Of a stretch of 64,000 bases of DNA, positions 1 to 64,000 are shown piece after piece. Location: NCBI RefSeq assembly GCF_030013205.1, contig NZ_CP122648.1; one strand, 5' to 3'. The notes beneath the pieces were generated by a model. The model did not search any database, was not told the DNA's origin, and saw nothing but the letters and a program-made list of their open reading frames with translations. Both the position numbers and the translations under genes were made by a program. The DNA comes from Escherichia coli (lineage in GTDB: Bacteria; Pseudomonadota; Gammaproteobacteria; Enterobacterales; Enterobacteriaceae). How positions within the stretch are numbered: the stretch's first letter is position 1; the number at the start of each line of letters is the position of its first letter.

Positions 1-1218
1 TCAGAACGATGAACACGGCACACACCAGGCCAGCCATTGCGTCAATAAAATCATTGAAATCCAGCTTCGAGACGTTACTTAACATCAGCAAACCTACGTA
101 CATCAGAGCGGGTGCAGTGGCGTAACCAGGGATCAAAAATGACAACGGTGATAAGAACAAAATCAGCAGGAATAACGCCCCCACTACGGTTGCGGTCAAT
201 CCTGTTTTACCCCCGGCGGCGGTTCCTGCCGCTGATTCGATATAAACCGCTGCGGGCGCTGCGCCCACCAGGCCGGAGAATATTGAACTTACTGAGTCAC
301 TGGTCAGGGCTTTGCCGCCGTTGATGATCTGGTTGTCTTTATCCAACAAATTCGCCTGACCGGCGACGGCACGGATGGTACCAGTGGCGTCGAACACTGC
401 GGTCATCACCAATGCTAGTACACTCGGAAGTACAGTTGGCTGGAGTGCGCCCATAATATCGAGGCTGAAAATCAGAGACTTACCATCTTCGCCAGTCAGG
501 CTTGGCATCGCCACCAGACCGTGGTATTTCACCGCTGGATCAAAGATTAAGCCGATGATCGAAATTGCAATAATCACCAACAAGATCCCGCCTGGTACGC
601 GGCACTTTTCCAGACCGAAGATGACCGCCAGCCCCAGCAAGCTCATCATCACCGGGAAGGAGGTAAACGCACCGAGCGCCACTGGCAAGCCTTCAATCGG
701 GTTTTTGATAACCATTCCCACACCGTTAGCAGCAATCAGCAGCAGAAACAGGCCGATACCGATACCTGTACCGTGAGCTATCCCCATCGGTAAATTACGT
801 AAGATCCAGGTACGCACACCGGTTACGGAAATGGCGGTGAAGATGACGCCCATCAGAAAGACCGCGCCCAGTGCGACAGGAACGCTAATTTGTTGCCCGA
901 GAACCAGACTGAATGCGGTAAACGCCGTCAAGGAAATCGCGCAACCAATCGCCATTGGCAAATTGGCCCATAATCCCATCAGCAACGAGCCGAAGCCCGC
1001 GACCAGACAGGTGGCAACAAACACAGCTGCGGGAGGAAAACCTGCTTTGCCCAGCATTCCCGGAACGACGATAACGGAATAAACCATGGCCAGAAAGGTC
1101 GTTAAGCCAGCCAGTACTTCCTGACGAACGGTACTGCCACGAGCGGTAATTTTAAAATAATTATCCAGCGGCCCTGTGGCTTTGGTGCGTCCGGTGTTTG
1201 TAGGATGTCTCCAGACAT
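1..1218 (-). CDS. ghxQ: NCS2/AzgA-family purine (guanine/hypoxanthine) permease; 3' end lies beyond the window start; apparent frameshift near the 5' end
   Basis: Minus-strand ORF is open to position 1 and translates to ...[31 protein letters not shown]... and ...[19 protein letters not shown]. The ATG at 1218 has a GAGGA RBS but is in a different frame. Sits immediately downstream of guaD, as in E. coli. Confidence 0.75.
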
Positions 1219-1253
1219 AATGATGTCCTCACGAGGATGTTAAAGTTTTATTA

Positions 1254-2573
1254 TTAGTTGCGTTCGTACACCAGACGACCATCAACGTAGGTGCGGTAGA
1301 TCGAACGGTCATCGCCCAACGTCATCATCACGAACAATTTGTCGACTAAAGAAACAGAGTTGTCATAGCGCAGCTGTTGTAGCGGAGTGGCGGTGGGTTC
1401 CATCACCACGAAATCAGCCTCTTTGCCAGGTAAAAAGTTGCCAATCAAATCGTCAAGGCCCAGAGATTTCGCTCCGCCGAGCGTGGCCAGGTAAAATGCT
1501 TCATATGCTGAGAGGCGATAGCCTTGTAGTTGCAACACTTTGTAGGCTTCGTTTAGCGTTTGCAGCATGTTGAAAGTTGTTCCGGCACCGATATCCGTTC
1601 CCATGCCCACTTTGACTTTCTTCTGCCATGCTTTTTTCAAGTTGAATAAGCCGCTGCCGAGGTAAAGGTTGGAGGTCGGACAGAAAGCAATGCTGGATTT
1701 GGTTTCGCTGAGACGATCCCACTCTTTTTCTTCGAGATGGACGCAGTGAGCAAAGACACAGTTTTTACCTGTCAGGCCATACTGGTGATAAACATCCAGA
1801 TAACCATCATGTTCAGGATAAAGTTCTTTCACCCAGGCAATTTCATCTTTGTTTTCACAGAGATGGGTATGTACCCACGTATCCGGATATTCTTCTTTCA
1901 GGCGTTTCGCCATCGCCATCTGTTCAGGAGATGAGGTAGGGGCGAAGCGTGGCGTAATCGCATACAACAGACGACCATTTTTGTGCCAGCGCTCGATCAG
2001 TTCTTTGCTTTGGTGATAGCTGCTTTCGGCAGTGTCGAGCAGATAATCCGGTGCGTTACGGTCCATCATCACCTTACCGGCAATCATACGCATATTGATA
2101 TGACTGGCGGCTTCAAACAGCGCATCAACGGATTGCGGATGAACAGTGCCAAACACCAGCGCCGTGGTGGTTCCGTTACGTAAAAGCTGCTTGATGAAGA
2201 ACGCCGACATTTCGCGGGCGTACTCTAAATCCTCATAACGACGTTCAGTAGGGAAGGTGTGTTTATTCAACCACTCCAGCAATTGCTCACCATAGGCCCC
2301 CACCATTTCACTTTGCGGATAATGGATATGTGTATCGACAAAGCCCGGTACTATCAGTTTGCCGCGATAGTCGCGCACGCGAATGGTGTCAGGAATTTGA
2401 TGTTTTCCGTTTTCCCATTCGCCAAACCATTCCACTTTTCCCTGTTTAATGAGTAATAAACCATCCTCAATAAACCGCAGCGCAGAGGCAATCTCTTCCG
2501 GGTTATCGACCGTACGGGTGACATCAATAAAACTGCCTCGTACCGCTTTTAACGTGTGTTCTCCTGACATCAT
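1254..2573 (-). CDS. guaD: guanine deaminase
   Basis: ORF track 1254..2693; internal start MMSGEHTLKAV at 2573 preceded by a GGAG RBS; metal-dependent amidohydrolase motifs (PGFVDTHIHYPQ); 439 aa. Confidence 0.9.
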   Translation of the reverse strand: MMSGEHTLKAVRGSFIDVTRTVDNPEEIASALRFIEDGLLLIKQGKVEWFGEWENGKHQIPDTIRVRDYRGKLIVPGFVDTHIHYPQSEMVGAYGEQLLEWLNKHTFPTERRYEDLEYAREMSAFFIKQLLRNGTTTALVFGTVHPQSVDALFEAASHINMRMIAGKVMMDRNAPDYLLDTAESSYHQSKELIERWHKNGRLLYAITPRFAPTSSPEQMAMAKRLKEEYPDTWVHTHLCENKDEIAWVKELYPEHDGYLDVYHQYGLTGKNCVFAHCVHLEEKEWDRLSETKSSIAFCPTSNLYLGSGLFNLKKAWQKKVKVGMGTDIGAGTTFNMLQTLNEAYKVLQLQGYRLSAYEAFYLATLGGAKSLGLDDLIGNFLPGKEADFVVMEPTATPLQQLRYDNSVSLVDKLFVMMTLGDDRSIYRTYVDGRLVYERN

Positions 2574-2587
2574 TGACTCCTTTACTG

Positions 2588-3976
2588 TTAATCCATCTCT
2601 TCCGCTGAGGTAATACCAGGCAGAACGTTTTCCTGTCGGTAGCCACCAGGGAGGATAATATTTAATAAAATCGCAGTTAACCCGCCAGCACAAATAGGGT
2701 TTTCAACTAGTACATAAATAGAGGCTGGCAATATTTTAAAAATTTCGGGATCGTAGGAGACGCCAAGCCCTAAACCTAAAGAAGTGGCGACAATAAGTGT
2801 TTCTCGGCGCTTTAAACCGTTGGTGATGATGATGCGAATCCCAGCGATAGCAATCATGGAAAACATCAACGTCATTGCGCCTCCCAGAACTGCCGAGGGT
2901 ATGGTTGTGAAGAAACCGCCAATCATCGGAAACAAGCCGAGGATAACCAGCATTACCGCGATGGTTCGCCCGACATAACGTGAAGCGACGCCAGTCATCT
3001 GAATAACCCCATTATTTTGCGCAAACGTGGTTAAGGGTAATGAACCGACAGCGGAGGCGATAACAGAAACCAGACCATCTGCCAGCACGCCGCCTTTCAG
3101 TCGGGACTGATACTCTTCCCCCTGAATAGGGCGGCGAGAAACCATTGCCGTGGCGGTGATATCGCCGACAGCTTCCAGCACGCTAAGCAAATAAATCGTG
3201 CCAACCACCAGGAACTGATGGAAGCTGAAACTAAAGCCGTATTTGAACGGATGCGGGATGGTGATTAACGGCAAATTGCGCATACTGCTGAAATCCACCA
3301 TACCCAGGCATAACGACACGATATAACCGACGCAAAGGCCAATGGCGATCCCTCCCATGCGTAGCAACGGACTGCGACAGCAGTTAAAGCCGATCACCAC
3401 AATCAAAACCAATAAACCAACGCCGAGATGTTCGTAATTGCCGAACGTACCGCTGCTTTTGGCCGCAAATCCTCCACCAAAATCTTTAATCAGGCTTAAG
3501 CCGATCATCAGCACCACAATGCCGCTGACGGTAGGCGTAATAACCCGACGTAAATAGGGCAGGATAAAAGAAGAGCCGACAACCAGAAATGCGCCAACGA
3601 AGGAGACGCCGAGGAGCGACGACATGATTAACTCTTCGTGAAAACCGTCGCTTTTCATGCTGCTGCCCAGCGCAATCATGACCGTAACAAATGAAAAATT
3701 GACTGACTGAATTGAGAGAAGACCAGAACCGACGATGCCGTAGCGGTTTACTTGTAACCAGGTACCAATACCAGAGGCGATCATCGCCATAGAAACCAGA
3801 TAAGCGGTTGTTTCAGCGGAAAGCTGTAAGGCCGCACCCACGATTAACGCGGGGGTTACCATCGGAACGAAAATTGCCAACAGATGGGTAATGGCACCAA
3901 CGAGAGCCTGATGAAAGGGAGGGCGATCCTCCAGTTCAAATATAAGGTCAGAACCTGCATGGTTTATATCAGACAT
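2588..3976 (-). CDS. xanQ: xanthine permease (NCS2 family)
   Basis: ORF track 2588..4210; start taken at MSDINHAGSDLIFELEDRPPF (3976) with a GGAG RBS; polytopic membrane protein. Confidence 0.88.
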   Translation of the reverse strand: MSDINHAGSDLIFELEDRPPFHQALVGAITHLLAIFVPMVTPALIVGAALQLSAETTAYLVSMAMIASGIGTWLQVNRYGIVGSGLLSIQSVNFSFVTVMIALGSSMKSDGFHEELIMSSLLGVSFVGAFLVVGSSFILPYLRRVITPTVSGIVVLMIGLSLIKDFGGGFAAKSSGTFGNYEHLGVGLLVLIVVIGFNCCRSPLLRMGGIAIGLCVGYIVSLCLGMVDFSSMRNLPLITIPHPFKYGFSFSFHQFLVVGTIYLLSVLEAVGDITATAMVSRRPIQGEEYQSRLKGGVLADGLVSVIASAVGSLPLTTFAQNNGVIQMTGVASRYVGRTIAVMLVILGLFPMIGGFFTTIPSAVLGGAMTLMFSMIAIAGIRIIITNGLKRRETLIVATSLGLGLGVSYDPEIFKILPASIYVLVENPICAGGLTAILLNIILPGGYRQENVLPGITSAEEMD

Positions 3977-4099
3977 CCCTTCACTCCTTTTAAAGTAAAT
4001 TTGATCATCTGAATCAGTAAAATAAATTCCCACGAATTTGGGGCGCAGGACGCCTTGAGAACGGCTTATCTCATTTTCGCAGTCACTATTTGGTCGTCG

Positions 4100-4131
4100 T
4101 TCAAACAGAGAAACAGGCCGCCGAAGCGGCC
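4100..4131 (-). terminator. putative intrinsic terminator downstream of xdhD
   Basis: GGCCGC-CGAA-GCGGCC hairpin at 4116-4131 followed on the minus strand by a T-rich tract (TGTTTCTCTGTTT). Confidence 0.4.
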
Positions 4132-4140
4132 ATTTGTTAT

Positions 4141-7011
4141 TTATATTTTTTCCAGCGCGGTGAGTATTTTCTCCGGTGTGAAATGCCATTCGCGTAACCA
4201 GATGCCGCATGCATCGTGAATTGCGGTAGCAATCGCCGGAGCTGCGCCATTTACACCGATTTCCGAGATCGATTTCGCCCCGAACGGGCCGACTTTATCG
4301 TCGCTCGGCACCAGCACAGCGCGGAAATCACGCGGAATGTCACCAATTTTCGGTGCGCCGTAACTGCGTAAATCACGCGTTAACGGGTGACCTTCGGCGT
4401 CATAAATGATTTCTTCGCTCATACTGTGGCCGATTGCACGAAGGGTGGCACCGTAGATTTGTCCCAACGCTAACTCTGGATTGACCGGTGTACCGCAATC
4501 CAGCAAGGCGTAGAATTTATCCAGGCGGATTTCACCCGTACGCGTGTTGACGGCGACTTCAGCAAAGTTTGCGCCATACGGGAAGGCGAAATCAGGCGTG
4601 ATATAACTGCCAGTTCCCACCAGTGAACCAAAGCCTGTGCCGGTTTCGCCTTTATGGGCAATATCCCCGAAACTAACTTCACCTTTCTTGCCGCGTACGA
4701 CGCCCGGCGTTGCTAGTTGGACATCTGCCACTGGCTCACCCAACATTTGCGCACCGTGGAACAGAATTTTCTCCCGCAGATTTTCTGCTGCCAAGCGCGC
4801 CGCGTTACCCGAGAAGCAAGTACCGGACGAGGCATATGCGCCTTTATCAAACAACGCATGATCGGTATCACCGGAGATAACATGCACGTCCTGCGGTGGG
4901 CAGTGCAGCACTTCTGCTGCCAGTTTCGTCACCACGGTATCCAGACCAGTACCAATATCCGCACCGCCAGAATGAACGATAAAGGTACCGTCTGATTCCA
5001 GTTTGATCATGCAGTTAGCCTGATCGATATCCGGGATCCCTGATTTCTGCATGATAATGGCGACGCCACGACCGATGTGCCAGTCACCGTTTTGTGGTTT
5101 TGGTGAAGACCATTGGATCATCTCGCGACCCTGACGCAGGATCTCTTCCAGTGCGCAGCTGGCGGCGGAAGGAACGGAGGTCGGCGCTTTACCTTCACCG
5201 ATTGCACCGAGAATTTTCAGCTCTTGCCCTTCGTGTACCCGGTTACGTTCGATAATTTCCAGTTGGTCGATCTGTAACTGTTCAGCCAGTTCCGCTAATG
5301 CCATGGTGATAGCGAAGTTACCTTTCGGTGCGCCATAACCCTGATAAGCACCATTTGGGCAAATGTTGCTGTAGTAGGTGGTGACCTGGAAATCGACGTT
5401 ATCGCACGGATATAACGGCAGCGACAGCGCCGGTCCGTTACACGGTACGGTGAGTGAGTGGTTGCCGTAAGGGCCAGTGTTGGCGCGGAAATCCATCTTC
5501 ACTGCCGTCAGGCGACCATCTTTTTTCGCTCCCAGTTTGACGGTGACTTTCGCGACGTGACGAGAGGTGTTAGCAATAAACTCTTCTTCACGGGTGTAGC
5601 GGAACAGTACCGGACGCCCGGTCACGCAGGTTGCCCAAGCGCACACTTCTTCCAGCAGGATGTCCTGTTTAGACCCAAAACCGCCGCCAACTCGCTCTTT
5701 AATGACATGAACTTTATGTTGTTTCATGCCCACGAGGCGCGCGACCTGGCGGCGTAAGTGCCATGGTACCTGGGTGGAGGCGTGGATAACCAGACGATCG
5801 CCGTCCATACGGGTAAAGCAGATATGAGTTTCAGTCGGGCACTGCTGCGCCTGCGTTGAGTTATAGGTTCGCTCAATGATCACATCGGCATCGGCAAAGC
5901 CTTTGTCCATATCGCCGATATGACCATGAATACTGGCGGCGATATTTTTACGGGGGCGAGAACCGATCGGGAAGTTGATGATCATATGCTCGCCGCGCTG
6001 GGCTGCATGGCTGTTATCGTCTTCCAGAGTATCTGGCGCACCAGCAACATACACCACCGGTTCATCGTGCACGACAGGTGCATCTTCCGCCATTGCTTCG
6101 TCAATCGACATTACCGGCTTAAGCACTTCATATTCAACGTCGATGAGCTTCAGTGCTTCGAGCGCAATTTCTTCACTTTCAGCGACGACCGCAGCAACGC
6201 GATCGCCGACGTGACGCATTTTCTTGCCGAACATACGGCGGTCAAGCGGTGACGGTTCCGGTGCGCTCTGACCGCCCGGGGTATAGTAGATATCCGGGCA
6301 ATTCAGGTGAGTAATAACGTGAACAACGCCCGGTAAGGCTTCAGCTTTGCTGACATCCAGATGAGTAATCAGTGCGTGAGCGTGTGGGCTACGTAACATT
6401 TTAATGACGCAGGCGTCAGCCGTTACGCGGTCTTCAACATAGCAGGGTTTCGCCTGCACCATTTTCGCGGCATCAGTTTTAGGATAATGCTTACCAATGA
6501 CTTCAAGGTCATCGCGGAAAGTCGGAGCGATATCAATGGTGGCCTGCGGATTATTTTTACGTGCAACCGCCAGTTCAATGACCTGATAGTATTGTTGCCA
6601 GCCTGCATCGCGGCTGAACAAACCAGAAAGCGCGTCGTCGATCTCTTCGCGGGTCGGTGCGGCAATGCGATCGAGAAGATCGGTGATAATCAGAGCCGCA
6701 GCTGGATCGTTATAACCAGACTGCACCACGCCAACATCAACCATTGCCTGTTGAACCAGACTTAACTCGTTCCATTTGCCCAGAGACTCTGCGGTACGAA
6801 TATCTGCCTTCTCTAACTGTGCGGCGATAAGCAAGGACGCGTTAACGATATTACCGTTACAGATAATTGCGTCAGAACCGGCAAACCCGAATCCATCATC
6901 GCTGTTGCGTACAGAGTGCATTCCCATGTTAAACAACAGCTTTTGCACGTTTTCGCCTGGATTAACGGTTAGCTCCTGAGGCGCGCCATTTAAAGTAAAG
7001 TGGATGATCAT
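4141..7011 (-). CDS. xdhD: molybdopterin-containing hydroxylase, large subunit (xanthine dehydrogenase family) with Fe-S/selenium-associated domain
   Basis: 956-aa ORF; aldehyde oxidase/xanthine dehydrogenase-type molybdopterin-binding regions; start ATG overlaps the ygfM stop (ATGA at 7008-7011). Confidence 0.9.
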   Translation of the reverse strand: MIIHFTLNGAPQELTVNPGENVQKLLFNMGMHSVRNSDDGFGFAGSDAIICNGNIVNASLLIAAQLEKADIRTAESLGKWNELSLVQQAMVDVGVVQSGYNDPAAALIITDLLDRIAAPTREEIDDALSGLFSRDAGWQQYYQVIELAVARKNNPQATIDIAPTFRDDLEVIGKHYPKTDAAKMVQAKPCYVEDRVTADACVIKMLRSPHAHALITHLDVSKAEALPGVVHVITHLNCPDIYYTPGGQSAPEPSPLDRRMFGKKMRHVGDRVAAVVAESEEIALEALKLIDVEYEVLKPVMSIDEAMAEDAPVVHDEPVVYVAGAPDTLEDDNSHAAQRGEHMIINFPIGSRPRKNIAASIHGHIGDMDKGFADADVIIERTYNSTQAQQCPTETHICFTRMDGDRLVIHASTQVPWHLRRQVARLVGMKQHKVHVIKERVGGGFGSKQDILLEEVCAWATCVTGRPVLFRYTREEEFIANTSRHVAKVTVKLGAKKDGRLTAVKMDFRANTGPYGNHSLTVPCNGPALSLPLYPCDNVDFQVTTYYSNICPNGAYQGYGAPKGNFAITMALAELAEQLQIDQLEIIERNRVHEGQELKILGAIGEGKAPTSVPSAASCALEEILRQGREMIQWSSPKPQNGDWHIGRGVAIIMQKSGIPDIDQANCMIKLESDGTFIVHSGGADIGTGLDTVVTKLAAEVLHCPPQDVHVISGDTDHALFDKGAYASSGTCFSGNAARLAAENLREKILFHGAQMLGEPVADVQLATPGVVRGKKGEVSFGDIAHKGETGTGFGSLVGTGSYITPDFAFPYGANFAEVAVNTRTGEIRLDKFYALLDCGTPVNPELALGQIYGATLRAIGHSMSEEIIYDAEGHPLTRDLRSYGAPKIGDIPRDFRAVLVPSDDKVGPFGAKSISEIGVNGAAPAIATAIHDACGIWLREWHFTPEKILTALEKI

Positions 7012-7787
7012 ACGGCTTCCTCCCCAGCCTGTTGGCAGTCGGCATACAGGTCGGCTACCAGAACTCCCGTGATATAGCGTTTATAGGCCACGCTGCCCCG
7101 CAAATCTTCCTGCGGGAAAATGGCGTTGGCGACAGCCTGTTCAAGTGCATTGCCTTCCAGATTTTGTTTTTCGACATCGTGCAGACGCAGTGCTTTACTG
7201 GCGACGCCATCCAGCGCAATTCGCATACCGTCGTGGTCTGTCATTGCAACGGCTGCCGTCACGACGGTTAAACCTGCCTGAGAACGGCTAATTTTGCGGG
7301 TCGCACAGGTGCGATACGGATCTTTAATGATAATTTCGGTTAGCAGGCGATCGCATGGGCAGGCCAGGTACTCTTCGATTGACAGTGTTTCGCCATTGCC
7401 AAAAACCAGTTCAGCATCCAGTGCCAGCAGGACGGGAAGCAGCACAGACTCTTCCTGCCGGGCGGCGATTTCACCACCAATGGTCGACTGATTACGAACA
7501 TGGCGAGAGTAGACAAAGCCGAGGGCTTCACGCAGTGCTGCAGGAATAAATCGCGCATCACGCAGTGGCTGCAAGCGAGACATTGCACCAATCCGCAGTG
7601 CACCGTTATCCCAGTCAACCCAGTCCAGTTCCAGATCCTGTAAGGAAATGGCAATCTTTTTATCGGTACGGGTTGGTGTAGCGTTGAGTTTGCTGCCCCC
7701 GGCGAACCAGACGGCTTCATCCTGGTAGCGGCGCTTCAGTTCCAGCGCCTGTTCGACAGAGTCGGGCCTGAAAAATTGTTCAATCAT
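7008..7787 (-). CDS. ygfM: FAD-binding subunit of molybdopterin dehydrogenase
   Basis: 259-aa ORF, FAD-binding PCMH-type fold; translationally coupled to xdhD. Confidence 0.88.
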   Translation of the reverse strand: MIEQFFRPDSVEQALELKRRYQDEAVWFAGGSKLNATPTRTDKKIAISLQDLELDWVDWDNGALRIGAMSRLQPLRDARFIPAALREALGFVYSRHVRNQSTIGGEIAARQEESVLLPVLLALDAELVFGNGETLSIEEYLACPCDRLLTEIIIKDPYRTCATRKISRSQAGLTVVTAAVAMTDHDGMRIALDGVASKALRLHDVEKQNLEGNALEQAVANAIFPQEDLRGSVAYKRYITGVLVADLYADCQQAGEEAV

Positions 7788-7837
7788 CTTCTTTCCTTAT
7801 TTAACCCTCTTCCCTACGGGAAGGGGGTATTTGTCAT

Positions 7838-9166
7838 TTATGCCAGCGCATCCATCCGACGCCACATACTGGCAGCGGCTTTTCTGGCTTGCGCATAAAT
7901 GGAATCGCAATCGAAGTTAAACCGACGGTCTTCATAGACCATCACGCCATTGACCATCACGCTATGAACGCTGCCTGAGCCCATACCGAAAGCGATATGC
8001 CCGGCGATATTGTCTGCCAGCAGCGGTGTCGGCGAGTTGTAATCGCAAATGGTTAAATCGGCTTTGTAACCAGCTTCCAGAAGGCCAAATTTCGCGCCAA
8101 AATTGCGGCTCATCAGTTCGTTGCCGTTAGTCAGGGCTTTGGCAAAACTGTCAGGCCACTGCGGACCACCCGCATCGCGATGTTTAAAGAAGGCAAATTT
8201 CATCTCTTCAAACATGTCCGAACCAATGCCGTCCGTTCCCAACGCCAGATTGCGGATGTCGCTAAGGTGATGGTTGTATCCGACATGGTTGTTCATGTTT
8301 GAACGGGCGTTATGCACCAGGAACGCGTCGCGTTGATTGAGCAGTGCGATGTCATCTTTCGACAAGTACAGCCCATGAGCGACCAGCGTTTTGCTGTCGA
8401 TGAGATCGAATTGCGCCAGTCGTGCCAGTAGGTCTTTGCCGTACCAGTGGTGACTGTAGGAAACGTCATAAAGGTCTTCCGCAGCGTGAATGTGCAAACC
8501 ACGACCTGTGGCTTTCACGGCTTCACGCAGCATCTCCAGACCGGCATCCGGCACGGTAAACGGCGCGTGAGCGCCGATATGTGCTTCCACCAGATACGGC
8601 TCGGTTGCTGCTTTCTTCGCCTCATCAATCTGACGGGCGAAGCGGATGTTTTCTTCTACACCTTCCTGCAACTCTTTGATGCCGTTGTTACGGTCAGTAG
8701 TTTCAAAACAGGTCATCGCGCGCAGGCCAACTTTTAAAAATGCGTTGCGCAATGTGGAGAGCGACCCGTCGATATACGCCGGAGAGGCATGGTGATCGAT
8801 AACCGATGTACATCCACTCTTAATCGCTTCCAGGGAACAAATCAGTCCGCTGTAATAGAGCGACTCTTCATCAAGGGCGCGATCGAGTCGCCACCAGAGA
8901 TTTTTCAGCGTTGAGATGAAATCCGGGCAGGGGGCGATGTTTGCCATAATTCCGCGGGAAAGTCCCGAGTAAAAATGGTTATGCGAGCAGACAATTCCCG
9001 GCATCACAATCCGACCATGCATCTCTTTGTAGCTGGCATCGGGGTAGCGTTGTGTCAGGGCATCGCCGATAGCGACAATCACATCATTTTCGATAGCGAT
9101 ATCAACGCCTTCCTGCACTTTCGCCGGGTGTAACTGCACTGCGGTGACATTCTTCAGAATCAACAT
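7838..9166 (-). CDS. ssnA: amidohydrolase-family protein (chlorohydrolase/aminohydrolase)
   Basis: 442-aa ORF with metal-dependent hydrolase motifs (CSHNHFYS, HIHAAED); stop 2 nt from the ygfK start. Confidence 0.88.
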   Translation of the reverse strand: MLILKNVTAVQLHPAKVQEGVDIAIENDVIVAIGDALTQRYPDASYKEMHGRIVMPGIVCSHNHFYSGLSRGIMANIAPCPDFISTLKNLWWRLDRALDEESLYYSGLICSLEAIKSGCTSVIDHHASPAYIDGSLSTLRNAFLKVGLRAMTCFETTDRNNGIKELQEGVEENIRFARQIDEAKKAATEPYLVEAHIGAHAPFTVPDAGLEMLREAVKATGRGLHIHAAEDLYDVSYSHHWYGKDLLARLAQFDLIDSKTLVAHGLYLSKDDIALLNQRDAFLVHNARSNMNNHVGYNHHLSDIRNLALGTDGIGSDMFEEMKFAFFKHRDAGGPQWPDSFAKALTNGNELMSRNFGAKFGLLEAGYKADLTICDYNSPTPLLADNIAGHIAFGMGSGSVHSVMVNGVMVYEDRRFNFDCDSIYAQARKAAASMWRRMDALA

Positions 9167-9168
9167 GA

Positions 9169-12100
9169 TTACACCTCCACGCGGCCCAGCAGATAATGAT
9201 GATGCTGGTGGACATGGCTAATAATGCGGCACATATCGTTCAGCTCCGGTGGTACGTTATTGAACTGACCTTCGCTGTCGATGTTTAACACCCAGCTTTG
9301 GTTATTCAGACGCACTCGTACCCGGCAATCTTCCACAAGGAAGCCTGGGTTGCTGCTGTTATCAAAGTCTTGCGACAGGCTGAAGACGGTGATTTTGTCT
9401 TTGTATGGTTTACCGTTCCACGGACAGAACTGAGCGCAGTTGCCGCATTCGTTACAGTAAGCGTCGAGGTGCAGCGTCTGGAATCTATTCTGGAAGCCTG
9501 GGACCGCAATGGAGACGTTGGCGCGGTTCGGGCAGACATCCACACACTTGCTGCAAACGTAGTTACATTCAAGGCAGCGAGCAGCTTCCTGCGCGACAAA
9601 CGCATCACGATCGTCACTGTCTACCTGGGTGATAGAGATATCGCCTTTACGTTGATAGATTTCCGCCGGATTGACGTTGTTCCAGTATTTATCGTTCTGG
9701 TGGGAACGGATATTTTCCCGACTAAGGATGGCATCGGTCGCCCGACGCGCGGTTCCGATAGCAGCGACAATGGAGGATGGTCCGCGCTGTACGTCGCCGA
9801 TCATAAAGACGTCTGTCAGACGAGTTTCGCCATTATGGTCGACGTCTGGCCAGCCGTTTTTGTCCAGCGGTACGCCCATCGCATTCAGGGCTTCAGTATC
9901 CTGCTGTTCACCAATGGCGGTGATCAGGCTGTCTACATGCAGTGTTACTGTTTCGTTGGTTTCAACCGGACGGCGACGACCTTTCTCATCAGGTTCGCCA
10001 AGCGACATAACGCGCAAGGTTAAGGTGCCATCAGCATCGAAACGTTCCGGATTATTCAGGAAACGGAACTCCACGCCGTCGTGCAACGCTTCTTCATACT
10101 CTTCGCGCCATGCTGGCATCTCTTGCAGTGAACGACGGTAAACGACCGTTGCTTTTTCTACGCCTGGAACGCGTAACGCCGCACGAGCGCAGTCCATTGC
10201 CGTGTTACCCGCCCCGACAACGACCACATGTTTGCCCAGCTTGAGCGCTGTGCCCTTGTTGTATTCACGCAGGAAGGGGAGTGATTTCCAGACATTTTGG
10301 TTGTCGCCCGCCAGTTTCACACCGCTATTTTTATCAGTGCCGGTGGCAATCAGAACATAGTGGAAGCCCTGATTTTTTAACTGTTCAACGGTCAGATCGG
10401 GTGAGCAGCCATACTCAAATTTCACGCCGTGAGCGGCAACAAAATCAATATCGTGCTGAATTAACTCTGCAGGAATACGGAACTGAGGAATGATATTTTT
10501 CACCACGCCGCCCGCATTGGCTTCGCGTTCAAACAGCGTAACCGGATGGCCCGCTCTGGCAAGGAAGTAACCTGCTGCCAGACCCGCCGGACCTGCACCA
10601 ATCACGGCAACCGGATGGCGTGAACCAGAACCGGCTGGTTTGTGCCAGCGTTGCTTATATTCATCCCAACCTTTTTCCAGCGCGACTTTTTTCAGTTCGC
10701 GGATATTCAGCGCACTGTCGTAATCCAGGCGGGTACAGTTGTATTGGCACTGGTGATCGCAAATATGACCGGTAATGGCGGGCAGGGCGTTGCGTTGGTA
10801 GATGAGTTCCAGTGCGTCGGCATAGCGGTGTTCGCCAAGCAGACGGATGTATTCCGGAATATCCTGTTTAATGGCGCAAGCAGTAACGCACGGTGCAACG
10901 TAGCAGTCGGTCAGCGGCAGGTCTTCTGCCACTTCAATACGCTCTTCTGGCTTCCAGTGTTTCTGAGTGTATTCCATGGTTAACGCGTCTGCTGCCAGTT
11001 TGTTCAGGCGTTCGACGTCAACATGGTCAAGCCCCCAGGCGTCGGAGCCTTCCAGCTCGCGCATGCAGGCACTTAAGCGCAGATAGCCGCCAGGTTTCAG
11101 CAGGTCGGTTGCCATAGTGATAGGGCGAATACCAGTATCAAAAATATCGCGGATAGTCAGCTGACTGGCACCACCGGAATAAGAAATGGGCAGTTTGCCG
11201 TCAAAGGCGCGAGAGAGAACTGCTGCAACATTGATGGAGAGCGGGAACAGCGCACGGCCTGACATATACATCTCTTCACCAGGCAGTGCGCCTTTATTGT
11301 TGATGGTGCCGAGAGTGTTAGTCAGTTTTACGCCAAAGCCGAGTGATTTTTCTTTTGCCAGTACCATCAGGCGTTCCAGCATTTCCAGCGCTTGCGTCAG
11401 CTTGAGGTCGTGATCAAATGACTCTTCTTTTAAGCCTATGTAACCGAAACCGCAGACATCGAGGATCTCACGAACACGCGCGTACCCCAGTAAGGTCGGG
11501 TTGAGTTTCACAAAGGTATTGAGCCCTTTTTCTTCCAGCATGTAGCGGCAAATGGCTTCGATTTCATGCGGAGGACAGCCGTGCATGGTGGAGAGGGTGA
11601 CGCCCTGCACCATACTGGTGGGGATGCGAGCGGGTAAGGCTTGCAAGCTTTCGCGTTTTTCCTGCAATCCGTGGCGGGCTAAAAATGCGTCATCCTGGAG
11701 TAATTTATTCAGCGTATCGCGATATTGCGCGAATTTCGGATGGTCAGATGCGTCCATCATATTGTCGATGAACTGTTGCATCGGTGGTTGCTTAATACCT
11801 TCGAGGTTATAACCGACGCTCATATTAAAGATGAACGATTTACCGGAATCAGAAGGCTGGAACATCGCTTCGAGAAGGTGCAGGGCAAACCAGGCTTTGA
11901 GGTATTCATCCCAGGCTTTAAGCAGGGTAAATTCGGTAGACCATTCGGTGTTAAAGCACTCGTCTTCGGCATCGATACAGGGCTTTTCCAGCTCCAGGCG
12001 GTCAAGAATTTGGACGGTTTTTAGTTCGATGAAGCGCCCGCCAGTCAGCCAGGAAGTGACAATATTTTGCGCGAGCTGCGTGTGCGGGCCAGCGGCAGGG

Positions 12101-12267
12101 CCGACGGGAGTGGCACAGGTTTCACCGAAGACGCTAACAGTTTTACCTTTTACGGGTGAGTAAAACTGTTGCTCGGGAATACCAAAGATTGAGCGTTGTT
12201 GTTGGTATTCATCAAATATGCGCGTCAAAAGTTCCTCAAACGGAATGGGACGCATAATATCCCCCAT
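9169..12267 (-). CDS. ygfK: large Fe-S/FAD oxidoreductase (putative selenate reductase / glutamate synthase-like subunit)
   Basis: 1032-aa ORF; 4Fe-4S cysteine clusters (CxxCxxCxxxCP) and a Rossmann GxGxxG motif (VIGAGPAGLAAG). Confidence 0.88.
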   Translation of the reverse strand: MGDIMRPIPFEELLTRIFDEYQQQRSIFGIPEQQFYSPVKGKTVSVFGETCATPVGPAAGPHTQLAQNIVTSWLTGGRFIELKTVQILDRLELEKPCIDAEDECFNTEWSTEFTLLKAWDEYLKAWFALHLLEAMFQPSDSGKSFIFNMSVGYNLEGIKQPPMQQFIDNMMDASDHPKFAQYRDTLNKLLQDDAFLARHGLQEKRESLQALPARIPTSMVQGVTLSTMHGCPPHEIEAICRYMLEEKGLNTFVKLNPTLLGYARVREILDVCGFGYIGLKEESFDHDLKLTQALEMLERLMVLAKEKSLGFGVKLTNTLGTINNKGALPGEEMYMSGRALFPLSINVAAVLSRAFDGKLPISYSGGASQLTIRDIFDTGIRPITMATDLLKPGGYLRLSACMRELEGSDAWGLDHVDVERLNKLAADALTMEYTQKHWKPEERIEVAEDLPLTDCYVAPCVTACAIKQDIPEYIRLLGEHRYADALELIYQRNALPAITGHICDHQCQYNCTRLDYDSALNIRELKKVALEKGWDEYKQRWHKPAGSGSRHPVAVIGAGPAGLAAGYFLARAGHPVTLFEREANAGGVVKNIIPQFRIPAELIQHDIDFVAAHGVKFEYGCSPDLTVEQLKNQGFHYVLIATGTDKNSGVKLAGDNQNVWKSLPFLREYNKGTALKLGKHVVVVGAGNTAMDCARAALRVPGVEKATVVYRRSLQEMPAWREEYEEALHDGVEFRFLNNPERFDADGTLTLRVMSLGEPDEKGRRRPVETNETVTLHVDSLITAIGEQQDTEALNAMGVPLDKNGWPDVDHNGETRLTDVFMIGDVQRGPSSIVAAIGTARRATDAILSRENIRSHQNDKYWNNVNPAEIYQRKGDISITQVDSDDRDAFVAQEAARCLECNYVCSKCVDVCPNRANVSIAVPGFQNRFQTLHLDAYCNECGNCAQFCPWNGKPYKDKITVFSLSQDFDNSSNPGFLVEDCRVRVRLNNQSWVLNIDSEGQFNNVPPELNDMCRIISHVHQHHHYLLGRVEV

Positions 12268-12588
12268 AACCCTCTCCTTAGCTTATACAGATATCATTGA
12301 GTGACCGGTGTTGAGAAATCCGGTGGTTTAGGGGGATAGAGCAACAATCGCACCACTCTTGCCAGGTTTGGCGGGAAATATAAAAAAATGTGAGGCGGCT
12401 CGAAACTTAAGGGCTTTTTGTGAATGAACTCACAGGTGCCAAATGAGAATTAAAATCACTCCTGAAAATTATTATTGCCAGCCCATTTATCACTTTTTCT
12501 CTTTTCTCAAAATCAGTGATTCCTTATCATTATGATAAAGAGTGCCGGAAGGATTAAATATTTGAACGCAATCGTTTAACTACGTTTT

Positions 12589-13167
12589 CTAAATTTCAGT
12601 ATACCTTTTCTTCGCTGTAATAAAGTCGTCAGGAGTATCAATATCTAAAATTATTTCTGCATTTTCTATTTCGACGGAATAATGATCTCCCATAAGGAGT
12701 GCCTGACGCATATTGGTGATATTGGGACGCTGGATTGCCTGCATCAGGCATGGCTTTGACACTAAAATCGGATGGCCGGGAATGCCATTATGGAGTGGCA
12801 GTATTGCGCCATCATTTCGTAACGACCAGATTTTTCTAAAAATCTCGATGGTGAGGGTAGGCATGTCACCGTGGGTGAGAAAACAATATTCTGTTTTTAC
12901 CGCGGGTACTGCGGCCTTTACTGATGTGAGTAAACCCTGCGCATAATCTGGGTTGTGAATAATAGTGATATTGCTCTGGTTCGCATAACGTTCGTGCAGT
13001 TCATTACCACGATAGCCGGTGACTAAAATAATTCGGCTACAAAACTGCAACGCATTTTTGATACTTGTATCAAGAATTGTTCCCTGTTGCCAGGGTAACA
13101 TCATTTTCCATTGCCCCATTCTTGATGATAATCCGGCAGCGGTAATTATACAGTCGATGGCTGACAT
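12589..13167 (-). CDS. mocA: molybdenum cofactor cytidylyltransferase (MobA-like nucleotidyltransferase)
   Basis: 192-aa ORF; N-terminal ITAAGLSSRMG nucleotidyltransferase motif; the ygfJ position in this cluster. Confidence 0.85.
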   Translation of the reverse strand: MSAIDCIITAAGLSSRMGQWKMMLPWQQGTILDTSIKNALQFCSRIILVTGYRGNELHERYANQSNITIIHNPDYAQGLLTSVKAAVPAVKTEYCFLTHGDMPTLTIEIFRKIWSLRNDGAILPLHNGIPGHPILVSKPCLMQAIQRPNITNMRQALLMGDHYSVEIENAEIILDIDTPDDFITAKKRYTEI

Positions 13168-13269
13168 AGTGGTTCCATTATTTATAGGGGCTAATAACGC
13201 CTGATAATTGCGTTACTTCCTGATGGATTAAGTTGGGGATAATTTATCCCAGAGAGGTCATAAAGACTC

Positions 13270-14040
13270 GTGAAAAGTATAGTTGACCCATCGGCATTAT
13301 TCATTGATTTAGGCGCGCAGAAACGTCCCACTGTGATTTCTGTTGTTGGGGCTGGGGGGAAAACCAGCTTGCTTTTTTGGCTGGCAGAACTGCTCCAGGC
13401 TAGCGGCAGGCGTGTGTTAATCACTACGACGACACATATGTTTATGCCAACGTCTCACTGGCCCGTGGTTTTCTGTCGTGATCCCGCCATGCTTCCTCAT
13501 GCGTCTCTTACATCCCCCATTTCATTTTGTTTTCACAGCTGGAAAGCGAACCAGGGAAAGGTGCAGGGATTTACGCCAGAAGCGATTGATGCACTGGTGC
13601 AACGACCAGAGTGTGACGTAATTCTCATTGAGGCAGATGGCTCGCGTGGAATGCCGTTAAAAGCGCCTGATGAGCACGAACCTTGCATACCTAAAAGCAG
13701 TTGCTGCGTGATTGCTGTGATGGGAGGACATATTTTGGGTGCAAAAGTGAGCACAGAAAATGTCCATCGCTGGTCGCAGTTTGCTGATATTACTGGGTTA
13801 ACACCTGATGCACCCTTGCAACTGAGCGATCTCGTTGCGCTGGTTCGCCACCCTCAGGGCGCGTTTAAAAACGTACCGCAAGGTTGTCGGCGAGTCTGGT
13901 TCATTAACCGTTTTTCTCAATGTGAGAATGCGATTGCGCAAAGCGAGCTCCTTCAACCGCTGCAACAACACAACGTAGAGGCAATCTGGCTGGGCGATAT
14001 ACAAGAACATCCTGCAATCGCGCGCAGATTTGTGAATTAG
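13270..14040 (+). CDS. yqeC: selenium-dependent molybdenum hydroxylase accessory protein YqeC
   Basis: 256-aa ORF with a P-loop-like VVGAGGKTS motif; conserved neighbour of yqeB. Confidence 0.85.
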   Translation: MKSIVDPSALFIDLGAQKRPTVISVVGAGGKTSLLFWLAELLQASGRRVLITTTTHMFMPTSHWPVVFCRDPAMLPHASLTSPISFCFHSWKANQGKVQGFTPEAIDALVQRPECDVILIEADGSRGMPLKAPDEHEPCIPKSSCCVIAVMGGHILGAKVSTENVHRWSQFADITGLTPDAPLQLSDLVALVRHPQGAFKNVPQGCRRVWFINRFSQCENAIAQSELLQPLQQHNVEAIWLGDIQEHPAIARRFVN

Positions 14041-14087
14041 CGGCCCGGGTATTCCGGGTTACTGAAAGGATATCCATTGAGGTTGGT

Positions 14088-15713
14088 ATGAATATTTTCA
14101 CAGAGGCTGCAAAACTCGAAGAGCAAAATTGTCCGTTTGCGATGGCGCAAATTGTTGATAGCCGAGGCTCGACTCCCCGCCATTCTGCACAAATGTTAGT
14201 GCGCGCCGATGGCTCTATCGTCGGTACAATTGGTGGCGGAATGGTTGAGCGGAAGGTGATTGAAGAGTCGCTTCAGGCATTGCAGGAACGTAAGCCGCGA
14301 TTATTCCATGGACGTATGGCTCGTAACGGTGCGGATGCTGTCGGGTCAGATTGTGGAGGTGCAATGTCAGTATTTATCAGCGTCCATGGTATGCGTCCAC
14401 GTCTGGTGTTGATTGGCGCGGGGCATGTCAACCGGGCGATAGCCCAGAGTGCGGCGCTATTAGGATTTGATATTGCCGTTGCTGATATTTATCGCGAAAG
14501 CCTCAATCCTGAACTATTCCCACCATCAACCACGCTTCTCCATGCTGAGTCGTTTGGTGCGGCAGTGGAAGCACTGGATATTCGCCCTGATAATTTTGTC
14601 CTGATTGCCACGAATAATCAGGATCGTGAAGCCCTCGACAAACTCATTGAACAGCCCATTGCATGGTTGGGGTTGCTGGCAAGTCGTCGCAAGGTTCAGC
14701 TTTTCCTGCGTCAATTGCGTGAGAAAGGCGTGGCTGAAGAACATATTGCCCGTTTACATGCGCCTGTTGGTTACAACATAGGTGCGGAAACGCCGCAGGA
14801 GATCGCCATCAGCGTGCTGGCAGAAATATTACAGGTGAAAAATAACGCGCCGGGTGGGCTGATGATGAAACCTTCTCATCCTTCCGGACACCAGCTGGTG
14901 GTGATTCGCGGTGCGGGGGATATCGCCAGTGGTGTGGCGCTACGTCTGTATCATGCGGGTTTTAAAGTGATCATGCTGGAAGTGGAAAAACCGACAGTGA
15001 TTCGTTGTACCGTGGCGTTTGCCCAGGCCGTGTTCGATGGCGAAATGACGGTCGAAGGCGTCACTGCCCGCCTGGCAACCAGCTCTGCGGAAGCGATGAA
15101 ACTTACCGAACGCGGATTCATCCCTGTGATGGTAGATCCCGCCTGTTCATTGCTTGATGAACTGAAACCGCTTTGCGTGGTGGACGCTATTCTGGCGAAA
15201 CAGAATTTGGGGACGCGGGCAGATATGGCACCAGTAACAATCGCGCTTGGGCCGGGCTTTATTGCAGGGAAGGATTGTCATGCGGTAATTGAAACAAATC
15301 GCGGGCACTGGCTCGGTCAGGTGATTTACTCTGGTTGTGCGCAGGAGAATACCGGTGTTCCTGGCAATATTATGGGGCATACCACCCGACGGGTGATCCG
15401 TGCTCCTGCTGCAGGCATTATGCGATCCAACGTGAAATTAGGCGATCTGGTGAAAGAGGGCGATGTGATTGCCTGGATTGGTGAGCATGAAATTAAAGCA
15501 CCGTTGACGGGGATGGTGCGTGGCTTGTTGAACGACGGACTAGCAGTGGTCGGTGGTTTTAAAATTGGTGATATCGATCCTCGTGGTGAAACGGCTGATT
15601 TCACCAGCGTTTCTGATAAAGCCCGGGCAATTGGCGGCGGCGTACTTGAGGCGTTAATGATGTTGATGCATCAGGGCGTGAAAGCGACAAAAGAAGTGCT
15701 GGAAGTGGCTTAA
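14088..15713 (+). CDS. yqeB: XdhC/CoxI-family selenium-dependent molybdenum hydroxylase accessory protein YqeB
   Basis: 541-aa ORF; XdhC-like N-terminal and Rossmann-like domains. Confidence 0.85.
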   Translation: MNIFTEAAKLEEQNCPFAMAQIVDSRGSTPRHSAQMLVRADGSIVGTIGGGMVERKVIEESLQALQERKPRLFHGRMARNGADAVGSDCGGAMSVFISVHGMRPRLVLIGAGHVNRAIAQSAALLGFDIAVADIYRESLNPELFPPSTTLLHAESFGAAVEALDIRPDNFVLIATNNQDREALDKLIEQPIAWLGLLASRRKVQLFLRQLREKGVAEEHIARLHAPVGYNIGAETPQEIAISVLAEILQVKNNAPGGLMMKPSHPSGHQLVVIRGAGDIASGVALRLYHAGFKVIMLEVEKPTVIRCTVAFAQAVFDGEMTVEGVTARLATSSAEAMKLTERGFIPVMVDPACSLLDELKPLCVVDAILAKQNLGTRADMAPVTIALGPGFIAGKDCHAVIETNRGHWLGQVIYSGCAQENTGVPGNIMGHTTRRVIRAPAAGIMRSNVKLGDLVKEGDVIAWIGEHEIKAPLTGMVRGLLNDGLAVVGGFKIGDIDPRGETADFTSVSDKARAIGGGVLEALMMLMHQGVKATKEVLEVA

Positions 15714-15721
15714 ATGAAAAT

Positions 15722-15755
15722 GGCCGGATGGTATTACCCACCCGGCCTTTTAATT
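15722..15755. terminator. bidirectional hairpin between convergent yqeB and yqeA
   Basis: GGCCGG...CCGGCC inverted repeat (15722-15747) followed by TTTTAATT; lies between the two stop codons. Confidence 0.5.
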
Positions 15756-16686
15756 ACTGACAAATCACCGTTCCGGTTTTGCCTTCAATCCCTTCTTTCG
15801 CTTTGCTCAATACGGTAATCAGTGCTTCACGACCTGCGCGAGAGCGAGCAAACGAGGCGGCAGCTTCCACTTTAGGCAGCATAGAACCTTTCGCAAAATG
15901 ACCTTCTTCGATAAAGCGTTCAGCATCACTTAATGACAGGCGATCGAGCCACTGTTCATTCTCTTTACCGAAGTTAATGGCCACTTTTTCTACCGCAGTC
16001 AGAATGATCAGCATATCGGCATCAATCATTTCTGCTAAACGGGCGCTGGCCCAGTCTTTATCGATAACCGCACTGGCACCACGCAGGTGGTTACCTTCAC
16101 GAATAACAGGGATACCACCACCGCCAACGGTGATCACCACCTGGCCTGCATCTACCAACGCTTTAACCGTTTCTTTTTCAATGATATCAACCGGTTTTGG
16201 CGAGGCAACAACACGGCGATAGCCGCGACCAGCATCTTCTTTCAGGGTGTAACCCTGTTTTGTCAGTTGCTCTGCTTCTTGCTCGGTAAAGAATGAACCG
16301 ATCGGCTTGGTCGGGTTGAGGAATGCCGGGTCGTTAGCATCGACTTCGACCTGGGTAACCAGCGTTGCTACAGGTTTATTAATGCCACGAGAAAGCAGTT
16401 CTTCTCTTAATGCGTTTTGTAGATCGTAACCAATATAACCCTGGCTTAAGGCAACACAGATAGACATCGGCAGCATTGGCGAGTGCGCTTCAGTTTTTGC
16501 GGCAGCTTCAAAGGCCTGGTTAATCATGCCCACCTGTGGCCCGTTACCGTGAGTGACGATGACCTCATGTCCCTGGGCAATTAAATCAACAATTGCCTGA
16601 GAAGTAATTTTTACCGCTTTCATTTGCCCGGCCAGATCGTCGCCCAGCGCATTCCCGCCCAGGGCGAGAACAATTTTCTTACTCAT
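15754..16686 (-). CDS. yqeA: carbamate kinase-like protein
   Basis: 310-aa ORF; amino-acid kinase fold with N-terminal KIVLALGGNAL. Confidence 0.88.
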   Translation of the reverse strand: MSKKIVLALGGNALGDDLAGQMKAVKITSQAIVDLIAQGHEVIVTHGNGPQVGMINQAFEAAAKTEAHSPMLPMSICVALSQGYIGYDLQNALREELLSRGINKPVATLVTQVEVDANDPAFLNPTKPIGSFFTEQEAEQLTKQGYTLKEDAGRGYRRVVASPKPVDIIEKETVKALVDAGQVVITVGGGGIPVIREGNHLRGASAVIDKDWASARLAEMIDADMLIILTAVEKVAINFGKENEQWLDRLSLSDAERFIEEGHFAKGSMLPKVEAAASFARSRAGREALITVLSKAKEGIEGKTGTVICQ

Positions 16687-16733
16687 TTTTCCTCACTCAT
16701 CATTCTTGATTGTGTATAGATCCCTGGCAGTGG

Positions 16734-18119
16734 TTAGAGCACGGGAGGGACAAACGGTTTGCGTCGCAGGAAACGACCTCGCCCGGCTTTGCCTGTAAAG
16801 GTGCCGTCACAGAAAATCGTTTCACCACGGGATAAAGTTCTGACAATCGCGCCCTGACAGGTAAAACCCTCCCATGGCGAATAGTCAGCGTTGTCGTGGA
16901 GATGGCGATGCTGAATTTGTTGGCTCTGACGTGGGTCGATAATCACCACGTCGCCATCGGAACCGGGCGCTAATAATCCTTTTTGCGGCCACAGGCCAAA
17001 CAGCCTGGCGGGCATCGCGCTGGTTAATTCAACAAAACGTTCCGGTGTTATACGTCCCGTCATTACGCCACTGGAAAACAGTAACTGCATGCGGTTTTCC
17101 ACACCGGGTAAGCCATTTGGGCAGCGACTGAAATCGCCTTTAGAAATTTGCAGGCGTTGAGCCATCGAGAACGTGCAGTGATCGGTCGCTACCACGTCAA
17201 TCGCACTATCGCTGATGCCACACCACAGTTTGTCCTGCTCGCGTACGTTACGCAGCGGTGGGCTAAGAATGAACTTCATGCCATCTTCTGTATCGTAACT
17301 GCGTTCGTCCAACAGGAGATATTGTGGGCAGGTTTCAACCCAGACTGGCTGGTGATTCGCACGGGCAAGACGCAGATAATCCAGACCTAAGCCGTTAGAC
17401 AGGTGCACGATATAGAGCGGGGCGTTACCGGCAATTTGTGCCAGGTTAATCATGCGGGCGATGGCTTCCGCTTCGCATTCCAGAGGGCGACTCAAGGCGT
17501 GATAGCGCGGCGCGGTTAACCCTGCGGCGATAAACTCCGCCCGCTTGCTGGCGATAGCTGCATCATTTTCCGGGTGCACGGTGGTCAGCGCGCCGGACTC
17601 ATGCAAGCGGCGTAACGCCTGCAAAACCTCGTCATCGTTGAGTTTGTATTGATAGGTTAAATAGAGTTTAAAACTGCTCAGTCCTTCTTCGACCATCATC
17701 GGGATTTCGTCGAGGATGGCGTGATTAATGTGCTGGATCACACCGTGAAAGCTGTAGTCGATGACCGCCTTATGGGCGGCATAACCACGATAAACCTCCA
17801 GTTGATGGCGTAACCGGCAGCCATTCGGGCCAAATCCCATATGGTCAATAATGGTTGTTGTACCGCCACACGCAGCTGCGCGGGTACCGGTAAAAAAATC
17901 ATCACAACTGCGCGCGATGCCGACATCAATATTGAAATGCGTATGGACATCCACGCCGCCAGGGAAAACGTAACAGCCAGTGGCATCAATTTCTTCATAC
18001 GGGAGCTGCGGCGAAATATTGGTGCCCAACTGGCGAACAATCCCGCTTTCAATCAGCAAATCCTGTTTGGCTTGTCCATCTGCGTTAACGACAGTGCCGT
18101 TTTTGATCAATACGCGCAT
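16734..18119 (-). CDS. hyuA: D-phenylhydantoinase (cyclic amidohydrolase)
   Basis: ORF track 16734..18131; start taken at MRVLIKNGTVV (18119) with a GGAG RBS; dihydropyrimidinase/hydantoinase motifs (GGVDVHTH). Confidence 0.88.
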   Translation of the reverse strand: MRVLIKNGTVVNADGQAKQDLLIESGIVRQLGTNISPQLPYEEIDATGCYVFPGGVDVHTHFNIDVGIARSCDDFFTGTRAAACGGTTTIIDHMGFGPNGCRLRHQLEVYRGYAAHKAVIDYSFHGVIQHINHAILDEIPMMVEEGLSSFKLYLTYQYKLNDDEVLQALRRLHESGALTTVHPENDAAIASKRAEFIAAGLTAPRYHALSRPLECEAEAIARMINLAQIAGNAPLYIVHLSNGLGLDYLRLARANHQPVWVETCPQYLLLDERSYDTEDGMKFILSPPLRNVREQDKLWCGISDSAIDVVATDHCTFSMAQRLQISKGDFSRCPNGLPGVENRMQLLFSSGVMTGRITPERFVELTSAMPARLFGLWPQKGLLAPGSDGDVVIIDPRQSQQIQHRHLHDNADYSPWEGFTCQGAIVRTLSRGETIFCDGTFTGKAGRGRFLRRKPFVPPVL

Positions 18120-18171
18120 AGCAAACTCCAAAAACCCTCCGGCGAACCGGAGGGGAATAAGTGAAGAGTAA

Positions 18172-19383
18172 TTATTCGGTTGCCAGCCAGCTTAACGGGA
18201 TTGCCGCGTACATCGCGGCACAGGTCACCAGGTGAGATTTCCAGGTTTTTTCGTTAGGTGCATGCGCTTCAGGTTCTTTACCTGGGCCAAAGCCGATCAC
18301 CGGAATGCCGTGACGGCCCATAATAGATACGCCGTTAGTTGAGAAGGTCCACTTATCAACAACCGGCGCTTTGCCAAACAGACCTTCGTAGGCATTCACC
18401 AGTGCTTTAACGGTGAAGTGATCTTCTTCCACTTTCCAGGTCGGGAAGTAGCATTCGGTTGGGTAAACCAGGCCAGTCCAGGACGGACGGTCGTAGTTGT
18501 ACATAGAAACAACCGCGTTAGCTTTCTGTACTGCAGGCAGGGCGCGGATTTCGTCCAGCGCGCCTTCCCAGGTTTCGCCCCAGGTCAGACGGCGGTCAAT
18601 AGAGACGGCGCAGCTATCTGCTACAGCGCAACGGCTTGGGGATGTGAAGAAGATTTCAGAAACGGTGAGGGTGCCTTTGCCGAGGAATTCGTCATAACCC
18701 AGACGTTGGGAGAGTTCTTGTAATTCGCCAAGAATCGGACCCATTTTGAAAATGGCGTTGTCACCGCGTTCTGGTGCAGAACCGTGGCAGCTAACACCCT
18801 GAACATCAATACGAATTTCCATACGACCGCGCTGACCACGGTATACCTGGCAGTCGGTTGGTTCGGTACTGACCACAAATTCCGGGCGAATGCCGGATTG
18901 TTCAATAATGTACTGCCAGCACAGGCCGTCGCAGTCTTCTTCCTGCACAGTACCGGTAACCAGCAGGGTATATTCATCTTCCAGACCGAGGTCTTTAATG
19001 ATTTTACCGGCATAAACCATAGATGCCATGCCGCCTTCCTGGTCGGAAGTACCGCGACCACCGATCAGCTCATCAGTTTCCATGCCTTCGTACGGATCGA
19101 AGTCCCAGTTTTTGATGTTGCCAATGCCGACGGTATCGATATGAGCGTCCATTGCCACCAGACGCGGGCCGTGGCCGATATAACCGAGAACGTTGCCCAT
19201 CGGGGCGATTTCAACTTTATCGAAGCCGACTTTTTCCATCTCTTCTTTAATACGATGTACTACGCGTTTTTCGTCGCAGCTTTCACTGGGAATAGCAACC
19301 ATGTCGCGCAGGAAGCGAGTCATGTCCGCCTGGTAATCTTTTGCTTTTTCAAGAATCAGTTTGAATGGAATATTCTTAGCCAT
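18172..19383 (-). CDS. ygeY: M20-family peptidase / amidohydrolase
   Basis: 403-aa ORF; ArgE/DapE-like metal-binding residues. Confidence 0.88.
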
Positions 19384-19440
19384 TATTTTTCTCCAGATTT
19401 TTTACTCCCCGTTTTGCAGGGAGCAGTTCCAATAGGGTGA

Positions 19441-20637
19441 TTAAGGTGCTACAGCGTGTTTGCCTTCCCAGACAACTTCGCGGTAGTGCTTCACGTCGGT
19501 GTCGCCTTCAGTGCTGATAACCAGCACTACGGCATCTTTGTTCAGCGCCAGTTTTTCCATCAGGCTTTGACGTTGCGGGTGATAATGAACCGCTGCGAGA
19601 ACGCCCAAACCGACAGCGCCGGATTCACCGGAGATGATGCGCGGGTCATTGCCGTACGGATTACCCAGCACACGCATACCTAATGCGGCAACGCTGTCCT
19701 GGCAGGAGATGAATTGGGTGGCGCAGTTACGTAGGATTTCCCAGCCCAGCGGGTTAGGTTCGCCGCAGGCCAGGCCCGCCATGATGGTGGCCATATCACC
19801 GCCAACGTTGACGATGTCGCCTTTGACGCCGGAGCGATAAATACAGTCAGCTTTGTCAGGTTCAACAATAATGCTGTGCAGATTTTGCGGGCTGTAGACG
19901 TCGACCAGATAACCCAGCACACCACCGGCCATTGCACCGACACCGGCTTGCAGCAGAACGTGCGTCGGGGTTACGCCCATTTCACGCATTTGCTCGACGG
20001 CTTCATCTGCCAGTGTTGCGTAGCCTTGCATGATCCAGGTTGGGATTTTGGTGTAACCTTCCCAGGCGGTATCTTGCACCACTTCCCAGCCGTGCTGCTG
20101 CGCGTGTTGCATGGTCAGGCGAACGGTATCGTCATAGTTCATATCCGTGACGATGCACTCGGCACCGAGGTTCAGAATGGCGTCAACGCGTTCCTGAGCA
20201 GAACCTTTCGGCATGTAAATCACCGCATTCTGTCCGAGTTGCTGTGCTGCCCACGCCACACCGCGCCCGTGGTTGCCGTCGGTGGTGGTCGCGAAAGTCA
20301 TTTTTTCGCCGATGGCATTTTTCAGGTGCTCAAATGACAGCGTTTCGATATCAAGATGATATTTTTCACACAATAATTGAGCGATGGCGTACGCACCGCC
20401 GAGCATTTTGAAGGCGTTCAGACCGAATCGTTTTGATTCGTCTTTGACGAGAATTTTCTTCACACCAAAAAGGTTTGCGAGATCGTCCAGCGCACAAAGC
20501 GGTGTTGGGCGATAACCAGCTATTTTCTGGTGGAACTGGCGCGCCAGTTTGGCCTGGCTTTGCGAAAAGAGCGGTGATGTTTCGCCGTTGAAAAATTTGT
20601 TATCGGCGATATCAATCTTCAATGAGAAAACGGACAT
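19441..20637 (-). CDS. dpaL: 2,3-diaminopropionate ammonia-lyase (PLP-dependent)
   Basis: 398-aa ORF; PLP fold-type II lysine region (KDESKRFGLNAFKMLG); the ygeX position. Confidence 0.88.
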   Translation of the reverse strand: MSVFSLKIDIADNKFFNGETSPLFSQSQAKLARQFHQKIAGYRPTPLCALDDLANLFGVKKILVKDESKRFGLNAFKMLGGAYAIAQLLCEKYHLDIETLSFEHLKNAIGEKMTFATTTDGNHGRGVAWAAQQLGQNAVIYMPKGSAQERVDAILNLGAECIVTDMNYDDTVRLTMQHAQQHGWEVVQDTAWEGYTKIPTWIMQGYATLADEAVEQMREMGVTPTHVLLQAGVGAMAGGVLGYLVDVYSPQNLHSIIVEPDKADCIYRSGVKGDIVNVGGDMATIMAGLACGEPNPLGWEILRNCATQFISCQDSVAALGMRVLGNPYGNDPRIISGESGAVGLGVLAAVHYHPQRQSLMEKLALNKDAVVLVISTEGDTDVKHYREVVWEGKHAVAP

Positions 20638-20694
20638 ATCCTATCCTTTTGGCCTCTGGAAATAGAGGGCCGACCAGCTGATCGGCCCGAGGGG

Positions 20695-21885
20695 TTATTT
20701 CACGCGTTCTTGCGCTTCTTTCAGCAGTTGCTCGAGCAGTGCACCTGGTTTGGCGTATTTACGGGACAGGATCATCGCGGCGATGATATAAGGCTTCCAG
20801 CTGGCTTCTTTGTAGGTTGCGATACGGTATTTTTCGAATACGCCTTCAGTCACTTCACCTTCTTTACAGGATACGCCGCTGATATCAGCTGGCAGGCAGT
20901 GCATGTACAGGGCTTCGCCATCACGGGTCAGTTCCATCATCTCTTCAGTACAATGCCAGTCTTTGTGTTGCGCGTTCTGTGCCAGACACTGTTTTTCCAG
21001 TGCTTTTAAGCCTTCGTGGTCGTTCGCACGCAGCAATTCAGTACGCTCTTCCATCACTTTGTAAGGTGCCCATGACTTCGGATAAACGATGTCTGCGTCT
21101 TTGAAGGCTTCTTCCATGCTGGTGACCTGACGGAAGCTACCACCGGATGCTTTAGCATTGTTTTTCGCCACTTCAACCACATCCGGGATCAGGTCGTAGC
21201 CTTCCGGATGGGCCAGGGTGACATCCATACCGAAGCGAGTCATCAGACCGATGATGCCTTGTGGTACAGAGAGCGGTTTGCCATAGCTTGGGGAGTAGGC
21301 CCAGGTCATGGCGATTTTTTTACCTTTCAGGTTTTCCAGTGAACCAAAGTGTTCACGTAACCATGCCAGGTCAGCCATTGACTGAGTCGGGTGGTCAATA
21401 TCGCATTGCAGGTTCACTAAAGCCGGACGTTGCGGCAGTACACCATGCTTGTAACCGTCATCAAGTGCAGCGCCAACTTCACGCATATAGGCGTTGCCTG
21501 CGCCCAGATACATATCGTCACGAATACCGATGGCATCGGCGCAGAAGGAGATCATATTGGCGGTTTCACGCACGGTTTCGCCGTGAGCGATTTGTGATTT
21601 GCCTTCGTCGAGATCTTGCTGTGCAAGGCCGAGCAGGTTAAGCGCGGAAGCATAAGAGAAACGGGTACGGGTGGAGTTGTCGCGGAATACGGAAATACCT
21701 AATCCACTATTAAAGACTTTGGTTGAGATGTTTTCAGCACGCAGTGCTTTTAATGCTGCGGCAACGTCCAGTACTTGTTTCAGTTCATCTGGCGTCTGTT
21801 CCCACGTTAACAAAAAATCTTTCTCGTGAAGGTGAGAGGTCAGCGAATTGATATCCTTAATCAGCTCATTAACAGTTTTCATCAT
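20695..21885 (-). CDS. ygeW: carbamoyltransferase (ATCase/OTCase-like)
   Basis: 396-aa ORF with the carbamoyl-phosphate-binding STRTR motif. Confidence 0.88.
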   Translation of the reverse strand: MMKTVNELIKDINSLTSHLHEKDFLLTWEQTPDELKQVLDVAAALKALRAENISTKVFNSGLGISVFRDNSTRTRFSYASALNLLGLAQQDLDEGKSQIAHGETVRETANMISFCADAIGIRDDMYLGAGNAYMREVGAALDDGYKHGVLPQRPALVNLQCDIDHPTQSMADLAWLREHFGSLENLKGKKIAMTWAYSPSYGKPLSVPQGIIGLMTRFGMDVTLAHPEGYDLIPDVVEVAKNNAKASGGSFRQVTSMEEAFKDADIVYPKSWAPYKVMEERTELLRANDHEGLKALEKQCLAQNAQHKDWHCTEEMMELTRDGEALYMHCLPADISGVSCKEGEVTEGVFEKYRIATYKEASWKPYIIAAMILSRKYAKPGALLEQLLKEAQERVK

Positions 21886-22360
21886 AAAGTCCCGGTAGTG
21901 GAATGACAGGCAAAGTGGTTTATTTCACTGTGACTTGCCAAAGTGATTGGTGTTTTCACAGCTATGCCTGGGACTAACAATAAGTGTGCCAGAATTATCC
22001 TCGGGGCTGCAAAAGACTAATTTGACGGATAATGTGTGGGGTTGATCACAAATTGATGCCAGCTTCCGGTTGTTTGTAAAATACGAAAACGTTTGGCTTT
22101 TTTTATCGCGTTATTTATTTGCTGCTAAGTATCAGAAATAAGATAAAGGGACAGGCGATCTCTCTTCAGTTTGATAAACTCACCGCCGTAATTCTCATAT
22201 TGATATAGAAATGTGATATCTCTTCCATAATTTCATTAGAAAGTGATAAAAATCTTATGTTTTTATCAAAGCCAATTTCGCCTGAGTTAATATCATCATG
22301 ATCTATGAACCATCAACGTCTTCAATGATCGACTTTTAAGTAAGTCTGGAAGGTAAAGCT

Positions 22361-24139
22361 ATGGAGCTTGCTACTACGCAGTCAGTATTGATGCAAATTC
22401 AACCGACAATTCAGCGTTTTGCCAGAATGCTTGCCAGCGTTTTGCAGCTTGAGGTTGAGATCGTTGATGAAAACTTGTGTCGCGTCGCCGGAACGGGCGC
22501 GTATGGGAAGTTTCTTGGTCGCCAGTTGAGCGGCAACTCACGCCTGCTCCGCCACGTCCTGGAAACGAAAACTGAAAAAGTTGTGACACAGTCTCGCTTC
22601 GATCCCCTTTGTGAAGGTTGCGATAGTAAAGAAAATTGCCGCGAAAAAGCATTTCTGGGTACGCCTGTCATTTTACAGGATCGTTGTGTTGGGGTGATAA
22701 GTTTGATTGCCGTTACCCACGAGCAACAAGAGCATATCAGTGATAATTTACGCGAATTTTCTGATTATGTTCGCCATATATCCACCATTTTTGTTTCGAA
22801 ACTTCTGGAGGATCAGGGGCCAGGAGATAACATCAGTAAAATATTCGCGACCATGATCGATAATATGGATCAGGGCGTATTAGTTGTTGATGATGAAAGT
22901 CGGGTTCAGTTTGTTAATCAGACTGCCTTAAAAACACTTGGTGTTGTACAAAATAATATTATTGGGAAACCTATCCGTTTCAGACCATTAACATTTGAGA
23001 GTAATTTTACCCATGGACATATGCAGCATATTGTTTCGTGGGACGATAAAAGTGAATTAATCATTGGTCAATTGCATAACATTCAGGGCCGACAATTATT
23101 TTTAATGGCGTTTCACCAATCGCATACCAGTTTTTCTGTAGCAAATGCACCTGATGAACCGCATATTGAACAATTGGTTGGCGAGTGCCGTGTTATGCGG
23201 CAATTAAAACGACTCATTAGCCGTATTGCACCCAGCCCATCCAGCGTTATGGTGGTTGGTGAAAGCGGCACGGGTAAAGAAGTTGTCGCCCGTGCAATCC
23301 ATAAGTTGAGCGGAAGACGGAATAAACCCTTTATTGCTATCAACTGTGCCGCGATTCCGGAGCAGCTTCTGGAGAGCGAACTGTTCGGTTATGTTAAAGG
23401 CGCATTTACTGGCGCTTCTGCCAACGGTAAAACAGGGTTGATTCAGGCGGCGAATACGGGCACGCTGTTTCTCGATGAAATAGGTGATATGCCATTAATG
23501 TTGCAGGCTAAATTACTGCGCGCTATTGAGGCGCGTGAAATTCTGCCGATTGGTGCCAGTAGCCCAATACAAGTCGACATTCGCATCATTTCTGCAACTA
23601 ACCAGAATTTGGCACAGTTCATTGCCGAAGGTAAATTCCGCGAAGATCTCTTCTACCGACTTAATGTTATCCCGATAACTCTGCCACCGCTGCGTGAACG
23701 TCAGGAAGATATTGAATTACTGGTGCATTACTTTTTACATCTGCATATCCGTCGGCTGGGATCGGTTTATCCTGGCATTGCTCCCGATGTCGTCGAAATA
23801 TTGCGTAAGCATCGTTGGCCCGGAAACCTGCGCGAGTTAAGCAATTTGATGGAATATCTGGTTAACGTTGTTCCTTCAGGTGAAGTTATCGACAGCACGC
23901 TATTGCCGCCAAATCTGCTGAATAATGGCACAACGGAGCAAAGTGATGTAACAGAGGTCACTGAGGCACACCTGTCACTCGATGATGCGGGCGGCACGGC
24001 GCTGGAGGAGATGGAAAAGCAAATGATCCGCGAGGCGCTTTCACGTCATAACAGCAAGAAGCAAGTTGCTGATGAACTGGGCATCGGCATTGCTACGCTC
24101 TATCGCAAGATTAAGAAATATGAGTTGTTAAACACATAA
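22361..24139 (+). CDS. ygeV: sigma54-dependent transcriptional activator (enhancer-binding protein)
   Basis: 592-aa ORF; AAA+ Walker A GESGTGKE, the sigma54-contact GAFTGA motif, and a C-terminal Fis-type HTH. Confidence 0.9.
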   Translation: MELATTQSVLMQIQPTIQRFARMLASVLQLEVEIVDENLCRVAGTGAYGKFLGRQLSGNSRLLRHVLETKTEKVVTQSRFDPLCEGCDSKENCREKAFLGTPVILQDRCVGVISLIAVTHEQQEHISDNLREFSDYVRHISTIFVSKLLEDQGPGDNISKIFATMIDNMDQGVLVVDDESRVQFVNQTALKTLGVVQNNIIGKPIRFRPLTFESNFTHGHMQHIVSWDDKSELIIGQLHNIQGRQLFLMAFHQSHTSFSVANAPDEPHIEQLVGECRVMRQLKRLISRIAPSPSSVMVVGESGTGKEVVARAIHKLSGRRNKPFIAINCAAIPEQLLESELFGYVKGAFTGASANGKTGLIQAANTGTLFLDEIGDMPLMLQAKLLRAIEAREILPIGASSPIQVDIRIISATNQNLAQFIAEGKFREDLFYRLNVIPITLPPLRERQEDIELLVHYFLHLHIRRLGSVYPGIAPDVVEILRKHRWPGNLRELSNLMEYLVNVVPSGEVIDSTLLPPNLLNNGTTEQSDVTEVTEAHLSLDDAGGTALEEMEKQMIREALSRHNSKKQVADELGIGIATLYRKIKKYELLNT

Positions 24140-24148
24140 CCTCAGTGA

Positions 24149-24180
24149 ATCCGGCCTGAATTCAGGCCGGATATCCTTTT
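24149..24180. terminator. bidirectional hairpin between convergent ygeV and xdhC
   Basis: Perfect palindrome ATCCGGCCTGAA/TTCAGGCCGGAT (24149-24172) followed by a T-rich tract. Confidence 0.5.
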
Positions 24181-24658
24181 ACTTCGTTTTCTCGCAATCC
24201 AGAACTGTATTTACAATCATCTGATACCCCGTGCAGCGACAAAGATTTCCCGCCAGTCCGCGACGAATTTCCGTAATCGTTAATGGCTTCTCGCGTGGTT
24301 TCGCCAGCATTGCTGTGGTAGCCATAATCAGGCCAGGCGTACAAAACCCGCACTGCACCGCGCCGGATTTCGCATAAGCCTGCTGAACATGAGAAAGTTT
24401 TCCGCCTTTCGCTTCACCTTCCAGCGTGCGGATCTCTTTTCCTTCAGCCCAGGCGGCAAGGTATAAGCAACTGTCTATTGCTGTGCCGTCGACCAGCACC
24501 GTACAGGCACCACATTCACCCACGCAGCACCCTTGTTTGACACTTAGCAGTCCTTGTTCGCGGAGTAATTCCGAGAGCGGCGTGCCTGGTGCGGCGTGAA
24601 GCTGAAAAGGGAGCCCGTTAATGGCGCATTCGATGGTAATTGTTTCGCTGTGATTCAT
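24179..24658 (-). CDS. xdhC: xanthine dehydrogenase Fe-S subunit (2Fe-2S ferredoxin-like)
   Basis: 159-aa ORF; cysteine motifs [10 protein letters not shown] and CGFCTPG. Confidence 0.9.
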
Positions 24659-25533
24659 TGCAATTTTCCCCCCGCCGCGGCGACGGCTTCGCTAATCACT
24701 TTTTTGGTCATCGTCTGGATGAGATGCAGACGAAACTCTTTACTGGCCCGCCATGAAGAACGCGGGGCGACATCTTGCAGGACAGATTCGCTGATAGCTT
24801 CCAGCGTTTGCAGGTTTAATGGCGCATTTTGTGCAGTCTGTTCGGCATGTTGGCAGCGAATCGGCGTTGGCGCGGCAACACCAAATGCCAGACGTAATTC
24901 GCTGAAATTGCCGTTATCCAGTCGGCAATGTGCGGCGCAGCCAATCGTTGAAATATCCATTGCGTCGCGCATGGCATATTTAAAATGCGCGCTGCCCGCG
25001 TGTTCTTTCGGCTGGGGCGGAAAATGAAAGGCGACAAGGATTTCGTCATGCTCAAGAGACACTTTGCCCGGCCCAGTGTGAAAGCCATTAATCGGGACGA
25101 AACGAACACCGCGCGGGGAGTGAATCTCCAGTTTCGCGTCATAAATTAGCGTTGGCGTGGCAGAATCTGCGCTGGTAGCACCGTTGCAAATATTTCCACC
25201 GTAGGTAGCGACGTTACGGATCTGCGGTCCGGCAATGGATGAGGCCGCAGCACATAACGCTGGGAGATGACGTTGAGTTACAGGATCTTCAATGAGCTGG
25301 GTAAATGTCGTTGCAGAGCCGATACGTAGTGAGCCATCTTCCGCCAGCGTAATTCCCCGCAGCTCCACCAGATTATGAATATCAACAATATGGCGATAAC
25401 GGTCATTGTGATGGTGGAGCTGAATCAGTACGTCAGTGCCACCGGCGAGCAGTTTGGCCTGCGGGTTGTCAGCCAGCAGGTTGATGGCATCGGCAAGGGT
25501 TGCTGCGCGATGGTAAGAAGCAAAATCAAACAT
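24655..25533 (-). CDS. xdhB: xanthine dehydrogenase FAD-binding subunit
   Basis: 292-aa ORF; 4-nt overlap with xdhC. Confidence 0.9.
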
Positions 25534-25543
25534 GATGTTATCC

Positions 25544-27796
25544 TCAAATCAATCCTGCCAGATGGAACTCTTCATATAACCGTTTTGGCGTCAGCGGCAG
25601 TGTATTGATTGCAACACCGGTAGCCATCTTCACCGCGTTACGAATAGCAGCGGCAACAGGAATTATTGGTGGCTCACCCAGTGACTTATGTCCGTATGCG
25701 GATTGCGGCTCATTGATTTCGACGAACGCGCTTTCCAGTTGTGGCAGATCCGGCATGGTCGGCATTTTGTAATCCAGCAGGTTGGGGTTACGGACCACGC
25801 CGCTTTTCGCATCAATGATCATCTCTTCAAATAGCGCCCAGCCAATGCCCATTCCGCCGTGTACCTGACCTTCTGCCAGTAGCGGATTAAGAATATGGCC
25901 CGAATCATGAACGTTGAGGATGCGGTTGATGGTGACTTTGCACAGCGCAATATCGATCGTCAGATCAACAAAGGTACAGCCAAACGCTGGTGGGTTAGTG
26001 GTGGTTTTGATGGAGCTTTCGGCAGAGAGCTGCCCGCCGCGTTCAGGGTGGTAGAAAGCGTCCATCGCCAAATCTTTTAACGACATTAACGGCTCTTCCG
26101 GTCGTTCAACCAGCACGATATGGCCTTTTATCAGGGTCAGATTCATCGCTGACTGATGTAGCATGACTGCGGCGTGAGCGATGATTTTCTCTTTTAATAA
26201 CAGTGCCGCACTGCGCAGCGCAGGCGCGGCAACATAGCTCTGGCGTGAGGCAAATGCGCCGGGATCGAACGGCGTAACATCGGTATCTTGTGTTGAAATA
26301 ACGCGAACGTCGCTGACCGGAACCCCCACGGTTTCTGCCACCATTTGCGAGAAGACGGTGTCGGCACCCTGACCGATTTCCGTCGCGCCGCTTTGCACGT
26401 TGATGGTTCCATCCTGATTCATCAGAAGGCGCGCGCCTGCTATTTCTACGCCGACAGGCCAGGTGTTCGAGGTGTAGCTAAAACAGGCGACGCCAACGCC
26501 GCGGCGTAAATTGCCTTTCTGGTTCTGGCACTCTGCACGGCGTTTTTCCCATTCAAAGATTTTCCGGCCTTTTTCAAGACACTCCGGCAACCCTGCGCTG
26601 TAAATACGTTTGCCCGTGAGCGGATTAGCATCTCCTTCGCGGGCGGCGTTGCGTAAACGAATTTCAACAGGATCAATACCTAACGCTGTCGCGGCGTCAT
26701 CAAGCATAGACTCAACGGCAAATACGACTTGTGGCGCGCCATAACCACGCATCGCACCAGCCGAGGGGAGGTTGGTATAGCAGGTCTTTGAACTGTAAGC
26801 GTAGGCACAACGAGGATAAAGGTAAGCGACTTTATTCCCCCCTGCAGAAGCGATGGAGTGCCCGTGAGATGCATAAGCGCCGGTGTTAGACAGAACATCC
26901 AGACTATAACCTTTCAATGTTCCGTCGCGGTTCACGCCCATTTGCCCGTCAATAGTAAAAGCGTGGCGGGTACGGGTTGCGAGGAAACACTCTTCACGGC
27001 TAAGGGAAACTTTCACCGGAATGCCGCCAAGCTTGCTGGTCAGGAATGCTGCCATTGGCTCTTCCAGTACATCCTGTTTATTACCAAAACCGCCACCGAC
27101 AAACGGTTTGATGACTCGTACGCATGACCAGGGGATATCCAGCGCCTGACCAACCACGCGGCGAACAATGTGCGGGATCTGGGTGCTGGAAACGATGGTA
27201 ATTCGCGAGTCATCCTCCATCCATGCCAGCGATGTCACGCTTTCCATGTGACAATGTTGAATGATCGGCGTCTGATAGTGCCCCTGTACCTGGTAGTCGG
27301 CGGCATCGATTGTTTGTTGGACATTGCCCGTCGTCATCGTGCTTTGTTTTAGTAAATTGCCGCCATTATGGATTGGTTCAGCGTCATCAGCCAGCGCCGC
27401 TTCTGGGGTGGTGATAACGGGTAATTCTTGCCACTCAATGCTGACCAATTGCGCCGCTTTTTCTGCCGTGAGTTCATCACGGGCCACGACGATGGCAACG
27501 GCGTCACCATGGTGACGAACATGGCGAGTTAGCAGTGCGCGATCGGCGGTATCGCGCTTGTTTTCGTCAAGTGTCCAGGCATGCCCAGCTGTAGCGAATG
27601 GGATATCAGGCACATCTTCCCAGGTAAAAATCGCCAGTACGCCCGGTAAACTTCTGGCTTGTTCATCATTAATACTTACGGCATAACCATGTGCGATAGG
27701 GCTACGTACATATTTCGCGTAACACATGCCCGCCATAACATAATCGTCAGTATATCGTGCCCGCCCGGTGACCTTAGCAATGGCATCTACGCGCAT
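25544..27796 (-). CDS. xdhA: xanthine dehydrogenase molybdopterin-binding subunit
   Basis: ORF track 25544..27835; start taken at MRVDAIAKVTGRARYTDDY (27796) with an AGGTGA RBS. Confidence 0.9.
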   Translation of the reverse strand: MRVDAIAKVTGRARYTDDYVMAGMCYAKYVRSPIAHGYAVSINDEQARSLPGVLAIFTWEDVPDIPFATAGHAWTLDENKRDTADRALLTRHVRHHGDAVAIVVARDELTAEKAAQLVSIEWQELPVITTPEAALADDAEPIHNGGNLLKQSTMTTGNVQQTIDAADYQVQGHYQTPIIQHCHMESVTSLAWMEDDSRITIVSSTQIPHIVRRVVGQALDIPWSCVRVIKPFVGGGFGNKQDVLEEPMAAFLTSKLGGIPVKVSLSREECFLATRTRHAFTIDGQMGVNRDGTLKGYSLDVLSNTGAYASHGHSIASAGGNKVAYLYPRCAYAYSSKTCYTNLPSAGAMRGYGAPQVVFAVESMLDDAATALGIDPVEIRLRNAAREGDANPLTGKRIYSAGLPECLEKGRKIFEWEKRRAECQNQKGNLRRGVGVACFSYTSNTWPVGVEIAGARLLMNQDGTINVQSGATEIGQGADTVFSQMVAETVGVPVSDVRVISTQDTDVTPFDPGAFASRQSYVAAPALRSAALLLKEKIIAHAAVMLHQSAMNLTLIKGHIVLVERPEEPLMSLKDLAMDAFYHPERGGQLSAESSIKTTTNPPAFGCTFVDLTIDIALCKVTINRILNVHDSGHILNPLLAEGQVHGGMGIGWALFEEMIIDAKSGVVRNPNLLDYKMPTMPDLPQLESAFVEINEPQSAYGHKSLGEPPIIPVAAAIRNAVKMATGVAINTLPLTPKRLYEEFHLAGLI

Positions 27797-28247
27797 GCAT
27801 GATTCACCTGTAGCGGTTGCTTCCCGCGCTTCCATAGAAATCCCCTCGATTTGAACATTTGGTTCTTATGGCAAAGATTTAGTCTAAGCAGGCAAGATTT
27901 ACGCCAGAAACGACGATAAGCGTTAAGGGAGGAAGGAAGTGTGATGATGTTAAAAAAACACAGATATGATACGAAACAGGACCCTGAATAGGGGCAGTGA
28001 TACGTATCAATATGAGTGGCGATAAAATCAATGTGATAAATTGGGATTATTACGCATCAGGATGGGAAATAGGGTAAATGAGTCAGGAAATTCGATACAT
28101 CTACAGTGAATATTTTGCTGATGATACTTCCCTTTGCCAAATGAAATTAACCTCTTTCTCTATTACCGCGTTTTTCCAGAAGCAAGAGATTGGGTATCAA
28201 GAGGCTGGCTGCTATGATATGGCGTCTTGTTTTTTAAGCGAGGAAAG

Positions 28248-29003
28248 ATTTTGAGTGCGGGACGCCTGAATAAAAAATCTCTGGGTATCGTGATGTTGTT
28301 ATCGGTTGGACTGCTTTTGGCGGGCTGCTCGGGTAGCAAATCATCCGATACAGGAACGTATTCCGGCTCCGTTTACACCGTGAAACGGGGGGATACGCTA
28401 TATCGTATTTCGCGCACCACGGGAACCAGCGTAAAAGAGCTGGCGCGACTGAACGGCATTTCCCCCCCTTACACCATTGAAGTTGGTCAGAAACTAAAAC
28501 TGGGTGGGGCGAAAAGTAGCAGTACACGTAAATCAACCGCCAAATCAACGACCAAAACCGCATCGGTTACACCGTCATCAGCAGTACCGAAATCTTCCTG
28601 GCCGCCAGTAGGGCAACGTTGTTGGTTATGGCCAACGACAGGGAAAGTTATCATGCCGTATTCGACAGCTGATGGCGGCAATAAAGGGATTGATATCTCA
28701 GCTCCACGGGGTACACCTATTTACGCCGCGGGTGCAGGAAAGGTGGTGTATGTGGGCAACCAGCTGCGTGGCTACGGTAATCTCATCATGATTAAACACA
28801 GTGAAGATTACATTACGGCTTACGCCCATAATGACACGATGCTGGTAAATAATGGGCAAAGCGTGAAGGCTGGGCAAAAAATCGCCACTATGGGGAGCAC
28901 TGATGCGGCATCGGTTCGCCTGCATTTCCAGATTCGTTACCGTGCAACGGCAATTGATCCGCTACGTTACTTGCCGCCTCAGGGCAGCAAGCCAAAATGC
29001 TGA
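28248..29003 (+). CDS. ygeR: LysM-domain, M23 peptidase-like lipoprotein
   Basis: TTG start after a GAGGA RBS; lipobox LLLAGCSG; LysM (YTVKRGDTLYRISR) plus C-terminal M23-like domain; 251 aa. Confidence 0.85.
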   Translation: MLSAGRLNKKSLGIVMLLSVGLLLAGCSGSKSSDTGTYSGSVYTVKRGDTLYRISRTTGTSVKELARLNGISPPYTIEVGQKLKLGGAKSSSTRKSTAKSTTKTASVTPSSAVPKSSWPPVGQRCWLWPTTGKVIMPYSTADGGNKGIDISAPRGTPIYAAGAGKVVYVGNQLRGYGNLIMIKHSEDYITAYAHNDTMLVNNGQSVKAGQKIATMGSTDAASVRLHFQIRYRATAIDPLRYLPPQGSKPKC

Positions 29004-29036
29004 TGGCGAATTAATCAGCAGTCAGCAGCGCGGCAC

Positions 29037-29064
29037 TTGCTAAGGAGAGCGTAAGGTTTATAAT
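29037..29064 (+). promoter_or_regulatory. putative sigma70 promoter of glyU
   Basis: TTGCTA (29037-29042), 16-bp spacer, TATAAT (29059-29064), about 27 bp upstream of the mature tRNA 5' end. Confidence 0.5.
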
Positions 29065-29091
29065 GCCTTACGCATCTCGAAGCGGGCGTAG

Positions 29092-29165
29092 TTCAATGGT
29101 AGAACGAGAGCTTCCCAAGCTCTATACGAGGGTTCGATTCCCTTCGCCCGCTCCAAACAAACATT
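29092..29165 (+). tRNA. glyU: tRNA-Gly (anticodon CCC)
   Basis: 74-nt cloverleaf GCGGGCG...CGCCCGCUCCA; anticodon stem AGAGC/GCUCU around loop UUCCCAA; T-arm GGUUCGAUUCC. Confidence 0.95.
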
Positions 29166-29319
29166 TCTCAACGTCTACTAAAGTCCATCAAACCCACGAA
29201 TATCAAGCCTTCCAGCCATTTTCATAGTTTATTAACGTCTACTCACAACTACCAGAATCTACACACAGAAGTGTATAGTAATGCGTATAGGACAAAATTT
29301 ATTTTTTGGAGCTATACAC

Positions 29320-30534
29320 ATGCTGCTTTCAGACCTTGCCATCAGGCGCGCGAAGCCGAAAGAAAAGGCTTATACACTCAATGACGGTAACGGGCTTTCG
29401 TTGCTCATTGAGCCGAACGGTTCGAAAGGGTGGCGACTGCGCTACAGGTTTGCAGGAAAGCCCAAAATGTTGTCGTTGGGTGTGTACCCTGATGTGTCTC
29501 TGTCTGATGCCAGGGCGGCAAGGGATGAGGCTAAAAGGCTTCTTGCTGGTGGTATAAATCCAAGTGAGGCCAGAAAAGCCCAAAAGCGAGAACAGGCGAG
29601 CAAATTTGGCAATACTTTTGAGGGTATTGCTCGCGAATGGTACGAAAAGCGGATCGACAGGTGGTCATCGTCATACGCCGAGGAAATGATCGAGACGTTT
29701 GAAAAAGATGTTTTTCCGTACATTGGCGGTAGGCCGATCGCAGAAATTAAGCCGATGGAATTGCTGGCGGTTCTTTCCCGTCTTAATGACCGTGGTGCGA
29801 CTGAAAAATTGCGTAAGGTTCGCCAGCGATGCGGCGAGGTGTTCCGGTACGCAATCATCACCGGACGCGCCGAATATAATCCAGCCCCTGACCTGGTGAG
29901 CGCATTTGCTCCACATAAAAAAGAGCATTACGCCTATTTGAAGGCCGACGAACTGCCGGAATTTTTCCGCGTTTTTAATACGTACACCGGAAGCCAGATC
30001 GTCAAACTGGCAATGCGGCTATTAATTCTGACAGGTGTCAGACCCGGGGAATTACGGCAGGCAGAATGGCAGGAGATCGATTTTGATAATCGTTTGTGGG
30101 AAGTGCCTAAAGAACGAATGAAGATGCGCCGTCCGCATTGTGTGCCATTACCAGAACAGGCGATAAAAATACTGGAGCAGTTAAAAAACATGACAGGCCA
30201 GTATCAGTTTATTTTCCCCGGTCGTATTCGCCACAGTAAGCCAATGAGTGAAATGGCGATGAATGTGCTCATTCGTCGTATCGGCTATGCCGGGCGCGTT
30301 ACTGGTCATGGATTCCGGCACACCATGAGCACCATTTTGCATGAGCAGGGCTATAACACTGCGTGGATAGAAACGCAGCTCGCGCACGTCGATAAAAACT
30401 CAATTCGTGGCACGTACAACCATGCGCAATATCTGGACGGGCGGCGGGAAATGCTTCAGTGGTACGCTGATTATATGGATTCGCTCGAGCATGGCGGAAA
30501 TGTGGTGCATGGTGAGTTCGGAAAATGCGGGTGA
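29320..30534 (+). CDS. int: tyrosine integrase, P4 family
   Basis: ORF track 29281..30534; start taken at MLLSDLAIRRAKPK (29320); catalytic HGFRHT and RGTYNHA motifs. Confidence 0.9.
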   Translation: MLLSDLAIRRAKPKEKAYTLNDGNGLSLLIEPNGSKGWRLRYRFAGKPKMLSLGVYPDVSLSDARAARDEAKRLLAGGINPSEARKAQKREQASKFGNTFEGIAREWYEKRIDRWSSSYAEEMIETFEKDVFPYIGGRPIAEIKPMELLAVLSRLNDRGATEKLRKVRQRCGEVFRYAIITGRAEYNPAPDLVSAFAPHKKEHYAYLKADELPEFFRVFNTYTGSQIVKLAMRLLILTGVRPGELRQAEWQEIDFDNRLWEVPKERMKMRRPHCVPLPEQAIKILEQLKNMTGQYQFIFPGRIRHSKPMSEMAMNVLIRRIGYAGRVTGHGFRHTMSTILHEQGYNTAWIETQLAHVDKNSIRGTYNHAQYLDGRREMLQWYADYMDSLEHGGNVVHGEFGKCG

Positions 30535-30656
30535 CTGGTTGAGTATACAGTAGTAGACTTTGAGCGACGAAAGAAAAGGCTGTGTCTAGGGTCGCTCCCG
30601 AAAATCCGTACACCTCGACGGACTGGTACAGCCACTACAGTAGAGGACGCTGAGGT

Positions 30657-31460
30657 GTGCGTATGATTGATATTCATGCCGAATTAAACGAATACAAAAA
30701 AGATTTTATTTCTTTACGTGAATTTCTTGAGGTCGTGCTTAAGGTCGCTGGTGATGATTATGATGTTTCAGATGTCATAACTTGGATACTCAGGAGAATA
30801 AGCGGAGAACATATCCGCCTGTACACAGTAAATGAATTTAAGCTGTTGGAATCTTTTTGTAACCCGTATCGGGATGAATTTGATAATGATGTTCTTTATA
30901 GAAATCTGAATGCGGTTCGGAAACGTGGTTGTTTACCTGGTGAGAGGGATGAAAATGGTTTTCTGGTGTCCGGTTATTGGGAAGATCCCGAATTTGAGAA
31001 CATTGGATTTATAAGGGGTGAAATTTTCGCAATTTTTCCCGATGTCCTTGACGCGTTAACGAAGCTGGAAGGCGCTAACTCTTCTGAAAATGACGAGGCA
31101 CAAGGACGCGATATTGAAAAGAAAGAGTTGCGTACAGAGGATGATTTATTATCCCAAATCGCAATGCTGGAAAAAGAAAACGCAGAGTTAAGGGCAAGGA
31201 TAGAGCAGTTAGAGCAAGAGCGCCCGATACACTTATATAAATACTGGGATAAAGACCCATTAGCTAAGGCTATTGAGATTAGAAACAGAGAGTGGGCCAA
31301 TTACGATCCAGAAAATGATTTTGCCACCAGGGGAAATCAAGAAGCGATAACCAGGGAGCTTAAGCAGTGGGGGGCAAGTAATGCACTTGCAACGCTCATA
31401 GAGAGGACTGCCTGCCCTATTAACCGAGACAACAGCCAAAAGAACGCAAAGCCGGATTAA
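30657..31460 (+). CDS. hypothetical protein, 267 aa, C-terminal coiled coil; orphan cargo gene between int and alpA
   Basis: Complete ORF; predicted coiled coil (LSQIAMLEKENAELRARIEQLEQE); no catalytic motif recognised. Confidence 0.7.
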   Translation: MRMIDIHAELNEYKKDFISLREFLEVVLKVAGDDYDVSDVITWILRRISGEHIRLYTVNEFKLLESFCNPYRDEFDNDVLYRNLNAVRKRGCLPGERDENGFLVSGYWEDPEFENIGFIRGEIFAIFPDVLDALTKLEGANSSENDEAQGRDIEKKELRTEDDLLSQIAMLEKENAELRARIEQLEQERPIHLYKYWDKDPLAKAIEIRNREWANYDPENDFATRGNQEAITRELKQWGASNALATLIERTACPINRDNSQKNAKPD

Positions 31461-31475
31461 CGCACCATACCGCAT

Positions 31476-31619
31476 ACCCTGAGGGTGATTTACTGTTACC
31501 CTGAGGGTATTTTTTTATCTTCCCCGTCAATTTTACCATCACCCTTAGGGTAGATTTCCTCCCGATTACCATCACCCTTAGGGTAGATTTCCTTCCGGTA
31601 ACCATTAGGCCTGAGGGTA
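31476..31619. repeat. five copies of an imperfect palindrome CCCT-n-AGGGTA upstream of alpA
   Basis: Copies at 31476-31486, 31498-31508, 31541-31552, 31574-31585, 31609-31619; a 25-bp unit ACCATCACCCTTAGGGTAGATTTCC occurs twice. Confidence 0.7.
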
Positions 31620-31687
31620 TGAAAATATTCGTTATTTCTGTGCCATGATTACCTCGTCAAATTGAGTAGACGTTATGAGGTAAATAT

Positions 31688-31885
31688 ATGTCAAATACGC
31701 TTATTCGTTTAACAGAAGTTCAGCGTAGAACTGGATATAGCAAGGCATGGATTTATCGCCTTATGGGGCAAGGTAAATTTCCTGCATCAGTTAAAATTGG
31801 CTCGCGAGCTATTGCTTTCGTTGAGAGTGAAATTGACGAGTGGATTAATCAGCGTATTGCGGAATCACGCGGAACAGCTACCTGA
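31688..31885 (+). CDS. alpA: AlpA-family phage transcriptional regulator (MerR-like HTH)
   Basis: 65-aa ORF; VQRRTGYSKAWIYRLM...FPASVKIGSRAIAFVESEIDEWI is the AlpA signature. Confidence 0.85.
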   Translation: MSNTLIRLTEVQRRTGYSKAWIYRLMGQGKFPASVKIGSRAIAFVESEIDEWINQRIAESRGTAT

Positions 31886-31962
31886 TTAAATGGCTACGGG
31901 GCTATTGCCCCCAGCTATCCACCAGCAAATAAAAGTAACTTAATTCGATAGCAGGAGTTTTT

Positions 31963-32763
31963 ATGAAATTTCCAAAAACGCCCGTACAGGGGCGGGGCTT
32001 CGTTCGGCCTGAAAACCAGAATCTGCAAAATTTCGGCGAAATTATCCCGATTATTTCCGGCGTTATTGGCGGGAGTGAAACCACTATTGTTAGCGCCAGA
32101 GCGTTACATAAGGCGTTAGGTGTAGGGCGCGTTTTCCGTTCGTGGATCAAGGGGCGCATTGAAGAATATGGGTTCACGGAAGGCGTGGATTATAAGGTTG
32201 TTGAATATTTGAGCCGACCCGATCCGGTGAGCGCAAAATCTCGCCAGCAAACCGCTCTTGAGTACATCATCACAGTGAACATGGCGAAAGAACTGGCGAT
32301 GGTCGAACGTACCGAACAGGGCCGCGCCGTTCGCCAGTACTTTATCAAATGCGAGGAGGAGCTACACAAGGTTGCGCCTGTTCGTTCCGCAGCGTTACGC
32401 CGGGAACTGAAAGCCCGTATCACAGTTGCCAGCTACTTTAAGCCAATGTGTGCCGCGCTGGAGGCGTACCGGGCTGAACTGGGTAAAAACACACTCCAGC
32501 ACCACTACACCACGGAAGCGAACATGCTGGCGCGTATCGTGCTGGGTGGCATGACTGCAAAACAGTGGGCACTGGCGAACGGCATTACAGGCGAACCACG
32601 CGACCACATGAGCACGTTGCAGCTTGAGCACCTTTCTTACCTTGAGCAGAGCAATATCACGCTGATTGAGTTAGGCCAGGACTACCACCAGCGGAAGGCT
32701 GAATTAATTCGTCTTTCGCAGCGTTGGTTAGCCCGTCGCATGGAGGAAAACAGCCATGTGTAA
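31963..32763 (+). CDS. phage antirepressor-like protein (Bro-N/AntA-type N-terminus)
   Basis: 266-aa ORF; the N-terminal region resembles phage antirepressor proteins. Confidence 0.6.
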   Translation: MKFPKTPVQGRGFVRPENQNLQNFGEIIPIISGVIGGSETTIVSARALHKALGVGRVFRSWIKGRIEEYGFTEGVDYKVVEYLSRPDPVSAKSRQQTALEYIITVNMAKELAMVERTEQGRAVRQYFIKCEEELHKVAPVRSAALRRELKARITVASYFKPMCAALEAYRAELGKNTLQHHYTTEANMLARIVLGGMTAKQWALANGITGEPRDHMSTLQLEHLSYLEQSNITLIELGQDYHQRKAELIRLSQRWLARRMEENSHV

Positions 32764-33237
32764 CGCTCTGACCGTTACAAAAAGAAAAAGCGCCCCGTTG
32801 CCGGAGCGCCTTTGTGAACGAATAGCCTACTGCGCCATATTGCTTACTGTCTACGAGGCAGATTATAGCGTTGTGGTCGCACAGAGTGAAGGCGCTGATC
32901 ACCGTTACTACAGCACACCAGAAATGCAGAATATTTTGCTGCAAAATGTCGTTGGCCACGCTGTCCGGAAAGCAAAAAATTTTGCTGGTGGCGTGACTGA
33001 TACGATTTTTTCTGGTTGCTCGGTGCTGATCAACTTAACCTGGACTTATGTACAACATTGCAACTATTCCTACTTTAAGCTGAATGTAACTTTACCTATA
33101 TCATTAGAGGTATGGTCGCGCTTGACCTCAATTTCACCATTTTGTAGCCCTGCTACAAAAAAATATAAAAGTGTCAATGTTGCTGCAATCAGTAACCATT
33201 TTCCAAAAATATACATTCTTGATTTTACCCTTAATCG

Positions 33238-33411
33238 TCAACCTTTTGGCACGATGCCTCGCTGTTGTAATTCTTTGCGGAGCACTCGTTTAATCCAGGT
33301 AGCTAATGAGGTGTCGCCGTCTGCTTTGGCTGCCTCCTCAAGTTGTGCCCTAAATTCTTCTGGTAGCCGCATTTGGTATGGTGGCGATCGTTTTTCTAAT
33401 GGTGTTGACAT
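33238..33411 (-). CDS. Arc/MetJ-type ribbon-helix-helix DNA-binding protein (57 aa)
   Basis: Manual translation MSTPLEKRSPPYQMRLPEEFRAQLEEAAKADGDTSLATWIKRVLRKELQQRGIVPKG; below the 60-aa ORF-track cutoff; start abuts a palindromic operator. Confidence 0.6.
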   Translation of the reverse strand: MSTPLEKRSPPYQMRLPEEFRAQLEEAAKADGDTSLATWIKRVLRKELQQRGIVPKG

Positions 33412-33451
33412 GGTAATTACCCATAATTACTATAGTTACACGGTAATTACC
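33412..33451. promoter_or_regulatory. putative operator: two perfect GGTAATTACC palindromes 30 bp apart
   Basis: Palindromes at 33412-33421 and 33442-33451 in the divergent region between the Arc-like gene and the 33548 gene. Confidence 0.55.
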
Positions 33452-33547
33452 ATTGTACTTACCATTGCAAAAAAAACAACGCCCCGGACTGCGGGAACAG
33501 TACCAGGGCGTCTAACCACCAACGATAGCGAAAGTATCGAGGTAGCT

Positions 33548-33751
33548 ATGATAAATCATACCACACACCCGCAAGGGCGGGACTCGCACAACCTGAATAA
33601 ATACATCTGGCGTTTTATCGCCCTGAGCACGGCACAACCGCGCGTGATTCACATCGAGGCCACCAGCGAACAGGAAGCCCGCCAGCAATCTCCTGATGGC
33701 TGCGTGATGGTATTCGCTGCCCGTATTCGCCAGGAGGTACGCCATGATTAA
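33548..33751 (+). CDS. hypothetical small protein (67 aa)
   Basis: ATG at 33548 with a GAGG RBS; 8-nt overlap with the next ORF. Confidence 0.55.
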   Translation: MINHTTHPQGRDSHNLNKYIWRFIALSTAQPRVIHIEATSEQEARQQSPDGCVMVFAARIRQEVRHD

Positions 33752-34109
33752 CCTGTCACTTACCGACCTTCACCGCATTCAGTTTGACGAGAAATTTACC
33801 GGGCAGCTACTGGTCCATGTGGAGAACGGGCGCATAGTGCGTAATTACCACCTGCCGGATGGTGCAATTGCCGGAAGCGTTGAAGCATTGCTGGAAATGG
33901 CAGAACGTGCGCGACTGATTAAGCCGTTAACGTGCCATCACGATGATGATCTGCATTTTACCGGACGCATGGTGAGCCATTATGAAAACGGCGTTGAGGT
34001 ATCCCGCGAACGTCTGCGTGATGATTGCTGTTTCGGCACATTGCCGGAATTTATCGAATTGCTGACCGATTGCGGTTATCAGGTAATTCAGAGCAAGACG
34101 CAGGAGTAA
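33744..34109 (+). CDS. hypothetical protein (121 aa)
   Basis: ORF track; operon context upstream of primase. Confidence 0.6.
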   Translation: MINLSLTDLHRIQFDEKFTGQLLVHVENGRIVRNYHLPDGAIAGSVEALLEMAERARLIKPLTCHHDDDLHFTGRMVSHYENGVEVSRERLRDDCCFGTLPEFIELLTDCGYQVIQSKTQE

Positions 34110-34115
34110 AAAACC

Positions 34116-34406
34116 ATGAAAAAGAAAAATTCTGGCTTTACTGCCAGCGGCCCCGCTCGGCCTGAAATCAAACACGGCGATATTTACCGCGACACCAGAC
34201 GTGGGGGACGAGTGGTTATTCGTCACGTTACGCCAGGCAATATCACCTACCGCCGTGAGGCTTACGAATATGACTGCGTAATGCCGCGCCGTCAGTTTGA
34301 GCGTGATTTTATTCTGGTGGAAAACAAACAACAGGCGGTGGCGAGACGTGCAGCCACGAATATTAAAAAAATCCGGGCAATGTTGGTTGCGGGAGGTAAG
34401 AAGTGA
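34116..34406 (+). CDS. hypothetical protein (96 aa)
   Basis: ORF track; 4-nt overlap with the primase start. Confidence 0.6.
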   Translation: MKKKNSGFTASGPARPEIKHGDIYRDTRRGGRVVIRHVTPGNITYRREAYEYDCVMPRRQFERDFILVENKQQAVARRAATNIKKIRAMLVAGGKK

Positions 34407-36208
34407 AAAACGCCCCGAATTTAAAATATCAGCCGAAGGATAAATTCACTGAGGTAATCATTTTTGCCGGGACGGATGCTTACGCCCATGCTCAACACTG
34501 GATTGAAAGCGAAGGACGAAAACACGGCGATAACGTACCACCTGTTTACCTGGGGCCGAAGCAACTGGCAGACCTGGCGAACATCCGCATTATCGACGAA
34601 GGGCGCCGCTTTGCGCGTGTCTATATCGCAGGGGAGATCGAACCAATTCAGATCAACGCTATCGCCGAAAAGCTGGCACTGGCTGGCGTACAGGAGGCGA
34701 AATTATACAAAGGCATCACCGACCGGGAGCCGGAGAACTGGCGCGATTACCTGCAACGGATCCGCGAACAGGCAGAGCGCGGGGAAGTTTCAGCGATGAA
34801 ATTAGTCACAAAAAATAGTGACCTACCCAGGCCAGCACTAAATCAGATGGGAGCCAGCCAGAGAGGGGAAGTATTGCTTGAATATTATGGAAGGGCACTG
34901 GCTATAAATGACGATTCTGATGTAGTTCACCATTACAACGGAATTGTCTGGGAGCCTGTATCTGATAAGGAACTCCAGCGGTCTATGGCGAAGATTTTTA
35001 TTGATGCTGGAATCAGTTATTCGCAAAACGCCATTAAATTTGCCGTAGACACAATGAAATTGAGCCTGCCTGTTATGGGCGGGGCAGACAGGAATCTTAT
35101 TGGATTCAGTAACGGGGTATTTGATACCCGGACAGGAAATTTTCGGGAGCATAACAAAAATGACTGGTTGTTAAATGCCAGTGAATTACCGTTCAGCCCA
35201 CCAGCAGAGGGGGAAACGCTGGCAACACATGCGCCGAATTTCTGGAAGTGGCTGCGTCGTTCGGTGGCAAATAACGATCGTAAAGCGGATCGCGTACTGG
35301 CGGCATTATTCATGGTACTGGCGAACCGGTACGACTGGCAGTTATTCCTTGAGGTAACGGGGCCGGGCGGAAGCGGTAAAAGTGTGATGGCGGAGATTTG
35401 TACCATGCTGGCGGGTAAGGCCAATACAGTATCGGCGAGCATGAAGGCGCTGGAAGACGCGAGGGAACGAGCGTTAGTGGTGGGATATTCTCTGATTATC
35501 ATGCCTGACATGACCCGCTACGCAGGTGATGGTGCTGGGATTAAGGCCATTACAGGCGGTGACAAGGTGGCAATCGACCCGAAACATAAAGCCCCCTACT
35601 CCACACGTATTCCGGCGGTAGTGCTGGCAGTAAACAATAACGCCATGTCATTCAGTGATCGCAGTGGAGGGATCTCGCGTCGTAGGGTGATATTTAATTT
35701 CTCTGAGGTCGTACCGGAGAACGAACGCGATCCCATGCTGGTGGAAAAAATAGAAGGCGAACTGGCGGTAGTGATTCGCCATTTGCTTACACGATTTGCC
35801 GACCAGGACGAAGCGAAAAGACTACTTTATGAGCAGCAAAAATCAGAAGAAGCACTGTTAATAAAGCGTGAAGGTGATTCGCTGGTGGACTTCTGCGGTT
35901 ATCTGATGTCGTTGGTTAAATGTGAGGGGATGATAGTAGGTAATGCAGAAATAGTGCCATTTAGCCCGAGGCGATATCTGTATCATGCTTATTTGGCTTA
36001 TATGTCTGCGCATGGTCTGGGAAAACCGGTATCACTGACACGCTTTGGTACAGATATGCCAGGGGCAATGGCTGAGTACGGAAAGGAGTACAAGCGGGCT
36101 AAATGCACTAAAGGTCCAGATAAAGGGCGAACGATCACAAATGTTCTGTTAGATAAAGATGCTGATGGATGGTTACCAGCAGCGGCAGGCATTAACGACA
36201 GAACATGA
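34403..36208 (+). CDS. phage/satellite-type DNA primase-helicase (P4 alpha / D5-like)
   Basis: 601-aa ORF; Walker A GPGGSGKS; followed directly by an iteron array. Confidence 0.8.
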   Translation: MKNAPNLKYQPKDKFTEVIIFAGTDAYAHAQHWIESEGRKHGDNVPPVYLGPKQLADLANIRIIDEGRRFARVYIAGEIEPIQINAIAEKLALAGVQEAKLYKGITDREPENWRDYLQRIREQAERGEVSAMKLVTKNSDLPRPALNQMGASQRGEVLLEYYGRALAINDDSDVVHHYNGIVWEPVSDKELQRSMAKIFIDAGISYSQNAIKFAVDTMKLSLPVMGGADRNLIGFSNGVFDTRTGNFREHNKNDWLLNASELPFSPPAEGETLATHAPNFWKWLRRSVANNDRKADRVLAALFMVLANRYDWQLFLEVTGPGGSGKSVMAEICTMLAGKANTVSASMKALEDARERALVVGYSLIIMPDMTRYAGDGAGIKAITGGDKVAIDPKHKAPYSTRIPAVVLAVNNNAMSFSDRSGGISRRRVIFNFSEVVPENERDPMLVEKIEGELAVVIRHLLTRFADQDEAKRLLYEQQKSEEALLIKREGDSLVDFCGYLMSLVKCEGMIVGNAEIVPFSPRRYLYHAYLAYMSAHGLGKPVSLTRFGTDMPGAMAEYGKEYKRAKCTKGPDKGRTITNVLLDKDADGWLPAAAGINDRT

Positions 36209-36236
36209 TACGAAATTTATAAGTTGAAACTTAAAA

Positions 36237-36572
36237 GTAGACGGTTGGTAGACAGATACACTTAACCCTCTACCAACCATCTACTAATTAATGTTTTGAA
36301 TTATATAGGTATTTTTAATGTGGTAGAGAGGTGGGCAGTTATTTCTATATTCCTAAACCACGGGGGGTATATAAAAAAACAGATAGTTAAGGGTTCATTT
36401 TTTAAATTTCTCTTTTAACTGTCTACACTGTCTACCATTTAGTAAAAATCATTAATTATCAATGTATTAATGCGGTAGACAGTTAGTAGACAGTTTGCAG
36501 ATTGTTTTTTTGTTATGAGTTAATAACATTAAATAAATCAATCAATTATATCGGTAGACAGTTGGTAGACAG
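36237..36572. repeat. putative replication origin: paired GGTAGACAG iterons flanking an AT-rich segment
   Basis: GTAGACGGTTGGTAGACAG (36237-36255), inverted copy (36268-36284), TGGTAGAGAGGTGGGCAG (36321-36338), inverted pair (36419-36436), GCGGTAGACAGTTAGTAGACAG (36473-36494), TCGGTAGACAGTTGGTAGACAG (36551-36572). Confidence 0.7.
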
Positions 36573-36580
36573 TTGTAACG

Positions 36581-37123
36581 ATGGGGCAAAGCATGACTAA
36601 GCTGACCATTAACAGAAAACCGAAAGGCATTTATGGCACGCCGCAGAAAACGACGCAGGCGGCACAGGAGCAGGATAAAACCACGTCGGCGCATAAAGTG
36701 ATGCCCGGTAACCAGAAAGCGCAGCAGAAGCCCACAGGGGCGACACCGTGGCGGCATATGACCAAGCGCCAGCGCAAAAACCGCAGGCGCATTAACCGCC
36801 TCACTGAGTTGTGGCCTGAATTATTCAGCCGGGAAGCACCGAAGCCGCTTAAGGTGGGGATATTCGACGACCTGATGCAGGATCTCGCCGTCAGGGGGCT
36901 GGCATTCGGTCCAGGGGCATTGCGTGCGACGCTGGCATCTTATGCACAGTGTCCGCGCTATTACCGCGCCTTAATGGCTGGTGGGGTACGCTACGACCTG
37001 AAAGGCCAGCCGTGCGGCGAGGTGACACCACAGGAACAACAGGACGCAGAAACGCGGCTGGTGGCGCTGAATGAGAAGCGCAAACGTCAGCGCCGGGTAG
37101 CAAAGGAGAAAACAGGCGCATGA
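36581..37123 (+). CDS. ProQ/FinO-domain RNA-binding protein
   Basis: PLKVGIFDDL...LRATLASYAQCPRYYRAL...YDLKGQPCGEV parallels ProQ (PLKIGIFQDL...LRSALRLYTSSWRYL...VDLDGNPCGEL). Confidence 0.75.
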   Translation: MGQSMTKLTINRKPKGIYGTPQKTTQAAQEQDKTTSAHKVMPGNQKAQQKPTGATPWRHMTKRQRKNRRRINRLTELWPELFSREAPKPLKVGIFDDLMQDLAVRGLAFGPGALRATLASYAQCPRYYRALMAGGVRYDLKGQPCGEVTPQEQQDAETRLVALNEKRKRQRRVAKEKTGA

Positions 37124-37407
37124 TTCACGACAGCAAAGCGGAAGCACTGGAAGCGCGTGGTCTGTACCGGAGAGCGGCGGCGCGGTGGGCTGAGGTCATC
37201 ATGCTGGCGAATGATGACAAGGCACGGGAACAGGCGGCAAAACGTCGCGCGGAATGTATCCGCAAGGCAGCACGCCCACCAGCACGGCAGGATAATTTCG
37301 GGGAGATGCGCGAAACCATCAGCCGGGCACATGCCGGGATGGGATTACATCAGCCCAATGGTAAGGCATTCAGGAAATACCCTGGATCGAAAAATTGCAG
37401 TCAGTGA
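37120..37407 (+). CDS. PerC-family transcriptional activator-like protein
   Basis: 95-aa ORF; SKAEALEARGLYRRAAARWAEV matches the PerC-family N-terminal signature; ATGA overlap with the upstream gene. Confidence 0.6.
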   Translation: MIHDSKAEALEARGLYRRAAARWAEVIMLANDDKAREQAAKRRAECIRKAARPPARQDNFGEMRETISRAHAGMGLHQPNGKAFRKYPGSKNCSQ

Positions 37408-37608
37408 CGGAGGCCGGGATTTTTCCCGGCTTTTTTGTGCCAGTAAAAAGCCCGCAGCCAGAAGTGTTGCGGGCTTTGTTTTTCAGGTGATTGAAGTCAA
37501 TGGGAAGAACGCGATCATCATGCGTTATTGTTTCATAAATTGCAATGATGTAGATCGTCATTTCAGTTTGTGCAATCATAATCGTTGTTTTGTTCAGGAG
37601 ATATGACT

Positions 37609-37782
37609 ATGAGAAAAGCCAGCGTGAAACCTGTTTTACTCGCTCGTGATCAGATTGAAGCATTACAGCGCATCCAGGACGAGGAACGCCGCAATTCTCC
37701 GCTGGGGATTGCTCCGAGCATTCATGAGGTCGCCCGGCGTTTAATGCAGCGGGCGCTTTATCCCGTAGAACGTCCGGCCTGA
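37609..37782 (+). CDS. hypothetical small protein (57 aa)
   Basis: ATG at 37609, 9 nt after an AGGAG RBS; ORF track 37585..37782. Confidence 0.45.
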   Translation: MRKASVKPVLLARDQIEALQRIQDEERRNSPLGIAPSIHEVARRLMQRALYPVERPA

Positions 37783-37821
37783 TGGTCGTGATTTTTTGGT
37801 GAAAAAAGAGAGGTGGTAAAA

Positions 37822-38400
37822 ATGCCAGCAAGCAAAGAAGATTTGCGATTAAAACTGATGGAGGTGGTTAACGCTCTGTCAGAGTCGCAGGGCAGCACTC
37901 CGCAGGAGATTATCGAAATTCTGAATGCGATCCCCGCACAGGATTTCATAAAAGAGGATAACGCTAATCAAAACATCGTCGCGTCAGTCGAAGATGAATC
38001 CTCACTGGCAGAAGCCCAGGCCAAAGCGGATTCCGCATACAGCAATATGGGCCGTCGAGCTCCGGCCCCGTTTGCTGGTGAAAAGTCGATGGATTACCGC
38101 AAGCGTGCATTAATTGGCGCACAGAAGCTGGCTAAAAAATTCAGTGATGTGGATATTCGTTCCGTTTCAGATTCTGCAACGCTGGCGGTGCTGGAAGATC
38201 AGATTTACAAGGCTGCTCAGGAAAGTGCTCAGTGGGCCGTGGAAAACACGCCGGGTTATTTGACTAAAAAAGTCAGGATGGATGAAGCCGGGCGCCGGAT
38301 TACTGAATATCAGGGGGATCCGAATAACTGGCTTAGTGCTTTCAAAATCCCTCCCCGTCGCCTGGTCAAAATTAACGTTGCAAGCCTCGCGGGGGCATGA
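37822..38400 (+). CDS. hypothetical protein (192 aa)
   Basis: ORF track 37813..38400; ATG at 37822 follows GAGAGGTGG. Confidence 0.65.
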   Translation: MPASKEDLRLKLMEVVNALSESQGSTPQEIIEILNAIPAQDFIKEDNANQNIVASVEDESSLAEAQAKADSAYSNMGRRAPAPFAGEKSMDYRKRALIGAQKLAKKFSDVDIRSVSDSATLAVLEDQIYKAAQESAQWAVENTPGYLTKKVRMDEAGRRITEYQGDPNNWLSAFKIPPRRLVKINVASLAGA

Positions 38401-38464
38401 AAAACGTGCTGATTTCAGCCCTGCCGGATTTGGCGGGGCTTATTGATTATAACCGGGTGACATT

Positions 38465-39148
38465 ATGCTTTTAACAGAAATTGAGGCGGCAAAGCAGATT
38501 CGGGACGGTCAGCTACCGTCGCCTTATCAGTTCTCCAACATGTGGCTGGTTAACCTGCGTATTACAGGGACTGGCATGGCCTACCGCGCCGAAGAAAAAG
38601 AATTTGTCTGGCGTTCACCGCAAACTTATCTCAATCCGCAGTTCCTGGAACGTTGCGCCGGAGTACCCGTCATTATCGACCATCCCGAAGGCAAAACCAT
38701 TGAAGACGTTGGCGAACGGTCGCGCATTATTGGCACCGTCATGTTGCCGTATATTCGCGGTGACGAGGTGTGGGGTGTATGCCGGATTTACGGGCAGGAA
38801 ATCATCGATTACATCCAGAAAGCACGGGGGGAGGTATCCACCAGCCCGTCGGTTGTGTTTTGTGGTGCGTCCGGTGGGGCAGAAGTTCCTGATGTAATGG
38901 GCGAGGACAATTTTTTCATTGAGGGTACGCCATTTCTTATCGATCACGTTGCGCTCGTACCGTTGGGCGTATGGGATAAGGGCGGGAAACCATCAGGTGT
39001 GGAAGTAACAACGCCGACAGAAGAAGAACAGCTCGCCGGAATGGTCCGTGAAGTTATTGATGCGGCCTGCAAGCCAGCTCTGGAAAAACTGGAAGAAATA
39101 TCCGGGCGGCTGGATCAACTGGAAAAAAACAGAGTGAGTGAATCATGA
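38465..39148 (+). CDS. hypothetical protein (227 aa)
   Basis: ORF track; overlaps the next gene by 4 nt. Confidence 0.65.
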   Translation: MLLTEIEAAKQIRDGQLPSPYQFSNMWLVNLRITGTGMAYRAEEKEFVWRSPQTYLNPQFLERCAGVPVIIDHPEGKTIEDVGERSRIIGTVMLPYIRGDEVWGVCRIYGQEIIDYIQKARGEVSTSPSVVFCGASGGAEVPDVMGEDNFFIEGTPFLIDHVALVPLGVWDKGGKPSGVEVTTPTEEEQLAGMVREVIDAACKPALEKLEEISGRLDQLEKNRVSES

Positions 39149-39762
39149 AAATTGCTAAAAACTTAAATCTGATTATCCCTGTGCGCACTGAAAAGGGTAA
39201 TGGCTGGCTCCATGCCACGCCGATCAGCAAAGAGGTGTTTAAAGAGCATTTCTTCATCCTGAGTAAAACCTTTTCTGCCATTTTTTCTGAAGGTCTTGGT
39301 GTTGTTGCGGGTCCGCGCGTTGCCTGCCTTATGCTGGAGAAAATCTCCCGTGACTCCGGTTTATGGGATGGGGAGAAAGGCATACGTAATACGCTCATAA
39401 ACGAAATTATTCGCCTGGCAAACCTTGTTTATCCAGTGGAGGGCAAAGGCTACGACACAATCCCTCTCGATATGGCGCTGGAGCGTGAAATCGTTGATTT
39501 GGACGAAGTGGCGGGTGAACTTGTTTTTTTTACATGCGTCTCGTCGATAAATTCCCCGGAGCAGACGAAGGGGACTATGGATGCGGTGAATGGAATATGG
39601 AGCACTCAATGCTCGTCCTTGAGTCTTACGGAATGGATCGATTCATTGCCGACATTGAAGCCTGCCGTCAGTTCTGGCGCGACGGCGAACACGTCATCAG
39701 CGACATCCTCGACTACTCAGCCGGAGCCGGATTCAGAGACATCTGTGCAGATTCCGGTCTGA
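39145..39762 (+). CDS. hypothetical protein (205 aa), Ser/Thr-rich C-terminus
   Basis: ORF track; translationally coupled to the upstream gene. Confidence 0.65.
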   Translation: MKIAKNLNLIIPVRTEKGNGWLHATPISKEVFKEHFFILSKTFSAIFSEGLGVVAGPRVACLMLEKISRDSGLWDGEKGIRNTLINEIIRLANLVYPVEGKGYDTIPLDMALEREIVDLDEVAGELVFFTCVSSINSPEQTKGTMDAVNGIWSTQCSSLSLTEWIDSLPTLKPAVSSGATANTSSATSSTTQPEPDSETSVQIPV

Positions 39763-39826
39763 ATGTAAAAACAGCAGCTCAGTTTCGTGAGCTGCTCAAA
39801 TTCAAAAATCCCGCAGGAGTATTGTA

Positions 39827-41866
39827 ATGTCAGGTAATCAGATGCCAGTTCTGACGCTGGACGTTAATGAAGAACACCTCAAACGGCTTGAGGCAATTTT
39901 TGAAAAGTATCGCAACGGGCTGATGATCGGCCCTGCCGGAACGCCGATGAAAATACCGGGGCAAAGTGGGCGCAGCGTGGGGGCAGGCTTACCCGTGGCG
40001 GCAAAATCTGGTCGGACAGGACCGGATGTATCCGGGAGAGTGAGGGACGAAAAAGGGCGCTTTGTCGGCAGCGGAAAAACAGCAGATTCGTTCGTAAGCA
40101 ACTATAAAGGTCGCGGCGAAACGATGTTTGATAAGTATCTCAGCGGGCTGGGGAAAAATGCCCAACAGACGCTGAAAACTTACAAGCAGATCAATTCTAC
40201 ACTACAGACGACCACTTCAAGATTAAACAACCTGTTTAAAACAACCGTATCGTGGGGAACAAAACTCTCGGTTATGGGCGTTGCCGGACCGTTTGGCTTT
40301 GGCATGATGTCCCGTAGTGTTGTAGAGAAACAGAAAAATGCAGATGAGCTGGTGGCAACGCCAGGAGAGTTAAAGGCGGCAGAAAGCACTTATTCGCCTT
40401 ATTTTTCCGGTGTTGGCAATGTGCTCAATACACTGGCAGCAGCACAAAATGATATATCGCATCCTGCCCGCGTCGGCCTGCTTAATCTGGGGCTAAATCC
40501 TGATAAAAACGCGACTGAAAACCTGCCTGTATTCCTGAAAAAGGTTGCAGAGCTGGCAAAGGAATATCAGGGAAGTGGTCTTACCCAGAGCATGCTCAGG
40601 GGAAGAGGGCTTGGATGGGTAAATTTTGGTCTTACTAACCAGTTAGTCAAATATCAGGACAAAATACCTGAACTCAACAAAGAGTTTTCGTTACGTGCAG
40701 CGCAGAATGATTCGTTACTGACCTCTGCACATACAAGTAAATATCAGAATATTACCAGTAACCTGGAAAAAAACTGGGATCGGCTTACCAGCGGATTTCA
40801 GGGAGCAATGGCGGGGAATGAAGACGCTTTAATCAGAATGTCTGATGGTGCCACGAATGCTGCCCTGAATTTCATGAATGGTGAGAACTTTAAAAGGATT
40901 CTGACGGATGTAGAAACGGGGCTGGATAAACTTGGTAAGTACGTAAATGGCCCGGATTTTAATAACGACCTGAACAATTTTGCCGAAAACGTTGCAAAGG
41001 TTGTTAAGGCACTTAGCGGGTTTGTTGGTTTTGCGGTTGAACATCCCTGGCTTTTTGGGGCCGCAGTACTTGCTGGACCATCGAGAGTTGGTGCTGTGGC
41101 AGCCACAACGACCGGAGTTGCCGCCCGTGTTGTTGGTGGAAGTCTTCTTGGGGCTACAGCCGGAACAGTAGCTGGATTGGCTATTCCTACAAATGACACA
41201 CCTACCACCAGTGAGGAAATGAAAGGGCTGGAGGGGCGTTTCAACTTTGATTATTTTAACGAAGTGCAGGAGTGGCAAAAAAACAATCCGGGTAAGGTCT
41301 GGCCTGGAGGATTGCAGGGATTTTCAAATCAAGTAAACAGATCTGCATATTTATCCAGAGGGATCAGGAATAACAATCCCGGAAATCTTAATTTCGCAGG
41401 ACAAAAAGGGGCTACCCTGGAATCGGGGCCAAATGCCCGTTTTGCCAGCTTCCCGACGATGCTGGAAGGCATTGCCGCCTTAGATCGGCAGGTAATGCTA
41501 TACCTGAAACGCGGCAAAAATACGATTGATCAGATTATTGATATTTATGCCCCTTCATCTGATGGAAATAACACATCGTCCTATAAAAGCTATCTCTCTC
41601 AGTACACCGGATTAGGTGTTAAGGAGAAAATCGATGGTTCTAATTTTGAGGTCATGAAAAAGCTAATTCAGGGCATTATTAACCATGAAAATGGTGCTGC
41701 CGCTAAAGCTGTAAGTGTTGAAGATGTGATCCGGGCGCTGGCTATGAATCGTGGGATTGTCCCTGCAGCAGGAAACAATGATCAGAACGTTAAGTTGGAA
41801 ATTGTTCGGAACGCTGGTGCCGATTACTTCGCGCAACTAATTGGTGCTCAACGGTTCCTGGGATGA
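39827..41866 (+). CDS. large hypothetical protein (679 aa) with glycine-rich hydrophobic segment, tape-measure-like
   Basis: AGGAG RBS; central segment AVLAGPSRVGAVAATTTGVAARVVGGSLLGATAGTVAGLAI; function not assignable from sequence. Confidence 0.7.
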   Translation: MSGNQMPVLTLDVNEEHLKRLEAIFEKYRNGLMIGPAGTPMKIPGQSGRSVGAGLPVAAKSGRTGPDVSGRVRDEKGRFVGSGKTADSFVSNYKGRGETMFDKYLSGLGKNAQQTLKTYKQINSTLQTTTSRLNNLFKTTVSWGTKLSVMGVAGPFGFGMMSRSVVEKQKNADELVATPGELKAAESTYSPYFSGVGNVLNTLAAAQNDISHPARVGLLNLGLNPDKNATENLPVFLKKVAELAKEYQGSGLTQSMLRGRGLGWVNFGLTNQLVKYQDKIPELNKEFSLRAAQNDSLLTSAHTSKYQNITSNLEKNWDRLTSGFQGAMAGNEDALIRMSDGATNAALNFMNGENFKRILTDVETGLDKLGKYVNGPDFNNDLNNFAENVAKVVKALSGFVGFAVEHPWLFGAAVLAGPSRVGAVAATTTGVAARVVGGSLLGATAGTVAGLAIPTNDTPTTSEEMKGLEGRFNFDYFNEVQEWQKNNPGKVWPGGLQGFSNQVNRSAYLSRGIRNNNPGNLNFAGQKGATLESGPNARFASFPTMLEGIAALDRQVMLYLKRGKNTIDQIIDIYAPSSDGNNTSSYKSYLSQYTGLGVKEKIDGSNFEVMKKLIQGIINHENGAAAKAVSVEDVIRALAMNRGIVPAAGNNDQNVKLEIVRNAGADYFAQLIGAQRFLG

Positions 41867-41917
41867 TTTAAATACACGCGCTTTCCGGCGCATTAATACA
41901 GTCTGAGGGGAAGTGTC

Positions 41918-42445
41918 ATGTTTATGAGCAAGGCAGAATATGCCAAACACAAAGGCGTAAGCCGCCAGACAGTTTACGACTGGATCGAGAAAGGCGAAGT
42001 GATCATGTCTGGCAAAAAAATTGATGTGGAAGCGACAGAGCAGCGGAACAGCCCACCAGCACAGGGAAAAGATACCGTTTCTGAAATGTGGCCAGAGAGA
42101 ACGCTGGAAATGACGTGGGGCGAGTTCTGGAAAGCAGTTAAGGCCAGAGACGGTAAAATCCCTGCACCAGTAACGGACAATGACATACAGCAGCGTGTAC
42201 AGGATGCAGCCGGGGAACTATGCTGTGAAGTGCAATTTCTTGATGATGGTGCTATCTGCCTTGAGGATTATGCTGGGCAATATTACTTTGAGCAGTATGA
42301 TTTTCGGGAAAATGCCAGGCTGGCAATTCGTATGCTGCGTTGTGAGCTCTGCTATGTTGCAGGTGATTGTCCCGATGAGCTGGATAACTGGAGTGAAGCC
42401 GGACTAAACGCCCTGGCTGAGTGGGAAAAATCAGGCCATCAATGA
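41918..42445 (+). CDS. HTH protein resembling terminase small subunit Nu1 N-terminus
   Basis: N-terminal KAEYAKHKGVSRQTVYDWIEKGEV resembles the lambda Nu1 winged-HTH region; GAGGGGA RBS; 175 aa. Confidence 0.55.
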   Translation: MFMSKAEYAKHKGVSRQTVYDWIEKGEVIMSGKKIDVEATEQRNSPPAQGKDTVSEMWPERTLEMTWGEFWKAVKARDGKIPAPVTDNDIQQRVQDAAGELCCEVQFLDDGAICLEDYAGQYYFEQYDFRENARLAIRMLRCELCYVAGDCPDELDNWSEAGLNALAEWEKSGHQ

Positions 42446-42451
42446 CCTCAA

Positions 42452-42732
42452 AAAGTGTCAAGTTGAGCAGCTTGCCAGGTTGACACTTTACACTCTGAAC
42501 GCGAAAAAGTGTCAACCTCGCTGTAAGCCCCGCCATTACTGGCCTTTCGCCAGATTTACCACGTCAAAAAGCCGAAAAAATCGCGAAAAGTGTCAAGTTG
42601 CCATGCTTAGAAATGCTAAGGTTTGATAAGGTTTTTCGCGAAAAAGTGTCAAGTGTGTCAACCTGCGATGTTAAGATTTGTTAAGGTCTTAAGCCGGAAA
42701 GTGTCAACCAGCCCCCTAAGATTTCCTAAGGT
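42452..42732. repeat. array of AAAGTGTCAA direct/inverted repeats interleaved with TAAGATTT-nn-TAAGGT motifs
   Basis: AAAGTGTCAA at 42452, 42506, 42587, 42643, 42698; inverted copy 42480-42489; TAAGATTTnnTAAGGT at 42673 and 42717. Confidence 0.75.
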
Positions 42733-42739
42733 GTAAACC

Positions 42740-42919
42740 ATGACCATCACCGAAGCCGATTTGCTGGAGATGATCCGCAGCATTGCCGGAATCAAACAAC
42801 CAGCAAGCAAAATTAACAGGTGTTCAGCGCCTGTTTCCGTTGTGCTGCAGCAGGAACGCCACCAGCATGATGATGTGAGGCCGTATCAGTGGCGGAAACC
42901 GGACAGGCCGCGACGGTGA
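42740..42919 (+). CDS. hypothetical small ORF (59 aa)
   Basis: ATG after an AAGGTG RBS just downstream of the repeat array; below the ORF-track size cutoff. Confidence 0.3.
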   Translation: MTITEADLLEMIRSIAGIKQPASKINRCSAPVSVVLQQERHQHDDVRPYQWRKPDRPRR

Positions 42920-43385
42920 GCGGAACGTTCGGTAAGGCTACAGCCAAGCCAAACATTAAGCCTACGGGTAACCCTTCGAAGGGGCTTTAAAGGGGAGATG
43001 ATTATCCTTACCAGTTGATAAACAAGCAAACCTCAAATTTGAGGTTTGTATCTGCCTGACTTATTTTTGTGCTAAGTTGTTGATATATCCGACGACACAA
43101 ATTTGCGTTCTGTGGCTGGTGGTGGCGAGTTACGACCGATCATTTCCTTCCTGGCAGGTTACATCCTGCTGCTCAACTACTACGGTAGCCACTACGATTA
43201 ACTACGCGATGCCGATATGGGGATTCCCATATCGGTTTATCCGTGATCATCCACCAGCTTGATCACGGTTAACAGGGGATGTGTAATCCCCAAGCGAGTG
43301 ATAAATGTGTATAGAAATGTGTATAGAATTTATTTTAGAACTCGCGAATGCGCCTTTATTACTGGCCTTGTGGCTTGTTGTATTG

Positions 43386-43403
43386 TTCCCTTCGCCCGCT
43401 CCA
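43386..43403 (+). repeat. att direct repeat (18-bp copy of the glyU 3' end) at the island 1 / island 2 junction
   Basis: TTCCCTTCGCCCGCTCCA is identical to tRNA positions 29148-29165. Confidence 0.85.
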
Positions 43404-43900
43404 GAATCTCCCCAGGTGGAGAAGACTAAAAAAGTCTTCTCTGTCAGCAACTTAAACAGTTACCTATTTAATTTGCTTAGGAGTTCTACCATTGTGATCC
43501 GCCCTTAGTAACTGTCACGTTAAGTTACTCGGTGAGATGACAGTATAACCTAACGTTGGCGGCAGTTGCACCTCTCACACCGCGATAGCACAACGTGAAG
43601 ATAAAGCCCATCCTGGCATTGTAATGTCATCGACAGACTGAACACACGCATTTAAGCCCGATGTGCGGCCTTGTGGCTGCGTAAACAGGTTTATGGTGAT
43701 ATTGGTCCTTGCAAACCATATGCAAGCTCTATCAGCGTTTCAGCCACGCTCCCAACGGGTACACGGTTATCCTGATAAGGTGTGATCTTTCTGACAATCT
43801 GATGAAGTCGCTACGCTCCCGCTTGTTGCTGTATCACCAACGGGGCTTTATGGTTTCTATTGTCTATAATAATCTCACAATTCCCCTGCATGAGGTTGAT

Positions 43901-44107
43901 ATGACTGTTAGCTACAAGATTACTTATGAGCATAGAGACGGTGATCAAATTAGAATGGAAGAGGTTTTATTCCATTCAGAGCATGAACCAACAAAAGATG
44001 AAATTCATGATGCAGTAAGAAAAGATACTGTGAGATTTAATTCTCCATCTAATGGAGTAACGGCTGTTTCAGGGTTTAAAGTGATTTCGGTTGTCCCTGT
44101 TCCATGA
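43901..44107 (+). CDS. hypothetical small protein (68 aa)
   Basis: ATG at 43901 after a GAGG RBS; ORF track lists a longer 43709..44107 frame. Confidence 0.5.
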   Translation: MTVSYKITYEHRDGDQIRMEEVLFHSEHEPTKDEIHDAVRKDTVRFNSPSNGVTAVSGFKVISVVPVP

Positions 44108-44140
44108 ATGGTTATAGAAGGGGCTGGAAGCCCCTAATTA

Positions 44141-44461
44141 TTACTTCTTAATATCGCCAGTGCATTGATATTCGATAGTCACAAGTGTTTGCATACAACC
44201 AGATGAAGAAGGTTGTGAACATTGAGAAGTGAATCCACCAAAAGGCTCGGCTCCTGAATATCCCCAAGCGGCACAACGCGCTTTGGCTGCATTCATGCCT
44301 TGTTGTGGATCTACAACAGGACTTTCAAACATACCGTAAGAATAACTCATCCTAACTGTGCCGTCTGATTTGCTTCCACCAGTTGGAACGAGTTGTTTTT
44401 TTGTTGCACATCCAGAAATAATCAATGTTGAAGCAAGTAACAGCATTAAACTTTTGCGCAT
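44141..44461 (-). CDS. small lipoprotein (106 aa), Cys-rich
   Basis: Signal peptide with lipobox LIISGC; convergent with the upstream gene across a GGGGCT-GGA-AGCCCC hairpin (44117-44131). Confidence 0.7.
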   Translation of the reverse strand: MRKSLMLLLASTLIISGCATKKQLVPTGGSKSDGTVRMSYSYGMFESPVVDPQQGMNAAKARCAAWGYSGAEPFGGFTSQCSQPSSSGCMQTLVTIEYQCTGDIKK

Positions 44462-45113
44462 GTAAATAATCCCAAGAGATAATGGTTATGTATTGATTTA
44501 AAGCGTTTTTAGATTAATGCATTAACTTAGCAAAATTAAGTCTTTTCTGATTGTTTGCAGAGTAAAAATGAGTTGCTTTCGAAATTATTTCGGATGTTTA
44601 TTGTATTACGGTTTTTCAAACCGTCTAACTATTGTCGCTATTGAATGGGCAATAATAGCAAGAGGATTCATTTCGTCATTGGAGGCAACAAAAAGTCGGT
44701 AACTGATAGCTACAACGAATGAAACAATAACGAGAAAGCGGATAGTGCTAAGATGTTTTGAAGATAAATGCATAACGCCCCCTAAATGAATGTGAGGGGG
44801 ATTAAATCATGCAAATTTGTTGTGTGCAATACTGGTAATTTATCCTAATAGTCTACTATTCACCTCAATCTACGTCAACCAATATTTGATGTAGATTTGA
44901 TTTTCTTTTAAAAACAATATGTTGCAATTTGTTGGGTTTTGGGGTTAGGTTGTTTTTTGGACGTTTCCATCAAGTGTAAAGATACGTTTAGCCTTCATAG
45001 TGAGTTCAGTTACTGTCTTTTTCTCTGAAATCGGCGCATACGTGATCATCGCTTAACGAGAAGATCAGCGCCGTCAGGTCCATGCAGCGACAATTCTGAA
45101 ATATCAGGAGGCA

Positions 45114-45665
45114 TTACGCTTCCTGCTCTTTCTTGATACGTTGCACCGTCTGTGTGCTGACACTGAAATCTTTTGCTACGCTCCGAATTGATCCACCATT
45201 CGCGAGAGCGGCAACAATTCCCGCTCGATCAATTGCTTTTCCATTACCACGTTTTGCTATACGCCCAGCTGCCTTAGCTGCGGCGATCCCTTCACGTTGA
45301 CGCTCAAGCATCATTTCACGTTCCATTTGTGCCACTGCTGCAAGCACTGTGAGCATCATATTCCCTGCGGGAGAGTTCTTCCCTGTCTTAAAGTCTTCTT
45401 TATGGAAATGCACAGACACGCCGCGCTCTGTTAATTGCTCAACCGTTGCCAGAAGGTCGGCTGTATTACGGCAAAGGCGATCAATACTGTGAACATGCAA
45501 AACATCACCTTCCCGCACATAGTTCATCATTGCCTCAAACTGTGGGCGCTGGGTATTCTTGCCTGACGCTTTATCTTCAAAGACTTTATCAAGAGCTACT
45601 CCAGCTAATTGACGGTCTGTGTTTTGTTGCACAGTCGATACCCTAATGTATCCAATATTAGCCAT
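45114..45665 (-). CDS. serine recombinase (resolvase/invertase family)
   Basis: 183-aa ORF; N-terminal IGYIRVSTVQQ with catalytic Ser; C-terminal HTH (SIRSVAKDFSVSTQTVQRI). Confidence 0.85.
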   Translation of the reverse strand: MANIGYIRVSTVQQNTDRQLAGVALDKVFEDKASGKNTQRPQFEAMMNYVREGDVLHVHSIDRLCRNTADLLATVEQLTERGVSVHFHKEDFKTGKNSPAGNMMLTVLAAVAQMEREMMLERQREGIAAAKAAGRIAKRGNGKAIDRAGIVAALANGGSIRSVAKDFSVSTQTVQRIKKEQEA

Positions 45666-46166
45666 TTTCTTTATTCCTTCTGTGTTGATTTGTGTGTAGT
45701 GATTATTGATCGTGTTGATTAGGTGTGTAAAGGACTTTTTTCACTACGAAATTCGAAGGTTTTTAGTGTGGTGATTTAGCCTGCTTTATCACTACACGTC
45801 TTGCATGAGAATCATGTAGTTACGTTTTGGTAAAATTAGCAAGCTATTAAATAGTGTGTTTATTTTGAAAAAATAATTTTTTGTTGCATTAAAGAAAACT
45901 TGTTCGACAAATAATAGATTGATTTTTAATCAATAATTTCTGATAGTGCTCTGTAAGCCGCATTACACAAGGCTTTGCGAAAGTGATGTAAAAGTGAAGA
46001 AAGTAAGAATTGCACTTTTAAGCTACTTTTCATTGAATTTTTAGTATGGAATTACACAGGGATTAATCATCAATTACATTGAATTTAAGCCTGTTTTAGA
46101 TGTTTAATTTTGGTAGCAAGAAACACTTTTAGAAGATCATTGCACAGATGTTATGTGATAAATGGA

Positions 46167-46325
46167 TGTAACGATGGGTTACATTCAGCTATCTGAAATA
46201 CTCTCTGTAAGAAATTTGGTAGTAACGATTCGTTACATAGACTAATTATTGAATGTAACGATATTACACATCGGTAGTAACGATACGTTACATCGGCAGA
46301 TGATTGGTTGTAACGAAAGGTTACA
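46167..46325. repeat. five palindromic sites TGTAAC-n5-GTTACA (and GTAACGA-n-TCGTTAC variants)
   Basis: Sites at 46167-46183, 46223-46237, 46254-46268, 46276-46290, 46309-46325 inside a 1.7-kb non-coding AT-rich region. Confidence 0.75.
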
Positions 46326-47357
46326 CAATAAGACTAACATCTATAATACTAATAATAAAACTAACTATTAAACTATATAATATAATTCTTTTTTATCTTT
46401 ATAAGAATAATTATAGGGATACCCGTTAGGGAGTCTAACGACTATCCCTTAATCTATTGGCATTCGCCAGAACCTTGCACAAGTTAGAGTGTTAGTCGTT
46501 AGACTGCTTGTCATAACACATAGTTTTTGTTTGTTGATGTTAGTTAGTAGATCTATGTTCGCTTTCCGCTCACAACGAATATGTAATCTACTATGTGCAA
46601 ATAGCCTACGGCTTGCGTAAGGCTAAATAGTCTTGCGCTGTGCGCAGAACGATAATTAACTAACTACCATCTAACGATCATCAATCATCTAAAATAAATT
46701 TCTTGTGCAATGTTCTTGCGAATGCAATTAGGGTAGCGTTACCCCTTTGGGGATGCTAACGCATAACTATAGATCAACCATCAAACAGACAAAAAAGAAA
46801 AATATGGTTTAAAGATGTTAGGTAGTAGATGAGTTTCTACCGCTTAAATCAAGCCGTAGGCGAGCTAAACGTATATAAGGTAGGGAAACACTTAGCGGTA
46901 ATAGATTAGCTCGTTATAGAGATTCTGAGGAGCTTTACAGGTATTTTATAAGGTGTCTGAAATTAGATTTTATCTACCATCACCTTTTCATATACCTAAC
47001 AAATACAAAATAAGCACCTTAAATAAGCCTCTGGCGAGCTAAACGGTCATTACATAAGGGAATGTATTGTTTTTATCAAAACCTCGTTAGAACGCGTTTT
47101 AGAGCGTTATTAGACAATAATGAAGAATAGCACTACACAGGAGAGCACGAATTGCTAAGACAAATTATAAATTGCTGAAATAGATCGGATTTTTTGCAAA
47201 ATGGTATTGACAAATGTCTCTTTCTGTGCAATAATAGGTATTAGAGGGACAGAAAACATTCTTATCCTCTAAGTAATTAAACCAATGCACCGCACTTTGA
47301 GCCGTCAGGCTGCAAGGTGTCTTTTTCTTTTAACCAAATAGAATAGGAGGTTAATTA

Positions 47358-47540
47358 ATGAAATATTTCACTCCACAGGATGTAGTAGAAGCCTGGAAAC
47401 GTGGTGAGATCAATCGTTTTAAAGTAAGGATGAACAGGAACACAGCGCGACGCTGTGGTTATCCAGAGCGTGAAAAATGTTTTGACGATGCACTAAAAAT
47501 TATTGATGAACTGCGTAAGGCAGAAGTAGAGAAAGAATAA
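47358..47540 (+). CDS. hypothetical small protein (60 aa)
   Basis: Strong AGGAGG RBS; ORF track. Confidence 0.65.
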   Translation: MKYFTPQDVVEAWKRGEINRFKVRMNRNTARRCGYPEREKCFDDALKIIDELRKAEVEKE

Positions 47541-47561
47541 TAACAGGAGAAGGAGAAAACT

Positions 47562-47729
47562 ATGAGCGAAACTAAGAAACCAATTCCGCGCACTTACCTA
47601 CACGTTGACCCTGAAATCTTCAAGGTTTTATTTGCTGAAGCCAAGAAAAGGCAAATTATGGTCAGTGATTTGATGTTAGAAATCATTACTGAAGCAGCAG
47701 AGAACATCAAACAAAAAAAGGGTAAGTGA
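47562..47729 (+). CDS. ribbon-helix-helix-like small protein (55 aa)
   Basis: Manual translation MSETKKPIPRTYLHVDPEIFKVLFAEAKKRQIMVSDLMLEIITEAAENIKQKKGK; GGAGAAGGAG RBS; below the ORF-track cutoff. Confidence 0.55.
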   Translation: MSETKKPIPRTYLHVDPEIFKVLFAEAKKRQIMVSDLMLEIITEAAENIKQKKGK

Positions 47730-47782
47730 TCCTCATTCACTTTAGTAGCGCATTAAGCGTGATTTATAAGGAGATAATTCTA

Positions 47783-48463
47783 ATGTCTAAAATTAAATTG
47801 ATTCGTGAAAAATACCAGTATGTTGATAAACAAACAGGAGAAATTAAAGACAGAACTTTGAATATACCACACTACTTTTGTGAGATTGAATTCATCTACT
47901 CCTCAAATATTGAGGATGGAAAAGCGAAGTTTAGTGCAGAAATGCAAAAATTATATTGCTATGTTTCAGATTGGGAGAAATCAGGGGGGATATGTTTTGA
48001 AACACAAACGAAGTTAAGTAAAGTTTGTGGCTGTAGCCGTAAGACAGTTAATGAATTGATTGGTCTTATGATTAAAATCGGTCTTTTAGAAGAGGTCGGA
48101 GAACGAATCCCAAAACGTCCTTTAAAATTACGTGCGCTACTTCTCACAGATGCACATATTACTCCCCCTGGAGAATCATCACTACCTGATCCTTCTGAGA
48201 AAGAAGACGAATCTAATGAAATATTGAATGTTTCCGAAATCATCCTTGAAGAAGAAACACAAGAGCCAGAGTTCCCTGAGCGGCCCGAAATTTTTACTTG
48301 GCTTCTTTCCCTTGATAAGAAGAAACCACCGCACGAAGAAACAGAAGATTTTGTAAAACGTGCATTAGATTCAAAGAATATCTATCTTGAGAAACAGGCT
48401 TTTCACGATCTGATAATATCTCTAAGAGAAAAAAGTGAAATATACGATTCAATACCATTCTAA
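47783..48463 (+). CDS. winged-HTH protein (226 aa), possible replication initiator or regulator
   Basis: AAGGAG RBS; HTH-like TQTKLSKVCGCSRKTVNELIGLMIKIGLLEE; acidic C-terminal half. Confidence 0.65.
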   Translation: MSKIKLIREKYQYVDKQTGEIKDRTLNIPHYFCEIEFIYSSNIEDGKAKFSAEMQKLYCYVSDWEKSGGICFETQTKLSKVCGCSRKTVNELIGLMIKIGLLEEVGERIPKRPLKLRALLLTDAHITPPGESSLPDPSEKEDESNEILNVSEIILEEETQEPEFPERPEIFTWLLSLDKKKPPHEETEDFVKRALDSKNIYLEKQAFHDLIISLREKSEIYDSIPF

Positions 48464-48472
48464 GGAGAATAA

Positions 48473-48742
48473 ATGACTTATAACATCACTATAGGAAACA
48501 AAACTATTGAAATAACTGAAAGCGGATACAACATTTTAAAAGCTATTTTGGAAATAGAGTTCTCACCGCCGACAGTGGTTAGCTTTTGTAGTTTAGGCGG
48601 CTACAGCGCACAACACGTGAATCATTGGTTAAACCATTTTACATCGTTCGGTGTGCTGGATTATGAAGGGATTAACAGCACTACATTTCGTCTTTTGAAA
48701 TTAAACAAAGATTTTGAATTGTTTATCACAAACAATCAATAA
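48473..48742 (+). CDS. hypothetical protein (89 aa)
   Basis: AAGGAG RBS; ORF track. Confidence 0.6.
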   Translation: MTYNITIGNKTIEITESGYNILKAILEIEFSPPTVVSFCSLGGYSAQHVNHWLNHFTSFGVLDYEGINSTTFRLLKLNKDFELFITNNQ

Positions 48743-48838
48743 CAACAGATCGGGCAATACATATGGCAAATGCATTTATGGCGATATTCATTGTAACAAT
48801 GGTATCAAGTTTTTATAATCCACATAAAAAGAGGGAAA

Positions 48839-49222
48839 ATGGGAAGAAAGAAAAAGAACAACTTAAAACGTATTGAAAAAAACAGTAACTTCAATTCAAC
48901 AAGACAACGTCCACCGACACACACCAATAACGAAATTCCAGGGGAAGAGATAATATTTATTCTTGAAACAGAATCCCCTGAATTAAGCGATGAAGAATTA
49001 GAAATAATCCAGTCAATGCCAGGCGTTTACTTTCGCCCAAGAACAAGAAAACAAACTATCATTTCTGATGGCACTCTGAAACGTTGGCAGCTTTTAGGGT
49101 TTAGCTCCTATCATCATTTTTTGGGATTTAACGCTTTCAATAATTGTGTAGGTGGTGCATCGGAAGTCGATCTGATGGCTCATTTAGAAGATACATTAGC
49201 TTCTAACAAACGTTCTAACTAA
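48839..49222 (+). CDS. hypothetical protein (127 aa)
   Basis: AGAGGG RBS; ORF track. Confidence 0.6.
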   Translation: MGRKKKNNLKRIEKNSNFNSTRQRPPTHTNNEIPGEEIIFILETESPELSDEELEIIQSMPGVYFRPRTRKQTIISDGTLKRWQLLGFSSYHHFLGFNAFNNCVGGASEVDLMAHLEDTLASNKRSN

Positions 49223-49237
49223 TAAAATGATGGGAGT

Positions 49238-49510
49238 ATGTATAAGCGCCCAATGAAAATAATCGAAAAAGGAAAAATAATGATTAACTATCAACTATTA
49301 GAAACAACATTTTTTAAAGAAGCAAAACAACTTGCAGAAGTGTTTATTTCACTGGCTGAACGAGCAAAAGAAGAAAATGATTTTGCCTTGCTTGATGATG
49401 TGCTGGATGACATTGCAACCTATCGTATACCGCTACAGATTGCACTAAACAAGGCTAAACAGATTCAGCAAGAGATGGAATCAGCAGATCAAGGAGAGAT
49501 TGCACAATGA
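49238..49510 (+). CDS. hypothetical protein (90 aa)
   Basis: ORF track; 4-nt overlap with the next gene. Confidence 0.55.
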   Translation: MYKRPMKIIEKGKIMINYQLLETTFFKEAKQLAEVFISLAERAKEENDFALLDDVLDDIATYRIPLQIALNKAKQIQQEMESADQGEIAQ

Positions 49511-49815
49511 CAGACAACATTCTGGAAGTTATGGACACTCTTTCGGATCGGATGATCGCCCTACAGACACGTATCAATCAAGCCTATTCAGATTTATGCG
49601 ATTACACGCTCTCTCAATGCGTTAGTAGCTTAATGAAGGTGAATGTAAGCCTTGACGATTTCATCTCTCTGGTGAGCGATTTAGAGCTATCTAAGGACGA
49701 TGTCAGGCTGTGTACTCAAACCATCACAGACACCGCCAGCACGTTAAAGGCTGCAAGTGAAGAGATTCAGCAATTAGTAGATGATTTAGCAAAAAGTGCT
49801 ATTTTCTCCAAATGA
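49507..49815 (+). CDS. hypothetical protein (102 aa)
   Basis: AAGGAG RBS; ORF track. Confidence 0.6.
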   Translation: MTDNILEVMDTLSDRMIALQTRINQAYSDLCDYTLSQCVSSLMKVNVSLDDFISLVSDLELSKDDVRLCTQTITDTASTLKAASEEIQQLVDDLAKSAIFSK

Positions 49816-50807
49816 TAATGAAAATCATTTGCATTTATAACGATTTCATTATATAATGATATTAGGGGTAGATAAAAAGGTTTTGACTGGTGTTAATCCT
49901 TCTACTGTCATAAATCCCTGCATATGGAAGGTGATAGCCTCAAGGGTTGAGTGGCATTAACCTCTAACAAATATTACCTTCCATCTCTCAAGAAGTTTTA
50001 GAATAATCATAACTCCCTCTTTGATTGTTGATTGTTTCTACGTTGTGTTGATGAATGTTGTTAGGCATTGTGCTTAATTTTGATAAAAGCGGGTAGGTGT
50101 TATCTCCTTGCCCTTCCCGCTCTTATTTTTCATCTATGCTTATCCTAAAGCTCCTTATTTTGTCCGAAAACATTAAAGAGCCTTACACTGATAGTTATAT
50201 TTTATAACTATTTACTAACATCATTAAACTCTTATTTAATGACAGAAGTTAGTAACAGAATAATCTATTAAGTTGTTGTCAAAAAACTATCATCTGCATA
50301 GCGTTAGCCGCAAGTAGAGAGAGTTTAGTTAAGAATGGTGCAATAAACTTTGGAAATATTGATAGCAAAACTAGTTTTATAGAATGCGGATCTATAATCT
50401 TTGGTTGTAAAAACGATTTTCTGAAACGGTAGATTACTGTTGGTGTAGTTAATCCTTATTAAAAATTTAATCTGTGAGTAGATTGGAATAGTGATTCCTT
50501 AAAATCTGACTGGTGCATCCACACCATGAAAGATAGCAGTTGGCCACCGCGCCCCGAATAGATATTCCTGATTGATTCCGCATGTTTTCCTAAGAGCATG
50601 TTTTCAGGAATATCTGTTCACCCTTTAAACCTATCTTTAAGCATGTTTAATAAGCATTCTTAGAGATACGTTTAAAACCTCCTCAAGGTTTTACTTATCG
50701 CTGTGTATTGCCCGACACGTTAATAAATCCCCCTCGCTATTGTCAGATTGAACCTCTTATAGCCTGGGGGATTTATTAAATTCCAGCATAATGGAATCGT
50801 TATATAA

Positions 50808-51017
50808 ATGAAACAAGAAATTATCCTGAAATATGGCAATGAAAAGTTAACACTAACTGAAGATGTGTTGAATGCTACAGCCTACGCGCTTGGCATCACT
50901 CCCACAGAATTAAAGAAACAGTGTGAACGTCTTTATAAGGCTGAAAGCAATAAACCATCTCACCAAGATTTGATTAATGCTAAAGCTCAACAAATCAAAC
51001 AATCTAAGGAAAAATAA
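50808..51017 (+). CDS. hypothetical small protein (69 aa)
   Basis: ORF track; stop overlaps the next start (TAATG). Confidence 0.5.
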   Translation: MKQEIILKYGNEKLTLTEDVLNATAYALGITPTELKKQCERLYKAESNKPSHQDLINAKAQQIKQSKEK

Positions 51018-51391
51018 TGGCTATTTTAAAATTAAGCGATGTTTTCCCACATCGTAAAAGCATCACTGACGTAGTGAGCTATGCAACCGACCCTTACGCG
51101 GCTGTAGAAAGCAAAAAATTTGCAGCACTTGCACAAGATGTAACGTGCGGCGACCTCATTGATTCATCCGGCGCTAAATATGTTAGCGGCGCTGATGTTC
51201 TTGTCGTTGTGTCTGACTTCGTAACTGCTGATTCAAATAAAACAGTTAACGTGCTTCGTGCTAATGCCGGACTCGTTTGCATCAAAGCTGATGCCCTGAA
51301 TGCCGAAGGCGCTGTAAAAGAAGCTGCTATTGCAGCTCTCGCTGCTAAAGGCTTCCAGCTTGAAGGCTTCCACTCTGTTTTCACATCTTAA
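51017..51391 (+). CDS. putative phage head decoration-like protein (124 aa)
   Basis: Position directly upstream of a major-capsid-like gene, as for lambda D/E; the assignment rests on context only. Confidence 0.45.
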   Translation: MAILKLSDVFPHRKSITDVVSYATDPYAAVESKKFAALAQDVTCGDLIDSSGAKYVSGADVLVVVSDFVTADSNKTVNVLRANAGLVCIKADALNAEGAVKEAAIAALAAKGFQLEGFHSVFTS

Positions 51392-51407
51392 GAAGGAATA
51401 AATAATA

Positions 51408-52436
51408 ATGATTATCGGAAATGAAGTGGTTGATCTTGCTCCACTGTTCGAATTAAACGACTCACGCAATTACCTACTGTCTACTCTGGATTTTACTGAT
51501 CCTGTGCCTGTAGAAAGTCACAAAGTGGCTGTTTCCCAGCTTATCGAGAGCAATGAATCTCTGTTCAACCATCCTACAAGCCGTTTTAGCTCTGAGCATA
51601 ACGTTACTAAGCGTGAGAACGGGGAAGAATGGCTGATTGAAATCCCTTACTTCCTGCGTGAAGACCTGATCAAACCGCAGGACGTGCAAGGCAAACGCAA
51701 AGCCGGAAGCTCTATTGAAGAAACACTGCCGGATCTGTATGCGGAATATATCGCTACACACAATGTTGCATTCCAGCGCACTAAAGAAAGCATCCTCGCG
51801 GCTTCTCTGTTCTCTGGCAAGACACATACCCCGAAAACTGACGATGTTCTGATCGACTACAGCACTCTGTTCGGTGTGTCTCCAATGACTGCAACCGTTG
51901 ACGCATCCAGCACCAACACAATGACCGTATTCAAGCAATTTGATCAGATGCATACGGATATGATTGCTAAGGCACAAAGCCAGGCTGCAACCATTGAGCG
52001 TGTTGTTGTGTTCTGTAAACCTGCGGCATTCAACGCTATTCGTTACAGCGTTGGCATGGTTAATGCGTTCCAGTATGCAAGCCCTGTAGACGATGCAAAC
52101 GTGGTGTTTAATGTGCGTTCTCTGCTGCCTGGTGTAACTACTTTCACCATTCCAGGAACTAACATTGACCTGATCAAAGTGACTGATCCGCTGCTGCTGG
52201 CACATATGACCGCTGACGCTGTAGCTATTCCTAAACTTGCTAAGGGGGCAGGTGTTTACCAAGCTATTTTTGGTGCGCCTTCCAGTTCATTCGATCTGCT
52301 GTCTCAAGGCGCTAAAGAGTATTACAGCTATGCTTTCGAATCGAATCGCGGCGACGCAGTGCACGTAGTGACCGAGAATAGCTCGCTTGTGGTTAACCAC
52401 GGTGTTGGCTTCTCTGTGCAGATCACAGTAGCGTAA
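51408..52436 (+). CDS. putative phage major capsid protein, lambda E-like
   Basis: 342 aa (lambda gpE is 341 aa); C-terminus ...GVGFSVQITVA resembles the gpE C-terminus ...DEFVSVQLA; N-terminal DLAPLFEL region. Confidence 0.5.
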   Translation: MIIGNEVVDLAPLFELNDSRNYLLSTLDFTDPVPVESHKVAVSQLIESNESLFNHPTSRFSSEHNVTKRENGEEWLIEIPYFLREDLIKPQDVQGKRKAGSSIEETLPDLYAEYIATHNVAFQRTKESILAASLFSGKTHTPKTDDVLIDYSTLFGVSPMTATVDASSTNTMTVFKQFDQMHTDMIAKAQSQAATIERVVVFCKPAAFNAIRYSVGMVNAFQYASPVDDANVVFNVRSLLPGVTTFTIPGTNIDLIKVTDPLLLAHMTADAVAIPKLAKGAGVYQAIFGAPSSSFDLLSQGAKEYYSYAFESNRGDAVHVVTENSSLVVNHGVGFSVQITVA

Positions 52437-52590
52437 AAAGTGTTAAAGACGTTCCCCTACGTCTGGAAATAATCGGGGCAATAAGGGTAAGGGATAATCA
52501 TATAAGCAAAATATGCGCTGTCTCTTGCACTTTTTGTTTTTCTACTGTCTACAAACCCAAATAAAAATATATATATGTGAGAGAAAACCA

Positions 52591-52788
52591 ATGAATACAG
52601 AAAATTCACAGGCATTAATTCTTAAATCTGTAAAAGAACTGGCAGCTATTAGCGATGACTCAATAATCAATGTCAGTGCCTTATGCAGAATGCTTTCAAT
52701 TGATGCAAATAATGTGCGGCAGCGTGTGTTTCAGACTGGATGCAGCACTTTTGAAGCAATTACATACTACTGTTCTAAAAAACAATAA
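52591..52788 (+). CDS. hypothetical small protein (65 aa)
   Basis: ATG at 52591 within the ORF-track frame 52513..52788. Confidence 0.45.
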   Translation: MNTENSQALILKSVKELAAISDDSIINVSALCRMLSIDANNVRQRVFQTGCSTFEAITYYCSKKQ

Positions 52789-52822
52789 TAAACAACAATC
52801 ATAATACAGGGAAACAATTAAC

Positions 52823-54646
52823 ATGTTAGAGCTAAACATCAGCCGCTTGTCAAACGTTGTCACCTTCGAAGTTAACCGACCATCATTAGAGAAAGCAAAA
52901 GCAGAAGTAGAAAAACTTCGTAAACAAATGGCGGCGGTGAAAGATATAGAATTGCGTGTTAAGACACATAAACAATCAACCGCTAGAGCAAAAAAAGACG
53001 TAGACGATATTGCTAAAAAGCAAGCACAGGCTGATAAAGCTAATGCTAAAGCACAATTAGCCGCTCAACGTGTAGTTGCAAGAGAACAAAAAGCCCTGGC
53101 AGCACGCAAAGAGAAGGCAGAATTAAAGCTTTTAGACGTTGGATCAAGCATTAGTGCAATGCACCGTCTTTCTGTAGCGGAACAATATAAAGCTATTGCA
53201 CAGGCTAGAGAAATTGCCCTCCAATATGAAAGAGGCGCTATTAGTCTGGCACGTATGAATAGCCAAATGAAACGCCTACAACAGCAACAACGTAAGATTA
53301 ATGGCAATCGTAACGCTCACGCTAAAGCCTATGCACCTGTTAAGGGTAGCGGGAGTATTGGCGGCGGTGCTGCGGCTGTTATGCTGGGTGGCTTAGGCGC
53401 TGGCGCTACGTATATGGCTATGAGCAAAGCCTCTGAATTTATGGCTAATAGCTTTGCGAATGCTGAAACAGAAGGGGAATTAATCCAACGTGCAAGGCTT
53501 GGTGGAGTTGATTACAACTTACTTAATAATCTTGAGCGTTGGGCTTACGATAACGGGATCGATAGCCTCCAGGGTGATCAGGGACGCAGAAAAATACTAG
53601 ATGCCATCGGTAAAGATGTGCGTGAACGTGCAACCAAATCTTATGACGAGGCTGAATATGTAGTCGATAAGAAAACAGGGAAAGGCGAATGGAAGGGCGG
53701 CGATAGCGGCATCAATACTTTAATGAATGAAGGATTCCTAACTAAAAAGGATCTAAAAGACTTTGCTGATAATCCGGCTGGTCTGGTTAGTAAAGCAGTT
53801 CAGGGAATGGTAGCTAAAGGCTATTCAGATGCACAAATCGGTAGTCGTCTGGAAGATCTGGCTGATGATTTGATGCTCACCTCTAAATACTGGACACGCT
53901 CCGCTAAAGAAGTGGAACAATCAGCACGAGAACAACGAGAATCAGGGCGCTGGGTAACGCAGGCACAACAGGAAAGCGTTATTAAATTCCGTGAACTGAA
54001 TAATGCACTTAGTGGGCTTTCTGACTCACAAGGGATCGCCTTTGTTGATGGCTTTATGAAATCTCTTGATCCGAAAGTGATTGAAGAGTTTAAAAAGAGC
54101 ATGGTTGCAATGCTGCCAATGTTTACCAAATTAGGCGAGGCTATCGGCGGATTGGTTAACGCTGTAATGAAAGCAATCAACTGGCTGATGAAAAACGACG
54201 AGAAGACGGCAGCTATTCAGAAGAATTTAGGTGATGCACCGCCACTATCTAACGAAGGAATGAAGCAGAATCTTTCTAATCTCACTCCTGATCAATATAA
54301 AGGCGCTGGCACCGGAACAACTAAGCCAGATAACAGCAATTCCCTGGTTAACACTATTAAAAGCTGGTTTATGCCAGAAGAAACGGTAGGTGGGGCGCAG
54401 GCTGTAAATCAATACAGTCTCGAAGGACAAAACATTGCAAATCTGAAACAGAGTGCAGCACAACAAGCTTTCAAGGCTCCTTCTTACACCTTTGCACCTG
54501 TTATTAACTTCAATCCAGAATTACAAGTAAATGCAGAAGTGCCGCTAACTATCGAATCAGACACCGGACGATTGAGCGAATTTATCGACTTCAAATCAAA
54601 GGCATCTTCCGCTGAGTTTAGCAAGCTATTTAGACTGGCCCCCTGA
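52823..54646 (+). CDS. tape-measure-like protein (coiled-coil plus glycine-rich hydrophobic segment); 3' end truncated by IS2
   Basis: 607-aa ORF; N-terminal coiled coil; [25 protein letters not shown]; the last 5 codons and the stop come from the IS2 left end. Confidence 0.6.
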
Positions 54647-54721
54647 ATCTCCAGACAACCAATATCACTTAAATAAGTGATAGTCTTAATACTAGTTTTT
54701 AGACTAGTCATTGGAGAGCAG

Positions 54722-55087
54722 ATGATTGATGTCTTAGGACCGGAGAAACGCAGACGGCGTACTACACAGGAAAAGATCGCTATTGTTCAGCAGAGTTTTG
54801 AACCGGGAATGACGGTCTCCCTTGTTGCCCGGCAACACGGTGTGGCAGCCAGCCAGTTATTTCTCTGGCGCAAGCAATACCAGGAGGGAAGTCTTACTGC
54901 TGTGGCCGCAGGAGAGCAGGTCGTTCCTGCCTCTGAACTTGCTGCTGCCATGAAGCAGATTAAAGAACTCCAGCGCCTGCTCGGCAAAAAAACGATGGAA
55001 AATGAACTCCTTAAAGAAGCCGTTGAATACGGGCGTGCAAAAAAGTGGATAGCGCACGCGCCCTTATTGCCCGGGGATGGGGAGTAA
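54722..55087 (+). CDS. insC: IS2 transposase OrfA (InsC)
   Basis: [41 protein letters not shown]... matches IS2 InsC. Confidence 0.9.
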
Positions 55088-55950
55088 GCTTAGTCAGCCG
55101 TTGTCTCCGGGTGTCGCGTGCGCAGTTGCACGTCATTCTCAGACGAACCGATGACTGGAAAGATGGTCGCCGCAGCCGTCACTCAGATGATACGGATGTG
55201 CTTCTCCGTATACACCATGTTATCGGAGAGCTGCCCACGTATGGTTATCGTCGGGTATGGGCGCTGCTTCGCAGACAGGCCGAACTTGATGGTATGCCTG
55301 CGATCAATGCCAAACGTGTTTACCGGATCATGCGCCAGAATGCGCTGTTGCTTGAGCGAAAAACCGCTGTACCGCCATCGAAACGGGCACATACTGGCAA
55401 AGTGGCCGTGAAAGAAAGCAATCAACGATGGTGCTCTGACGGGTTCGAGTTCCGCTGTGATAACGGAGAAAAACTGCGAGTCACGTTCGCGCTGGACTGC
55501 TGTGACCGTGAGGCACTGCACTGGGCAGTCACTACGGGCGGCTTCGACAGTGAAACAGTACAGGACGTAATGCTGGGAGCGGTGGAACGCCGCTTCGGCA
55601 ACGAGCTTCCGGCGTCTCCAGTAGAGTGGCTGACGGATAATGGTTCATGCTACCGGGCTAATGAAACACGGCAGTTTGCCCGGATGTTGGGGCTTGAACC
55701 GAAGAACACGGCGGTGCGGAGTCCGGAGAGTAACGGCATAGCAGAGAGCTTCGTGAAAACGATAAAGCGTGACTACATCAGTATCATGCCTAAACCAGAC
55801 GGGTTAACGGCAGCAAAGAACCTTGCAGAGGCGTTCGAGCATTATAACGAATGGCATCCGCATAGTGCACTGGGTTATCGCTCGCCACGGGAATATCTGC
55901 GGCAGCAGGCCAGTAATGGGTTAAGTGATAACAGGTGTCTGGAAATATAG
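55045..55950 (+). CDS. insD: IS2 transposase OrfB (InsD), DDE catalytic domain
   Basis: 301-aa ORF overlapping orfA in the -1 frame; IS3-family integrase core. Confidence 0.9.
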
Positions 55951-56050
55951 GGGCAAATCCACTATTAACGCTGGGTGTTATGTCAGGCGGGTCAACCTAT
56001 TAATCATCACTGTGGGGCGGTTTAGCCCCCTTAAATAAGGATTACAAATT

Positions 56051-56728
56051 ATGGCAATGGGTCCGTTAACCATTGGTCGCCCGACTGAGGCGAAAATCAA
56101 CAGCACAAGCAACGATAGCAACGGTAGAACAACCAAAGGGGGTAACGGCTTTGCGATCATTACCTCTAATCTCGGCAGTGGTGCAAATGCTGCTTACAAT
56201 GACTACCAGGCATTATCATTTGATAGCGTGGAATCGACGAAAGTTAGCAGAAATGCGGACGTTACAAGCTATGCCGTCGAATCAGGATCAGAAGTTAGTG
56301 ATCATGTTCAAATACGGAATAACAAGTTCACATTACAAGGGCGTATCTCTGAAACCGTATTGAAGCTCAATCCCGATATGATTAAGAATGCGGGAATTAA
56401 CGGCAATCGACGTATGCTTATGCTTGAATACCTAAATCAGTTGATGGACAGTCGCCAACCTTTCCTACTTGTCACTGAGTTAAAAAATTATGACAACGTT
56501 GTGTTAGTTGGCATGTCTTACGAAGAAGAAGCAAGCGAAAGCCTATTGTTTACTCTTGATTTTGAGCAAATCCGTCTTGTCTCTAAAGCAACTACAAGCG
56601 CAATTGCGGTAAAAACAGCACCAAATAAATCTGTAGGAGGTCAGGTTAAAATGCAGGTAAATACAACAGAACAGAAAAATCAAAAAAGCCCAGGGCAAGA
56701 CGTTGTAACGCCAGTATTTAAACAATAG
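56051..56728 (+). CDS. hypothetical protein (225 aa)
   Basis: AAGGA RBS; ORF track; immediately downstream of the IS2 insertion. Confidence 0.6.
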   Translation: MAMGPLTIGRPTEAKINSTSNDSNGRTTKGGNGFAIITSNLGSGANAAYNDYQALSFDSVESTKVSRNADVTSYAVESGSEVSDHVQIRNNKFTLQGRISETVLKLNPDMIKNAGINGNRRMLMLEYLNQLMDSRQPFLLVTELKNYDNVVLVGMSYEEEASESLLFTLDFEQIRLVSKATTSAIAVKTAPNKSVGGQVKMQVNTTEQKNQKSPGQDVVTPVFKQ

Positions 56729-56821
56729 CCTTAAACACCTATGAAACGCTCTATAACGAGATAATCATAAAAGAGGCATCAATCTATATTGAAGCCTCTT
56801 TATTACGTCTATGGCGTTGTT

Positions 56822-58042
56822 TTACGCCTTAAAATCAATATTTAATTCATATCTTACTAATTCTACATATTCAGCTAATTCTGGAATGCTTGCCCCTTGT
56901 GAGTAGGTGCGAAAGGCTTCTGTTTTGGCTTTTTGCTCAGTGTGGCCCGTAATACTGCCGATCCTGGTCTCGCTAACTCCGGCACGATCAAGACAAGTGA
57001 TAAACATCCCGCGCAAGCTGTGAAAGCATTGTCTATCTGTAGCGATTGGCAAGACGCTACGACGTAAACGTGAGAATGCTTGAGAATAGAACGGGCCTTT
57101 CTTGCCGTCGATTCTTTTTACTTTGTTCGAGTGAGGGAACAAATATTCACCATAATTATGATTTAAATATTCATCGACAATAATCGATAGTCTCGAATGT
57201 ATCGGAACGTGTCTGATCCCTGCTTTAGTCTTACTCTTGCTGATATAAAAACAGCGTATTCCTTCCACAGTTACAACCTCTGACTTTTTCAGGCTTGCCA
57301 GTTCGTCTAATCTGCATCCTGAAAACAAGCCCATTAAAATAATATTTCTGATCTCCGGCTCCGCTGCATCAAGTAGCTTTTGCATTTGTTCAGGTGTAAA
57401 CGGTTGATAACTCTCGATTGTGCGACGTGCTTCGAGGTTATGACCGTGAAAAGGGTTACTGTCTGGTATTCCGTCATAACGGCGTTTAGCAAATTCATAG
57501 AGCGATCCTAAGCATGTAAGCCAGTTTTGACGAGATTGATCGGCTGCTCCTCGTTGCTTCTGGTCATCTAAGAATACTGTTACAAGCCGTCTGCCTATTT
57601 TCTCAATATGAATATCATCTTTCTGAATGCTTTGTAAAAATAGCTCAACGGCCCTTGCTGATTTCTGTAGTGTTGAGTATGAACGACGCTCTCTGTAGCA
57701 TTCGGCGTATTCGTCACGTATTAAGCATAGGGAAGGCGATGCATAACCGCGTTTTACGGCTCTTTGCGTGTTTTTATTGGCCCTTGCCTCTGAATGTAAG
57801 AATTCAATAGCTTTTTGTAACCTCCTTTCGGGGTTATCAGGATTATGTTTCCGCTTTAGTTCCTCCCATTCTAATAACAGATGGTTTCTGAATCTTCTCG
57901 CCTCATTCAGATCTCGTGTAGATGTGCTTTTTCTCCACAACTTGTAAGGGTAAAGATGGCGTAAGTATTTAGGAACAAAAATCTGAAACATCCAGATCCC
58001 ATCTTTTCTCTTAAATAAGTATGCTTGGCTCTTGATCGACAC
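56822..58042 (-). CDS. tyrosine recombinase / phage integrase
   Basis: 406-aa ORF adjacent to att copy 3; C-terminal HSLRG and tyrosine-containing region; different family from the island 1 integrase. Confidence 0.75.
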   Translation of the reverse strand: MSIKSQAYLFKRKDGIWMFQIFVPKYLRHLYPYKLWRKSTSTRDLNEARRFRNHLLLEWEELKRKHNPDNPERRLQKAIEFLHSEARANKNTQRAVKRGYASPSLCLIRDEYAECYRERRSYSTLQKSARAVELFLQSIQKDDIHIEKIGRRLVTVFLDDQKQRGAADQSRQNWLTCLGSLYEFAKRRYDGIPDSNPFHGHNLEARRTIESYQPFTPEQMQKLLDAAEPEIRNIILMGLFSGCRLDELASLKKSEVVTVEGIRCFYISKSKTKAGIRHVPIHSRLSIIVDEYLNHNYGEYLFPHSNKVKRIDGKKGPFYSQAFSRLRRSVLPIATDRQCFHSLRGMFITCLDRAGVSETRIGSITGHTEQKAKTEAFRTYSQGASIPELAEYVELVRYELNIDFKA

Positions 58043-58127
58043 GATAATGATCCTCTATTATCACGTAATCAGTTACCTATGATTGATCACAAAATCTTTA
58101 TTTTACAGCAGGTTATTATGGGTTTCC

Positions 58128-58150
58128 TCGATTCCCTTCGCCCGCTCCAA
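58128..58150 (+). repeat. att direct repeat (23-bp copy of the glyU 3' end) at the distal island boundary
   Basis: TCGATTCCCTTCGCCCGCTCCAA is identical to 29144-29166. Confidence 0.85.
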
Positions 58151-58381
58151 TTTATCTTCACCTCATCAACCTGCCATTTTTGTTGTATCTGATTTTCTAT
58201 ATTATCTTAATTCAATCGCTTCAGACTTTTCGCAATCGCCGTAATACTTCCCCATTTTTTTGTAAATAAAAGCGTTTACGCAATGCAATCCATTTGTAAC
58301 AACCCAGGTAAAATACCTTATTTTCAAGTTGTTAAATAAGTGGTTATCTACGCTTTTAACAAACGATTGATGGAATCTTTT

Positions 58382-59992
58382 ATGAAAGGGAAATCTACAT
58401 TAACTCTTCTGCTCGCTGGTATATTTTCATGCGGCACATGCCAGGCGACAGGGGCAGAAGTGACGAGTGAATCTGTATTTAACATTCTTAATTCCACGGG
58501 GGCAGCAACTGATAAAAGTTATTTATCGTTAAATCCAGATAAGTATCCTAATTATCGTCTTCTGATTCACTCAGCCAAATTAAAAAATGAAATAAAGAGC
58601 CACTATACCAAAGACGAAATTCAAGGATTGTTAACATTAACAGAAAATACACGAAAGTTAACGTTGACGGAGAAACCCTGGGGAACATTTATTCTTGCTT
58701 CTACTTTCGAAGATGACAAAACAGCGGCAGAAACCCACTATGATGCTGTCTGGCTGAGGGATAGTTTATGGGGCTATATGGCATTAGTATCAGATCAAGG
58801 AAATAGTGTAGCCGCAAAAAAGGTTCTGCTCACTCTGTGGGATTATATGTCTACGCCCGACCAGATTAAGCGGATGCAGGACGTCATTAGCAACCCAAAA
58901 CGACTGGATGGTATTCCTGGGCAAATGAATGCTGTGCATATCCGATTTGACAGCAACTCCCCCGTGATGGCAGATGTGCAGGAAGAAGGCAAGCCGCAGC
59001 TGTGGAACCATAAACAAAATGATGCGTTAGGTCTTTATCTTGATCTCCTTATACAAGCAATCGACACTGGTACTATTAACGCTGAAGATTGGCAAAAAGG
59101 TGACCGATTAAAATCGGTTGCGCTGCTGATTGCTTATCTGGATAAAGCCAATTTCTATGTTATGGAAGATTCCGGAGCGTGGGAAGAAGATGCCAGATTA
59201 AACACATCTTCCGTTGCACTGGTGACCTCTGGACTGGAACGTTTGTCGAACTTACTCTCGAAGAAAGACTCTGTTTTTATCTCTGATTTACTGCGCGAAG
59301 CTAAAGCCAATGAACTGGATGAACCTCTTTCAACAACGAGGTTGAACCACCTCATAGATAAAGGTTATGAAAGAATAACGCTACAACTTGATTTAGGGGG
59401 AGAATCCCCAGGTTATCTGGAAAAAGATAAACATTACAGAGAAGCCGATGCGGCTTTACTTAATGTTATTTATCCTGCAAATCTTTCAAAGATAAATACC
59501 AGAAGAAAAGAGCAAGTTCTAAAAATAGTTAAAAAACTAGCAGGTCCGTATGGTATAAAAAGATACGAGAAGGATAATTATCAGTCGGCAAATTTTTGGT
59601 TCAATGATATTAAAACTGATACCGATCAAAATTCACATGCGAAAAGAGAAAAGTGCTTCATTCCATCAACAGAAGCAGAATGGTTTTTTGACTCATGGTA
59701 TGCAAAATCAGCAGCAATTGTTTATAAAGAATCAAGAAAAGAAGAGTATTTGAATGACTCAGTGCAATTTATGAATAGATCATTGGCCCAAATAACAGGC
59801 GAGAATATGATTGGTGCAAATGGCAGGAGCGTACCTGAAATGGCACTTCCCGAAAGCTATAACTATATCCACAAGTCGGGAACTTTGCATGAAGCGCCAA
59901 GCCCTATCATTCCGCTAAATTGGTCGAAAGCTTCAATGACTCTCATGTTGAAAGAGATGTCCAACCTTATCAATGATGAGGGAAATAAATAG
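58382..59992 (+). CDS. glycoside hydrolase family 15-like lipoprotein (ygeQ-like, apparently full length)
   Basis: Signal peptide MKGKSTLTLLLAGIFSCGTCQA; GH15-type SGAWEE catalytic motif; alternative upstream starts at 58340 and 58370. Confidence 0.7.
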   Translation: MKGKSTLTLLLAGIFSCGTCQATGAEVTSESVFNILNSTGAATDKSYLSLNPDKYPNYRLLIHSAKLKNEIKSHYTKDEIQGLLTLTENTRKLTLTEKPWGTFILASTFEDDKTAAETHYDAVWLRDSLWGYMALVSDQGNSVAAKKVLLTLWDYMSTPDQIKRMQDVISNPKRLDGIPGQMNAVHIRFDSNSPVMADVQEEGKPQLWNHKQNDALGLYLDLLIQAIDTGTINAEDWQKGDRLKSVALLIAYLDKANFYVMEDSGAWEEDARLNTSSVALVTSGLERLSNLLSKKDSVFISDLLREAKANELDEPLSTTRLNHLIDKGYERITLQLDLGGESPGYLEKDKHYREADAALLNVIYPANLSKINTRRKEQVLKIVKKLAGPYGIKRYEKDNYQSANFWFNDIKTDTDQNSHAKREKCFIPSTEAEWFFDSWYAKSAAIVYKESRKEEYLNDSVQFMNRSLAQITGENMIGANGRSVPEMALPESYNYIHKSGTLHEAPSPIIPLNWSKASMTLMLKEMSNLINDEGNK

Positions 59993-60000
59993 TTTTCATA

Positions 60001-60237
60001 ATGAGGCGGTCCTGGATTAAAAGGACCGCTCAAAGAGAAATCGTAAGGGAGGTAAAAGTGATCAATAAATTACTGTTAGCTTACCTGATAGGTCTGGTTG
60101 TGACATCGACCTTAATATTTATCTTCTCGGAAGAAAAAGTAACATATCGGTTGTTTGCTGCAGTAATTACAGGGTTGACCTGGCCGCTTAGCCTCATTCC
60201 ATCCATCATAAGTCTCATGATTCGTAAATCCGACTAA
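60001..60237 (+). CDS. small membrane protein (78 aa)
   Basis: ORF track; two predicted hydrophobic helices. Confidence 0.45.
   Translation: MRRSWIKRTAQREIVREVKVINKLLLAYLIGLVVTSTLIFIFSEEKVTYRLFAAVITGLTWPLSLIPSIISLMIRKSD

Positions 60238-64000: not shown

What the first reader, a model, noticed from the sequence alone, without database searches (positions are those of the whole stretch)
45114..47357. Serine recombinase next to a 1.7-kb non-coding AT-rich region packed with palindromic repeats
A resolvase/invertase-family gene (45114-45665, minus) is followed by an unusually long gene-free stretch. It contains five TGTAAC-n5-GTTACA-type palindromes within 160 bp (46167-46325), nested hairpins built on CGTTAG/CTAACG arms (46420-46450, 46735-46770), and two copies of AAGCC-nn-GGCGAGCTAAACG about 175 bp apart (46851-46872, 47026-47047). 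Candidate functions are a res/invertible switch, a centromere-like partition site, a plasmid-type iteron origin, or a structured non-coding RNA locus.
Basis: seen in the sequence. Interest (0 to 1): 0.6.

Follow-up and report, generated by a model that had tools for sequence, protein, structure and literature searches.

The report
Replication origin of an E. coli phage satellite
The gene-free stretch is most likely the replication-and-control region of an undescribed mobile island found in about one in seven E. coli genomes: its palindromes look like the docking sites of the island's own replication starter protein, and some lytic phages carry a nuclease built from copies of that protein's DNA-binding domain.

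Summary
The recombinase, however, has no detectable link to the palindromes. The 1.7-kb gap lies in a 14.7-kb island (43404-58150) integrated at tRNA-Gly. Related islands occur in 743 of 5426 complete E. coli genomes, and the gap is never annotated.

Across 41 related loci the palindrome array always sits at the same position, next to the most AT-rich 80 bp of the window. It comes in five sequence types. Each type goes with one type of N-terminal winged-helix domain in the 226-aa protein encoded 1.4 kb downstream (38 of 38 informative loci), even though the DNA between them is reshuffled. That domain resembles RepA_N initiators, including RepA of the Vibrio satellite PLE.

Four lytic coliphages of about 150 kb (inny, muut and relatives) carry fusion proteins made of two of these domains plus a GIY-YIG-type endonuclease. 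This mirrors the ICP1 Odn nuclease that cuts the PLE origin.

I conclude that the array is an iteron origin. The recombinase is an optional module with its own res-like sites. The right end holds a conserved promoter, a leader hairpin and a terminator. The hairpin-rich middle remains unexplained. No experiment supports any of this yet.

The parts
45114..45665 (-). Small serine recombinase (resolvase/invertase family, 183 aa). It is an optional accessory module of the island.
   Evidence: phrog_125 5e-62. Tn3 and gamma-delta resolvase 1e-27, Gin 5e-25. Replaced by a 192-aa tyrosine recombinase in L006/L007 and absent in L009/L011, L033, L041, L045 and L047.
45690..45800 (.). Likely recombinase control and res-like site: three copies of GTGTAGTGAT(T/A)A at 45694+, 45766+ and 45786-. 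The last two form a 32-bp inverted pair. The site overlaps a promoter-like element for the recombinase at 45731-45702 (minus strand).
   Evidence: Only 5 sites in the 64-kb window match with 2 or fewer mismatches, and 3 of them fall within these 104 bp. Promoter scan. The segment 45666-~45870 is present only where the serine recombinase gene is present. Binding is inferred, not shown.
45870..46160 (.). Left block shared by all island variants, carrying direct repeats TTACACA(A/G)GG at 45962 and 46051. Function unknown.
   Evidence: Homology in recombinase-less variants starts at about query position 205-257. All variants examined carry 1-4 direct copies.
46167..46325 (.). Iteron array, type A: four 17-bp palindromes TGTAAC-N5-GTTACA (46167, 46221, 46276, 46309) and one degenerate copy (46253). 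Spacing is 54, 55 and 33 bp, roughly whole helical turns.
   Evidence: The same slot holds five alternative palindrome arrays in relatives. Types B, C and E are phased at 22-23 bp. Each array type matches the N-terminal domain type of the downstream protein.
46330..46415 (.). AT-rich stretch (87% A+T) abutting the last iteron. Proposed DNA-unwinding element.
   Evidence: It contains the most AT-rich 80-bp window of the 64-kb sequence. It is conserved next to every iteron type.
46417..46930 (.). Hairpin-rich middle block, version V1. It contains hairpin 46417-46449, the long inverted repeat 46454-46483/46702-46731, and two motifs also kept in the otherwise unalignable version V2: CCGCTCACAACGA (46566) and TGCGCTGTGCGC (46634). 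Function unresolved.
   Evidence: Folding z-scores are -7.25 (+ strand) and -6.67 (- strand). The first hairpin is cleanly deleted in L020/L024, the long inverted repeat is kept in only 3 of 13 loci, and L006 breaks a stem. V1 and V2 have no consensus structure.
46851..47062 (.). 174-bp direct duplication marked by AAGCC-nn-GGCGAGCTAAACG (46851 and 47025).
   Evidence: Collapsed to one copy in L013, L019, L023 and L024.
47207..47235 (+). Strong sigma-70-type promoter (TTGACA-17-TG-AATAAT) for the rightward operon.
   Evidence: 11 of 12 consensus positions with an extended -10. The TTGACA core is kept in all 41 loci; the base before it is A or G.
47241..47331 (+). Leader RNA: a 5' hairpin (47241-47272) and an intrinsic terminator (stem 47293-47319, U-tract 47320-47331) that ends about 27 nt before the first start codon.
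   Evidence: Present in 41 of 41 loci. The hairpin arms differ between variants while pairing is kept. The inner terminator stem gains or loses a pair on both sides. G-U pairs fit only the + strand.
47358..47540 (+). Conserved 60-aa protein, first gene of the operon. Function unknown.
47562..47729 (+). 55-aa predicted ribbon-helix-helix protein, present in only some variants.
   Evidence: 100% identical over 53 aa to phage inny gene 185. The RHH assignment is my reading of the sequence; no tool tested it.
47783..48463 (+). 226-aa initiator-like protein. It has an exchangeable N-terminal winged-helix domain (type A here), a conserved hinge, an acidic linker, a small helical C-terminal domain, and a C-terminus ...IYDSIPF.
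   Evidence: Pfam HTH_36. Weak PHROG matches to replication initiator and O-like families. Model of pLDDT 72. Fold matches to RepA_N N-terminal domains 4RO3, 4PQL, 4PT7 and 5KBJ. Domain layout from the alignment.

Best explanation
The stretch 45666-47357 is the replication-and-control region of a 14.7-kb island integrated at a tRNA gene. The island behaves like a phage satellite.

The palindrome array (46167-46325) is a set of iterons. Dimers of the island's own initiator (47783-48463) bind them through an exchangeable N-terminal winged-helix domain. Binding opens the adjoining AT-rich stretch (46330-46415) to start replication of the excised island. The initiator has no helicase or primase domain. 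Its C-terminal part, which ends in a tail resembling the SSB C-terminus, probably recruits host or helper-phage replication proteins.

The serine recombinase is a separate, optional module. Its own res-like sites lie in the first ~140 bp of the gap, and it probably resolves multimers.

The right end holds a strong conserved promoter followed by a leader hairpin and an intrinsic terminator. Together they gate the operon that encodes the initiator.

What is shown: the repeat anatomy, the covariation, the fold resemblance and the phage fusion proteins. What is inferred: DNA binding, origin firing, recruitment through the tail, resolution by the recombinase, and attenuation at the leader terminator.
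For: 1. Position and anatomy. In every variant an array of 3-6 palindromic sites is followed by the same AT-rich block. Arrays of types B, C and E are phased at 22-23 bp. The AT-rich block contains the most AT-rich 80 bp of the window.

2. Covariation. Five palindrome types (A-E) match five N-terminal domain types of the downstream protein in 38 of 38 informative loci out of 41. Meanwhile the ~1 kb between them (middle block V1/V2, small ORF) is reassorted: types A, B, C and E each occur on both backbones.

3. The sites occur nowhere else in the window. They lie ~900 bp from the operon promoter, which does not fit an operator.

5. Precedent. PLE has a 2.7-kb non-coding region with semi-palindromic iterons bound by a RepA_N initiator (PMC7145576). 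There the origin and the RepA N-terminal domain swap together as a module (PMC8263062).

6. Phage fusions. Lytic coliphages inny, muut, Mt1B1_P17 and BI-EHEC encode fusions of two of these N-terminal domains (A+B, D+B, E+B) with an endonuclease domain (phrog_681 4e-18; Pfam MUG113 5e-4; T5orf172 only a weak, non-significant match). Phage inny has no clustered A or B sites in its own genome.

7. Initiator C-termini end in ...DFDIPF or ...YDSIPF. The E. coli SSB tip is MDFDDDIPF, which recruits PriA and many other proteins (PMC10018359, PMC5531588).
Against: No experiment shows binding, replication or cleavage.

The origin lies 1.4 kb from the initiator gene, not inside or directly beside it as in lambda, pSK41 or SaPIs.

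There is no DnaA box with one mismatch or fewer in the gap.

The 41 loci are related by descent, so the covariation count overstates the number of independent events.

The gap is no better conserved than fourfold-degenerate sites of flanking genes, so conservation alone proves nothing.

About 900 bp of the gap (45870-46160 and 46417-47200) are not explained by this model.
Confidence: 0.78

Rival explanations
1. The palindromes are operators, and the 226-aa winged-helix protein is an immunity or transcription regulator, as RefSeq labels some copies. On this reading the array controls transcription rather than replication, and the phage fusions would attack or mimic a regulatory site.
Against: The sites are ~900 bp upstream of the only strong operon promoter and ~450 bp from the recombinase promoter, and none lies at either promoter. 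They have a conserved AT-rich partner and 22-bp phasing. PHROG matches are all to replication initiators. Full-domain fold matches are to RepA_N initiators. The SSB-like tail and acidic linker have no obvious role in a repressor.
Confidence: 0.1
2. The gap is a recombination substrate of the adjacent serine recombinase: either a res site spread over the region, or an invertible promoter switch.
For: A resolvase/invertase gene is adjacent. Three copies of a 12-bp motif lie directly upstream of it, two of them as a 32-bp inverted pair.
Against: That motif cluster covers only ~110 bp. The palindromes change type while the recombinase stays 99% identical. The rest of the gap persists with a tyrosine recombinase or with none. 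No inverted arrangement appears in the 41 loci or in the 218 E. coli records that cover at least 80% of the gap. The weak fourth motif copy at 47127 is not conserved.
Confidence: 0.03
3. The array is a centromere-like partition site bound by a small adaptor protein.
For: Phased repeat arrays bound by small dimeric DNA-binding proteins are typical of plasmid centromeres. A small RHH-like protein (my reading of the sequence; no tool confirmed the fold) is encoded nearby at 47562-47729.
Against: The island has no ParA-, ParM- or TubZ-type gene. The RHH gene is missing in many variants that keep an array. Array type tracks the 226-aa protein, not the RHH protein.
Confidence: 0.03
4. The hairpin-rich middle (46417-46930) makes a large structured non-coding RNA, or acts as single-stranded DNA hairpins: a priming site next to the origin, or a packaging signal. 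This would add to the origin model rather than replace it.
For: Folding energies are far below shuffles on both strands (z -7.25 and -6.67). One compensatory A-T to G-C change occurs in the first hairpin of L006. Two short motifs survive between otherwise unalignable versions V1 and V2. The version tracks the initiator's C-terminal type in 38 of 38 loci.
Against: There is no Rfam match even at E<=5. No convincing promoter or terminator brackets the block. Hairpins are deleted or broken in natural variants. V1 and V2 have no consensus structure. Equal stability on both strands does not favour RNA. The V1/V2 coupling may simply reflect two backbone lineages.
Confidence: 0.2

Closest known systems
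Replicon of the Vibrio cholerae satellite PLE (RepA plus origin in a 2.7-kb non-coding region) and the ICP1 origin-directed nuclease Odn (PMC7145576, PMC8263062)
   Different: I saw no sequence similarity to PLE genes. Here there are five specificities rather than two. The phage fusions carry two DNA-binding heads in tandem. The island uses a tyrosine integrase at tRNA genes, not a large serine recombinase. The island encodes distant copies of helper-like structural genes. Its initiator ends in an SSB-like tail. Nothing has been tested experimentally.
ori lambda with the O protein
   Same: Four dyad-symmetric ~18-bp iterons are bound by dimers through the initiator's N-terminal domain, next to an AT-rich region (established knowledge). 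The island protein has weak PHROG matches to O-like families.
   Different: ori lambda lies inside the O gene, and O recruits P-DnaB. Here the origin is 1.4 kb upstream of the gene, and I identified no P-like loader.
Iteron plasmids (R6K, F, P1, pSC101, RK2) and RepA_N plasmids (pSK41, pTZ2162)
   Same: Arrays of initiator sites are phased at ~22 bp beside an AT-rich region. The N-terminal domain sets specificity and the C-terminal domain is host-specific (PMC7145576 on RepA_N). Fold matches to 4PQL, 4PT7, 4PTA and 5KBJ.
   Different: Classical iterons are direct repeats bound by monomers, and these plasmids usually have DnaA boxes. Here the sites are palindromes and there is no DnaA box. The Pfam RepA_N model does not match.
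Tn3 / gamma-delta res-resolvase
   Same: A 183-aa serine recombinase is 35-40% identical to the resolvases over its full length. A cluster of repeated half-sites lies directly upstream and overlaps its promoter.
   Different: Only three motif copies are visible and no three-subsite layout could be established. The element is an island, not a transposon, and the module is dispensable in the family.

Membership tests
Iteron-type replication origin | Array of three or more repeated initiator-binding sites | tested here: met
   Four full palindromes and one degenerate copy in 160 bp, against 0.44 strand-hits expected in the window. Relatives carry 3-6 sites.
Iteron-type replication origin | Adjacent AT-rich unwinding region | tested here: met
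   46336-46415 is 88.75% A+T, the highest in the 64-kb window, and is conserved next to every array type.
Iteron-type replication origin | Cognate initiator encoded by the same element, with matching specificity | tested here: met
   Array type matches the protein's N-terminal domain type in 38 of 38 informative loci, despite reshuffling of the DNA in between. Binding itself is inferred.
Iteron-type replication origin | DnaA boxes near the iterons | tested here: not met
   No TTATCCACA with one mismatch or fewer in 45666-47357.
Iteron-type replication origin | Supports replication in vivo | not testable with these tools
   Needs a mini-replicon assay or origin mapping.
RepA_N initiator family (Pfam PF06970) | Match to the RepA_N sequence model | tested here: not met
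   The Pfam scan gives only HTH_36 (2e-4). The profile search against PDB sequences finds no RepA.
RepA_N initiator family (Pfam PF06970) | N-terminal domain with the RepA_N / DnaD-N fold | tested here: inconclusive
RepA_N initiator family (Pfam PF06970) | Semi-palindromic iterons converging on a poly-A tract | tested here: inconclusive
   The sites are palindromic, but their centres are not poly-A.
PLE-like satellite with phage Odn counter-attack | Origin repeats and the initiator's DNA-binding domain swap as one module | tested here: met
   Compare PMC8263062.
PLE-like satellite with phage Odn counter-attack | Phage protein that fuses the initiator's DNA-binding domain to a GIY-YIG/T5orf172-type nuclease | tested here: met
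   inny_184 is 87% identical to the type-A domain over 140 aa, followed by a type-B domain and an endonuclease domain (phrog_681 4e-18; MUG113 5e-4; T5orf172 weak and non-significant). Fusions D+B and E+B occur in other ~150-kb phages. Cleavage was not tested.
PLE-like satellite with phage Odn counter-attack | Excision, replication and transfer triggered by the helper phage | not testable with these tools
   Only indirect evidence. The island's 225-aa and 607-aa proteins are 49% and 30% identical to adjacent phage inny genes 106 and 105. The capsid protein is ~23-25% identical to those of phAPEC8-like phages.
PLE-like satellite with phage Odn counter-attack | Homology to PLE genes, including a large serine recombinase integrase | tested here: not met
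   The integrase is a tyrosine recombinase. No PLE-like hit turned up in any protein search.
Tn3-type res / resolvase | Small serine recombinase | tested here: met
   Full-length alignment to Tn3 and gamma-delta resolvases, including the N-terminal RVST motif.
Tn3-type res / resolvase | res site with several dimer-binding subsites upstream of the gene | tested here: inconclusive
   Three motif copies in 104 bp, two as a 32-bp inverted pair. No clear three-subsite layout.
Hin/Gin-type invertible switch | Two inverted crossover sites flanking a segment, with both orientations found in nature | tested here: not met
   No flanking pair is conserved. All loci are colinear.
Plasmid partition centromere | Partner partition NTPase gene | tested here: not met
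   None among the island's ORFs.
Known RNA families (Rfam 15) | Covariance-model match | tested here: not met
   Nothing at gathering score. Nothing in the gap at E<=5.

The most novel reading that the evidence does not exclude
The island is the founding example of an undescribed family of E. coli (and other enterobacterial) phage satellites that parasitise large lytic myoviruses of the Stephanstirmvirinae (phAPEC8, inny, muut). On this reading the gap is their origin. Its five interchangeable iteron/initiator specificities would be the product of an arms race with phage-encoded, two-headed origin-directed nucleases that were assembled from DNA stolen from the satellites. This would be a second, independent and genetically tractable case of the PLE-ICP1 type of conflict.
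Probability: 0.5. Interest if true: 0.8.

Novelty: new variant of a known kind. Interest (0 to 1): 0.66.

Why it matters
If correct, it explains a conspicuous unannotated region present in about 14% of complete E. coli genomes. It also identifies a replication module that can be recognised from sequence alone: array type plus initiator domain type.

It points to a satellite-helper pair in E. coli K-12-infecting phages in which origin-targeting nucleases and origin swapping can be tested directly. So far that conflict is documented only for Vibrio cholerae PLE and phage ICP1.

For phage therapy it suggests that resident islands, and the phage nucleases aimed at them, may help decide which strains a Stephanstirmvirinae phage can grow on.

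The SSB-like tail on the initiator suggests a testable route for how helicase-less initiators recruit a replisome. The PLE work explicitly left that question open.

Tried and rejected
- Rfam at gathering score and at E<=5: nothing in the gap. One sub-threshold RAGATH-7 hit lies outside it.
- DNA similarity of the gap to 50,697 phage records, near and distant modes: nothing useful. Only two plasmid records match, one of them an IncF plasmid that has picked up an island copy riddled with IS3.
- Lambda and P2/P4 cohesive-end sequences: absent from the gap.
- Inversion polymorphism: none.
- A weak fourth recombinase motif near 47127 as a possible inversion partner: not conserved.
- Consensus RNA structure of the middle block across versions V1 and V2, both strands: none beyond a 5-bp hairpin.
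- Small conserved ORFs in the gap: indels of 2 and 7 nt between variants rule out the 43-aa ORF 46489-46620.
- Primosome-assembly-site idea (my recollection of an AAGCGG core resembling the GAGCGG in the conserved loop): the literature search gave nothing usable. I kept it only as a lead.
- The 11-nt identity of that loop to a lac operator half-site: I treat it as coincidence.
- DnaA boxes: none.
- One-genome-per-species scan with the 60-aa protein: only Escherichia, plus two contigs binned as Bacillota that carry hits 96% and 60% identical to the E. coli protein and may be mis-binned. The later protein search did find initiator relatives in Klebsiella, Citrobacter, Enterobacter and Cronobacter.
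- Literature searches for a description of this island family or of E. coli Odn-like nucleases: none found in the searchable library.
Full report
OBSERVATION

- ORF 45114-45665 (minus strand) is a 183-aa small serine recombinase. It matches phrog_125 at 5e-62 and aligns over its full length to Tn3 and gamma-delta resolvases and to Gin.
- The next 1692 bp (45666-47357) contain no ORF above 43 aa. RefSeq leaves the region unannotated in every one of the 40 homologous E. coli records I listed from the 744 that match.
- Four full palindromes of the form TGTAAC-N5-GTTACA and one degenerate copy lie in 46167-46325. That gives 8 strand-hits in the window against 0.44 expected.
- The nested hairpins, a 30-nt long-range inverted repeat, and the 174-bp direct duplication are real.

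CONTEXT

The window is E. coli chromosome, 100% identical to swine ETEC strains over the finding. Copies of the 3' end of tRNA-Gly(CCC) at 29134, 43386 and 58128 delimit two tandem islands. The finding lies in the second island, 43404-58150. Its gene order is:
- a short cargo region (hypothetical gene, YecR lipoprotein);
- the serine recombinase;
- the 1.7-kb gap;
- an operon of small genes;
- a second gap of about 1 kb;
- a distant HK97-type capsid gene;
- a 607-aa tape-measure-like gene;
- an IS3 copy;
- a 225-aa baseplate-like gene;
- a tyrosine integrase.

Homologues of the gap occur in 743 of 5426 complete E. coli genomes, with up to four copies per genome. They sit at glyU, thrW and leuX, and as remnants next to thiM.

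DISSECTING THE GAP BY ITS MOSAIC

BLAST and alignments of 18 RefSeq loci and 25 IMG/VR loci show that the gap is built of blocks that reassort.
- The first ~205 bp are present only where the serine recombinase gene is present.
- A left block (about 45870-46160) is common to all variants.
- The palindrome slot is replaced wholesale between variants.
- An AT-rich block follows the palindrome slot in every variant.
- The ~600-bp middle exists in two versions, V1 and V2, that cannot be aligned with each other.
- The right ~350 bp are again common to all.

THE PALINDROMES ARE A SPECIFICITY MODULE TIED TO THE DOWNSTREAM PROTEIN

The same slot holds five kinds of palindrome array:
- A: GTAAC-N5-GTTAC
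- B: AGGAA-N5-TTCCT
- C: AGGTCAC-N-GTGAGCT
- D: TGATA-N4-TATCA
- E: ACAGAA-N3-TGTTA

Arrays B, C and E are phased at 22-23 bp.

The 226-aa protein encoded at 47783-48463 is modular. It has a variable N-terminal domain of about 115 aa in five unrelated-looking types, a conserved hinge (ALPLTDAHITPP), an acidic linker, and one of two C-terminal domains. Array type equals N-terminal type in 38 of 38 informative loci. The three uninformative loci are two truncated contigs and one decayed remnant whose sites are degenerate type B.

The coupling holds although types A, B, C and E each occur on both backbones (V1 and V2) and the small ORF between them is reshuffled. The loci are related, so the count is not 38 independent events. 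Even so, linkage alone does not explain repeated co-transfer of two patches 1.4 kb apart across reshuffled intervening DNA.

The type-A motif occurs nowhere else in the 64 kb. The array abuts the most AT-rich 80 bp of the window.

WHAT THE PROTEIN IS

By sequence it has only a Pfam HTH_36 domain and weak PHROG matches, all to replication initiators, O-like proteins or DnaD-like loaders.

Nearly all C-termini end in DFD(I/L)PF or YDS(I/L)PF. These resemble the SSB tip MDFDDDIPF, which recruits PriA and many other proteins (PMC10018359, PMC5531588). That the tail recruits replication proteins is my inference.

INDEPENDENT SUPPORT FROM PHAGES

A tblastn search of the island protein against 50,697 phage genomes hit one gene, inny_184, of the 147-kb lytic coliphage inny (Justusliebigvirus, Stephanstirmvirinae). 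Its 367 residues are laid out as follows:
- a type-A N-terminal domain, 87% identical over 140 aa;
- an island-type linker;
- most of a type-B N-terminal domain;
- an endonuclease domain (phrog_681 4e-18; Pfam MUG113 5e-4; T5orf172 only a weak, non-significant match).

Related proteins combine D+B (phage muut) and E+B (150-kb contigs) with the same nuclease. Four distinct phages of 146-151 kb carry the B-plus-nuclease part at 94.7% identity or more. The nuclease domain alone is related to homing-endonuclease-like genes of T5-like phages.

Phage inny shares 626 bp at 96% DNA identity with window 47550-48175. Its gene 185 is 100% identical over 53 aa to the island's 55-aa protein. The phage genome has no clustered type-A or type-B sites.

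This is the architecture of ICP1 Odn: a RepA-domain mimic fused to a T5orf172 nuclease that cuts the PLE origin at its iterons. In PLE this attack is thought to drive swapping of the origin/RepA modules (PMC8263062).

The same phage group supplies the island's nearest structural relatives. The 225-aa protein is 49% identical to inny_106 and the 607-aa protein 30% identical to the adjacent inny_105. The capsid protein is 23-25% identical to phAPEC8-like capsid proteins. I infer, but have not shown, that these phages are the island's helpers or targets.

THE RECOMBINASE IS A SEPARATE MODULE

Recombinases 99% identical sit beside arrays of types A, B, C and E. A 192-aa tyrosine recombinase, or nothing, replaces the serine recombinase in other copies.

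Directly upstream of the gene, three copies of GTGTAGTGAT(T/A)A lie within 104 bp, two of them as a 32-bp inverted pair. Only five such sites exist in the whole window. They overlap a promoter-like element. A res-like autoregulated site for multimer resolution is the simplest reading.

No inversion was seen in any locus.

THE RIGHT END

A promoter whose TTGACA core is kept in all 41 loci (11 of 12 consensus positions, extended -10) sits at 47207-47235. It is followed by:
- a 5' hairpin whose arms differ between variants while pairing is kept;
- a 12-bp-stem intrinsic terminator with a U-tract (47293-47331) that ends ~27 nt before the first start codon.

The terminator is present in 41 of 41 loci. 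Its outer stem never varies, its inner stem gains or loses a pair on both sides, and it contains G-U pairs that fit only the + strand. I read this as a leader that attenuates the operon encoding the initiator. What relieves termination is unknown.

WHAT REMAINS UNEXPLAINED

- The middle block folds far better than shuffles on both strands (z about -7). However, natural variants delete or break its hairpins, and V1 and V2 have no common structure.
- Only two short motifs, CCGCTCACA(A/C)CGA and TGCGCTGTGCGC, survive in both versions.
- Version V1/V2 tracks the initiator's C-terminal type in 38 of 38 loci. This may simply reflect two backbone lineages.
- The gap is no better conserved than fourfold-degenerate sites of neighbouring genes.
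- Neither the TTACACA(A/G)GG repeats left of the array nor the second 1-kb gap has an assigned role.

COMPARISON AND NOVELTY

The region works like an iteron origin. In overall logic it is closest to the PLE replicon and its conflict with ICP1 Odn. It is not a demonstrable member of the RepA_N sequence family (the Pfam model does not match), and it shows no homology to PLE.

Its differences are: palindromic sites without DnaA boxes, an origin 1.4 kb from its initiator gene, five specificities, two-headed phage nucleases, and an SSB-like tail.

I found no description of this island family or of these phage nucleases in the searchable literature. That search cannot exclude papers outside the library.

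I rate it a new variant of a known kind, with moderate to high interest. That interest comes mainly from the satellite-phage conflict the region exposes, not from the origin itself.

Noticed in passing
L050:3001-4104 (phage inny MN850601, gene inny_184); also P0121, P0122, P0123: Lytic coliphages of 146-151 kb encode fusion proteins made of two different island-initiator DNA-binding domains (A+B, D+B, E+B) and a GIY-YIG-superfamily endonuclease domain. This is an Odn-like design with two heads.
   Followed up: yes
window 47550-48175 and phage inny 120157-120781: 626 bp (the 55-aa RHH-like gene plus the first ~131 codons of the initiator) are 96% identical between the island and the lytic phage. 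The phage copy of the small protein (inny_185) is 100% identical over 53 aa.
   Followed up: partly
window 51017-56728: The island carries distant copies of helper-type structural genes in the same order as phage inny. These are a capsid gene (23-25% identity), a 607-aa tape-measure-like gene (30% to inny_105) and a 225-aa baseplate-like gene (49% to inny_106). It has no portal or terminase gene.
   Followed up: partly
window 49816-50807: A second gene-free, AT-rich stretch of about 1 kb sits between the early operon and the structural genes. It is unannotated at the same position in related islands. It contains only a sub-threshold RAGATH-7 match (19 bits against 112 needed).
   Followed up: no
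window 29157-43403: A different island sits in tandem at the same tRNA-Gly. It has its own integrase (29281-30534), an int-alpA RNA (30579-30646, Rfam 45.5 bits) and a 679-aa tape-measure-like protein. It shares no DNA similarity with the second island.
   Followed up: partly
window 54677-55950: An IS3-family element (two overlapping transposase ORFs) is inserted between the 607-aa and 225-aa genes. The otherwise identical island in strain K_EC180 lacks it.
   Followed up: partly
window 48440-48463 and the initiator C-termini in L004-L049: Three different C-terminal domain versions of the initiator all end in Y...D-x-(I/L)PF (DFDIPF or YDSIPF). This resembles the SSB C-terminal tip MDFDDDIPF.
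   Followed up: partly
window 43404-45113; L006:639-2471, L008:555-2281, L012:1-1968: The region between the left attachment site and the gap is a variable cargo slot. It holds YecR here, and DUF4145, an HNH endonuclease, GmrSD and HTH genes elsewhere, like the defence hot spots of other satellites.
   Followed up: no
L006:2480-2700 and L009:2016-2400: Variants with a tyrosine recombinase, or with no recombinase, carry other short repeat families at the left of the gap: GATTAAA x6 and GGTATTTAAGG x3. Their binders are unknown.
   Followed up: no
L001 (plasmid NZ_CP126938.1, 28181-55843): An IncF conjugative plasmid from an avian E. coli carries a copy of this island interrupted by three IS3 copies, one of them inside the gap. 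It lies next to sopAB.
   Followed up: no
L002:22784-23463 (strain K_EC180): RefSeq annotates the initiator gene of the otherwise near-identical island as one short protein plus a frameshifted pseudogene, whereas the window has one intact 226-aa ORF. I did not check whether this reflects a real difference or an annotation effect of the mosaic protein.
   Followed up: no

Follow-up and report, generated by a model that had tools for sequence, protein, structure and literature searches.

A likely early and replication operon of an integrated phage satellite in Escherichia coli

Introduction

A family of Escherichia coli elements has been predicted to consist of satellites of large lytic phages (Barth, Dunham and Seed 2023; PMC10448857). 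That study assigned the satellite RepA proteins to RepA_N by HHsearch, found their DNA-binding domains mirrored in "Odn-like" T5orf172 nucleases of the phages, stated that the second RepA_N domain of these nucleases had no detectable satellite counterpart, and also reported that cf-PICI genes are missing from the satellites. A similar mechanism is known from the PLE/ICP1 system, in which the Vibrio cholerae satellite PLE exploits a virulent myovirus: the PLE RepA has an exchangeable N-terminal iteron-binding domain, its semi-palindromic iterons are non-coding, origin and RepA swap as modules, and the ICP1 protein Odn joins a copy of this domain to a T5orf172 nuclease (PMC8263062; Barth et al. 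2021 eLife).

Here we describe seven small genes at positions 47358-49815 of a 64,000-nt stretch of E. coli contig NZ_CP122648.1 (assembly GCF_030013205.1), hereafter the window. With a probability of roughly 75%, they form the early/replication operon of an integrated satellite, whose helpers are most likely virulent Stephanstirmvirinae myoviruses (phi92/phAPEC8-like: inny, muut and Mt1B1_P17). The element is essentially already known, as the 2023 prediction. Absent from PMC10448857 are the origin and its iterons (the word "iteron" does not occur there), the leader terminator, the reading of the 55-aa protein as ribbon-helix-helix (RHH)-like, and the small downstream genes.

Results

The operon lies in a satellite-like island at tRNA-Gly

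The island spans 14.7 kb (43405-58150) at tRNA-Gly and is bounded by att repeats. The 23-bp 3′ end of tRNA-Gly(CCC) (29082-29155) is found at 29134 and again at 58128. A degenerate copy at 43382 is the left limit of the island, where it joins a second island that lies upstream in tandem. Outside the operon and its upstream region, the island has the following features:

43382-43404: degenerate att repeat, agreeing with the tRNA-Gly 3′ end at 18/23 positions
45114-45665, minus strand: small serine recombinase of resolvase/invertase type, 183 aa (Pfam Resolvase 5.6e-39, phrog_125 1e-61)
51017-52436, plus strand: 124-aa gene in the decoration position and 342-aa major capsid protein of lambda gpE type (Phage_cap_E 1.1e-17)
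52823-56003, plus strand: tape-measure-like gene, 614 aa when intact (phrog_16051 1.2e-29)
56051-56728, plus strand: Dit-like/baseplate-hub protein, 225 aa (PF21821 1.2e-27)
56822-58042, minus strand: tyrosine integrase, beside attR
58128-58150: attR, 23 bp, identical to the 3′ end of tRNA-Gly

Three of the virion proteins have counterparts in phage inny: the capsid protein matches the major head protein gp96 along its whole length at 23% identity (E 5e-12), the tape-measure-like protein matches gp105 at 26% (E 8e-25), and the Dit-like protein matches gp106 at 49% (E 5e-64). No sequence similarity was found for the 124-aa protein, and its putative assignment as a decoration protein comes solely from its position and the HHsearch of PMC10448857. 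In the window, the tape-measure-like gene is broken by a 1331-bp IS3-family element (54631-55961), and for that reason this copy may not be mobilisable. The serine recombinase is kept in most family members, including L004, L011 and L012, and we would guess that it serves multimer resolution.

With the satellites of PMC10448857, the island shares a nuclease-less RepA_N-type protein that is near-identical to the DNA-binding domain of a phage nuclease, modular N-terminal domains of that protein, a set of capsid, decoration-position, tape-measure and baseplate genes unaccompanied by terminase, protease or portal, and a tyrosine integrase beside a tRNA att site. Two entries in Table S6 of that study are relatives: L012 (HF572917.2) is 87-96% identical to the window over 44.6-50.8 kb, swapped cassettes excluded, and H36/L021 (CP011331.1) is 93.6% identical over 68% of the region under study. 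The copy in the window differs from the published elements in its tandem position behind another island and in the IS in its tape-measure-like gene.

The cf-PICIs and P4-like satellites are likewise integrative elements of ~10-15 kb that use tRNA sites, encode part of a virion and need a helper. However, Pfam and PHROG searches of the island ORFs found no AlpA, Pri-Rep, P4-alpha primase, terminase, protease, portal or head-tail adaptors, nor most tail genes, and gave no structural family beyond those listed above, and the presumed helpers here are virulent phages of ~147 kb, whereas those of cf-PICIs and P4 are temperate.

Seven genes follow a conserved promoter and leader

The original prediction, made from the sequence alone, described an operon of six small AT-rich genes with strong ribosome-binding sites. 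The feature is real, the ORFs lie where they had been placed, and the RefSeq annotation of the ETEC1748 chromosome, which is 100% identical, agrees on the CDSs. The genes do form a co-directional array, but their number is seven, since the product given as "90/102 aa" is in fact encoded by two ORFs, one of 90 or 76 aa (from 49238 or 49280 to 49510) and one of 102 aa (49507-49815), which overlap at ATGA. A Shine-Dalgarno site can be read directly upstream of all seven (in order AGGAGG, GGAGAAGGAG, AAGGAG, AAGGAG, AGAGGGA, GGGAG/AAGGAAA and AAGGAGAG), and the operon is indeed AT-rich, at 34-42% GC versus ~50% in the flanking chromosome. The transcription unit and its surroundings comprise:

47207-47235, plus strand: strong sigma-70 promoter (TTGACA, 17 bp, TG-n-AATAAT; 11/12 match)
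47292-47333, plus strand: leader hairpin then TCTTTTTCTTTT, intrinsic-terminator-like, between the promoter and g60
47358-47540, plus strand: g60, 60 aa, first gene of the operon (pN/pS 0.09-0.3)
47562-47729, plus strand: g55, 55 aa, RHH-like
47783-48463, plus strand: repA, 226 aa, start at 47783
48473-48742, plus strand: g89, 89 aa, core gene (pN/pS 0.06-0.14)
48839-49222, plus strand: g127, 127 aa, core gene, basic N-terminus
49280-49510, plus strand: g76 (90 aa with the start at 49238); 49292-49539, the gene body, is a replaceable cassette
49507-49815, plus strand: g102, 102 aa, helical or coiled-coil-like
49816-50807: 1-kb non-coding gap that separates the early operon from the structural genes, with the conservation of coding DNA

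When compared with diverged copies in other E. coli, g60, g89, g127, g76 and repA have pN/pS values of 0.06-0.3 and g102 one of ~0.5. Because of these low ratios, we conclude that the ORFs are real genes, most of them under purifying selection. Within the satellite family, g60 is the segment with the widest conservation; its protein has no match in Pfam, PHROG, PADLOC or NCBIfam searches. The g89 protein is possibly a small winged-HTH, on the weak evidence of a Pfam Stn1_C winged-HTH match (E 0.084) and a non-significant hhalign match to the RepA recognition helix (E 0.029). Diverged orthologues of g127 (29-67% identity) are present in every variant checked, and g102 matches phrog_4122, a family of unknown function, at E 1e-4.

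The promoter is the best in a 9-kb scan, and its −35 hexamer is invariant across seven diverged loci. In the leader hairpin, the lower stem and T-run are likewise invariant, while two pairs at the top of the stem change on both sides. P4 owes its immunity to premature termination within the early-operon leader; by this possible analogy, the invariant leader, with its promoter and terminator, may act as a P4-like silencing switch that works through termination and is released by the helper.

The 226-aa protein resembles RepA_N initiators

The winged HTH that had been read into the 226-aa protein is supported by a Pfam HTH_36 match (E 1.3e-4; 22.1 bits, below the gathering cutoff of 25) and by a confident AF2 model of residues 1-130 (pLDDT 85-95), which form an N-terminal RepA_N-like winged-HTH DNA-binding domain of allele A, followed by the conserved linker LTDAHITPPGESSL. 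Its supposed acidic tail is acidic but is not a tail: residues 132-164 are a disordered acidic linker, after which comes a three-helix C-terminal domain. At E ≤ 0.1, hmmscan returned only HTH_36 and HTH_Crp_2, leaving the Pfam RepA_N model unmatched, and a Pfam search found no nuclease domain. The PHROG matches are all to replication-initiation families.

In a Foldseek search of the PDB, the best seven matches are RepA N-terminal domains (4PQL, 4PT7, 5KBJ and 4PTA, from pSK41/pTZ2162), covering ~115 of ~130 residues at probability 1.0, with modest E-values (1.6e-3 to 1e-2) and target-normalised TM scores of 0.45-0.49; many matches below these seven are MarR/ArsR-type regulators. The models thus give moderate support to a RepA_N winged-helix fold for the N-terminal domain, and a role for the whole protein as a RepA_N-like replication initiator is supported. 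With the initiators of the staphylococcal multiresistance plasmids pSK41 and pTZ2162, it shares a division into two parts, the DNA-binding domain at the N-terminus and a distinct domain at the C-terminus, although identity is just 17-19% and the C-terminal domain is much shorter here. Staphylococcal plasmid RepA proteins bind iterons as dimers. In the RepA_N plasmids of staphylococci, the iterons sit inside repA, unlike the iterons of this island, which lie 1.4 kb upstream of the gene.

A putative origin is paired with the RepA allele

The upstream DNA had been called iteron-like, and it does hold four copies of GTAACGNNNNGTTAC at 46168-46324, with no other exact match in the 64 kb. Three adjoining segments can be distinguished:

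46167-46325: iteron array of four perfect 17-bp palindromes, TGTAACGnnnnGTTACA, at 46167, 46221, 46276 and 46309
46325-46420: stretch of 84% A+T directly after the iterons, a putative DNA-unwinding element, found beside every iteron type
46415-46770: unusually structured non-coding DNA in which long inverted repeats are nested, conserved at 87-98% across alleles

Allowing one mismatch, a scan of both strands gave nine matches, eight from the four palindromes and one stray at 43514, versus 0.72 expected from shuffles. A fifth, half-degenerate copy lies at 46254, so that the spacings become 54, 33, 22 and 33 bp, all approximately multiples of 11. The structured segment folds with z-scores of −6.8 on the plus strand and −7.5 on the minus strand and has no Rfam match. 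From this arrangement of four to five phased 17-bp palindromes and an 84% AT stretch, we propose a putative origin at 46167-46420, which is new here.

The iteron segment behaves as a replaceable cassette between conserved flanks, with other palindromes at loci that carry other RepA alleles. The RepA domain occurs in five alleles, every one of which has a palindromic iteron of its own, 16-17 bp long, and the array that adjoins the AT-rich stretch matches the allele of the RepA domain in 17/17 loci across all five, though these loci are not phylogenetically independent. This sequence-level pairing of iteron type with RepA allele is a new addition to the published prediction.

Phage nucleases carry apparent copies of satellite RepA domains

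The original prediction named clear homology to ordinary phage early genes of known role as evidence that would count against it. Near-identical genes do occur in the early regions of the lytic phages inny and muut, but they are not ordinary housekeeping genes. Together, g55 and the RepA DNA-binding domain are 96-99.6% identical in nucleotide sequence to these phage genes; positions 47550-48175 are 96% identical to inny, and RepA residues 1-140 are 87% identical in amino-acid sequence to the N-terminus of inny gp184. In inny, muut and Mt1B1_P17, the corresponding nucleases have two winged-HTH domains followed by a MUG113/T5orf172 nuclease domain, and the domain pairs correspond to satellite alleles A and B (inny), D and B (Mt1B1_P17), and E and B (muut). 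No counterpart of allele C was found among these three phages. The second RepA_N domain of the nucleases is 93.5% identical in nucleotides (89% in amino acids) to satellite allele-B repA genes, including one in Table S6; by sequence, this match to the commonest satellite allele is new and unlike the statement in PMC10448857. The phage genes encode chimeric T5orf172 nucleases, in which the satellite domain appears to have been captured. The allele-A palindrome was not found in phage inny, which fits an anti-satellite role of its nuclease, though it lends no independent support for binding.

The likeness to PLE is one of mechanism, not of membership, and the E. coli side of it is known from sequence alone. 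Identity between phage and satellite domains is 87-99% (amino acids) here versus 42% for Odn and the PLE1 RepA; the coliphage nucleases have two tandem RepA-type domains, unlike Odn; and the E. coli elements have genes for homologues of capsid, tape-measure and baseplate proteins, which PLE is not described as encoding.

The same data bear on whether RepA and g55 might instead be transcriptional regulators of the island, an immunity or repressor pair, with the palindromes as operators for the divergent recombinase and early operon. HTH_36 and RHH folds are common among repressors, 17-bp palindromes are typical of operators, NCBI calls some alleles "transcriptional regulator", and the lower Foldseek matches include the MarR/ArsR types. 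Lying 1.4 kb from repA, the iterons may have an operator function, or may be bound by a different protein, for instance the serine recombinase encoded next to them. However, they cover neither start, being ~1 kb from the promoter at 47207 and ~500 bp from the start of the recombinase, and they always abut the AT-rich stretch. Moreover, the whole-domain structural matches are iteron-bound RepA_N initiators, and the PHROG matches are all replication-initiation families. Since the phage nucleases copy the RepA domain, an essential cis target such as an origin is favoured, and we regard a purely regulatory pair as unlikely.

Less likely still is that the operon is the remnant of a decaying prophage, its genes drifting and the module no longer functional. 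The IS in the tape-measure-like gene would fit decay, as would IS elements inside the module elsewhere (between g55 and repA in L013/L014; an IS1 in L020) and the missing terminase, portal and most tail genes. Against it, ~13% of complete E. coli genomes share the compact gene order, which occurs at several tRNA sites and with intact att repeats; the small genes are under purifying selection; iterons and RepA domains are replaced in a coordinated way; and near-identity to lytic phages now in circulation implies that exchange continues.

The RHH-like protein g55 is a proposed CopG-like regulator

For the 55-aa protein, the RHH call holds tentatively and at the level of fold only; neither Pfam nor the PDB gave a sequence match. 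Its AF2 monomer (pLDDT 85) has an extended N-terminus followed by two helices, and the dimeric beta-ribbon is invisible in a monomer model. Nearly all of the top 50 Foldseek matches are RHH proteins (Arc, CopG, ParG, MazE, CopA_SO), at TM 0.6-0.74 and with weak E-values of 0.13-1.5. The protein is identical to muut gp153, and its identity to inny gp185 extends over 53 aa. Since allele-B satellites lack g55 and retain all other genes, it is inessential to the replicon. We propose that g55 is a CopG-like regulator and that its gene also provides the left homology arm for domain exchange.

Of the functions originally suggested for the operon, namely replication or partition, toxin-antitoxin and abortive infection, only replication is supported, given the RepA_N-like initiator, its cognate iterons and the AT-rich stretch. 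An RHH antitoxin could in principle be coupled to a neighbouring small toxin or abortive-infection effector that stabilises the island or kills infected cells: the g55 Foldseek matches include the antitoxins MazE, CopA_SO, TacA and VapB, and satellites often carry defence cargo (see also PMC10085698). Yet searches of PADLOC, Pfam, NCBIfam and PHROG with the seven proteins and their alternates found no family of toxins or defence proteins, g55 is followed by repA and not by a toxin gene, and g55 is both absent from allele-B elements and present in identical form in lytic phage genomes, which makes such a role highly improbable. We give hardly any credence to partition by a ParG-like RHH centromere-binding protein acting on the repeats, since, although ParG is among the fold matches and phased repeats resemble some centromeres, no ParA/ParF-type ATPase was found anywhere in the island, the element is integrated in the chromosome, and the repeat type tracks the RepA allele and not g55 (one g55 variant is common to alleles C and D, and B has none).

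Discussion

If the seven genes are the early/replication operon of a satellite, infection by a helper would lead to read-through of the leader terminator. RepA dimers would then bind the iterons and melt the AT-rich stretch, and the C-terminal part of RepA would recruit a helicase, either host DnaB or a helper primase-helicase, with amplification of the excised 13-kb circle as the result. In this scheme g55 would act as a CopG-like repressor or copy-control factor for the operon, and g89, g127, g76 and g102 would be early factors specific to the satellite, with possible roles in helper takeover, excision or regulation. The homologues of virion proteins (capsid, tape-measure-like and baseplate) would then redirect assembly of helper virions. 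The phages, in turn, would retaliate with T5orf172 nucleases bearing copies of the satellite RepA domains, presumably cutting the satellite origin as ICP1 Odn does against PLE.

If the prediction of PMC10448857 is right, this is a common E. coli satellite family, present in ~13% of complete genomes, that exploits virulent phi92/phAPEC8-like phages, and such phages are in use in phage-therapy cocktails. The operon would be the replicon of the family, and the origin, iterons and allele-nuclease pairs make the prediction testable by simple experiments; if true, it would provide a genetically tractable counterpart to Vibrio PLE-ICP1. For annotation, what are now "hypothetical proteins" and "transcriptional regulators" would be relabelled as the RepA, RHH regulator and origin of a satellite.

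At somewhat less than even odds, we suggest that the origins, the bivalent nucleases (B plus A, D or E) and "fossil" or decoy arrays record an arms race of multiple rounds and alleles, with the leader perhaps serving as the P4-like switch. Some satellites do carry non-cognate iterons in arrays that lie upstream of the active array, as with AAACDBBBCCC in L017.

The operon lies in a predicted phage satellite at tRNA-Gly

The window is E. coli chromosome; several porcine ETEC genomes (e.g. NZ_CP122719.1) match its positions 45000-52500 at 100% identity. The last 23 bases of the tRNA-Gly(CCC) gene recur as an att repeat at two downstream positions, which therefore mark out two tandem islands between glyU and the ETT2 type III secretion genes:

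29082-29155: tRNA-Gly(CCC) gene
29157-43404: island A, with an integrase, a P4-type primase and related genes
43382-43404: degenerate copy of the att repeat
43405-58150: island B, containing the seven-gene operon (47358-49815, plus strand)
45114-45665, minus strand: small serine recombinase (resolvase/invertase type), left of the origin and kept in most family members
54631-55961: IS3-family element of 1331 bp, interrupting the tape-measure-like gene
58128-58150: perfect copy of the att repeat

Island B encodes a major capsid protein of the lambda-E type, a tape-measure-like protein (614 aa if uninterrupted), a Dit-like baseplate protein, a tyrosine integrase and the serine recombinase, with a 124-aa gene preceding the capsid gene at the decoration-protein position. 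Genes for terminase, portal and protease are missing, as are other tail genes. Its capsid, tape-measure-like and Dit-like proteins have homologues in gp96 (23% identity, E 5e-12), gp105 (26%, E 8e-25) and gp106 (49%, E 5e-64), respectively, of inny, a 147-kb virulent phage (Justusliebigvirus, Stephanstirmvirinae). The 124-aa protein showed no similarity to the inny decoration protein, and tblastn of the serine recombinase against the translated genome of inny gave a weak match (29% identity over 118 aa, E 2e-6). The IS3-family element is missing from the otherwise identical island of strain ETEC1748 and is 96.9% identical to an IS between g55 and repA in the satellite relative L013; its insertion may leave the window's copy unable to finish the satellite cycle even with an intact replicon.

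The operon is part of a family that has already been described, computationally only. Using RepA_N parts as bait, Barth, Dunham and Seed reported 224 putative satellites in E. coli, a prediction that is bioinformatic only (PMC10448857). These elements have genes for capsid, decoration, tape-measure and baseplate proteins, a tyrosine integrase at a tRNA, and RepA proteins whose N-terminal domains are modular. Table S6 of that paper includes two of our loci, HF572917.2 (L012) and CP011331.1 (H36/L021), and the word 'iteron' is absent from its text; a search of one literature library for experimental follow-up to the satellite prediction found none.

Island A, unrelated to the satellite, sits between it and tRNA-Gly. 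Its genes encode a tyrosine integrase, an AntA/B antirepressor, an Icd-like protein, a P4-type primase, ProQ/FinO, PerC, NUDIX and DUF2213 proteins, a 679-aa transglycosylase protein (phrog_7694) and a small-terminase-like HTH protein. Island A has the look of a satellite of the P4-like or PICI type, and hence one att site would be common to two different satellites. At the left end of island B (43709-44461), an 85-132-aa ORF and a YecR-family lipoprotein gene on the opposite strand are possible cargo genes.

The operon encodes a probable RepA_N-like initiator

The original prediction was of six small AT-rich genes with strong ribosome-binding sites. Every ORF exists as described, but RefSeq annotates seven CDSs, the '90/102-aa' product being two overlapping genes (g76 and g102). 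All seven starts carry a purine-rich SD motif and GC content is 34-42%, in accordance with the rest of that description. The short gaps between the genes make a single operon plausible. Against diverged copies in other strains, pN/pS is 0.06-0.3 for g60, g89, g127, g76 and repA and about 0.5 for g102, and by this sequence comparison most of the genes are under purifying selection.

The 226-aa protein has a sub-threshold HTH_36 match alone in Pfam, with no match to the RepA_N model, and its PHROG matches are exclusively replication-initiation families (best phrog_270, E 4e-6). Its AlphaFold2 model, built from 28 diverse homologues (mean pLDDT 77.5), predicts a confident N-terminal domain with a winged HTH (residues 1-130), a disordered acidic stretch (132-164) and a three-helix C-terminal domain. 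When this model was searched against the PDB with Foldseek, N-terminal domains of RepA_N plasmid initiators took the first seven places (4PQL, 4PT7, 4PTA and 5KBJ, the last a Rep-DNA complex), with matches spanning the whole N-terminal domain (E 1.6e-3 to 1e-2, probability 1.0). Because the element belongs to the published satellite family, the 226-aa protein is most likely the satellite RepA, and the seven genes its early/replication operon.

The 55-aa protein (g55) is without a sequence family. Its model (pLDDT 85) has an extended N-terminus followed by two helices, and its Foldseek list is nearly all ribbon-helix-helix (Arc, CopG, ParG, ORF56 and several antitoxin DNA-binding domains; TM 0.6-0.74, weak E-values). 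For g60, g89, g127, g76 and g102, nothing informative was found in Pfam, PHROG, PADLOC or NCBIfam; PADLOC and NCBIfam likewise gave no meaningful match for all small proteins and the alternative cargo genes of the relative L004, and PDB sequence searches with RepA, g55 and g89 as queries returned spurious matches or none. In hhalign against the RepA family, g89 lines up with the recognition helix, but at E 0.029 and 1.7% probability the match is not usable. Together with g127, g89 is a core gene; of these small genes, L004-type elements carry diverged versions. In L011-L015 an unrelated sequence takes the place of the body of g76 (49292-49539), whereas the start of the gene and its neighbours on both sides remain 96% identical, which makes the g76 body a third swappable cassette alongside the iterons and the RepA domain.

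A candidate origin carries iterons that match the RepA allele

Upstream of the operon lies a candidate origin:

46167-46325: iteron array, four perfect copies of the 17-bp palindrome TGTAACGnnnnGTTACA and one half-degenerate copy
46325-46420: A+T stretch (84%) directly after the array

The palindromes are unique in the window, and their spacings (54, 33, 22 and 33 bp) are all near multiples of one helical turn. A pattern scan allowing one mismatch, with both strands counted, gave 9 matches, 8 of them the four TGTAACGnnnnGTTACA palindromes, where chance would give 0.72. When other family members are aligned, the array proves to be a cassette flanked by conserved sequence. Typing 17 loci gave five alleles of the RepA DNA-binding domain, each with one palindrome.

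Table. RepA DNA-binding-domain alleles and their iterons
Allele A (the window's own), 6 loci, TGTAACGnnnnGTTACA
Allele B, 4 loci, TAGGAAATGAGTTCCTA
Allele C, 4 loci, TAGGTCACTGTGAGCTA
Allele D, 2 loci, TAACAGAAnnnTGTTA
Allele E, 1 locus, TTGATACCCCTATCAA

The array adjoining the AT-rich stretch is the type cognate to the locus's own RepA allele in 17/17 loci, a count that is not a probability, as the loci are not independent samples, although their backbones are visibly mosaic. The RepA DNA-binding domain and C-terminal half assort independently, with recombination at a conserved linker, LTDAHITPPGESSL, that is also present in phage nucleases; a 38-bp match to phage Mt1B1_P17 falls exactly there.

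The palindromes could also be read as res/hix sites of the adjacent serine recombinase. We set this aside as the main reading because the site type follows the RepA allele while the recombinase stays constant; no res or hix-like site was identified for the recombinase. In the plasmid collection the module had two partial matches only, one of them a mislabelled chromosome-sized record, and it is therefore not a circulating plasmid replicon.

Some loci have arrays of other iteron types further upstream (site orders AAACDBBBCCC in L017 and ADBBCCCDDDDD in L024, for example). Composite origins upstream of repA, with several iteron types in series and the cognate type always last, are seen in L017 (40-640), L018 and L024; in L017 an allele-B array is followed by a second AT-rich stretch. 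These non-cognate arrays may be fossils that earlier replacements left behind, or perhaps they act as decoys.

Phage nucleases resemble two RepA alleles at once

Window positions 47550-48175 (g55 and the first 130 codons of the 226-aa gene) are 96% identical in nucleotides to inny, and positions 47550-47775 are 99.6% identical to phage muut. The product of the phage counterpart gene has two HTH_36 domains and, after them, a nuclease domain of the MUG113/T5orf172 type (GIY-YIG superfamily; phrog_681 'endonuclease', E 4e-18):

inny gp184 (L002 4233-5336): first domain matches allele A, 87-95% aa
muut gp154 (L003 4232-5230): first domain matches allele E, 89% over 139 aa
Mt1B1_P17 nuclease (L019 1225-2211): first domain matches allele D, 99% over 105 aa

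The 2023 paper reported no detectable satellite counterpart for the second RepA_N domain of each nuclease, and it put forward the phage proteins as analogues, by convergence, of ICP1 Odn (PMC10448857). Odn cleaves the origin of PLE, a Vibrio satellite (PMC8263062). In our comparison, the second wHTH domain of all three nucleases is 88-89% identical in amino acids to allele-B satellite RepA, and in inny and muut 93.5% identical in nucleotides over 261 nt to allele-B repA; B is the most common of the alleles, P0101 being indexed in 3152 collection blocks. Since the second domain maps to allele B and the first to A, D or E, the nucleases look bivalent, and inny-like phages would target the allele-A element of the window.

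The complete inny genome has no array of allele-A, -B or -C iterons, as expected if the phage domain aims at satellite DNA. Two TGTAACGA words 54 bp apart (inny 39599/39653) proved to be a long-range inverted repeat, not the palindrome. The divergent intergenic region there (L007 39599-39661) has TGTAACGAG and its reverse complement 45 bp apart, beside an annotated AT-rich repeat region, and the resemblance of this half-site to an allele-A iteron arm is probably coincidence.

An identical g55 copy lies upstream of the nuclease gene in phages, and g55 is the apparent left-hand homology for exchange with them. In allele A it shares a cassette with the RepA domain, but allele-B elements do not have it. 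It is probably a CopG-like regulator with an accessory role, outside the minimal replicon.

DNA-binding proteins beside palindromes could possibly be repressors and their operators; the array geometry, the fold matches and the phage mimicry fit this less well than they fit an initiator and its origin. The original suggestion of a replication/partition or toxin-antitoxin/abortive-infection module stands for replication, on the RepA fold, PHROG matches and cognate iterons; toxin-antitoxin, abortive infection and partition are not supported, the defining partner missing in each. Simple prophage decay is contradicted by the prevalence of the family, with matches in 708 of the 5426 complete genomes, by discrete 12.3-kb copies that lie between att repeats at other tRNAs, and by purifying selection on the genes and coordinated cassette replacement.

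A candidate leader terminator and conserved non-coding segments

Two elements precede g60:

47207-47235: sigma-70 promoter (TTGACA, 17 bp, extended -10; 11/12 match, best in the surrounding 9 kb)
47292-47320: leader hairpin between promoter and g60, then TCTTTTTCTTTT

The -35 hexamer is invariant across seven diverged loci. In the hairpin the T-run and lower stem are invariant, and at the stem top two pairs vary on both sides. Transcription would normally end at this hairpin, with read-through conditional. Such termination-based silencing at the satellite leader would be reminiscent of P4 immunity, which works by termination. A putative leader terminator, an origin with five allele-specific iterons, an allele-to-phage map and apparently bivalent nucleases are our proposed additions to the published satellite model; they sharpen it and make it directly testable, leaving the kind of model unchanged.

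A conserved non-coding segment (46415-46770) has nested long inverted repeats and folds far better than shuffles (z -6.8 and -7.5 on the two strands). It has no Rfam match; possible roles are those of a structured RNA, single-strand initiation site or packaging signal. An Rfam scan of 43-57.5 kb at E <= 1 found no family, distant-mode blastn of the 1.7-kb non-coding region against 50,697 phage records gave one chance-level match, and a short-word search for helper promoters between satellite non-coding regions and inny gave chance-level matches only. The gene-free 1-kb gap from the early operon to the structural genes (49816-50807) shared no common motif with inny. Its conservation of 90-98% equals that of coding DNA, it contains a hairpin with 21-nt arms (50720-50779), and it may be a late control region.

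Follow-up and report, generated by a model that had tools for sequence, protein, structure and literature searches.

In a stretch of Escherichia coli DNA of 64,000 nucleotides (contig NZ_CP122648.1; hereafter the window), we found a short block of phage head and tail genes that probably makes up the virion genes of an integrative phage satellite of 13.4 kb, which would combine its own small capsid shell with a chimeric tail. The identities of four proteins, the boundaries of the element, its conserved architecture, the clustering of its size, the purifying selection acting on it and the damage caused by an IS2 insertion were established in this analysis. A first-pass annotation had singled out three open reading frames (51017-51391, 124 aa; 51408-52436, 342 aa; 52823-54646, 607 aa), all of which are present. 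It described them as lambda D/E-like head genes followed by a tape-measure-like gene, and proposed either a heavily deleted prophage or a capsid-remodelling satellite.

The genes lie in an island bounded by tRNA repeats

The three virion genes are housed in a 14.7-kb island (43405-58150, IS2 included; 13.4 kb without IS2) flanked by 23-nt repeats of the 3′ end of the glyU tRNA gene (Table 1). The left repeat doubles as the right end of an upstream island, E1. As is general for satellites, the island is integrative, carries its own integration and replication genes and is devoid of a full virion module. The only ORFs of more than 250 aa are those for the major capsid protein (MCP), an antisense shadow ORF inside the MCP gene, the tape-measure protein (TMP), the IS2 transposase and the integrase, which excludes an autonomous phage. 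By size or by similarity (ORF list, Pfam, PHROGs), no ORF of the island qualifies as portal, large terminase, sheath or tube protein. The first-pass annotation had likewise seen no portal, terminase or tail-tube genes, but it overlooked a tube-initiator gene at 56051-56728. Pfam and PHROG searches found no small-terminase-like, pac/cos or scaffold function in the island, where eight small ORFs are left without assignment, and there were no matches to the P4-type psu/delta/sid capsid-size genes or alpha primase-helicase. A primase was found solely in the neighbouring island E1. In public annotation, such islands currently carry only the labels 'major capsid protein' and 'phage baseplate protein', besides hypothetical proteins.

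Table 1. Features of the island and of its integration target (positions in the window)
Feature	Position	Strand	Basis or remark
glyU tRNA-Gly(ccc)	29082-29155		
Left attachment repeat	43382..43404	+	Degenerate copy (18/23) of glyU 3′ end; repeat search
Variable accessory region	43709..44461		Small ORF 43709-44107 (+); YecR-family lipoprotein gene 44141-44461 (-), Pfam YecR 1.8e-23
Small serine recombinase (resolvase/invertase type)	45114..45665	-	Pfam Resolvase 5.6e-39
Candidate replication origin or operator array	46160..46410		Five copies of a 17-nt palindrome (TGTAACG-N3-CGTTACA type), then an AT-rich stretch; repeat search and direct sequence reading
Two small ORFs (60 and 55 aa), start of rightward operon	47358..47729	+	Strongly conserved, dN/dS 0.04-0.07
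Replication-initiator-like winged-helix protein	47783..48463	+	Pfam HTH_36 1.5e-4; phrog_270 replication initiation protein 4.8e-6
Four small ORFs (89, 127, 76-90 and 102 aa)	48473..49815	+	
Stretch of ~1 kb, no ORF >=50 aa	49816..50807		90-96% conserved in E. coli relatives
69-aa ORF	50808..51017	+	Stop overlaps start of 124-aa gene
Probable head-decoration protein, 124 aa	51017..51391	+	Position and size as phi92 gp123
Major capsid protein, 342 aa, HK97 fold, Phage_cap_E family	51408..52436	+	Pfam, PHROG, PDB, Foldseek
65-aa ORF directly upstream of TMP gene	52591..52788	+	Conserved across family
Tape-measure protein homologue, 607 aa in this copy	52823..54646	+	PHROG, PDB, BLASTP
IS2	54631..55961	+	5-bp target duplication CTATT
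Dit-like tail-tube initiator / inner baseplate protein	56051..56728	+	Pfam PF21821 1.2e-27
Tyrosine integrase (DUF6538 + Phage_integrase)	56822..58042	-	Pfam and PHROG searches
Right attachment repeat	58128..58150	+	Exact 23-nt copy of glyU 3′ end; repeat search

The head genes

The gene at 51408-52436 encodes an HK97-fold major capsid protein. Its product matches the lambda gpE family of Pfam (PF03864, Phage_cap_E) over residues 19-341 (E=1.1e-17, 64.6 bits for a cut-off of 22.9), confirming the gpE likeness first noticed at its C-terminus. The PHROG match is phrog_29, major head protein, and solved capsids of Pakpunavirus P7-1 (9zbi_A, 4e-10) and of phi92 (gp124; 21uy_N, 1.2e-8) were also recovered. 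A structure-based search had been named beforehand as the check able to refute the capsid assignment; it was run and did not do so. Using an AlphaFold model (AF2, pLDDT 69.8), Foldseek found the fold in the capsids of PhiTE (E=9.5e-19, TM 0.69-0.72) and of lambda (8k39, ~3e-11, TM 0.59), and the structural neighbours extend to Bas63, ICP1, Sf14 and Chi. The MCP is only ~25-26% identical to the best MCP of any sequenced phage, so the helper is not pinned down by this protein. The term lambda D/E-like is valid only at the level of Pfam family and fold; the closest relatives are of the phi92/phAPEC8 type and not lambdoid.

The 124-aa protein is probably a head-decoration protein, as judged from its position, its size and weak transitive evidence. 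Pfam, PHROG and PDB searches gave no direct sequence match. The top eight PDB hits of its model in Foldseek are all capsid reconstructions (Sf11, Bas63, Sf14, YSD1; chains of 122-150 aa), with E values of ~0.6 and TM scores of ~0.3. Some distant relatives retrieved with the profile of its family match the head-decoration families phrog_2680 (1.7e-5) and phrog_49 (7.9e-6). Direct alignment with phi92 gp123 by hhalign yielded E=0.002 with a probability of just 13%.

The tail-core genes and the IS2 insertion

On sequence evidence, the gene at 52823-54646 is a tape-measure homologue, as had been supposed. The PHROG match of the 607-aa protein is phrog_16051 (tail length tape measure, 1.2e-26), and the protein aligns from the N- to the C-terminus with phi92 gp134 (PDB 21vq_V, 1.1e-18; BLASTP, 1e-24). 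The alignment takes in the N-terminal 33 aa (42% identity) and a C-terminal motif, with an identity of 26-30% to the phage versions. The first-pass annotation had the gene follow the capsid gene almost directly; between the two lies the 65-aa ORF, which has no Pfam or PHROG match and no similarity to phi92 gp133.

The TMP gene lies upstream of the gene for a Dit-like inner-baseplate protein or tube initiator, 50% identical to phi92 gp135 (2e-63) and 50-53% identical to proteins of the Stephanstirmvirinae; the best matches are all coliphages of that group. PDB matches include 21vq_N (7e-54), 9cuy_K ('tube initiator', 3.5e-10) and 7yfz_a ('Pam3 tube initiator'). Gp78 (BhuB) of ICP1 matches Dit_like at 1.2e-17, the Pfam family shared with the tube initiator of the island. 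The TMP is part of a two-gene tail-core set, a point to be added to the proposal of a satellite module.

The TMP ORF ends at 54646 because IS2 has inserted within the gene. The insertion replaces the last 12 residues of the TMP (LTLGVMSGGSTY) by FRLAP in this copy, and it is missing from 11 porcine ETEC genomes that are otherwise identical. The intact allele encodes 614 aa, 45 residues fewer than phi92 gp134. With the conserved C-terminus of the TMP lost and IS2 sitting between the TMP and tube-initiator genes, this copy is probably impaired for transfer.

Candidate replication region and small ORFs

Upstream of the virion genes, the initiator-like gene is the core gene varying most across relatives, with alleles 36-64% identical; the Klebsiella allele is a DUF6945 protein with weak RepA_N similarity. 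The palindrome-rich segment is inferred to be a replication origin or operator array: TGTAACGA occurs seven times in the window (1.8 expected), and four of the seven copies fall within that segment. A sigma-70-like site upstream of the rightward operon (47207-47235) has 11/12 matches, although the region overall is not above chance. Among the four small ORFs downstream of the initiator-like gene, for which Pfam, PHROG and PADLOC gave no assignment, the 127-aa ORF is kept across the family (presence/absence table). The ~1-kb stretch that follows had no match in Rfam.

At the left end, the serine recombinase is 99% conserved in most E. coli relatives (dN/dS 0.02-0.03). Both genes of the accessory region are missing from the thrW-integrated relatives (tblastn, L004-L006), and PADLOC gave no match for this region.

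Distribution and selection

Part of the block is matched in 477 of 5426 complete E. coli genomes (up to 9%), and carriers include ETEC, APEC and O104:H4 strains. Hundreds of E. coli genomes share this compact gene order, with integration at either of two tRNA genes, glyU or thrW, the integrase of the thrW-integrated relatives being only 33% identical to the present one. The size between the att repeats is tightly clustered (12.3-13.9 kb). Relatives were found in Klebsiella variicola and, by source names, also in E. albertii, Pluralibacter and Dryocola. The tube-initiator gene is not universal in the family, since the Klebsiella relative has none. Since the contigs with IMG/VR matches (19-30 kb) exceed the element in length, these matches are not evidence of encapsidation. 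A literature search found no publication describing this island family.

Purifying selection on the head and tail genes is strong, with dN/dS of 0.12-0.21 at saturated dS (1.6-2.6): 0.12 for the MCP (dS 1.67), 0.15 for the 124-aa gene, 0.21 for the TMP and 0.14 for the tube initiator. In the O104:H4 copy the TMP is 95% identical, yet the MCP is undetectable by tblastn, and a second type of MCP cassette matches Aeromonas myoviruses only, at 25% identity. Lineages thus differ in how head and tail cassettes are combined, and this shuffling suggests an ongoing arms race.

A proposed satellite cycle and its alternatives

We infer from these data how the element may be induced, which helper it uses, the size of its capsid, its chimeric tail and its interference with the helper. 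The element would stay silent at the glyU tRNA gene until a large virulent phi92/phAPEC8/rV5-like myovirus infects the cell, which would lead to excision via the tyrosine integrase and replication via the winged-helix initiator and the palindrome/AT-rich region. The rightward operon would then be expressed. The satellite MCP and decoration protein would build, or join, a shell sized for ~13 kb. By analogy with P4, which has 11.6 kb and a T=4 capsid, this shell may be T=4-like and roughly 45 nm. Portal, scaffold/protease, terminase and neck would be supplied by the helper. The satellite TMP and tube initiator would displace the gp134 and gp135 of the helper at the centre of a contractile tail that the helper otherwise builds. 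Such a chimeric tail is proposed on the precedent of PLE with ICP1, where it was demonstrated experimentally. Since the intact TMP is 45 residues shorter than gp134, the tail is predicted to be ~7 nm shorter. The diversion of helper parts would lower the helper yield, and we propose that the island thereby acts as a population-level defence. The idea of a capsid-remodelling satellite fits in its satellite outline, but the island carries a complete MCP and a probable decoration protein and no remodelling factor of the scaffold type.

The element could instead be a satellite of a different helper not yet sequenced, such as a temperate or medium-sized myovirus, its likeness to phi92/phAPEC8 reflecting shared ancestry in a large myovirus supergroup. 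The low identity of the MCP and TMP to the best phage proteins, the restriction of the second MCP cassette to Aeromonas myoviruses and the wide spread of the structural neighbours of the MCP would fit such a helper, which we nevertheless consider unlikely: the closeness of the tube initiator to the Stephanstirmvirinae, with every best match among coliphages of that group, points the other way. Moreover, PLE proteins are equally distant (20-41%) from their proven helper ICP1, so that low identity is no argument against helpers of the phi92/phAPEC8 type.

Still less probable, in our view, is an island devoted to defence only, whose capsid, tape-measure and initiator homologues would be dominant-negative decoys that disrupt head and tail assembly of the incoming phage, and which is not packaged but spreads otherwise. 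Multimerising structural proteins in divergent versions could plausibly poison assembly, interference with tail assembly is a known defence (the Tai systems (PMC11364771) and Rta of PLE11), and the Pfam and PHROG searches revealed no packaging function in the island. However, an integrase, att sites and an initiator-like gene belong to the island itself, and its tight size range is what a capsid-volume constraint predicts, a constraint needless for a pure defence locus. The full-length MCP with its decoration protein, and the TMP with both termini kept, appear built to function rather than to block, and the equivalent PLE proteins end up in infectious particles. Defence and satellite roles are in any case mutually compatible.

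A decaying prophage remnant, that is, a once-complete phage whose portal, terminase, protease and most tail genes were deleted and whose remaining genes are non-functional, is very improbable: just four of about 25 virion genes of the phi92 type are present and insertion sequences interrupt copies of the island (IS2 here in the TMP gene; IS1, IS3 or IS5 in others), but the integrase and intact att repeats, the two integration sites with unrelated integrases, the narrow size range and a minimal gene set and order held constant under purifying selection across such diverged lineages all speak against it, independent deletions would not yield one 13-kb architecture repeatedly, and the nearest phages are obligately virulent myoviruses of the phi92/phAPEC8 group (145-150 kb), no temperate phage with closer genes being present in a collection of 50,697 records.

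Taking the satellite reading further, we tentatively see here, at somewhat less than even chances, the first E. coli counterpart of PLE-ICP1: a hitherto undescribed family of satellites that is widespread (up to 9% of complete E. coli genomes, with members in other Enterobacteriaceae), that exploits phi92/phAPEC8/rV5-type myoviruses by a novel hybrid strategy, a private capsid of MCP and decoration protein on the helper's portal and packaging machinery together with a chimeric tail, and that serves as a natural mobile resistance determinant against these lytic coliphages. To our knowledge, PLE-ICP1 in V. cholerae is the sole satellite system of a virulent phage known in detail so far, and chimeric satellite tails were first reported in 2025-2026. 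If the proposal is true, an E. coli family with the PLE-like tail-core trick and its own capsid would bring this biology into the most tractable host, tail manipulation would be a general satellite strategy, and the family would offer a natural experiment on the fitting of a foreign MCP to a helper portal and scaffold. The likely helpers, large lytic coliphages of the Stephanstirmvirinae group, figure in phage biocontrol and therapy studies; the island could alter their efficacy and move genes between strains.

Comparison with known satellites and phages

The nearest functional parallel is PLE. Both are small integrative islands, and a large virulent myovirus is the proven helper of PLE and the proposed helper here. 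PLE integrates via a large serine recombinase in Vibrio cholerae, with ICP1 as helper, whereas the island, found in E. coli, has a tyrosine integrase and sits at tRNA genes. The island encodes the TMP and the Dit-like (BhuB-type, PF21821) protein, the tail-core pair that PLE puts into ICP1 tails. The distances from the phage versions are alike, 26-30% (TMP) and 50% (initiator) identity in the island against 20% and 41% in PLE, and the ICP1 coat protein (8g1r, E=3e-16) ranks among the island MCP's closest structural matches. The TMP, TAC and BhuB of PLE satellites are 20-41% identical to those of ICP1; the satellites' own TMP and BhuB are incorporated while those of the phage are excluded, the tails are 10 nm shorter, and loss of tmp reduces transduction by 96-99.9% (PMC11838301, PMC12987554). 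Unlike the island with its full MCP and probable decoration protein, PLE has no capsid gene and shrinks the ICP1 coat by means of the external scaffold TcaP. PLE also has TAC next to tmp, while no TAC homologue was detected in the island, where only the 65-aa ORF precedes tmp. Between the non-structural genes of the two no relationship was detected at the sequence level.

The capsid-forming PICIs (cf-PICIs) of Enterobacteria resemble the island in size, in their occurrence in E. coli and relatives, and in having their own HK97-fold capsid protein instead of remodelling that of the helper. Their head module, however, is complete (portal, protease, connectors, small terminase); they borrow only tails and depend on temperate phages of ~40 kb. 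Pfam and PHROGs gave no portal, prohead protease, head-tail connectors or small terminase of the cf-PICI type in the island, where the unassigned ORFs are of at most 132 aa; the two tail-core genes, in turn, set it apart from cf-PICIs. The EPIPs of Mycolicibacterium aichiense are 11-kb satellites reported to have an MCP and a tape-measure gene and to produce smaller heads and an altered tail length (preprint 10.64898/2025.12.02.691453). Compared by description alone, they differ from the island by a small terminase, a head-tail adaptor and stopper, a scaffold and a serine integrase, by a siphovirus prophage as helper and by an unrelated host phylum. As proposed here for the island, a satellite protein sets a smaller capsid in SaPIbov5 (Ccm, a homologue of the capsid protein of the helper; PMC8569155) and in P4 (Sid). 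These are size-determining accessory proteins working with the helper coat, whereas the island MCP may build the whole shell or co-assemble, and neither SaPIbov5 nor P4 encodes tail proteins.

The four functions occur in the order of the island in phi92/phAPEC8 phages (Stephanstirmvirinae), as gp123, gp124, gp134 and gp135, with direct homology for three of them. The decoration-MCP-...-TMP-initiator block thus corresponds to gp123-gp124-...-gp134-gp135 of phi92 minus all genes between. The phage has some 25 more virion genes within and around this set, whereas the island keeps its versions, 25-53% identical to those of phi92/phAPEC8, beside an integrase.

Two tandem islands between glyU and the ETT2 genes

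The last 23 nucleotides of the tRNA gene glyU were found again at 43382-43404 (18/23) and at 58128-58150 (23/23). These two repeats delimit two tandem islands between glyU and the GH15/ETT2 genes, and the head and tail gene block belongs to the second of them, E2, which we regard with high confidence as a selected, mobile island bearing virion genes. The RefSeq labels for the island are 'major capsid protein', 'phage baseplate protein' and hypothetical proteins, and nothing further. The features of the region are listed in the table.

Features of the two islands and their flanks (E2 features in order from left to right)
Feature	Position	Description
glyU	29082-29155	tRNA-Gly (ccc)
Island E1	29157-43404	directly at glyU, upstream of E2
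E1 direct repeats	36237-36574	three copies of GTAGACAGTTGGTAGACAG and a longer 38-nt pair, just downstream of the primase gene
Island E2	43405-58150	14.7 kb including IS2
E2 left end		variable accessory stretch: small ORF and YecR lipoprotein gene
Serine recombinase gene		small; minus strand
Non-coding stretch		about 1.7 kb, separating the serine recombinase gene from the rightward operon
Palindrome array	46160-46410	five 17-nt palindromes TGTAACG-N3-CGTTACA within 170 nt, followed by an AT-rich run
Two small ORFs		conserved; after the non-coding stretch
Replication-initiator-like gene		winged helix (HTH_36; phrog_270)
Four small ORFs		no assigned function
Second long stretch	49816-50807	about 1 kb without an ORF of at least 50 aa; directly upstream of the 69-aa ORF and the head genes
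69-aa ORF
124-aa gene	51017-51391	probable decoration protein, weakly supported
MCP gene	51408-52436	342-aa major capsid protein; Pfam Phage_cap_E and phrog_29
65-aa ORF
TMP gene	52823-54646	607-aa tape-measure homologue; phrog_16051 and phi92 gp134
IS2	54631-55961	interrupts the TMP gene 36 nt short of its end; 5-bp target duplication
Tube initiator gene	56051-56728	225 aa; Pfam Dit_like, 1.2e-27
Tyrosine integrase gene		minus strand; E2 right end
Right flank	58340-64000	GH15 glycoside hydrolase gene, GhoT/OrtT-type toxin ORF, HTH-domain protein gene, start of the ETT2 type III secretion cluster (SctC secretin)

The palindrome array of E2 may serve as an origin, as an operator array or as a site for a recombinase. 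The stretch at 49816-50807 is 90-96% conserved across E. coli relatives, and the corresponding gap of some relatives (L009) houses a 119-aa gene on the minus strand. A scan of E2 against Rfam, including its two long non-coding stretches, gave no match, and PADLOC gave no credible match for its unassigned ORFs. No ORF of E2 exceeds 250 aa except those of the MCP, TMP, IS2 transposase and integrase and a shadow ORF antisense to the MCP gene. This excludes genes for a portal, a large terminase, a sheath or a baseplate wedge, and bears out the absence of portal and terminase noted in the first-pass annotation.

The upstream island, E1, is unrelated to E2 and is also satellite-like. It carries genes for an integrase, an AntA/B antirepressor, an Icd-like protein, a primase, ProQ/FinO, PerC and NUDIX proteins. 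Its DUF2213 protein matched a head maturation protease family (phrog_530, 5e-5), its 679-aa lytic-transglycosylase protein matched a tape measure family (phrog_2276, 1e-31) and a tail injection transglycosylase family (phrog_7182, 5e-22), and a protein of about 175 aa has a small-terminase-like N-terminus (phrog_57, 5e-7). The GTAGACAGTTGGTAGACAG repeats look like iterons of an E1 origin. The contents of E1 and E2 thus point to a tandem of two different putative satellites, both equipped with a protein of the injection or tape-measure type and both lying between glyU and the ETT2 cluster.

E2 encodes head and tail proteins related to those of large myoviruses

ORF calling recovered the three virion genes proposed from the sequence alone, two of them as lambda D/E-like head genes and one as a tape-measure-like gene; a fourth, the Dit-like gene, had been overlooked. 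The 342-aa product is the major capsid protein. Its match to Phage_cap_E spans residues 19-341 (E=1.1e-17), it also matched phrog_29, and sequence searches against solved capsid proteins returned Pakpunavirus P7-1 (9zbi_A, 4e-10) and phi92 gp124 (21uy_N, 1.2e-8). An AlphaFold model built from nine divergent homologues (pLDDT 69.8) matched the PhiTE capsid (E=9.5e-19, TM 0.69-0.72); it also matched Bas63, the ICP1 coat protein, Sf14, YSD1/Chi and the lambda capsid (about 3e-11, TM 0.59). The capsid fold expected from the initial reading was therefore found. Within the N-terminal 30 residues, 11 are identical to phi92 gp124 versus 22% overall; this likeness might reflect a common scaffold or portal interface, the sample being too small to weigh.

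The 607-aa product is a tape-measure homologue, with matches to phrog_16051 (1.2e-26) and to phi92 gp134 (PDB 21vq, 1.1e-18). Aligned pairwise, the tape measure and gp134 match from their first 33 residues, which are 42% identical, as far as the C-terminal motif. The initiator is 50% identical to phi92 gp135 (2e-63); among solved structures, it matched that protein (7e-54), the 'tube initiator protein' of PhiTE (3.5e-10) and 'tube initiator gp17' of Pam3. ICP1 gp78, encoded straight after the ICP1 TMP genes, also matches Pfam Dit_like (1.2e-17). The Dit_like family is thus common to ICP1 gp78, the island protein and phi92 gp135, although pairwise BLAST with ICP1 gp78 was not significant.

The 124-aa protein is probably a decoration protein, as a weak assignment. 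Direct searches of Pfam, PHROGs and PDB sequences gave no match, and BLASTP against phi92 gp123 was not significant; gp123, a member of phrog_2680, is the decoration protein encoded ahead of the MCP in phi92. One of five structure models was confident (pLDDT 69.5), and its top eight Foldseek matches are capsid reconstructions of Sf11, Bas63, Sf14 and YSD1 (E about 0.6), in which the auxiliary chains are 122-150 aa long. A profile of the family retrieved 47 distant relatives among 1.8 billion representatives, some of which match the head-decoration families phrog_2680 and phrog_49. Alignment of the family with gp123 by hhalign gave E=0.002 and a probability of 13%. The 65-aa ORF before the TMP gene had no similarity to phi92 gp133 or to a TAC, and both assignments were dropped.

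The initial reading had suggested a synteny comparison with lambdoid phages. Here, tblastn against 50,697 phage records confined the matches of the MCP, TMP and initiator to large myoviruses; the best were myoviruses of 115-150 kb, none of them lambdoid. The top matches came from the virulent Stephanstirmvirinae (phi92, phAPEC8 and their relatives, with genomes of 145-150 kb); the MCP shares 25-26% identity with them, the TMP 29-31% and the initiator 53%. The phi92 genes are ordered scaffold gp122, decoration gp123 (130 aa), MCP gp124 (333 aa), neck, sheath, tube and chaperone genes, TMP gp134 (659 aa) and gp135 (236 aa). The island retains gp123-, gp124-, gp134- and gp135-like genes in this order, and the intervening genes are absent. 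Comparison of all 134 island ORFs of at least 30 aa with the 45-kb phi92 structural region by tblastn returned the three known homologues only. The T4-type late-promoter motif TATAAATA was enriched neither in the island nor in phi92, so a phage-specific late promoter common to both was discarded; sigma-70-like promoters seem to serve the structural genes of phi92.

An IS2 insertion damages the island copy of the window

The boundaries of IS2 were set by comparison with eleven otherwise identical ETEC genomes. The window is E. coli sequence and is 100% identical to strain ETEC4079, the only one of 12 near-identical porcine ETEC genomes with this insertion. Through IS2 the TMP ends in FRLAP instead of its final 12 residues (…KLLTLGVMSGGSTY), and the initiator gene is cut off from the operon; the lost C-terminal motif aligns to the C-terminus of phi92 gp134. 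The island copy of the window is probably impaired. Other family members carry IS1, IS3 or IS5 in or beside the tube-initiator gene. The intact island TMP has 614 aa, 45 residues fewer than gp134, and at about 1.5-1.6 Å per residue the predicted tail would be about 7 nm shorter.

The island recurs and its virion genes are under selection

By megablast, a match to the 3.8-kb block was present in 477 of the 5426 complete E. coli genomes, and in 33 the coverage reached at least 80%. We inspected the copies of MLI023K1, 2013C-3264, O104:H4 2009EL-2071 and 779, an IMG/VR set and Klebsiella variicola. All share one gene order: small genes, decoration, MCP, 65-aa ORF, TMP, (initiator) and integrase. 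Some copies are integrated at glyU and others at thrW, and the two integrase types are 33% identical. The att-to-att distances are 12.9, 13.6, 13.4 (the window copy without IS2), about 12.3 and 13.9 kb. Against the divergent copy of strain 779, dN/dS was 0.15 for decoration, 0.12 for MCP, 0.21 for TMP and 0.14 for initiator (dS 1.6-2.6). The first-pass annotation had offered a heavily deleted prophage as one of two explanations. The recurrent order, two tRNA sites, narrow sizes and low dN/dS reject it: a decaying prophage is unable to explain the recurrence, size and selection data.

In the copy of the outbreak-lineage O104:H4 strain 2009EL-2071 (L005, 9489-10918, at thrW), the TMP is 95% identical to that of the window, whereas the decoration protein is only 24% identical and the MCP is undetectable from the window MCP by tblastn; the only phage matches of this O104:H4 MCP were weak ones to Aeromonas myovirus MCPs (25%). 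These data indicate that head and tail cassettes recombine independently. ISKpn26 splits the tube-initiator gene of this copy. In the Klebsiella relative (L007/L008, Klebsiella variicola and a read-assembly contig), genes for the decoration protein, the MCP, a 66-aa product, the TMP and an integrase are present; the tube initiator is absent, and an HNH gene and a tyrosine-recombinase fragment stand where the serine recombinase would be. This Klebsiella read-assembly contig of 13,884 bp (13.9 kb) has the att repeat at both ends; a circular form was not retained, since a break in the assembly at the repeat would account equally well for the 17-nt overlap of its ends. The five IMG/VR loci lie on contigs of 19-30 kb, all longer than the element, and have no bearing on encapsidation.

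A distant island type adjoins trpE/yciO in enterobacterial contigs (L014/L015). It carries genes for a 113-aa decoration-like protein and a Phage_cap_E MCP and, in a divergent operon facing them, a gene resembling that of PhiTE gp211 (PF26210), an ORF of 96 aa and a 720-725-aa tape measure of the TMP_3 type. The pairing of MCP and TMP in small islands is thus not peculiar to one lineage, which suggests a wider superfamily of such islands.

A proposed satellite mechanism and its relation to known satellites

Besides its virion genes, E2 has the hallmarks of a satellite: an integrase, att sites, an initiator-like gene near a repeat and AT-rich region, and a tight genome size. Because portal, terminase, neck, tube, sheath and baseplate genes are missing, the element alone would form no particles. 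We propose that a large virulent myovirus acts as helper and induces the element. The island MCP and decoration protein would then assemble a shell fitted to about 13 kb of DNA on the portal and scaffold of the helper, whose terminase would package the island DNA, and the helper tail would be built with the island TMP and tube initiator at its core. We hold this specific mechanism to be somewhat probable, and the identity of the helper is less certain. The capsid-remodelling satellite of the first-pass annotation is thereby upheld in modified form only.

The tail part of this mechanism has a direct precedent in the chimeric tail of PLEs, the Vibrio satellites of phage ICP1. All V. cholerae PLEs encode a TMP and a TAC, and PLE11 additionally encodes BhuB (gp78 in ICP1); the identities to the ICP1 proteins are 20%, 20% and 41%, respectively (PMC11838301, PMC12987554). 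PLE11 virions contain the PLE TMP and BhuB and exclude the ICP1 versions, PLE tails are shorter by 10 nm, and deletion of tmp in PLE reduces transduction by 96-99.9% (PMC11838301, PMC12987554). The 2026 PLE paper reports predicted tmp genes in putative satellites outside Vibrionaceae, a statement that concerns cf-PICIs. Full-text literature searches returned no published description of the present island family.

The island differs from PLE by its own MCP, its tyrosine integrase and the lack of a TAC, from cf-PICIs by the lack of portal, protease, connectors and small terminase, and from P4 by the lack of sid, psu, delta and alpha genes. The EPIPs of Mycolicibacterium combine MCP and TMP as the island does; however, they carry several more head genes, and their helper is a siphovirus prophage. 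By analogy, the island may act as a hybrid, joining the chimeric tail and virulent myovirus helper of PLE to the own capsid-protein homologue of cf-PICI/SaPIbov5.

Follow-up and report, generated by a model that had tools for sequence, protein, structure and literature searches.

We conclude with high confidence that the tape-measure-like gene of an island integrated at glyU (island 2, ~13.4 kb without the IS2) was hit at its 3′ end by transposition of an active IS2 copy, and that this occurred in the immediate ancestry of the porcine E. coli strain ETEC4079, after the split from its near-clonal porcine ETEC relatives. ETEC4079 is the source of the 64,000-nucleotide stretch of DNA that was analyzed (the window). 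A 5-bp staggered cut, as is usual for IS2, was made at CTATT, which was thereby duplicated, the conserved C-terminal 12 residues of the encoded protein (LTLGVMSGGSTY) were swapped for five IS-encoded residues (FRLAP), and the downstream tube-initiator gene was pushed 1336 bp further from the tape-measure-like gene. The insertion itself is routine, already known biology, an instance of textbook transposition. The features of the locus are as follows.

52823-54630, plus strand: native sequence of the tape-measure-like gene that precedes IS2 (codons 1-602 and 2 further nt), identified by PHROG 16051 and the phiWec188 alignment
54626-54630, no strand: left copy of the target-site duplication, CTATT (present once in K_EC180, at the empty site)
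54631-55961, plus strand: IS2 isoform, 1331 bp, 95.8% identical to K-12 IS2A, with its transposase genes co-oriented with the interrupted gene
54631-54672, plus strand: IRL, the 42-bp left inverted repeat, defined by the IRL/IRR alignment and containing the TGA at 54644-54646
54722-55087, plus strand: IS2 orfA, InsC-like, 121 aa, HTH_Tnp_1 (Pfam PF01527, E 1.8e-19)
55039-55045, plus strand: A6G (AAAAAAG), the -1 programmed frameshift signal that links orfA to orfB (409-aa fusion; joined CDS in PGAP)
55045-55950, plus strand: IS2 orfB frame, InsD-like, with the DDE/rve catalytic domain (Pfam rve, PF00665, E 8.5e-20; rve_3, PF13683, E 1.7e-18; HTH_21, PF13276, E 4.8e-11)
55921-55961, plus strand: IRR, the 41-bp right inverted repeat, with an outward-facing -35-like TGGAAA hexamer
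55962-55966, no strand: right copy of the target-site duplication, CTATT (same basis as the left copy)
55967-56003, plus strand: 3′ remainder of the tape-measure-like gene, now cut off beyond IS2, which with the CTATT included codes for LTLGVMSGGSTY and a stop (conserved motif)
56051-56728, plus strand: tube-initiator / Dit-like baseplate gene, 225 aa (Pfam Dit_like, E 1.2e-27; PDB phi92 gp135, E 7e-54)

Exactly 1331 bp lie between the two CTATT copies, starting with TAGACTGGCCCCC and ending with GGGGCAAATCCA, and this segment is co-linear with the element annotated as "insertion sequence:IS2A" in NC_000913.3, from which it differs by 56 substitutions and no indels. Its ends align as imperfect inverted repeats of 42 and 41 nt with one gap, their termini are identical to those of IS2A, and IS2 is described as having 41/42-bp ends (PMC3299598). 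The transposase carries the RefSeq/PGAP label "IS3 family transposase, programmed frameshift" (WP_089541817.1). Length and co-linearity, the 42/41-bp repeats, the orfA-orfB frameshift and the 5-bp duplication all agree with an assignment to IS2 of the IS3 family, and the ETEC4079 copy is intact, with both inverted repeats, orfA, orfB and the A6G site. IS2 transposes by a copy-out/paste-in route via a figure-of-eight and a minicircle with the promoter Pjunc (PMC3299598), and the sequence elements of this junction promoter, TGGAAA in IRR and TAGACT in IRL, are present.

The CTATT repeat is a documented filled/empty site pair and not a chance 5-mer match. Eleven near-clonal porcine strains (K_EC180 and ten others) have a locus that is 100% identical, free of the IS and furnished with a single CTATT, and in the BLAST comparison of the window with K_EC180 the overlap between the two segments is precisely the 5-bp duplication; over 22.7 kb the two sequences are separated by one substitution and two one-base indels. 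The duplication is limited to 5 bp, as the sixth base differs (GCTATT vs. ACTATT). In silico deletion of 54631-55966 (the IS2 and one CTATT) produces a 614-aa ORF that ends in ...SKLLTLGVMSGGSTY with its stop at 56001-56003, and this matches the 614-aa CDS annotated in the empty-site strains, WP_063118533.1. Of 5426 complete E. coli genomes, one alone carried the insertion when coverage of at least 80% of the 6.3-kb query at one place was required; with this count, and with the empty site kept by the near-clonal sisters, the insertion is recent. The initial annotation of the window had proposed an IS2 element, a flanking CTATT duplication, a recent insertion and the restoration of about 12 codons upon removal of the element. 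Each of these proposals is borne out: the element by its 1331 bp, co-linearity and 95.8% identity with K-12 IS2A, the duplication by its two copies here and its single copy in the empty site, the age by the one genome in 5426 and the empty sister sites, and the lost codons by the rebuilt ORF.

The interrupted ORF (52823-54646) now specifies a 607-aa product reading ...SKL|FRLAP*, in which the FRLAP tail is foreign and the stop is the TGA formed by nt 14-16 of IS2, 16 nt into its left end; the net change at the 3′ end of the gene is 12 native codons lost and five IS-encoded codons gained. The residues clipped by IS2 constitute a C-terminal motif, LTLxxxSGxS, that is conserved from island to phage (in all island variants and in two phage tape measure proteins, TMPs). 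The comparison suggested by the initial annotation, a search for homologues naturally ending at the same position, gave none among four diverged E. coli alleles, 24 IMG/VR loci and the two phage TMPs; the complete homologues examined all pass the IS2 site and keep the motif. In tailed phages, the C-terminus of the TMP is held within the baseplate hub / tube-initiator complex. For this reason, and because the lost motif is the C-terminal part common to phage TMPs, the truncated protein is probably impaired. The motif may be functionally important, as judged from its conservation.

The product of the downstream gene also matches PDB "tube initiator protein" chains and has 53% identity to a Phapecoctavirus protein. 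The spacer that separates this gene from the tape-measure-like gene is 47 nt in the empty-site allele, and IS2 now sets the gene off from its upstream operon by 1336 bp. No promoter-like site was called by our scan between IS2 and the tube-initiator gene (55962-56050). Expression of the latter is probably lowered by polarity. Promoter and terminator counts in the scan of 52.4-56.9 kb were no higher than in shuffled sequence, with nothing called at the right junction of IS2. This junction forms TGGAAA-N17-TATTAA from the IRR hexamer and the duplicated target, a geometry equal to that of the IS2 junction promoter, with 8 of 12 matches and the final T missing. Pjunc and the outward -35 of IRR have been described (PMC3299598, PMC9330008), as have hybrid promoters that IS2 makes through the -35 in IRR (PMC9330008), and one might speculate that the junction is a candidate weak hybrid promoter. 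Most simply, the insertion would either leave the island unaffected or do it slight harm, and it would be without consequence for the host cell.

To judge what the insertion says of the island as a whole, four further features are needed.

43386-43404, plus strand: approximate boundary between island 1 and island 2, an 18-19-bp copy of the tRNA 3′ end (TTCCCTTCGCCCGCTCCA), the left end of island 2 in ETEC4079
51408-52436, plus strand: major capsid protein (MCP) gene of island 2, 342 aa (Pfam Phage_cap_E, E 1.1e-17)
56822-58042, minus strand: tyrosine integrase of island 2, 406 aa, intact ORF (Pfam Phage_integrase, DUF6538; same accession as in K_EC180)
58128-58150, plus strand: right-end att repeat, 23 bp, an exact copy of the 3′ end of tRNA-Gly(CCC) (29134-29156)

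Sequence identity with K_EC180 resumes at the left boundary (~43386), and zero matches to the 23-bp right-end repeat would be expected by chance. The best phage matches of the MCP are to ~145-150-kb Klebsiella phages and Phapecoctavirus (~25% identity). A replication-initiator-like gene is also present on the island. A 124-aa ORF upstream of the MCP gene was considered as a head-decoration homologue and rejected, having no similarity to the Phapecoctavirus decoration protein and no phage tblastn match. Searches of island 2 identified no terminase, portal, protease, primase, sheath or tube genes, and an Rfam search of it gave nothing at the gathering threshold.

The initial annotation had also taken the insertion to mark the island as decaying, and here we differ, as IS2 is the only lesion in ETEC4079: PGAP places no pseudogene flags in island 2. 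A single IS insertion tells its own age, not the condition of its host island. The broader form of that reading, in which IS2 is one symptom of a decaying prophage remnant whose structural genes are functionless leftovers and whose interruption is inconsequential, has some observations in its favor. Island 2 is without terminase, portal, sheath and tube genes, and its relatives carry further IS elements, namely IS2 elsewhere in the same gene (E-93, EN-1077), IS5-family elements in the Dit-like gene (O104:H4, EN-1077) and IS1A in cM8a, while K_EC180 has two frameshifted island genes. We nevertheless judge this reading unlikely, as the same compact gene set and order occurs at two tRNA sites with different integrases and 62-100% protein identity, and in ETEC4079, where no island gene but the IS2 target carries a flag of damage, the island still has its integrase and a tRNA-derived repeat at either end. 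Moreover, purifying selection acts across the island family on the tape-measure-like gene (dN/dS 0.15-0.24) and on the Dit-like gene (0.04-0.11), at dS values that reach or exceed 1.4. "Prophage remnant" may be the wrong frame for a family that looks like a conserved compact element and not a random leftover.

A different possibility is that the insertion was selected, either by disabling a costly or toxic tail-protein homologue or by giving the tube-initiator gene IS2-derived transcription. Two independent IS2 insertions that struck this gene at its 3′ end in separate lineages, 203 bp apart, would be in keeping with this. The other insertion, in E. coli E-93 and EN-1077, involves the same isoform (3 nt different) with the same transposase accession and orientation, and likewise has a 5-bp duplication; however, it lies upstream of the ETEC4079 site, is flanked by GACAA (x2), removes ~80 codons, leaves a gene annotated as a pseudogene and resides in a 94%-identical variant of the island with a different integrase. 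The two insertions differ in their duplications (CTATT vs. GACAA) and at 3 nt of the IS copies, and the documented IS2 hybrid promoters (PMC9330008), together with the TGGAAA-N17-TATTAA at the right junction, lend the transcriptional version a conceivable route. Against selection, the ETEC4079 insertion is in one genome only with no sign of spread, the putative hybrid promoter is a weak one that the scan did not pick up, and the gene is intact in most family members (181 genomes with at least 80% coverage). In addition, the preference of IS2 for locally curved, AT-rich DNA (PMC3299598) could by itself explain two insertions in a gene of 45% GC. We consider selection improbable, and a simple recent transposition remains our preferred explanation.

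That the interrupted gene is tape-measure-like, as it had initially been described, is upheld by several lines of evidence. Its product matches PHROG 16051, "tail length tape measure protein" (E 1.2e-29, aligned to the profile end), and aligns over its full length (residues 1-612, E 1e-40) with a 651-aa protein of phiWec188 (BDU13174.1). Phapecoctavirus proteins annotated as TMPs match it with E values of 3e-23 to 1e-40, 1e-40 being that of the full-length match to the one at the TMP position, and phi92 gp134 in the PDB matches at E 1e-18. The homologue in iGC_PHA_EC001 (WMI32668.1) is annotated as a TMP and is encoded between a tail assembly chaperone and a Dit-like gene, and the order of a TMP-like followed by a Dit-like gene is the same in island 2, iGC_PHA_EC001 and phiWec188. 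As read from the sequence, a coiled coil at the N-terminus of the protein gives way to a hydrophobic segment rich in Gly and Ala, an arrangement typical of TMPs. A Pfam search of the 614-aa protein gave no match, so no Pfam TMP domain, and the identification thus draws on PHROGs, homology to phage proteins and synteny. Homologues of chaperone, tube or sheath genes were not found in island 2, where only a 65-aa ORF lies between the MCP and tape-measure-like genes, and the TMP homologue therefore has no tail of the island's own making to measure.

The lack of a Pfam match, the name "flotillin family protein" given by PGAP to a few RefSeq alleles and the fact that the phage homologues are themselves called TMPs mostly from gene position might suggest instead an unrelated coiled-coil or membrane protein. 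We think this very improbable given the PHROG 16051 match, the TMP-typical coiled coil and hydrophobic segment, the end-to-end alignment with a Phapecoctavirus protein in the canonical TMP slot (chaperone / tube-initiator) and the match to phi92 gp134, which is in the same PDB entry as gp135, the homologue of the tube initiator. The flotillin label was rejected as a coiled-coil artefact. Finally, although IS2 is multi-copy (8 matching places in the ETEC4079 record) and repeats are a classic source of misassembly, a misplaced repeat in the ETEC4079 assembly is scarcely credible as the origin of the insertion, since it would not create a clean 5-bp duplication, removal of the IS2 gives the sister-strain sequence to the base and the record is a finished circular chromosome.

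The insertion is a strain-specific marker that sets ETEC4079 apart from near-identical porcine ETEC isolates, and it shows IS2 to be currently active in the ETEC4079 lineage. ETEC4079 is also a natural mutant with matched wild types (ETEC4071, K_EC180 and others) for probing the role of the island. The indirect value of the insertion is that it points to a conserved mini-island, maintained by selection, with three homologues of rV5-like virion genes. The island family is ~13 kb in size, is found at glyU and thrW, carries homologues of the MCP, TMP and tube initiator of virulent rV5-like phages, and its tape-measure-like gene occurs in ~375 of 5426 complete genomes. We tentatively raise the possibility, without regarding it as the probable one, that island 2 belongs to an undescribed family of tRNA-integrating ~13-kb elements in E. 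coli, serving either as satellites of virulent rV5/phi92-like myoviruses (Stephanstirmvirinae) or as defence islands against them. If so, the diverged capsid, tape measure and tube initiator could join with helper parts to form particles or change their size, or could poison helper tail assembly. The ETEC4079 IS2 would then have knocked out, by natural means, one hijack gene of the three, and isogenic strains with the empty site would serve as controls. A literature search for satellites of these phages (rV5, Phapecoctavirus, Stephanstirmvirinae) and for work on phi92 gp134 found nothing relevant, and the IMG/VR matches to the island are all predictions from isolate genomes, none being virome particles, and so carry no information on packaging.

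Each component of the locus can be set beside a known system. K-12 IS2A, like the ETEC4079 copy, is 1331 bp in length with termini TAGACTGG...CAAATCCA, an IRL of 42 and an IRR of 41, and orfA/orfB with an A6G -1 frameshift, and it likewise has a 5-bp duplication (ATTAC x2) and interrupts a gene (yaiX). The ETEC4079 copy differs in the 56 substitutions that make it the isoform coding for WP_089541817.1 and in its target, the TMP-like gene of the glyU island and not yaiX. With the TMPs of Phapecoctavirus and phi92-like phages (Stephanstirmvirinae) the island protein shares end-to-end homology, an N-terminus of the form MLE(L/I)N..(L/I)SNVVTF.V...SL..AK, a C-terminal LTL/LSL..LSGQS and a gene directly upstream of a tube-initiator / Dit-like gene. 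It differs in being only 25-30% identical to them, in its length (614 aa vs. 651-662 aa) and in being coded on a 13-kb chromosomal island that is without sheath, tube, chaperone, portal and terminase genes.

Satellites such as cfPICI, PLE (Vibrio cholerae) and P4 either encode structural proteins themselves or alter the virion of the helper. The hallmark genes of cfPICI are the MCP, portal, protease, adaptors and small terminase, and those of P4 are the alpha primase, psu, delta and sid. Island 2 differs from cfPICI, PICI, P4 and PLE in combining an MCP, a TMP and a tube initiator without portal, protease, small terminase or head-tail adaptors, and only its MCP overlaps the cfPICI set. In common with cfPICI, PLE and P4, island 2 is a small tRNA-integrated element with an integrase, flanking att repeats and a replication-initiator-like gene, and it carries homologues of the virion genes of one phage group. 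As in the pairing of PLE with ICP1, its candidate helper group is virulent.

The sequence CTATT is present at 54626-54630 and again at 55962-55966, a repeat of 5 bases and no longer, and the 1331 bp between the two copies start with TAGACTGGCCCCC and end with GGGGCAAATCCA. The left junction is crossed by a 607-residue ORF (52823-54646) that reads ...SKL/FRLAP and stops at a TGA formed by nucleotides 14-16 of the element. In silico removal of 54631-55966 produced a 614-residue ORF that terminates in ...SKLLTLGVMSGGSTY and has its stop at 56001-56003, and hence the tape-measure-like (TMP-like) gene has lost 12 native codons and gained 5 foreign ones. The IS2 insertion with target duplication, the clipping of the ORF and the restoration of about 12 codons described in the initial annotation are all confirmed by these data.

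The element at 54631-55961 is co-linear with "insertion sequence:IS2A" of E. coli K-12 MG1655, having equal length (1331 bp), equal termini and 95.8% identity (56 substitutions, no indels); the K-12 copy is flanked by its own 5-bp duplication, ATTAC. Its ends align as a 42-bp left inverted repeat (IRL) and a 41-bp right inverted repeat (IRR), which are the published sizes of the IS2 ends (PMC3299598). Pfam domains were identified in orfA (HTH_Tnp_1) and orfB (HTH_21, rve and rve_3), and an AAAAAAG at 55039 permits the -1 frameshift that produces a 409-residue OrfAB. Based on its length, termini, inverted repeats, domains and A6G frameshift site, we therefore conclude that this IS2 isoform is intact. 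The transposase genes point the same way as the interrupted gene, and their CDS is labeled "IS3 family transposase, programmed frameshift" in RefSeq; the finding is one of ordinary IS2 transposition, already annotated, and represents already known biology.

The claim that the insertion is recent was also borne out. The 6.3-kb segment 52000-58300 matches the chromosome of the porcine enterotoxigenic strain ETEC4079 (NZ_CP122643.1) at 100% identity, and of 5426 complete E. coli genomes, that of ETEC4079 alone has a single place covering at least 80% of this query. In eleven other pig isolates (which include K_EC180, ETEC1748, ETEC4067-4071, ETEC4075, EC556, EC571 and EC581) both flanks are 100% identical and exactly 1336 bp are missing. 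The empty site of K_EC180, ...AGCAAGCTATTAACGCTGG..., contains CTATT once, its two BLAST segments share the 5 bp of the duplication, and its allele is annotated as a 614-residue CDS (WP_063118533.1). Over the 22.7 kb that K_EC180 and the window have in common there are one substitution and two one-base indels. This filled/empty pair in nearly clonal strains shows the insertion to be real and very recent. The two indels, the sole ones in the 22.7 kb, frameshift K_EC180 island genes at positions 8136-8465 and 11019-11392 of its locus (L001), the counterparts of which are intact in ETEC4079 (47783-48463 and 51017-51391); these frameshifts may be genuine or may reflect homopolymer sequencing errors.

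No domain was identified in the 614-residue protein by Pfam search. It matched PHROG 16051, "tail length tape measure protein," with an E-value of 1.2e-29 and an alignment running through the profile end. By tblastn its only phage relatives were rV5-like myoviruses of ~145-150 kb (Phapecoctavirus and Justusliebigvirus among them), and several of these homologs carry a tape measure annotation. Residues 1-612 of 614 align with a phiWec188 protein (E 1e-40), phi92 gp134 (PDB 21vq) was matched at E 1e-18, and in iGC_PHA_EC001 the protein aligns with the annotated TMP, which is flanked by tail assembly chaperone and Dit-like genes. The next gene of the island is also Dit-like:

56051-56728, + strand, Dit-like/tube-initiator gene, next after the TMP-like gene, with Pfam domain Dit_like

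Its product has 53% identity to the Phapecoctavirus protein encoded after the TMP. It matches phi92 gp135 (E 7e-54), which is in PDB 21vq together with gp134, and also "tube initiator protein" chains. Homology and gene order therefore justify the term tape-measure-like, with the qualification that chaperone, tube and sheath genes are absent from island 2 itself.

The initial annotation could have been undermined by homologs ending naturally at the IS2 site, and none was found among diverged alleles, 20 complete IMG/VR homologs and two phage TMPs. Every allele compared, whether its protein identity is 95%, 84% or 62%, runs beyond the site and ends LTLGVMSGGSTY or LTLTSLSGQSNGG, as do 20 of 20 complete IMG/VR homologs (IMG/VR matches to island genes being predictions from isolate genomes), and both phage TMP C-termini examined have a similar motif, ...QSLTLQTLSGQSNSN and ...QRLSLSTLSGQSNTGG. 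IS2 therefore removes a C-terminal motif, which together with the first ~26 residues is the best-conserved stretch between the island and phage proteins. The C-termini of TMPs are anchored in the tail-tip or baseplate hub. This anchoring and the conservation of the motif suggest that the clipped protein has probably lost its function.

In the empty-site allele 47 nt separate the TMP-like stop codon from the tube-initiator start, and ETEC4079 has 1336 bases more. A consensus promoter scan from the right end of IS2 to the tube-initiator gene identified no promoter-like site, so IS2 is likely to be polar on that gene. An outward -35 is supplied by the IRR of IS2 (PMC9330008; PMC3299598), and the right junction creates TGGAAA-N17-TATTAA, with 8 of 12 consensus matches and the final T absent; a hybrid promoter at this junction is possible but weak. 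The 47-nt spacer itself (56004-56050) contains a GC-rich hairpin, GGGGC-GGTTTA-GCCCC, without a trailing T-run, which might stabilize or attenuate the mRNA.

The ends of island 2 in ETEC4079 are as follows:

~43386-43404, left boundary, an 18-19-bp copy of the tRNA 3' end
58128-58150, right end, a 23-bp exact repeat of the tRNA-Gly(CCC) 3' end

In K_EC180 the tRNA adjoins island 2 directly; in ETEC4079 island 1 (29157-43404) lies between tRNA-Gly and island 2, and there are therefore two islands in tandem at glyU. Island 1 (~14 kb), which K_EC180 lacks, resembles a P4-like or PICI-like satellite. Its P4-type integrase gene adjoins tRNA-Gly, and it also encodes a D5-like primase-helicase, a protein with an AntA antirepressor domain, a ProQ/FinO protein and one with DUF2213. 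Within island 2, a palindrome array (GTAACG-N4-CGTTAC, at least five motifs, 46158-46324) lies in a 1.7-kb stretch without annotated gene (45666-47357), upstream of the small-ORF/regulator block, and may serve as an operator or an origin. Directly upstream of the structural-gene block there is a ~1-kb AT-rich gap, also without annotated gene (49816-50807), that holds a 21-nt inverted repeat (50720-50740/50759-50779) and had no match in Rfam. In 58340-64000, downstream of island 2, the ETT2 type III secretion cluster begins (EivF-like regulator, SctC), and there are also genes for a GH15 glycoside hydrolase and a GhoT/OrtT-family toxin.

Island 2 (43405-58150) and its relatives, loci L001, L003-L006 and L009-L034, belong to one family of ~13-kb E. 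coli elements that are integrated at either glyU or thrW, with differing integrases and 62% to 100% protein identity; the TMP-like gene is present in 375 of the 5426 complete genomes. Gene order is fixed: serine recombinase, small ORFs, HTH/O-like protein, major capsid protein (MCP), 65-residue ORF, TMP-like, Dit-like, integrase. Pairwise Nei-Gojobori dN/dS values (TMP-like 0.15-0.24, Dit-like 0.04-0.11, integrase 0.07-0.14) indicate that these three genes are kept by purifying selection. Individual copies have been hit by other elements, including a second, independent IS2 in the lineage of E-93 and EN-1077:

L003:10605-11936 (E-93), also L034 (EN-1077), second IS2 insertion, in the TMP-like gene

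Relative to the insertion site in ETEC4079, this IS2 lies 203 bp further upstream; its flanking duplication is GACAA, and 3 nt distinguish it from the IS2 of the window. The Dit-like gene is broken by IS5-family elements in O104:H4 (ISKpn26, L006:12421-13401) and EN-1077, and strain cM8a has an IS1A within the matched region. The description of island 2 as a decaying element was an over-reach, as no pseudogene was flagged in its PGAP annotation in ETEC4079, its integrase ORF is intact, the three genes above have been kept by selection and one IS hit is insufficient. With IS hits in single copies and selection across the family, the fair statement is that single copies decay within a family that is itself maintained. 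Comparison of the MCP gene (51408-52436) with those of L005 and L006 shows mosaicism in the family. With a dN of 0.23, the ETEC allele is near that of the ST70 island, otherwise the most distant member, but it is extremely remote (dN above 1) from the MCPs of islands with 84-95% identity in the TMP-like gene, a pattern that implies module exchange.

ETEC4079 and its sister strains provide a natural mutant/wild-type set for one island gene, the TMP-like gene, and the nature of the family is the lead to retain. The best phage relatives of the MCP (~25% identity), TMP-like protein (~30%) and tube initiator (53%) are large (~145-150 kb) virulent myoviruses, mainly rV5/phi92-like; the top MCP matches are to Klebsiella phages, also in this size range, and Phapecoctavirus follows closely. 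The relative order of the island structural genes is that of the phage morphogenesis module, and island 2 also has an integrase, att repeats, a weak match to a replication-initiator-like protein and the palindrome array. We hypothesize that island 2 could be a satellite or defence island against rV5/phi92-like phages, rather than a leftover prophage. A literature search for an element like this family found no description. Island 2 differs from cfPICI, P4-like elements, PICI and PLE in that its genes do not correspond to the hallmark set of any of these, and its family may represent an undescribed satellite or defence island.
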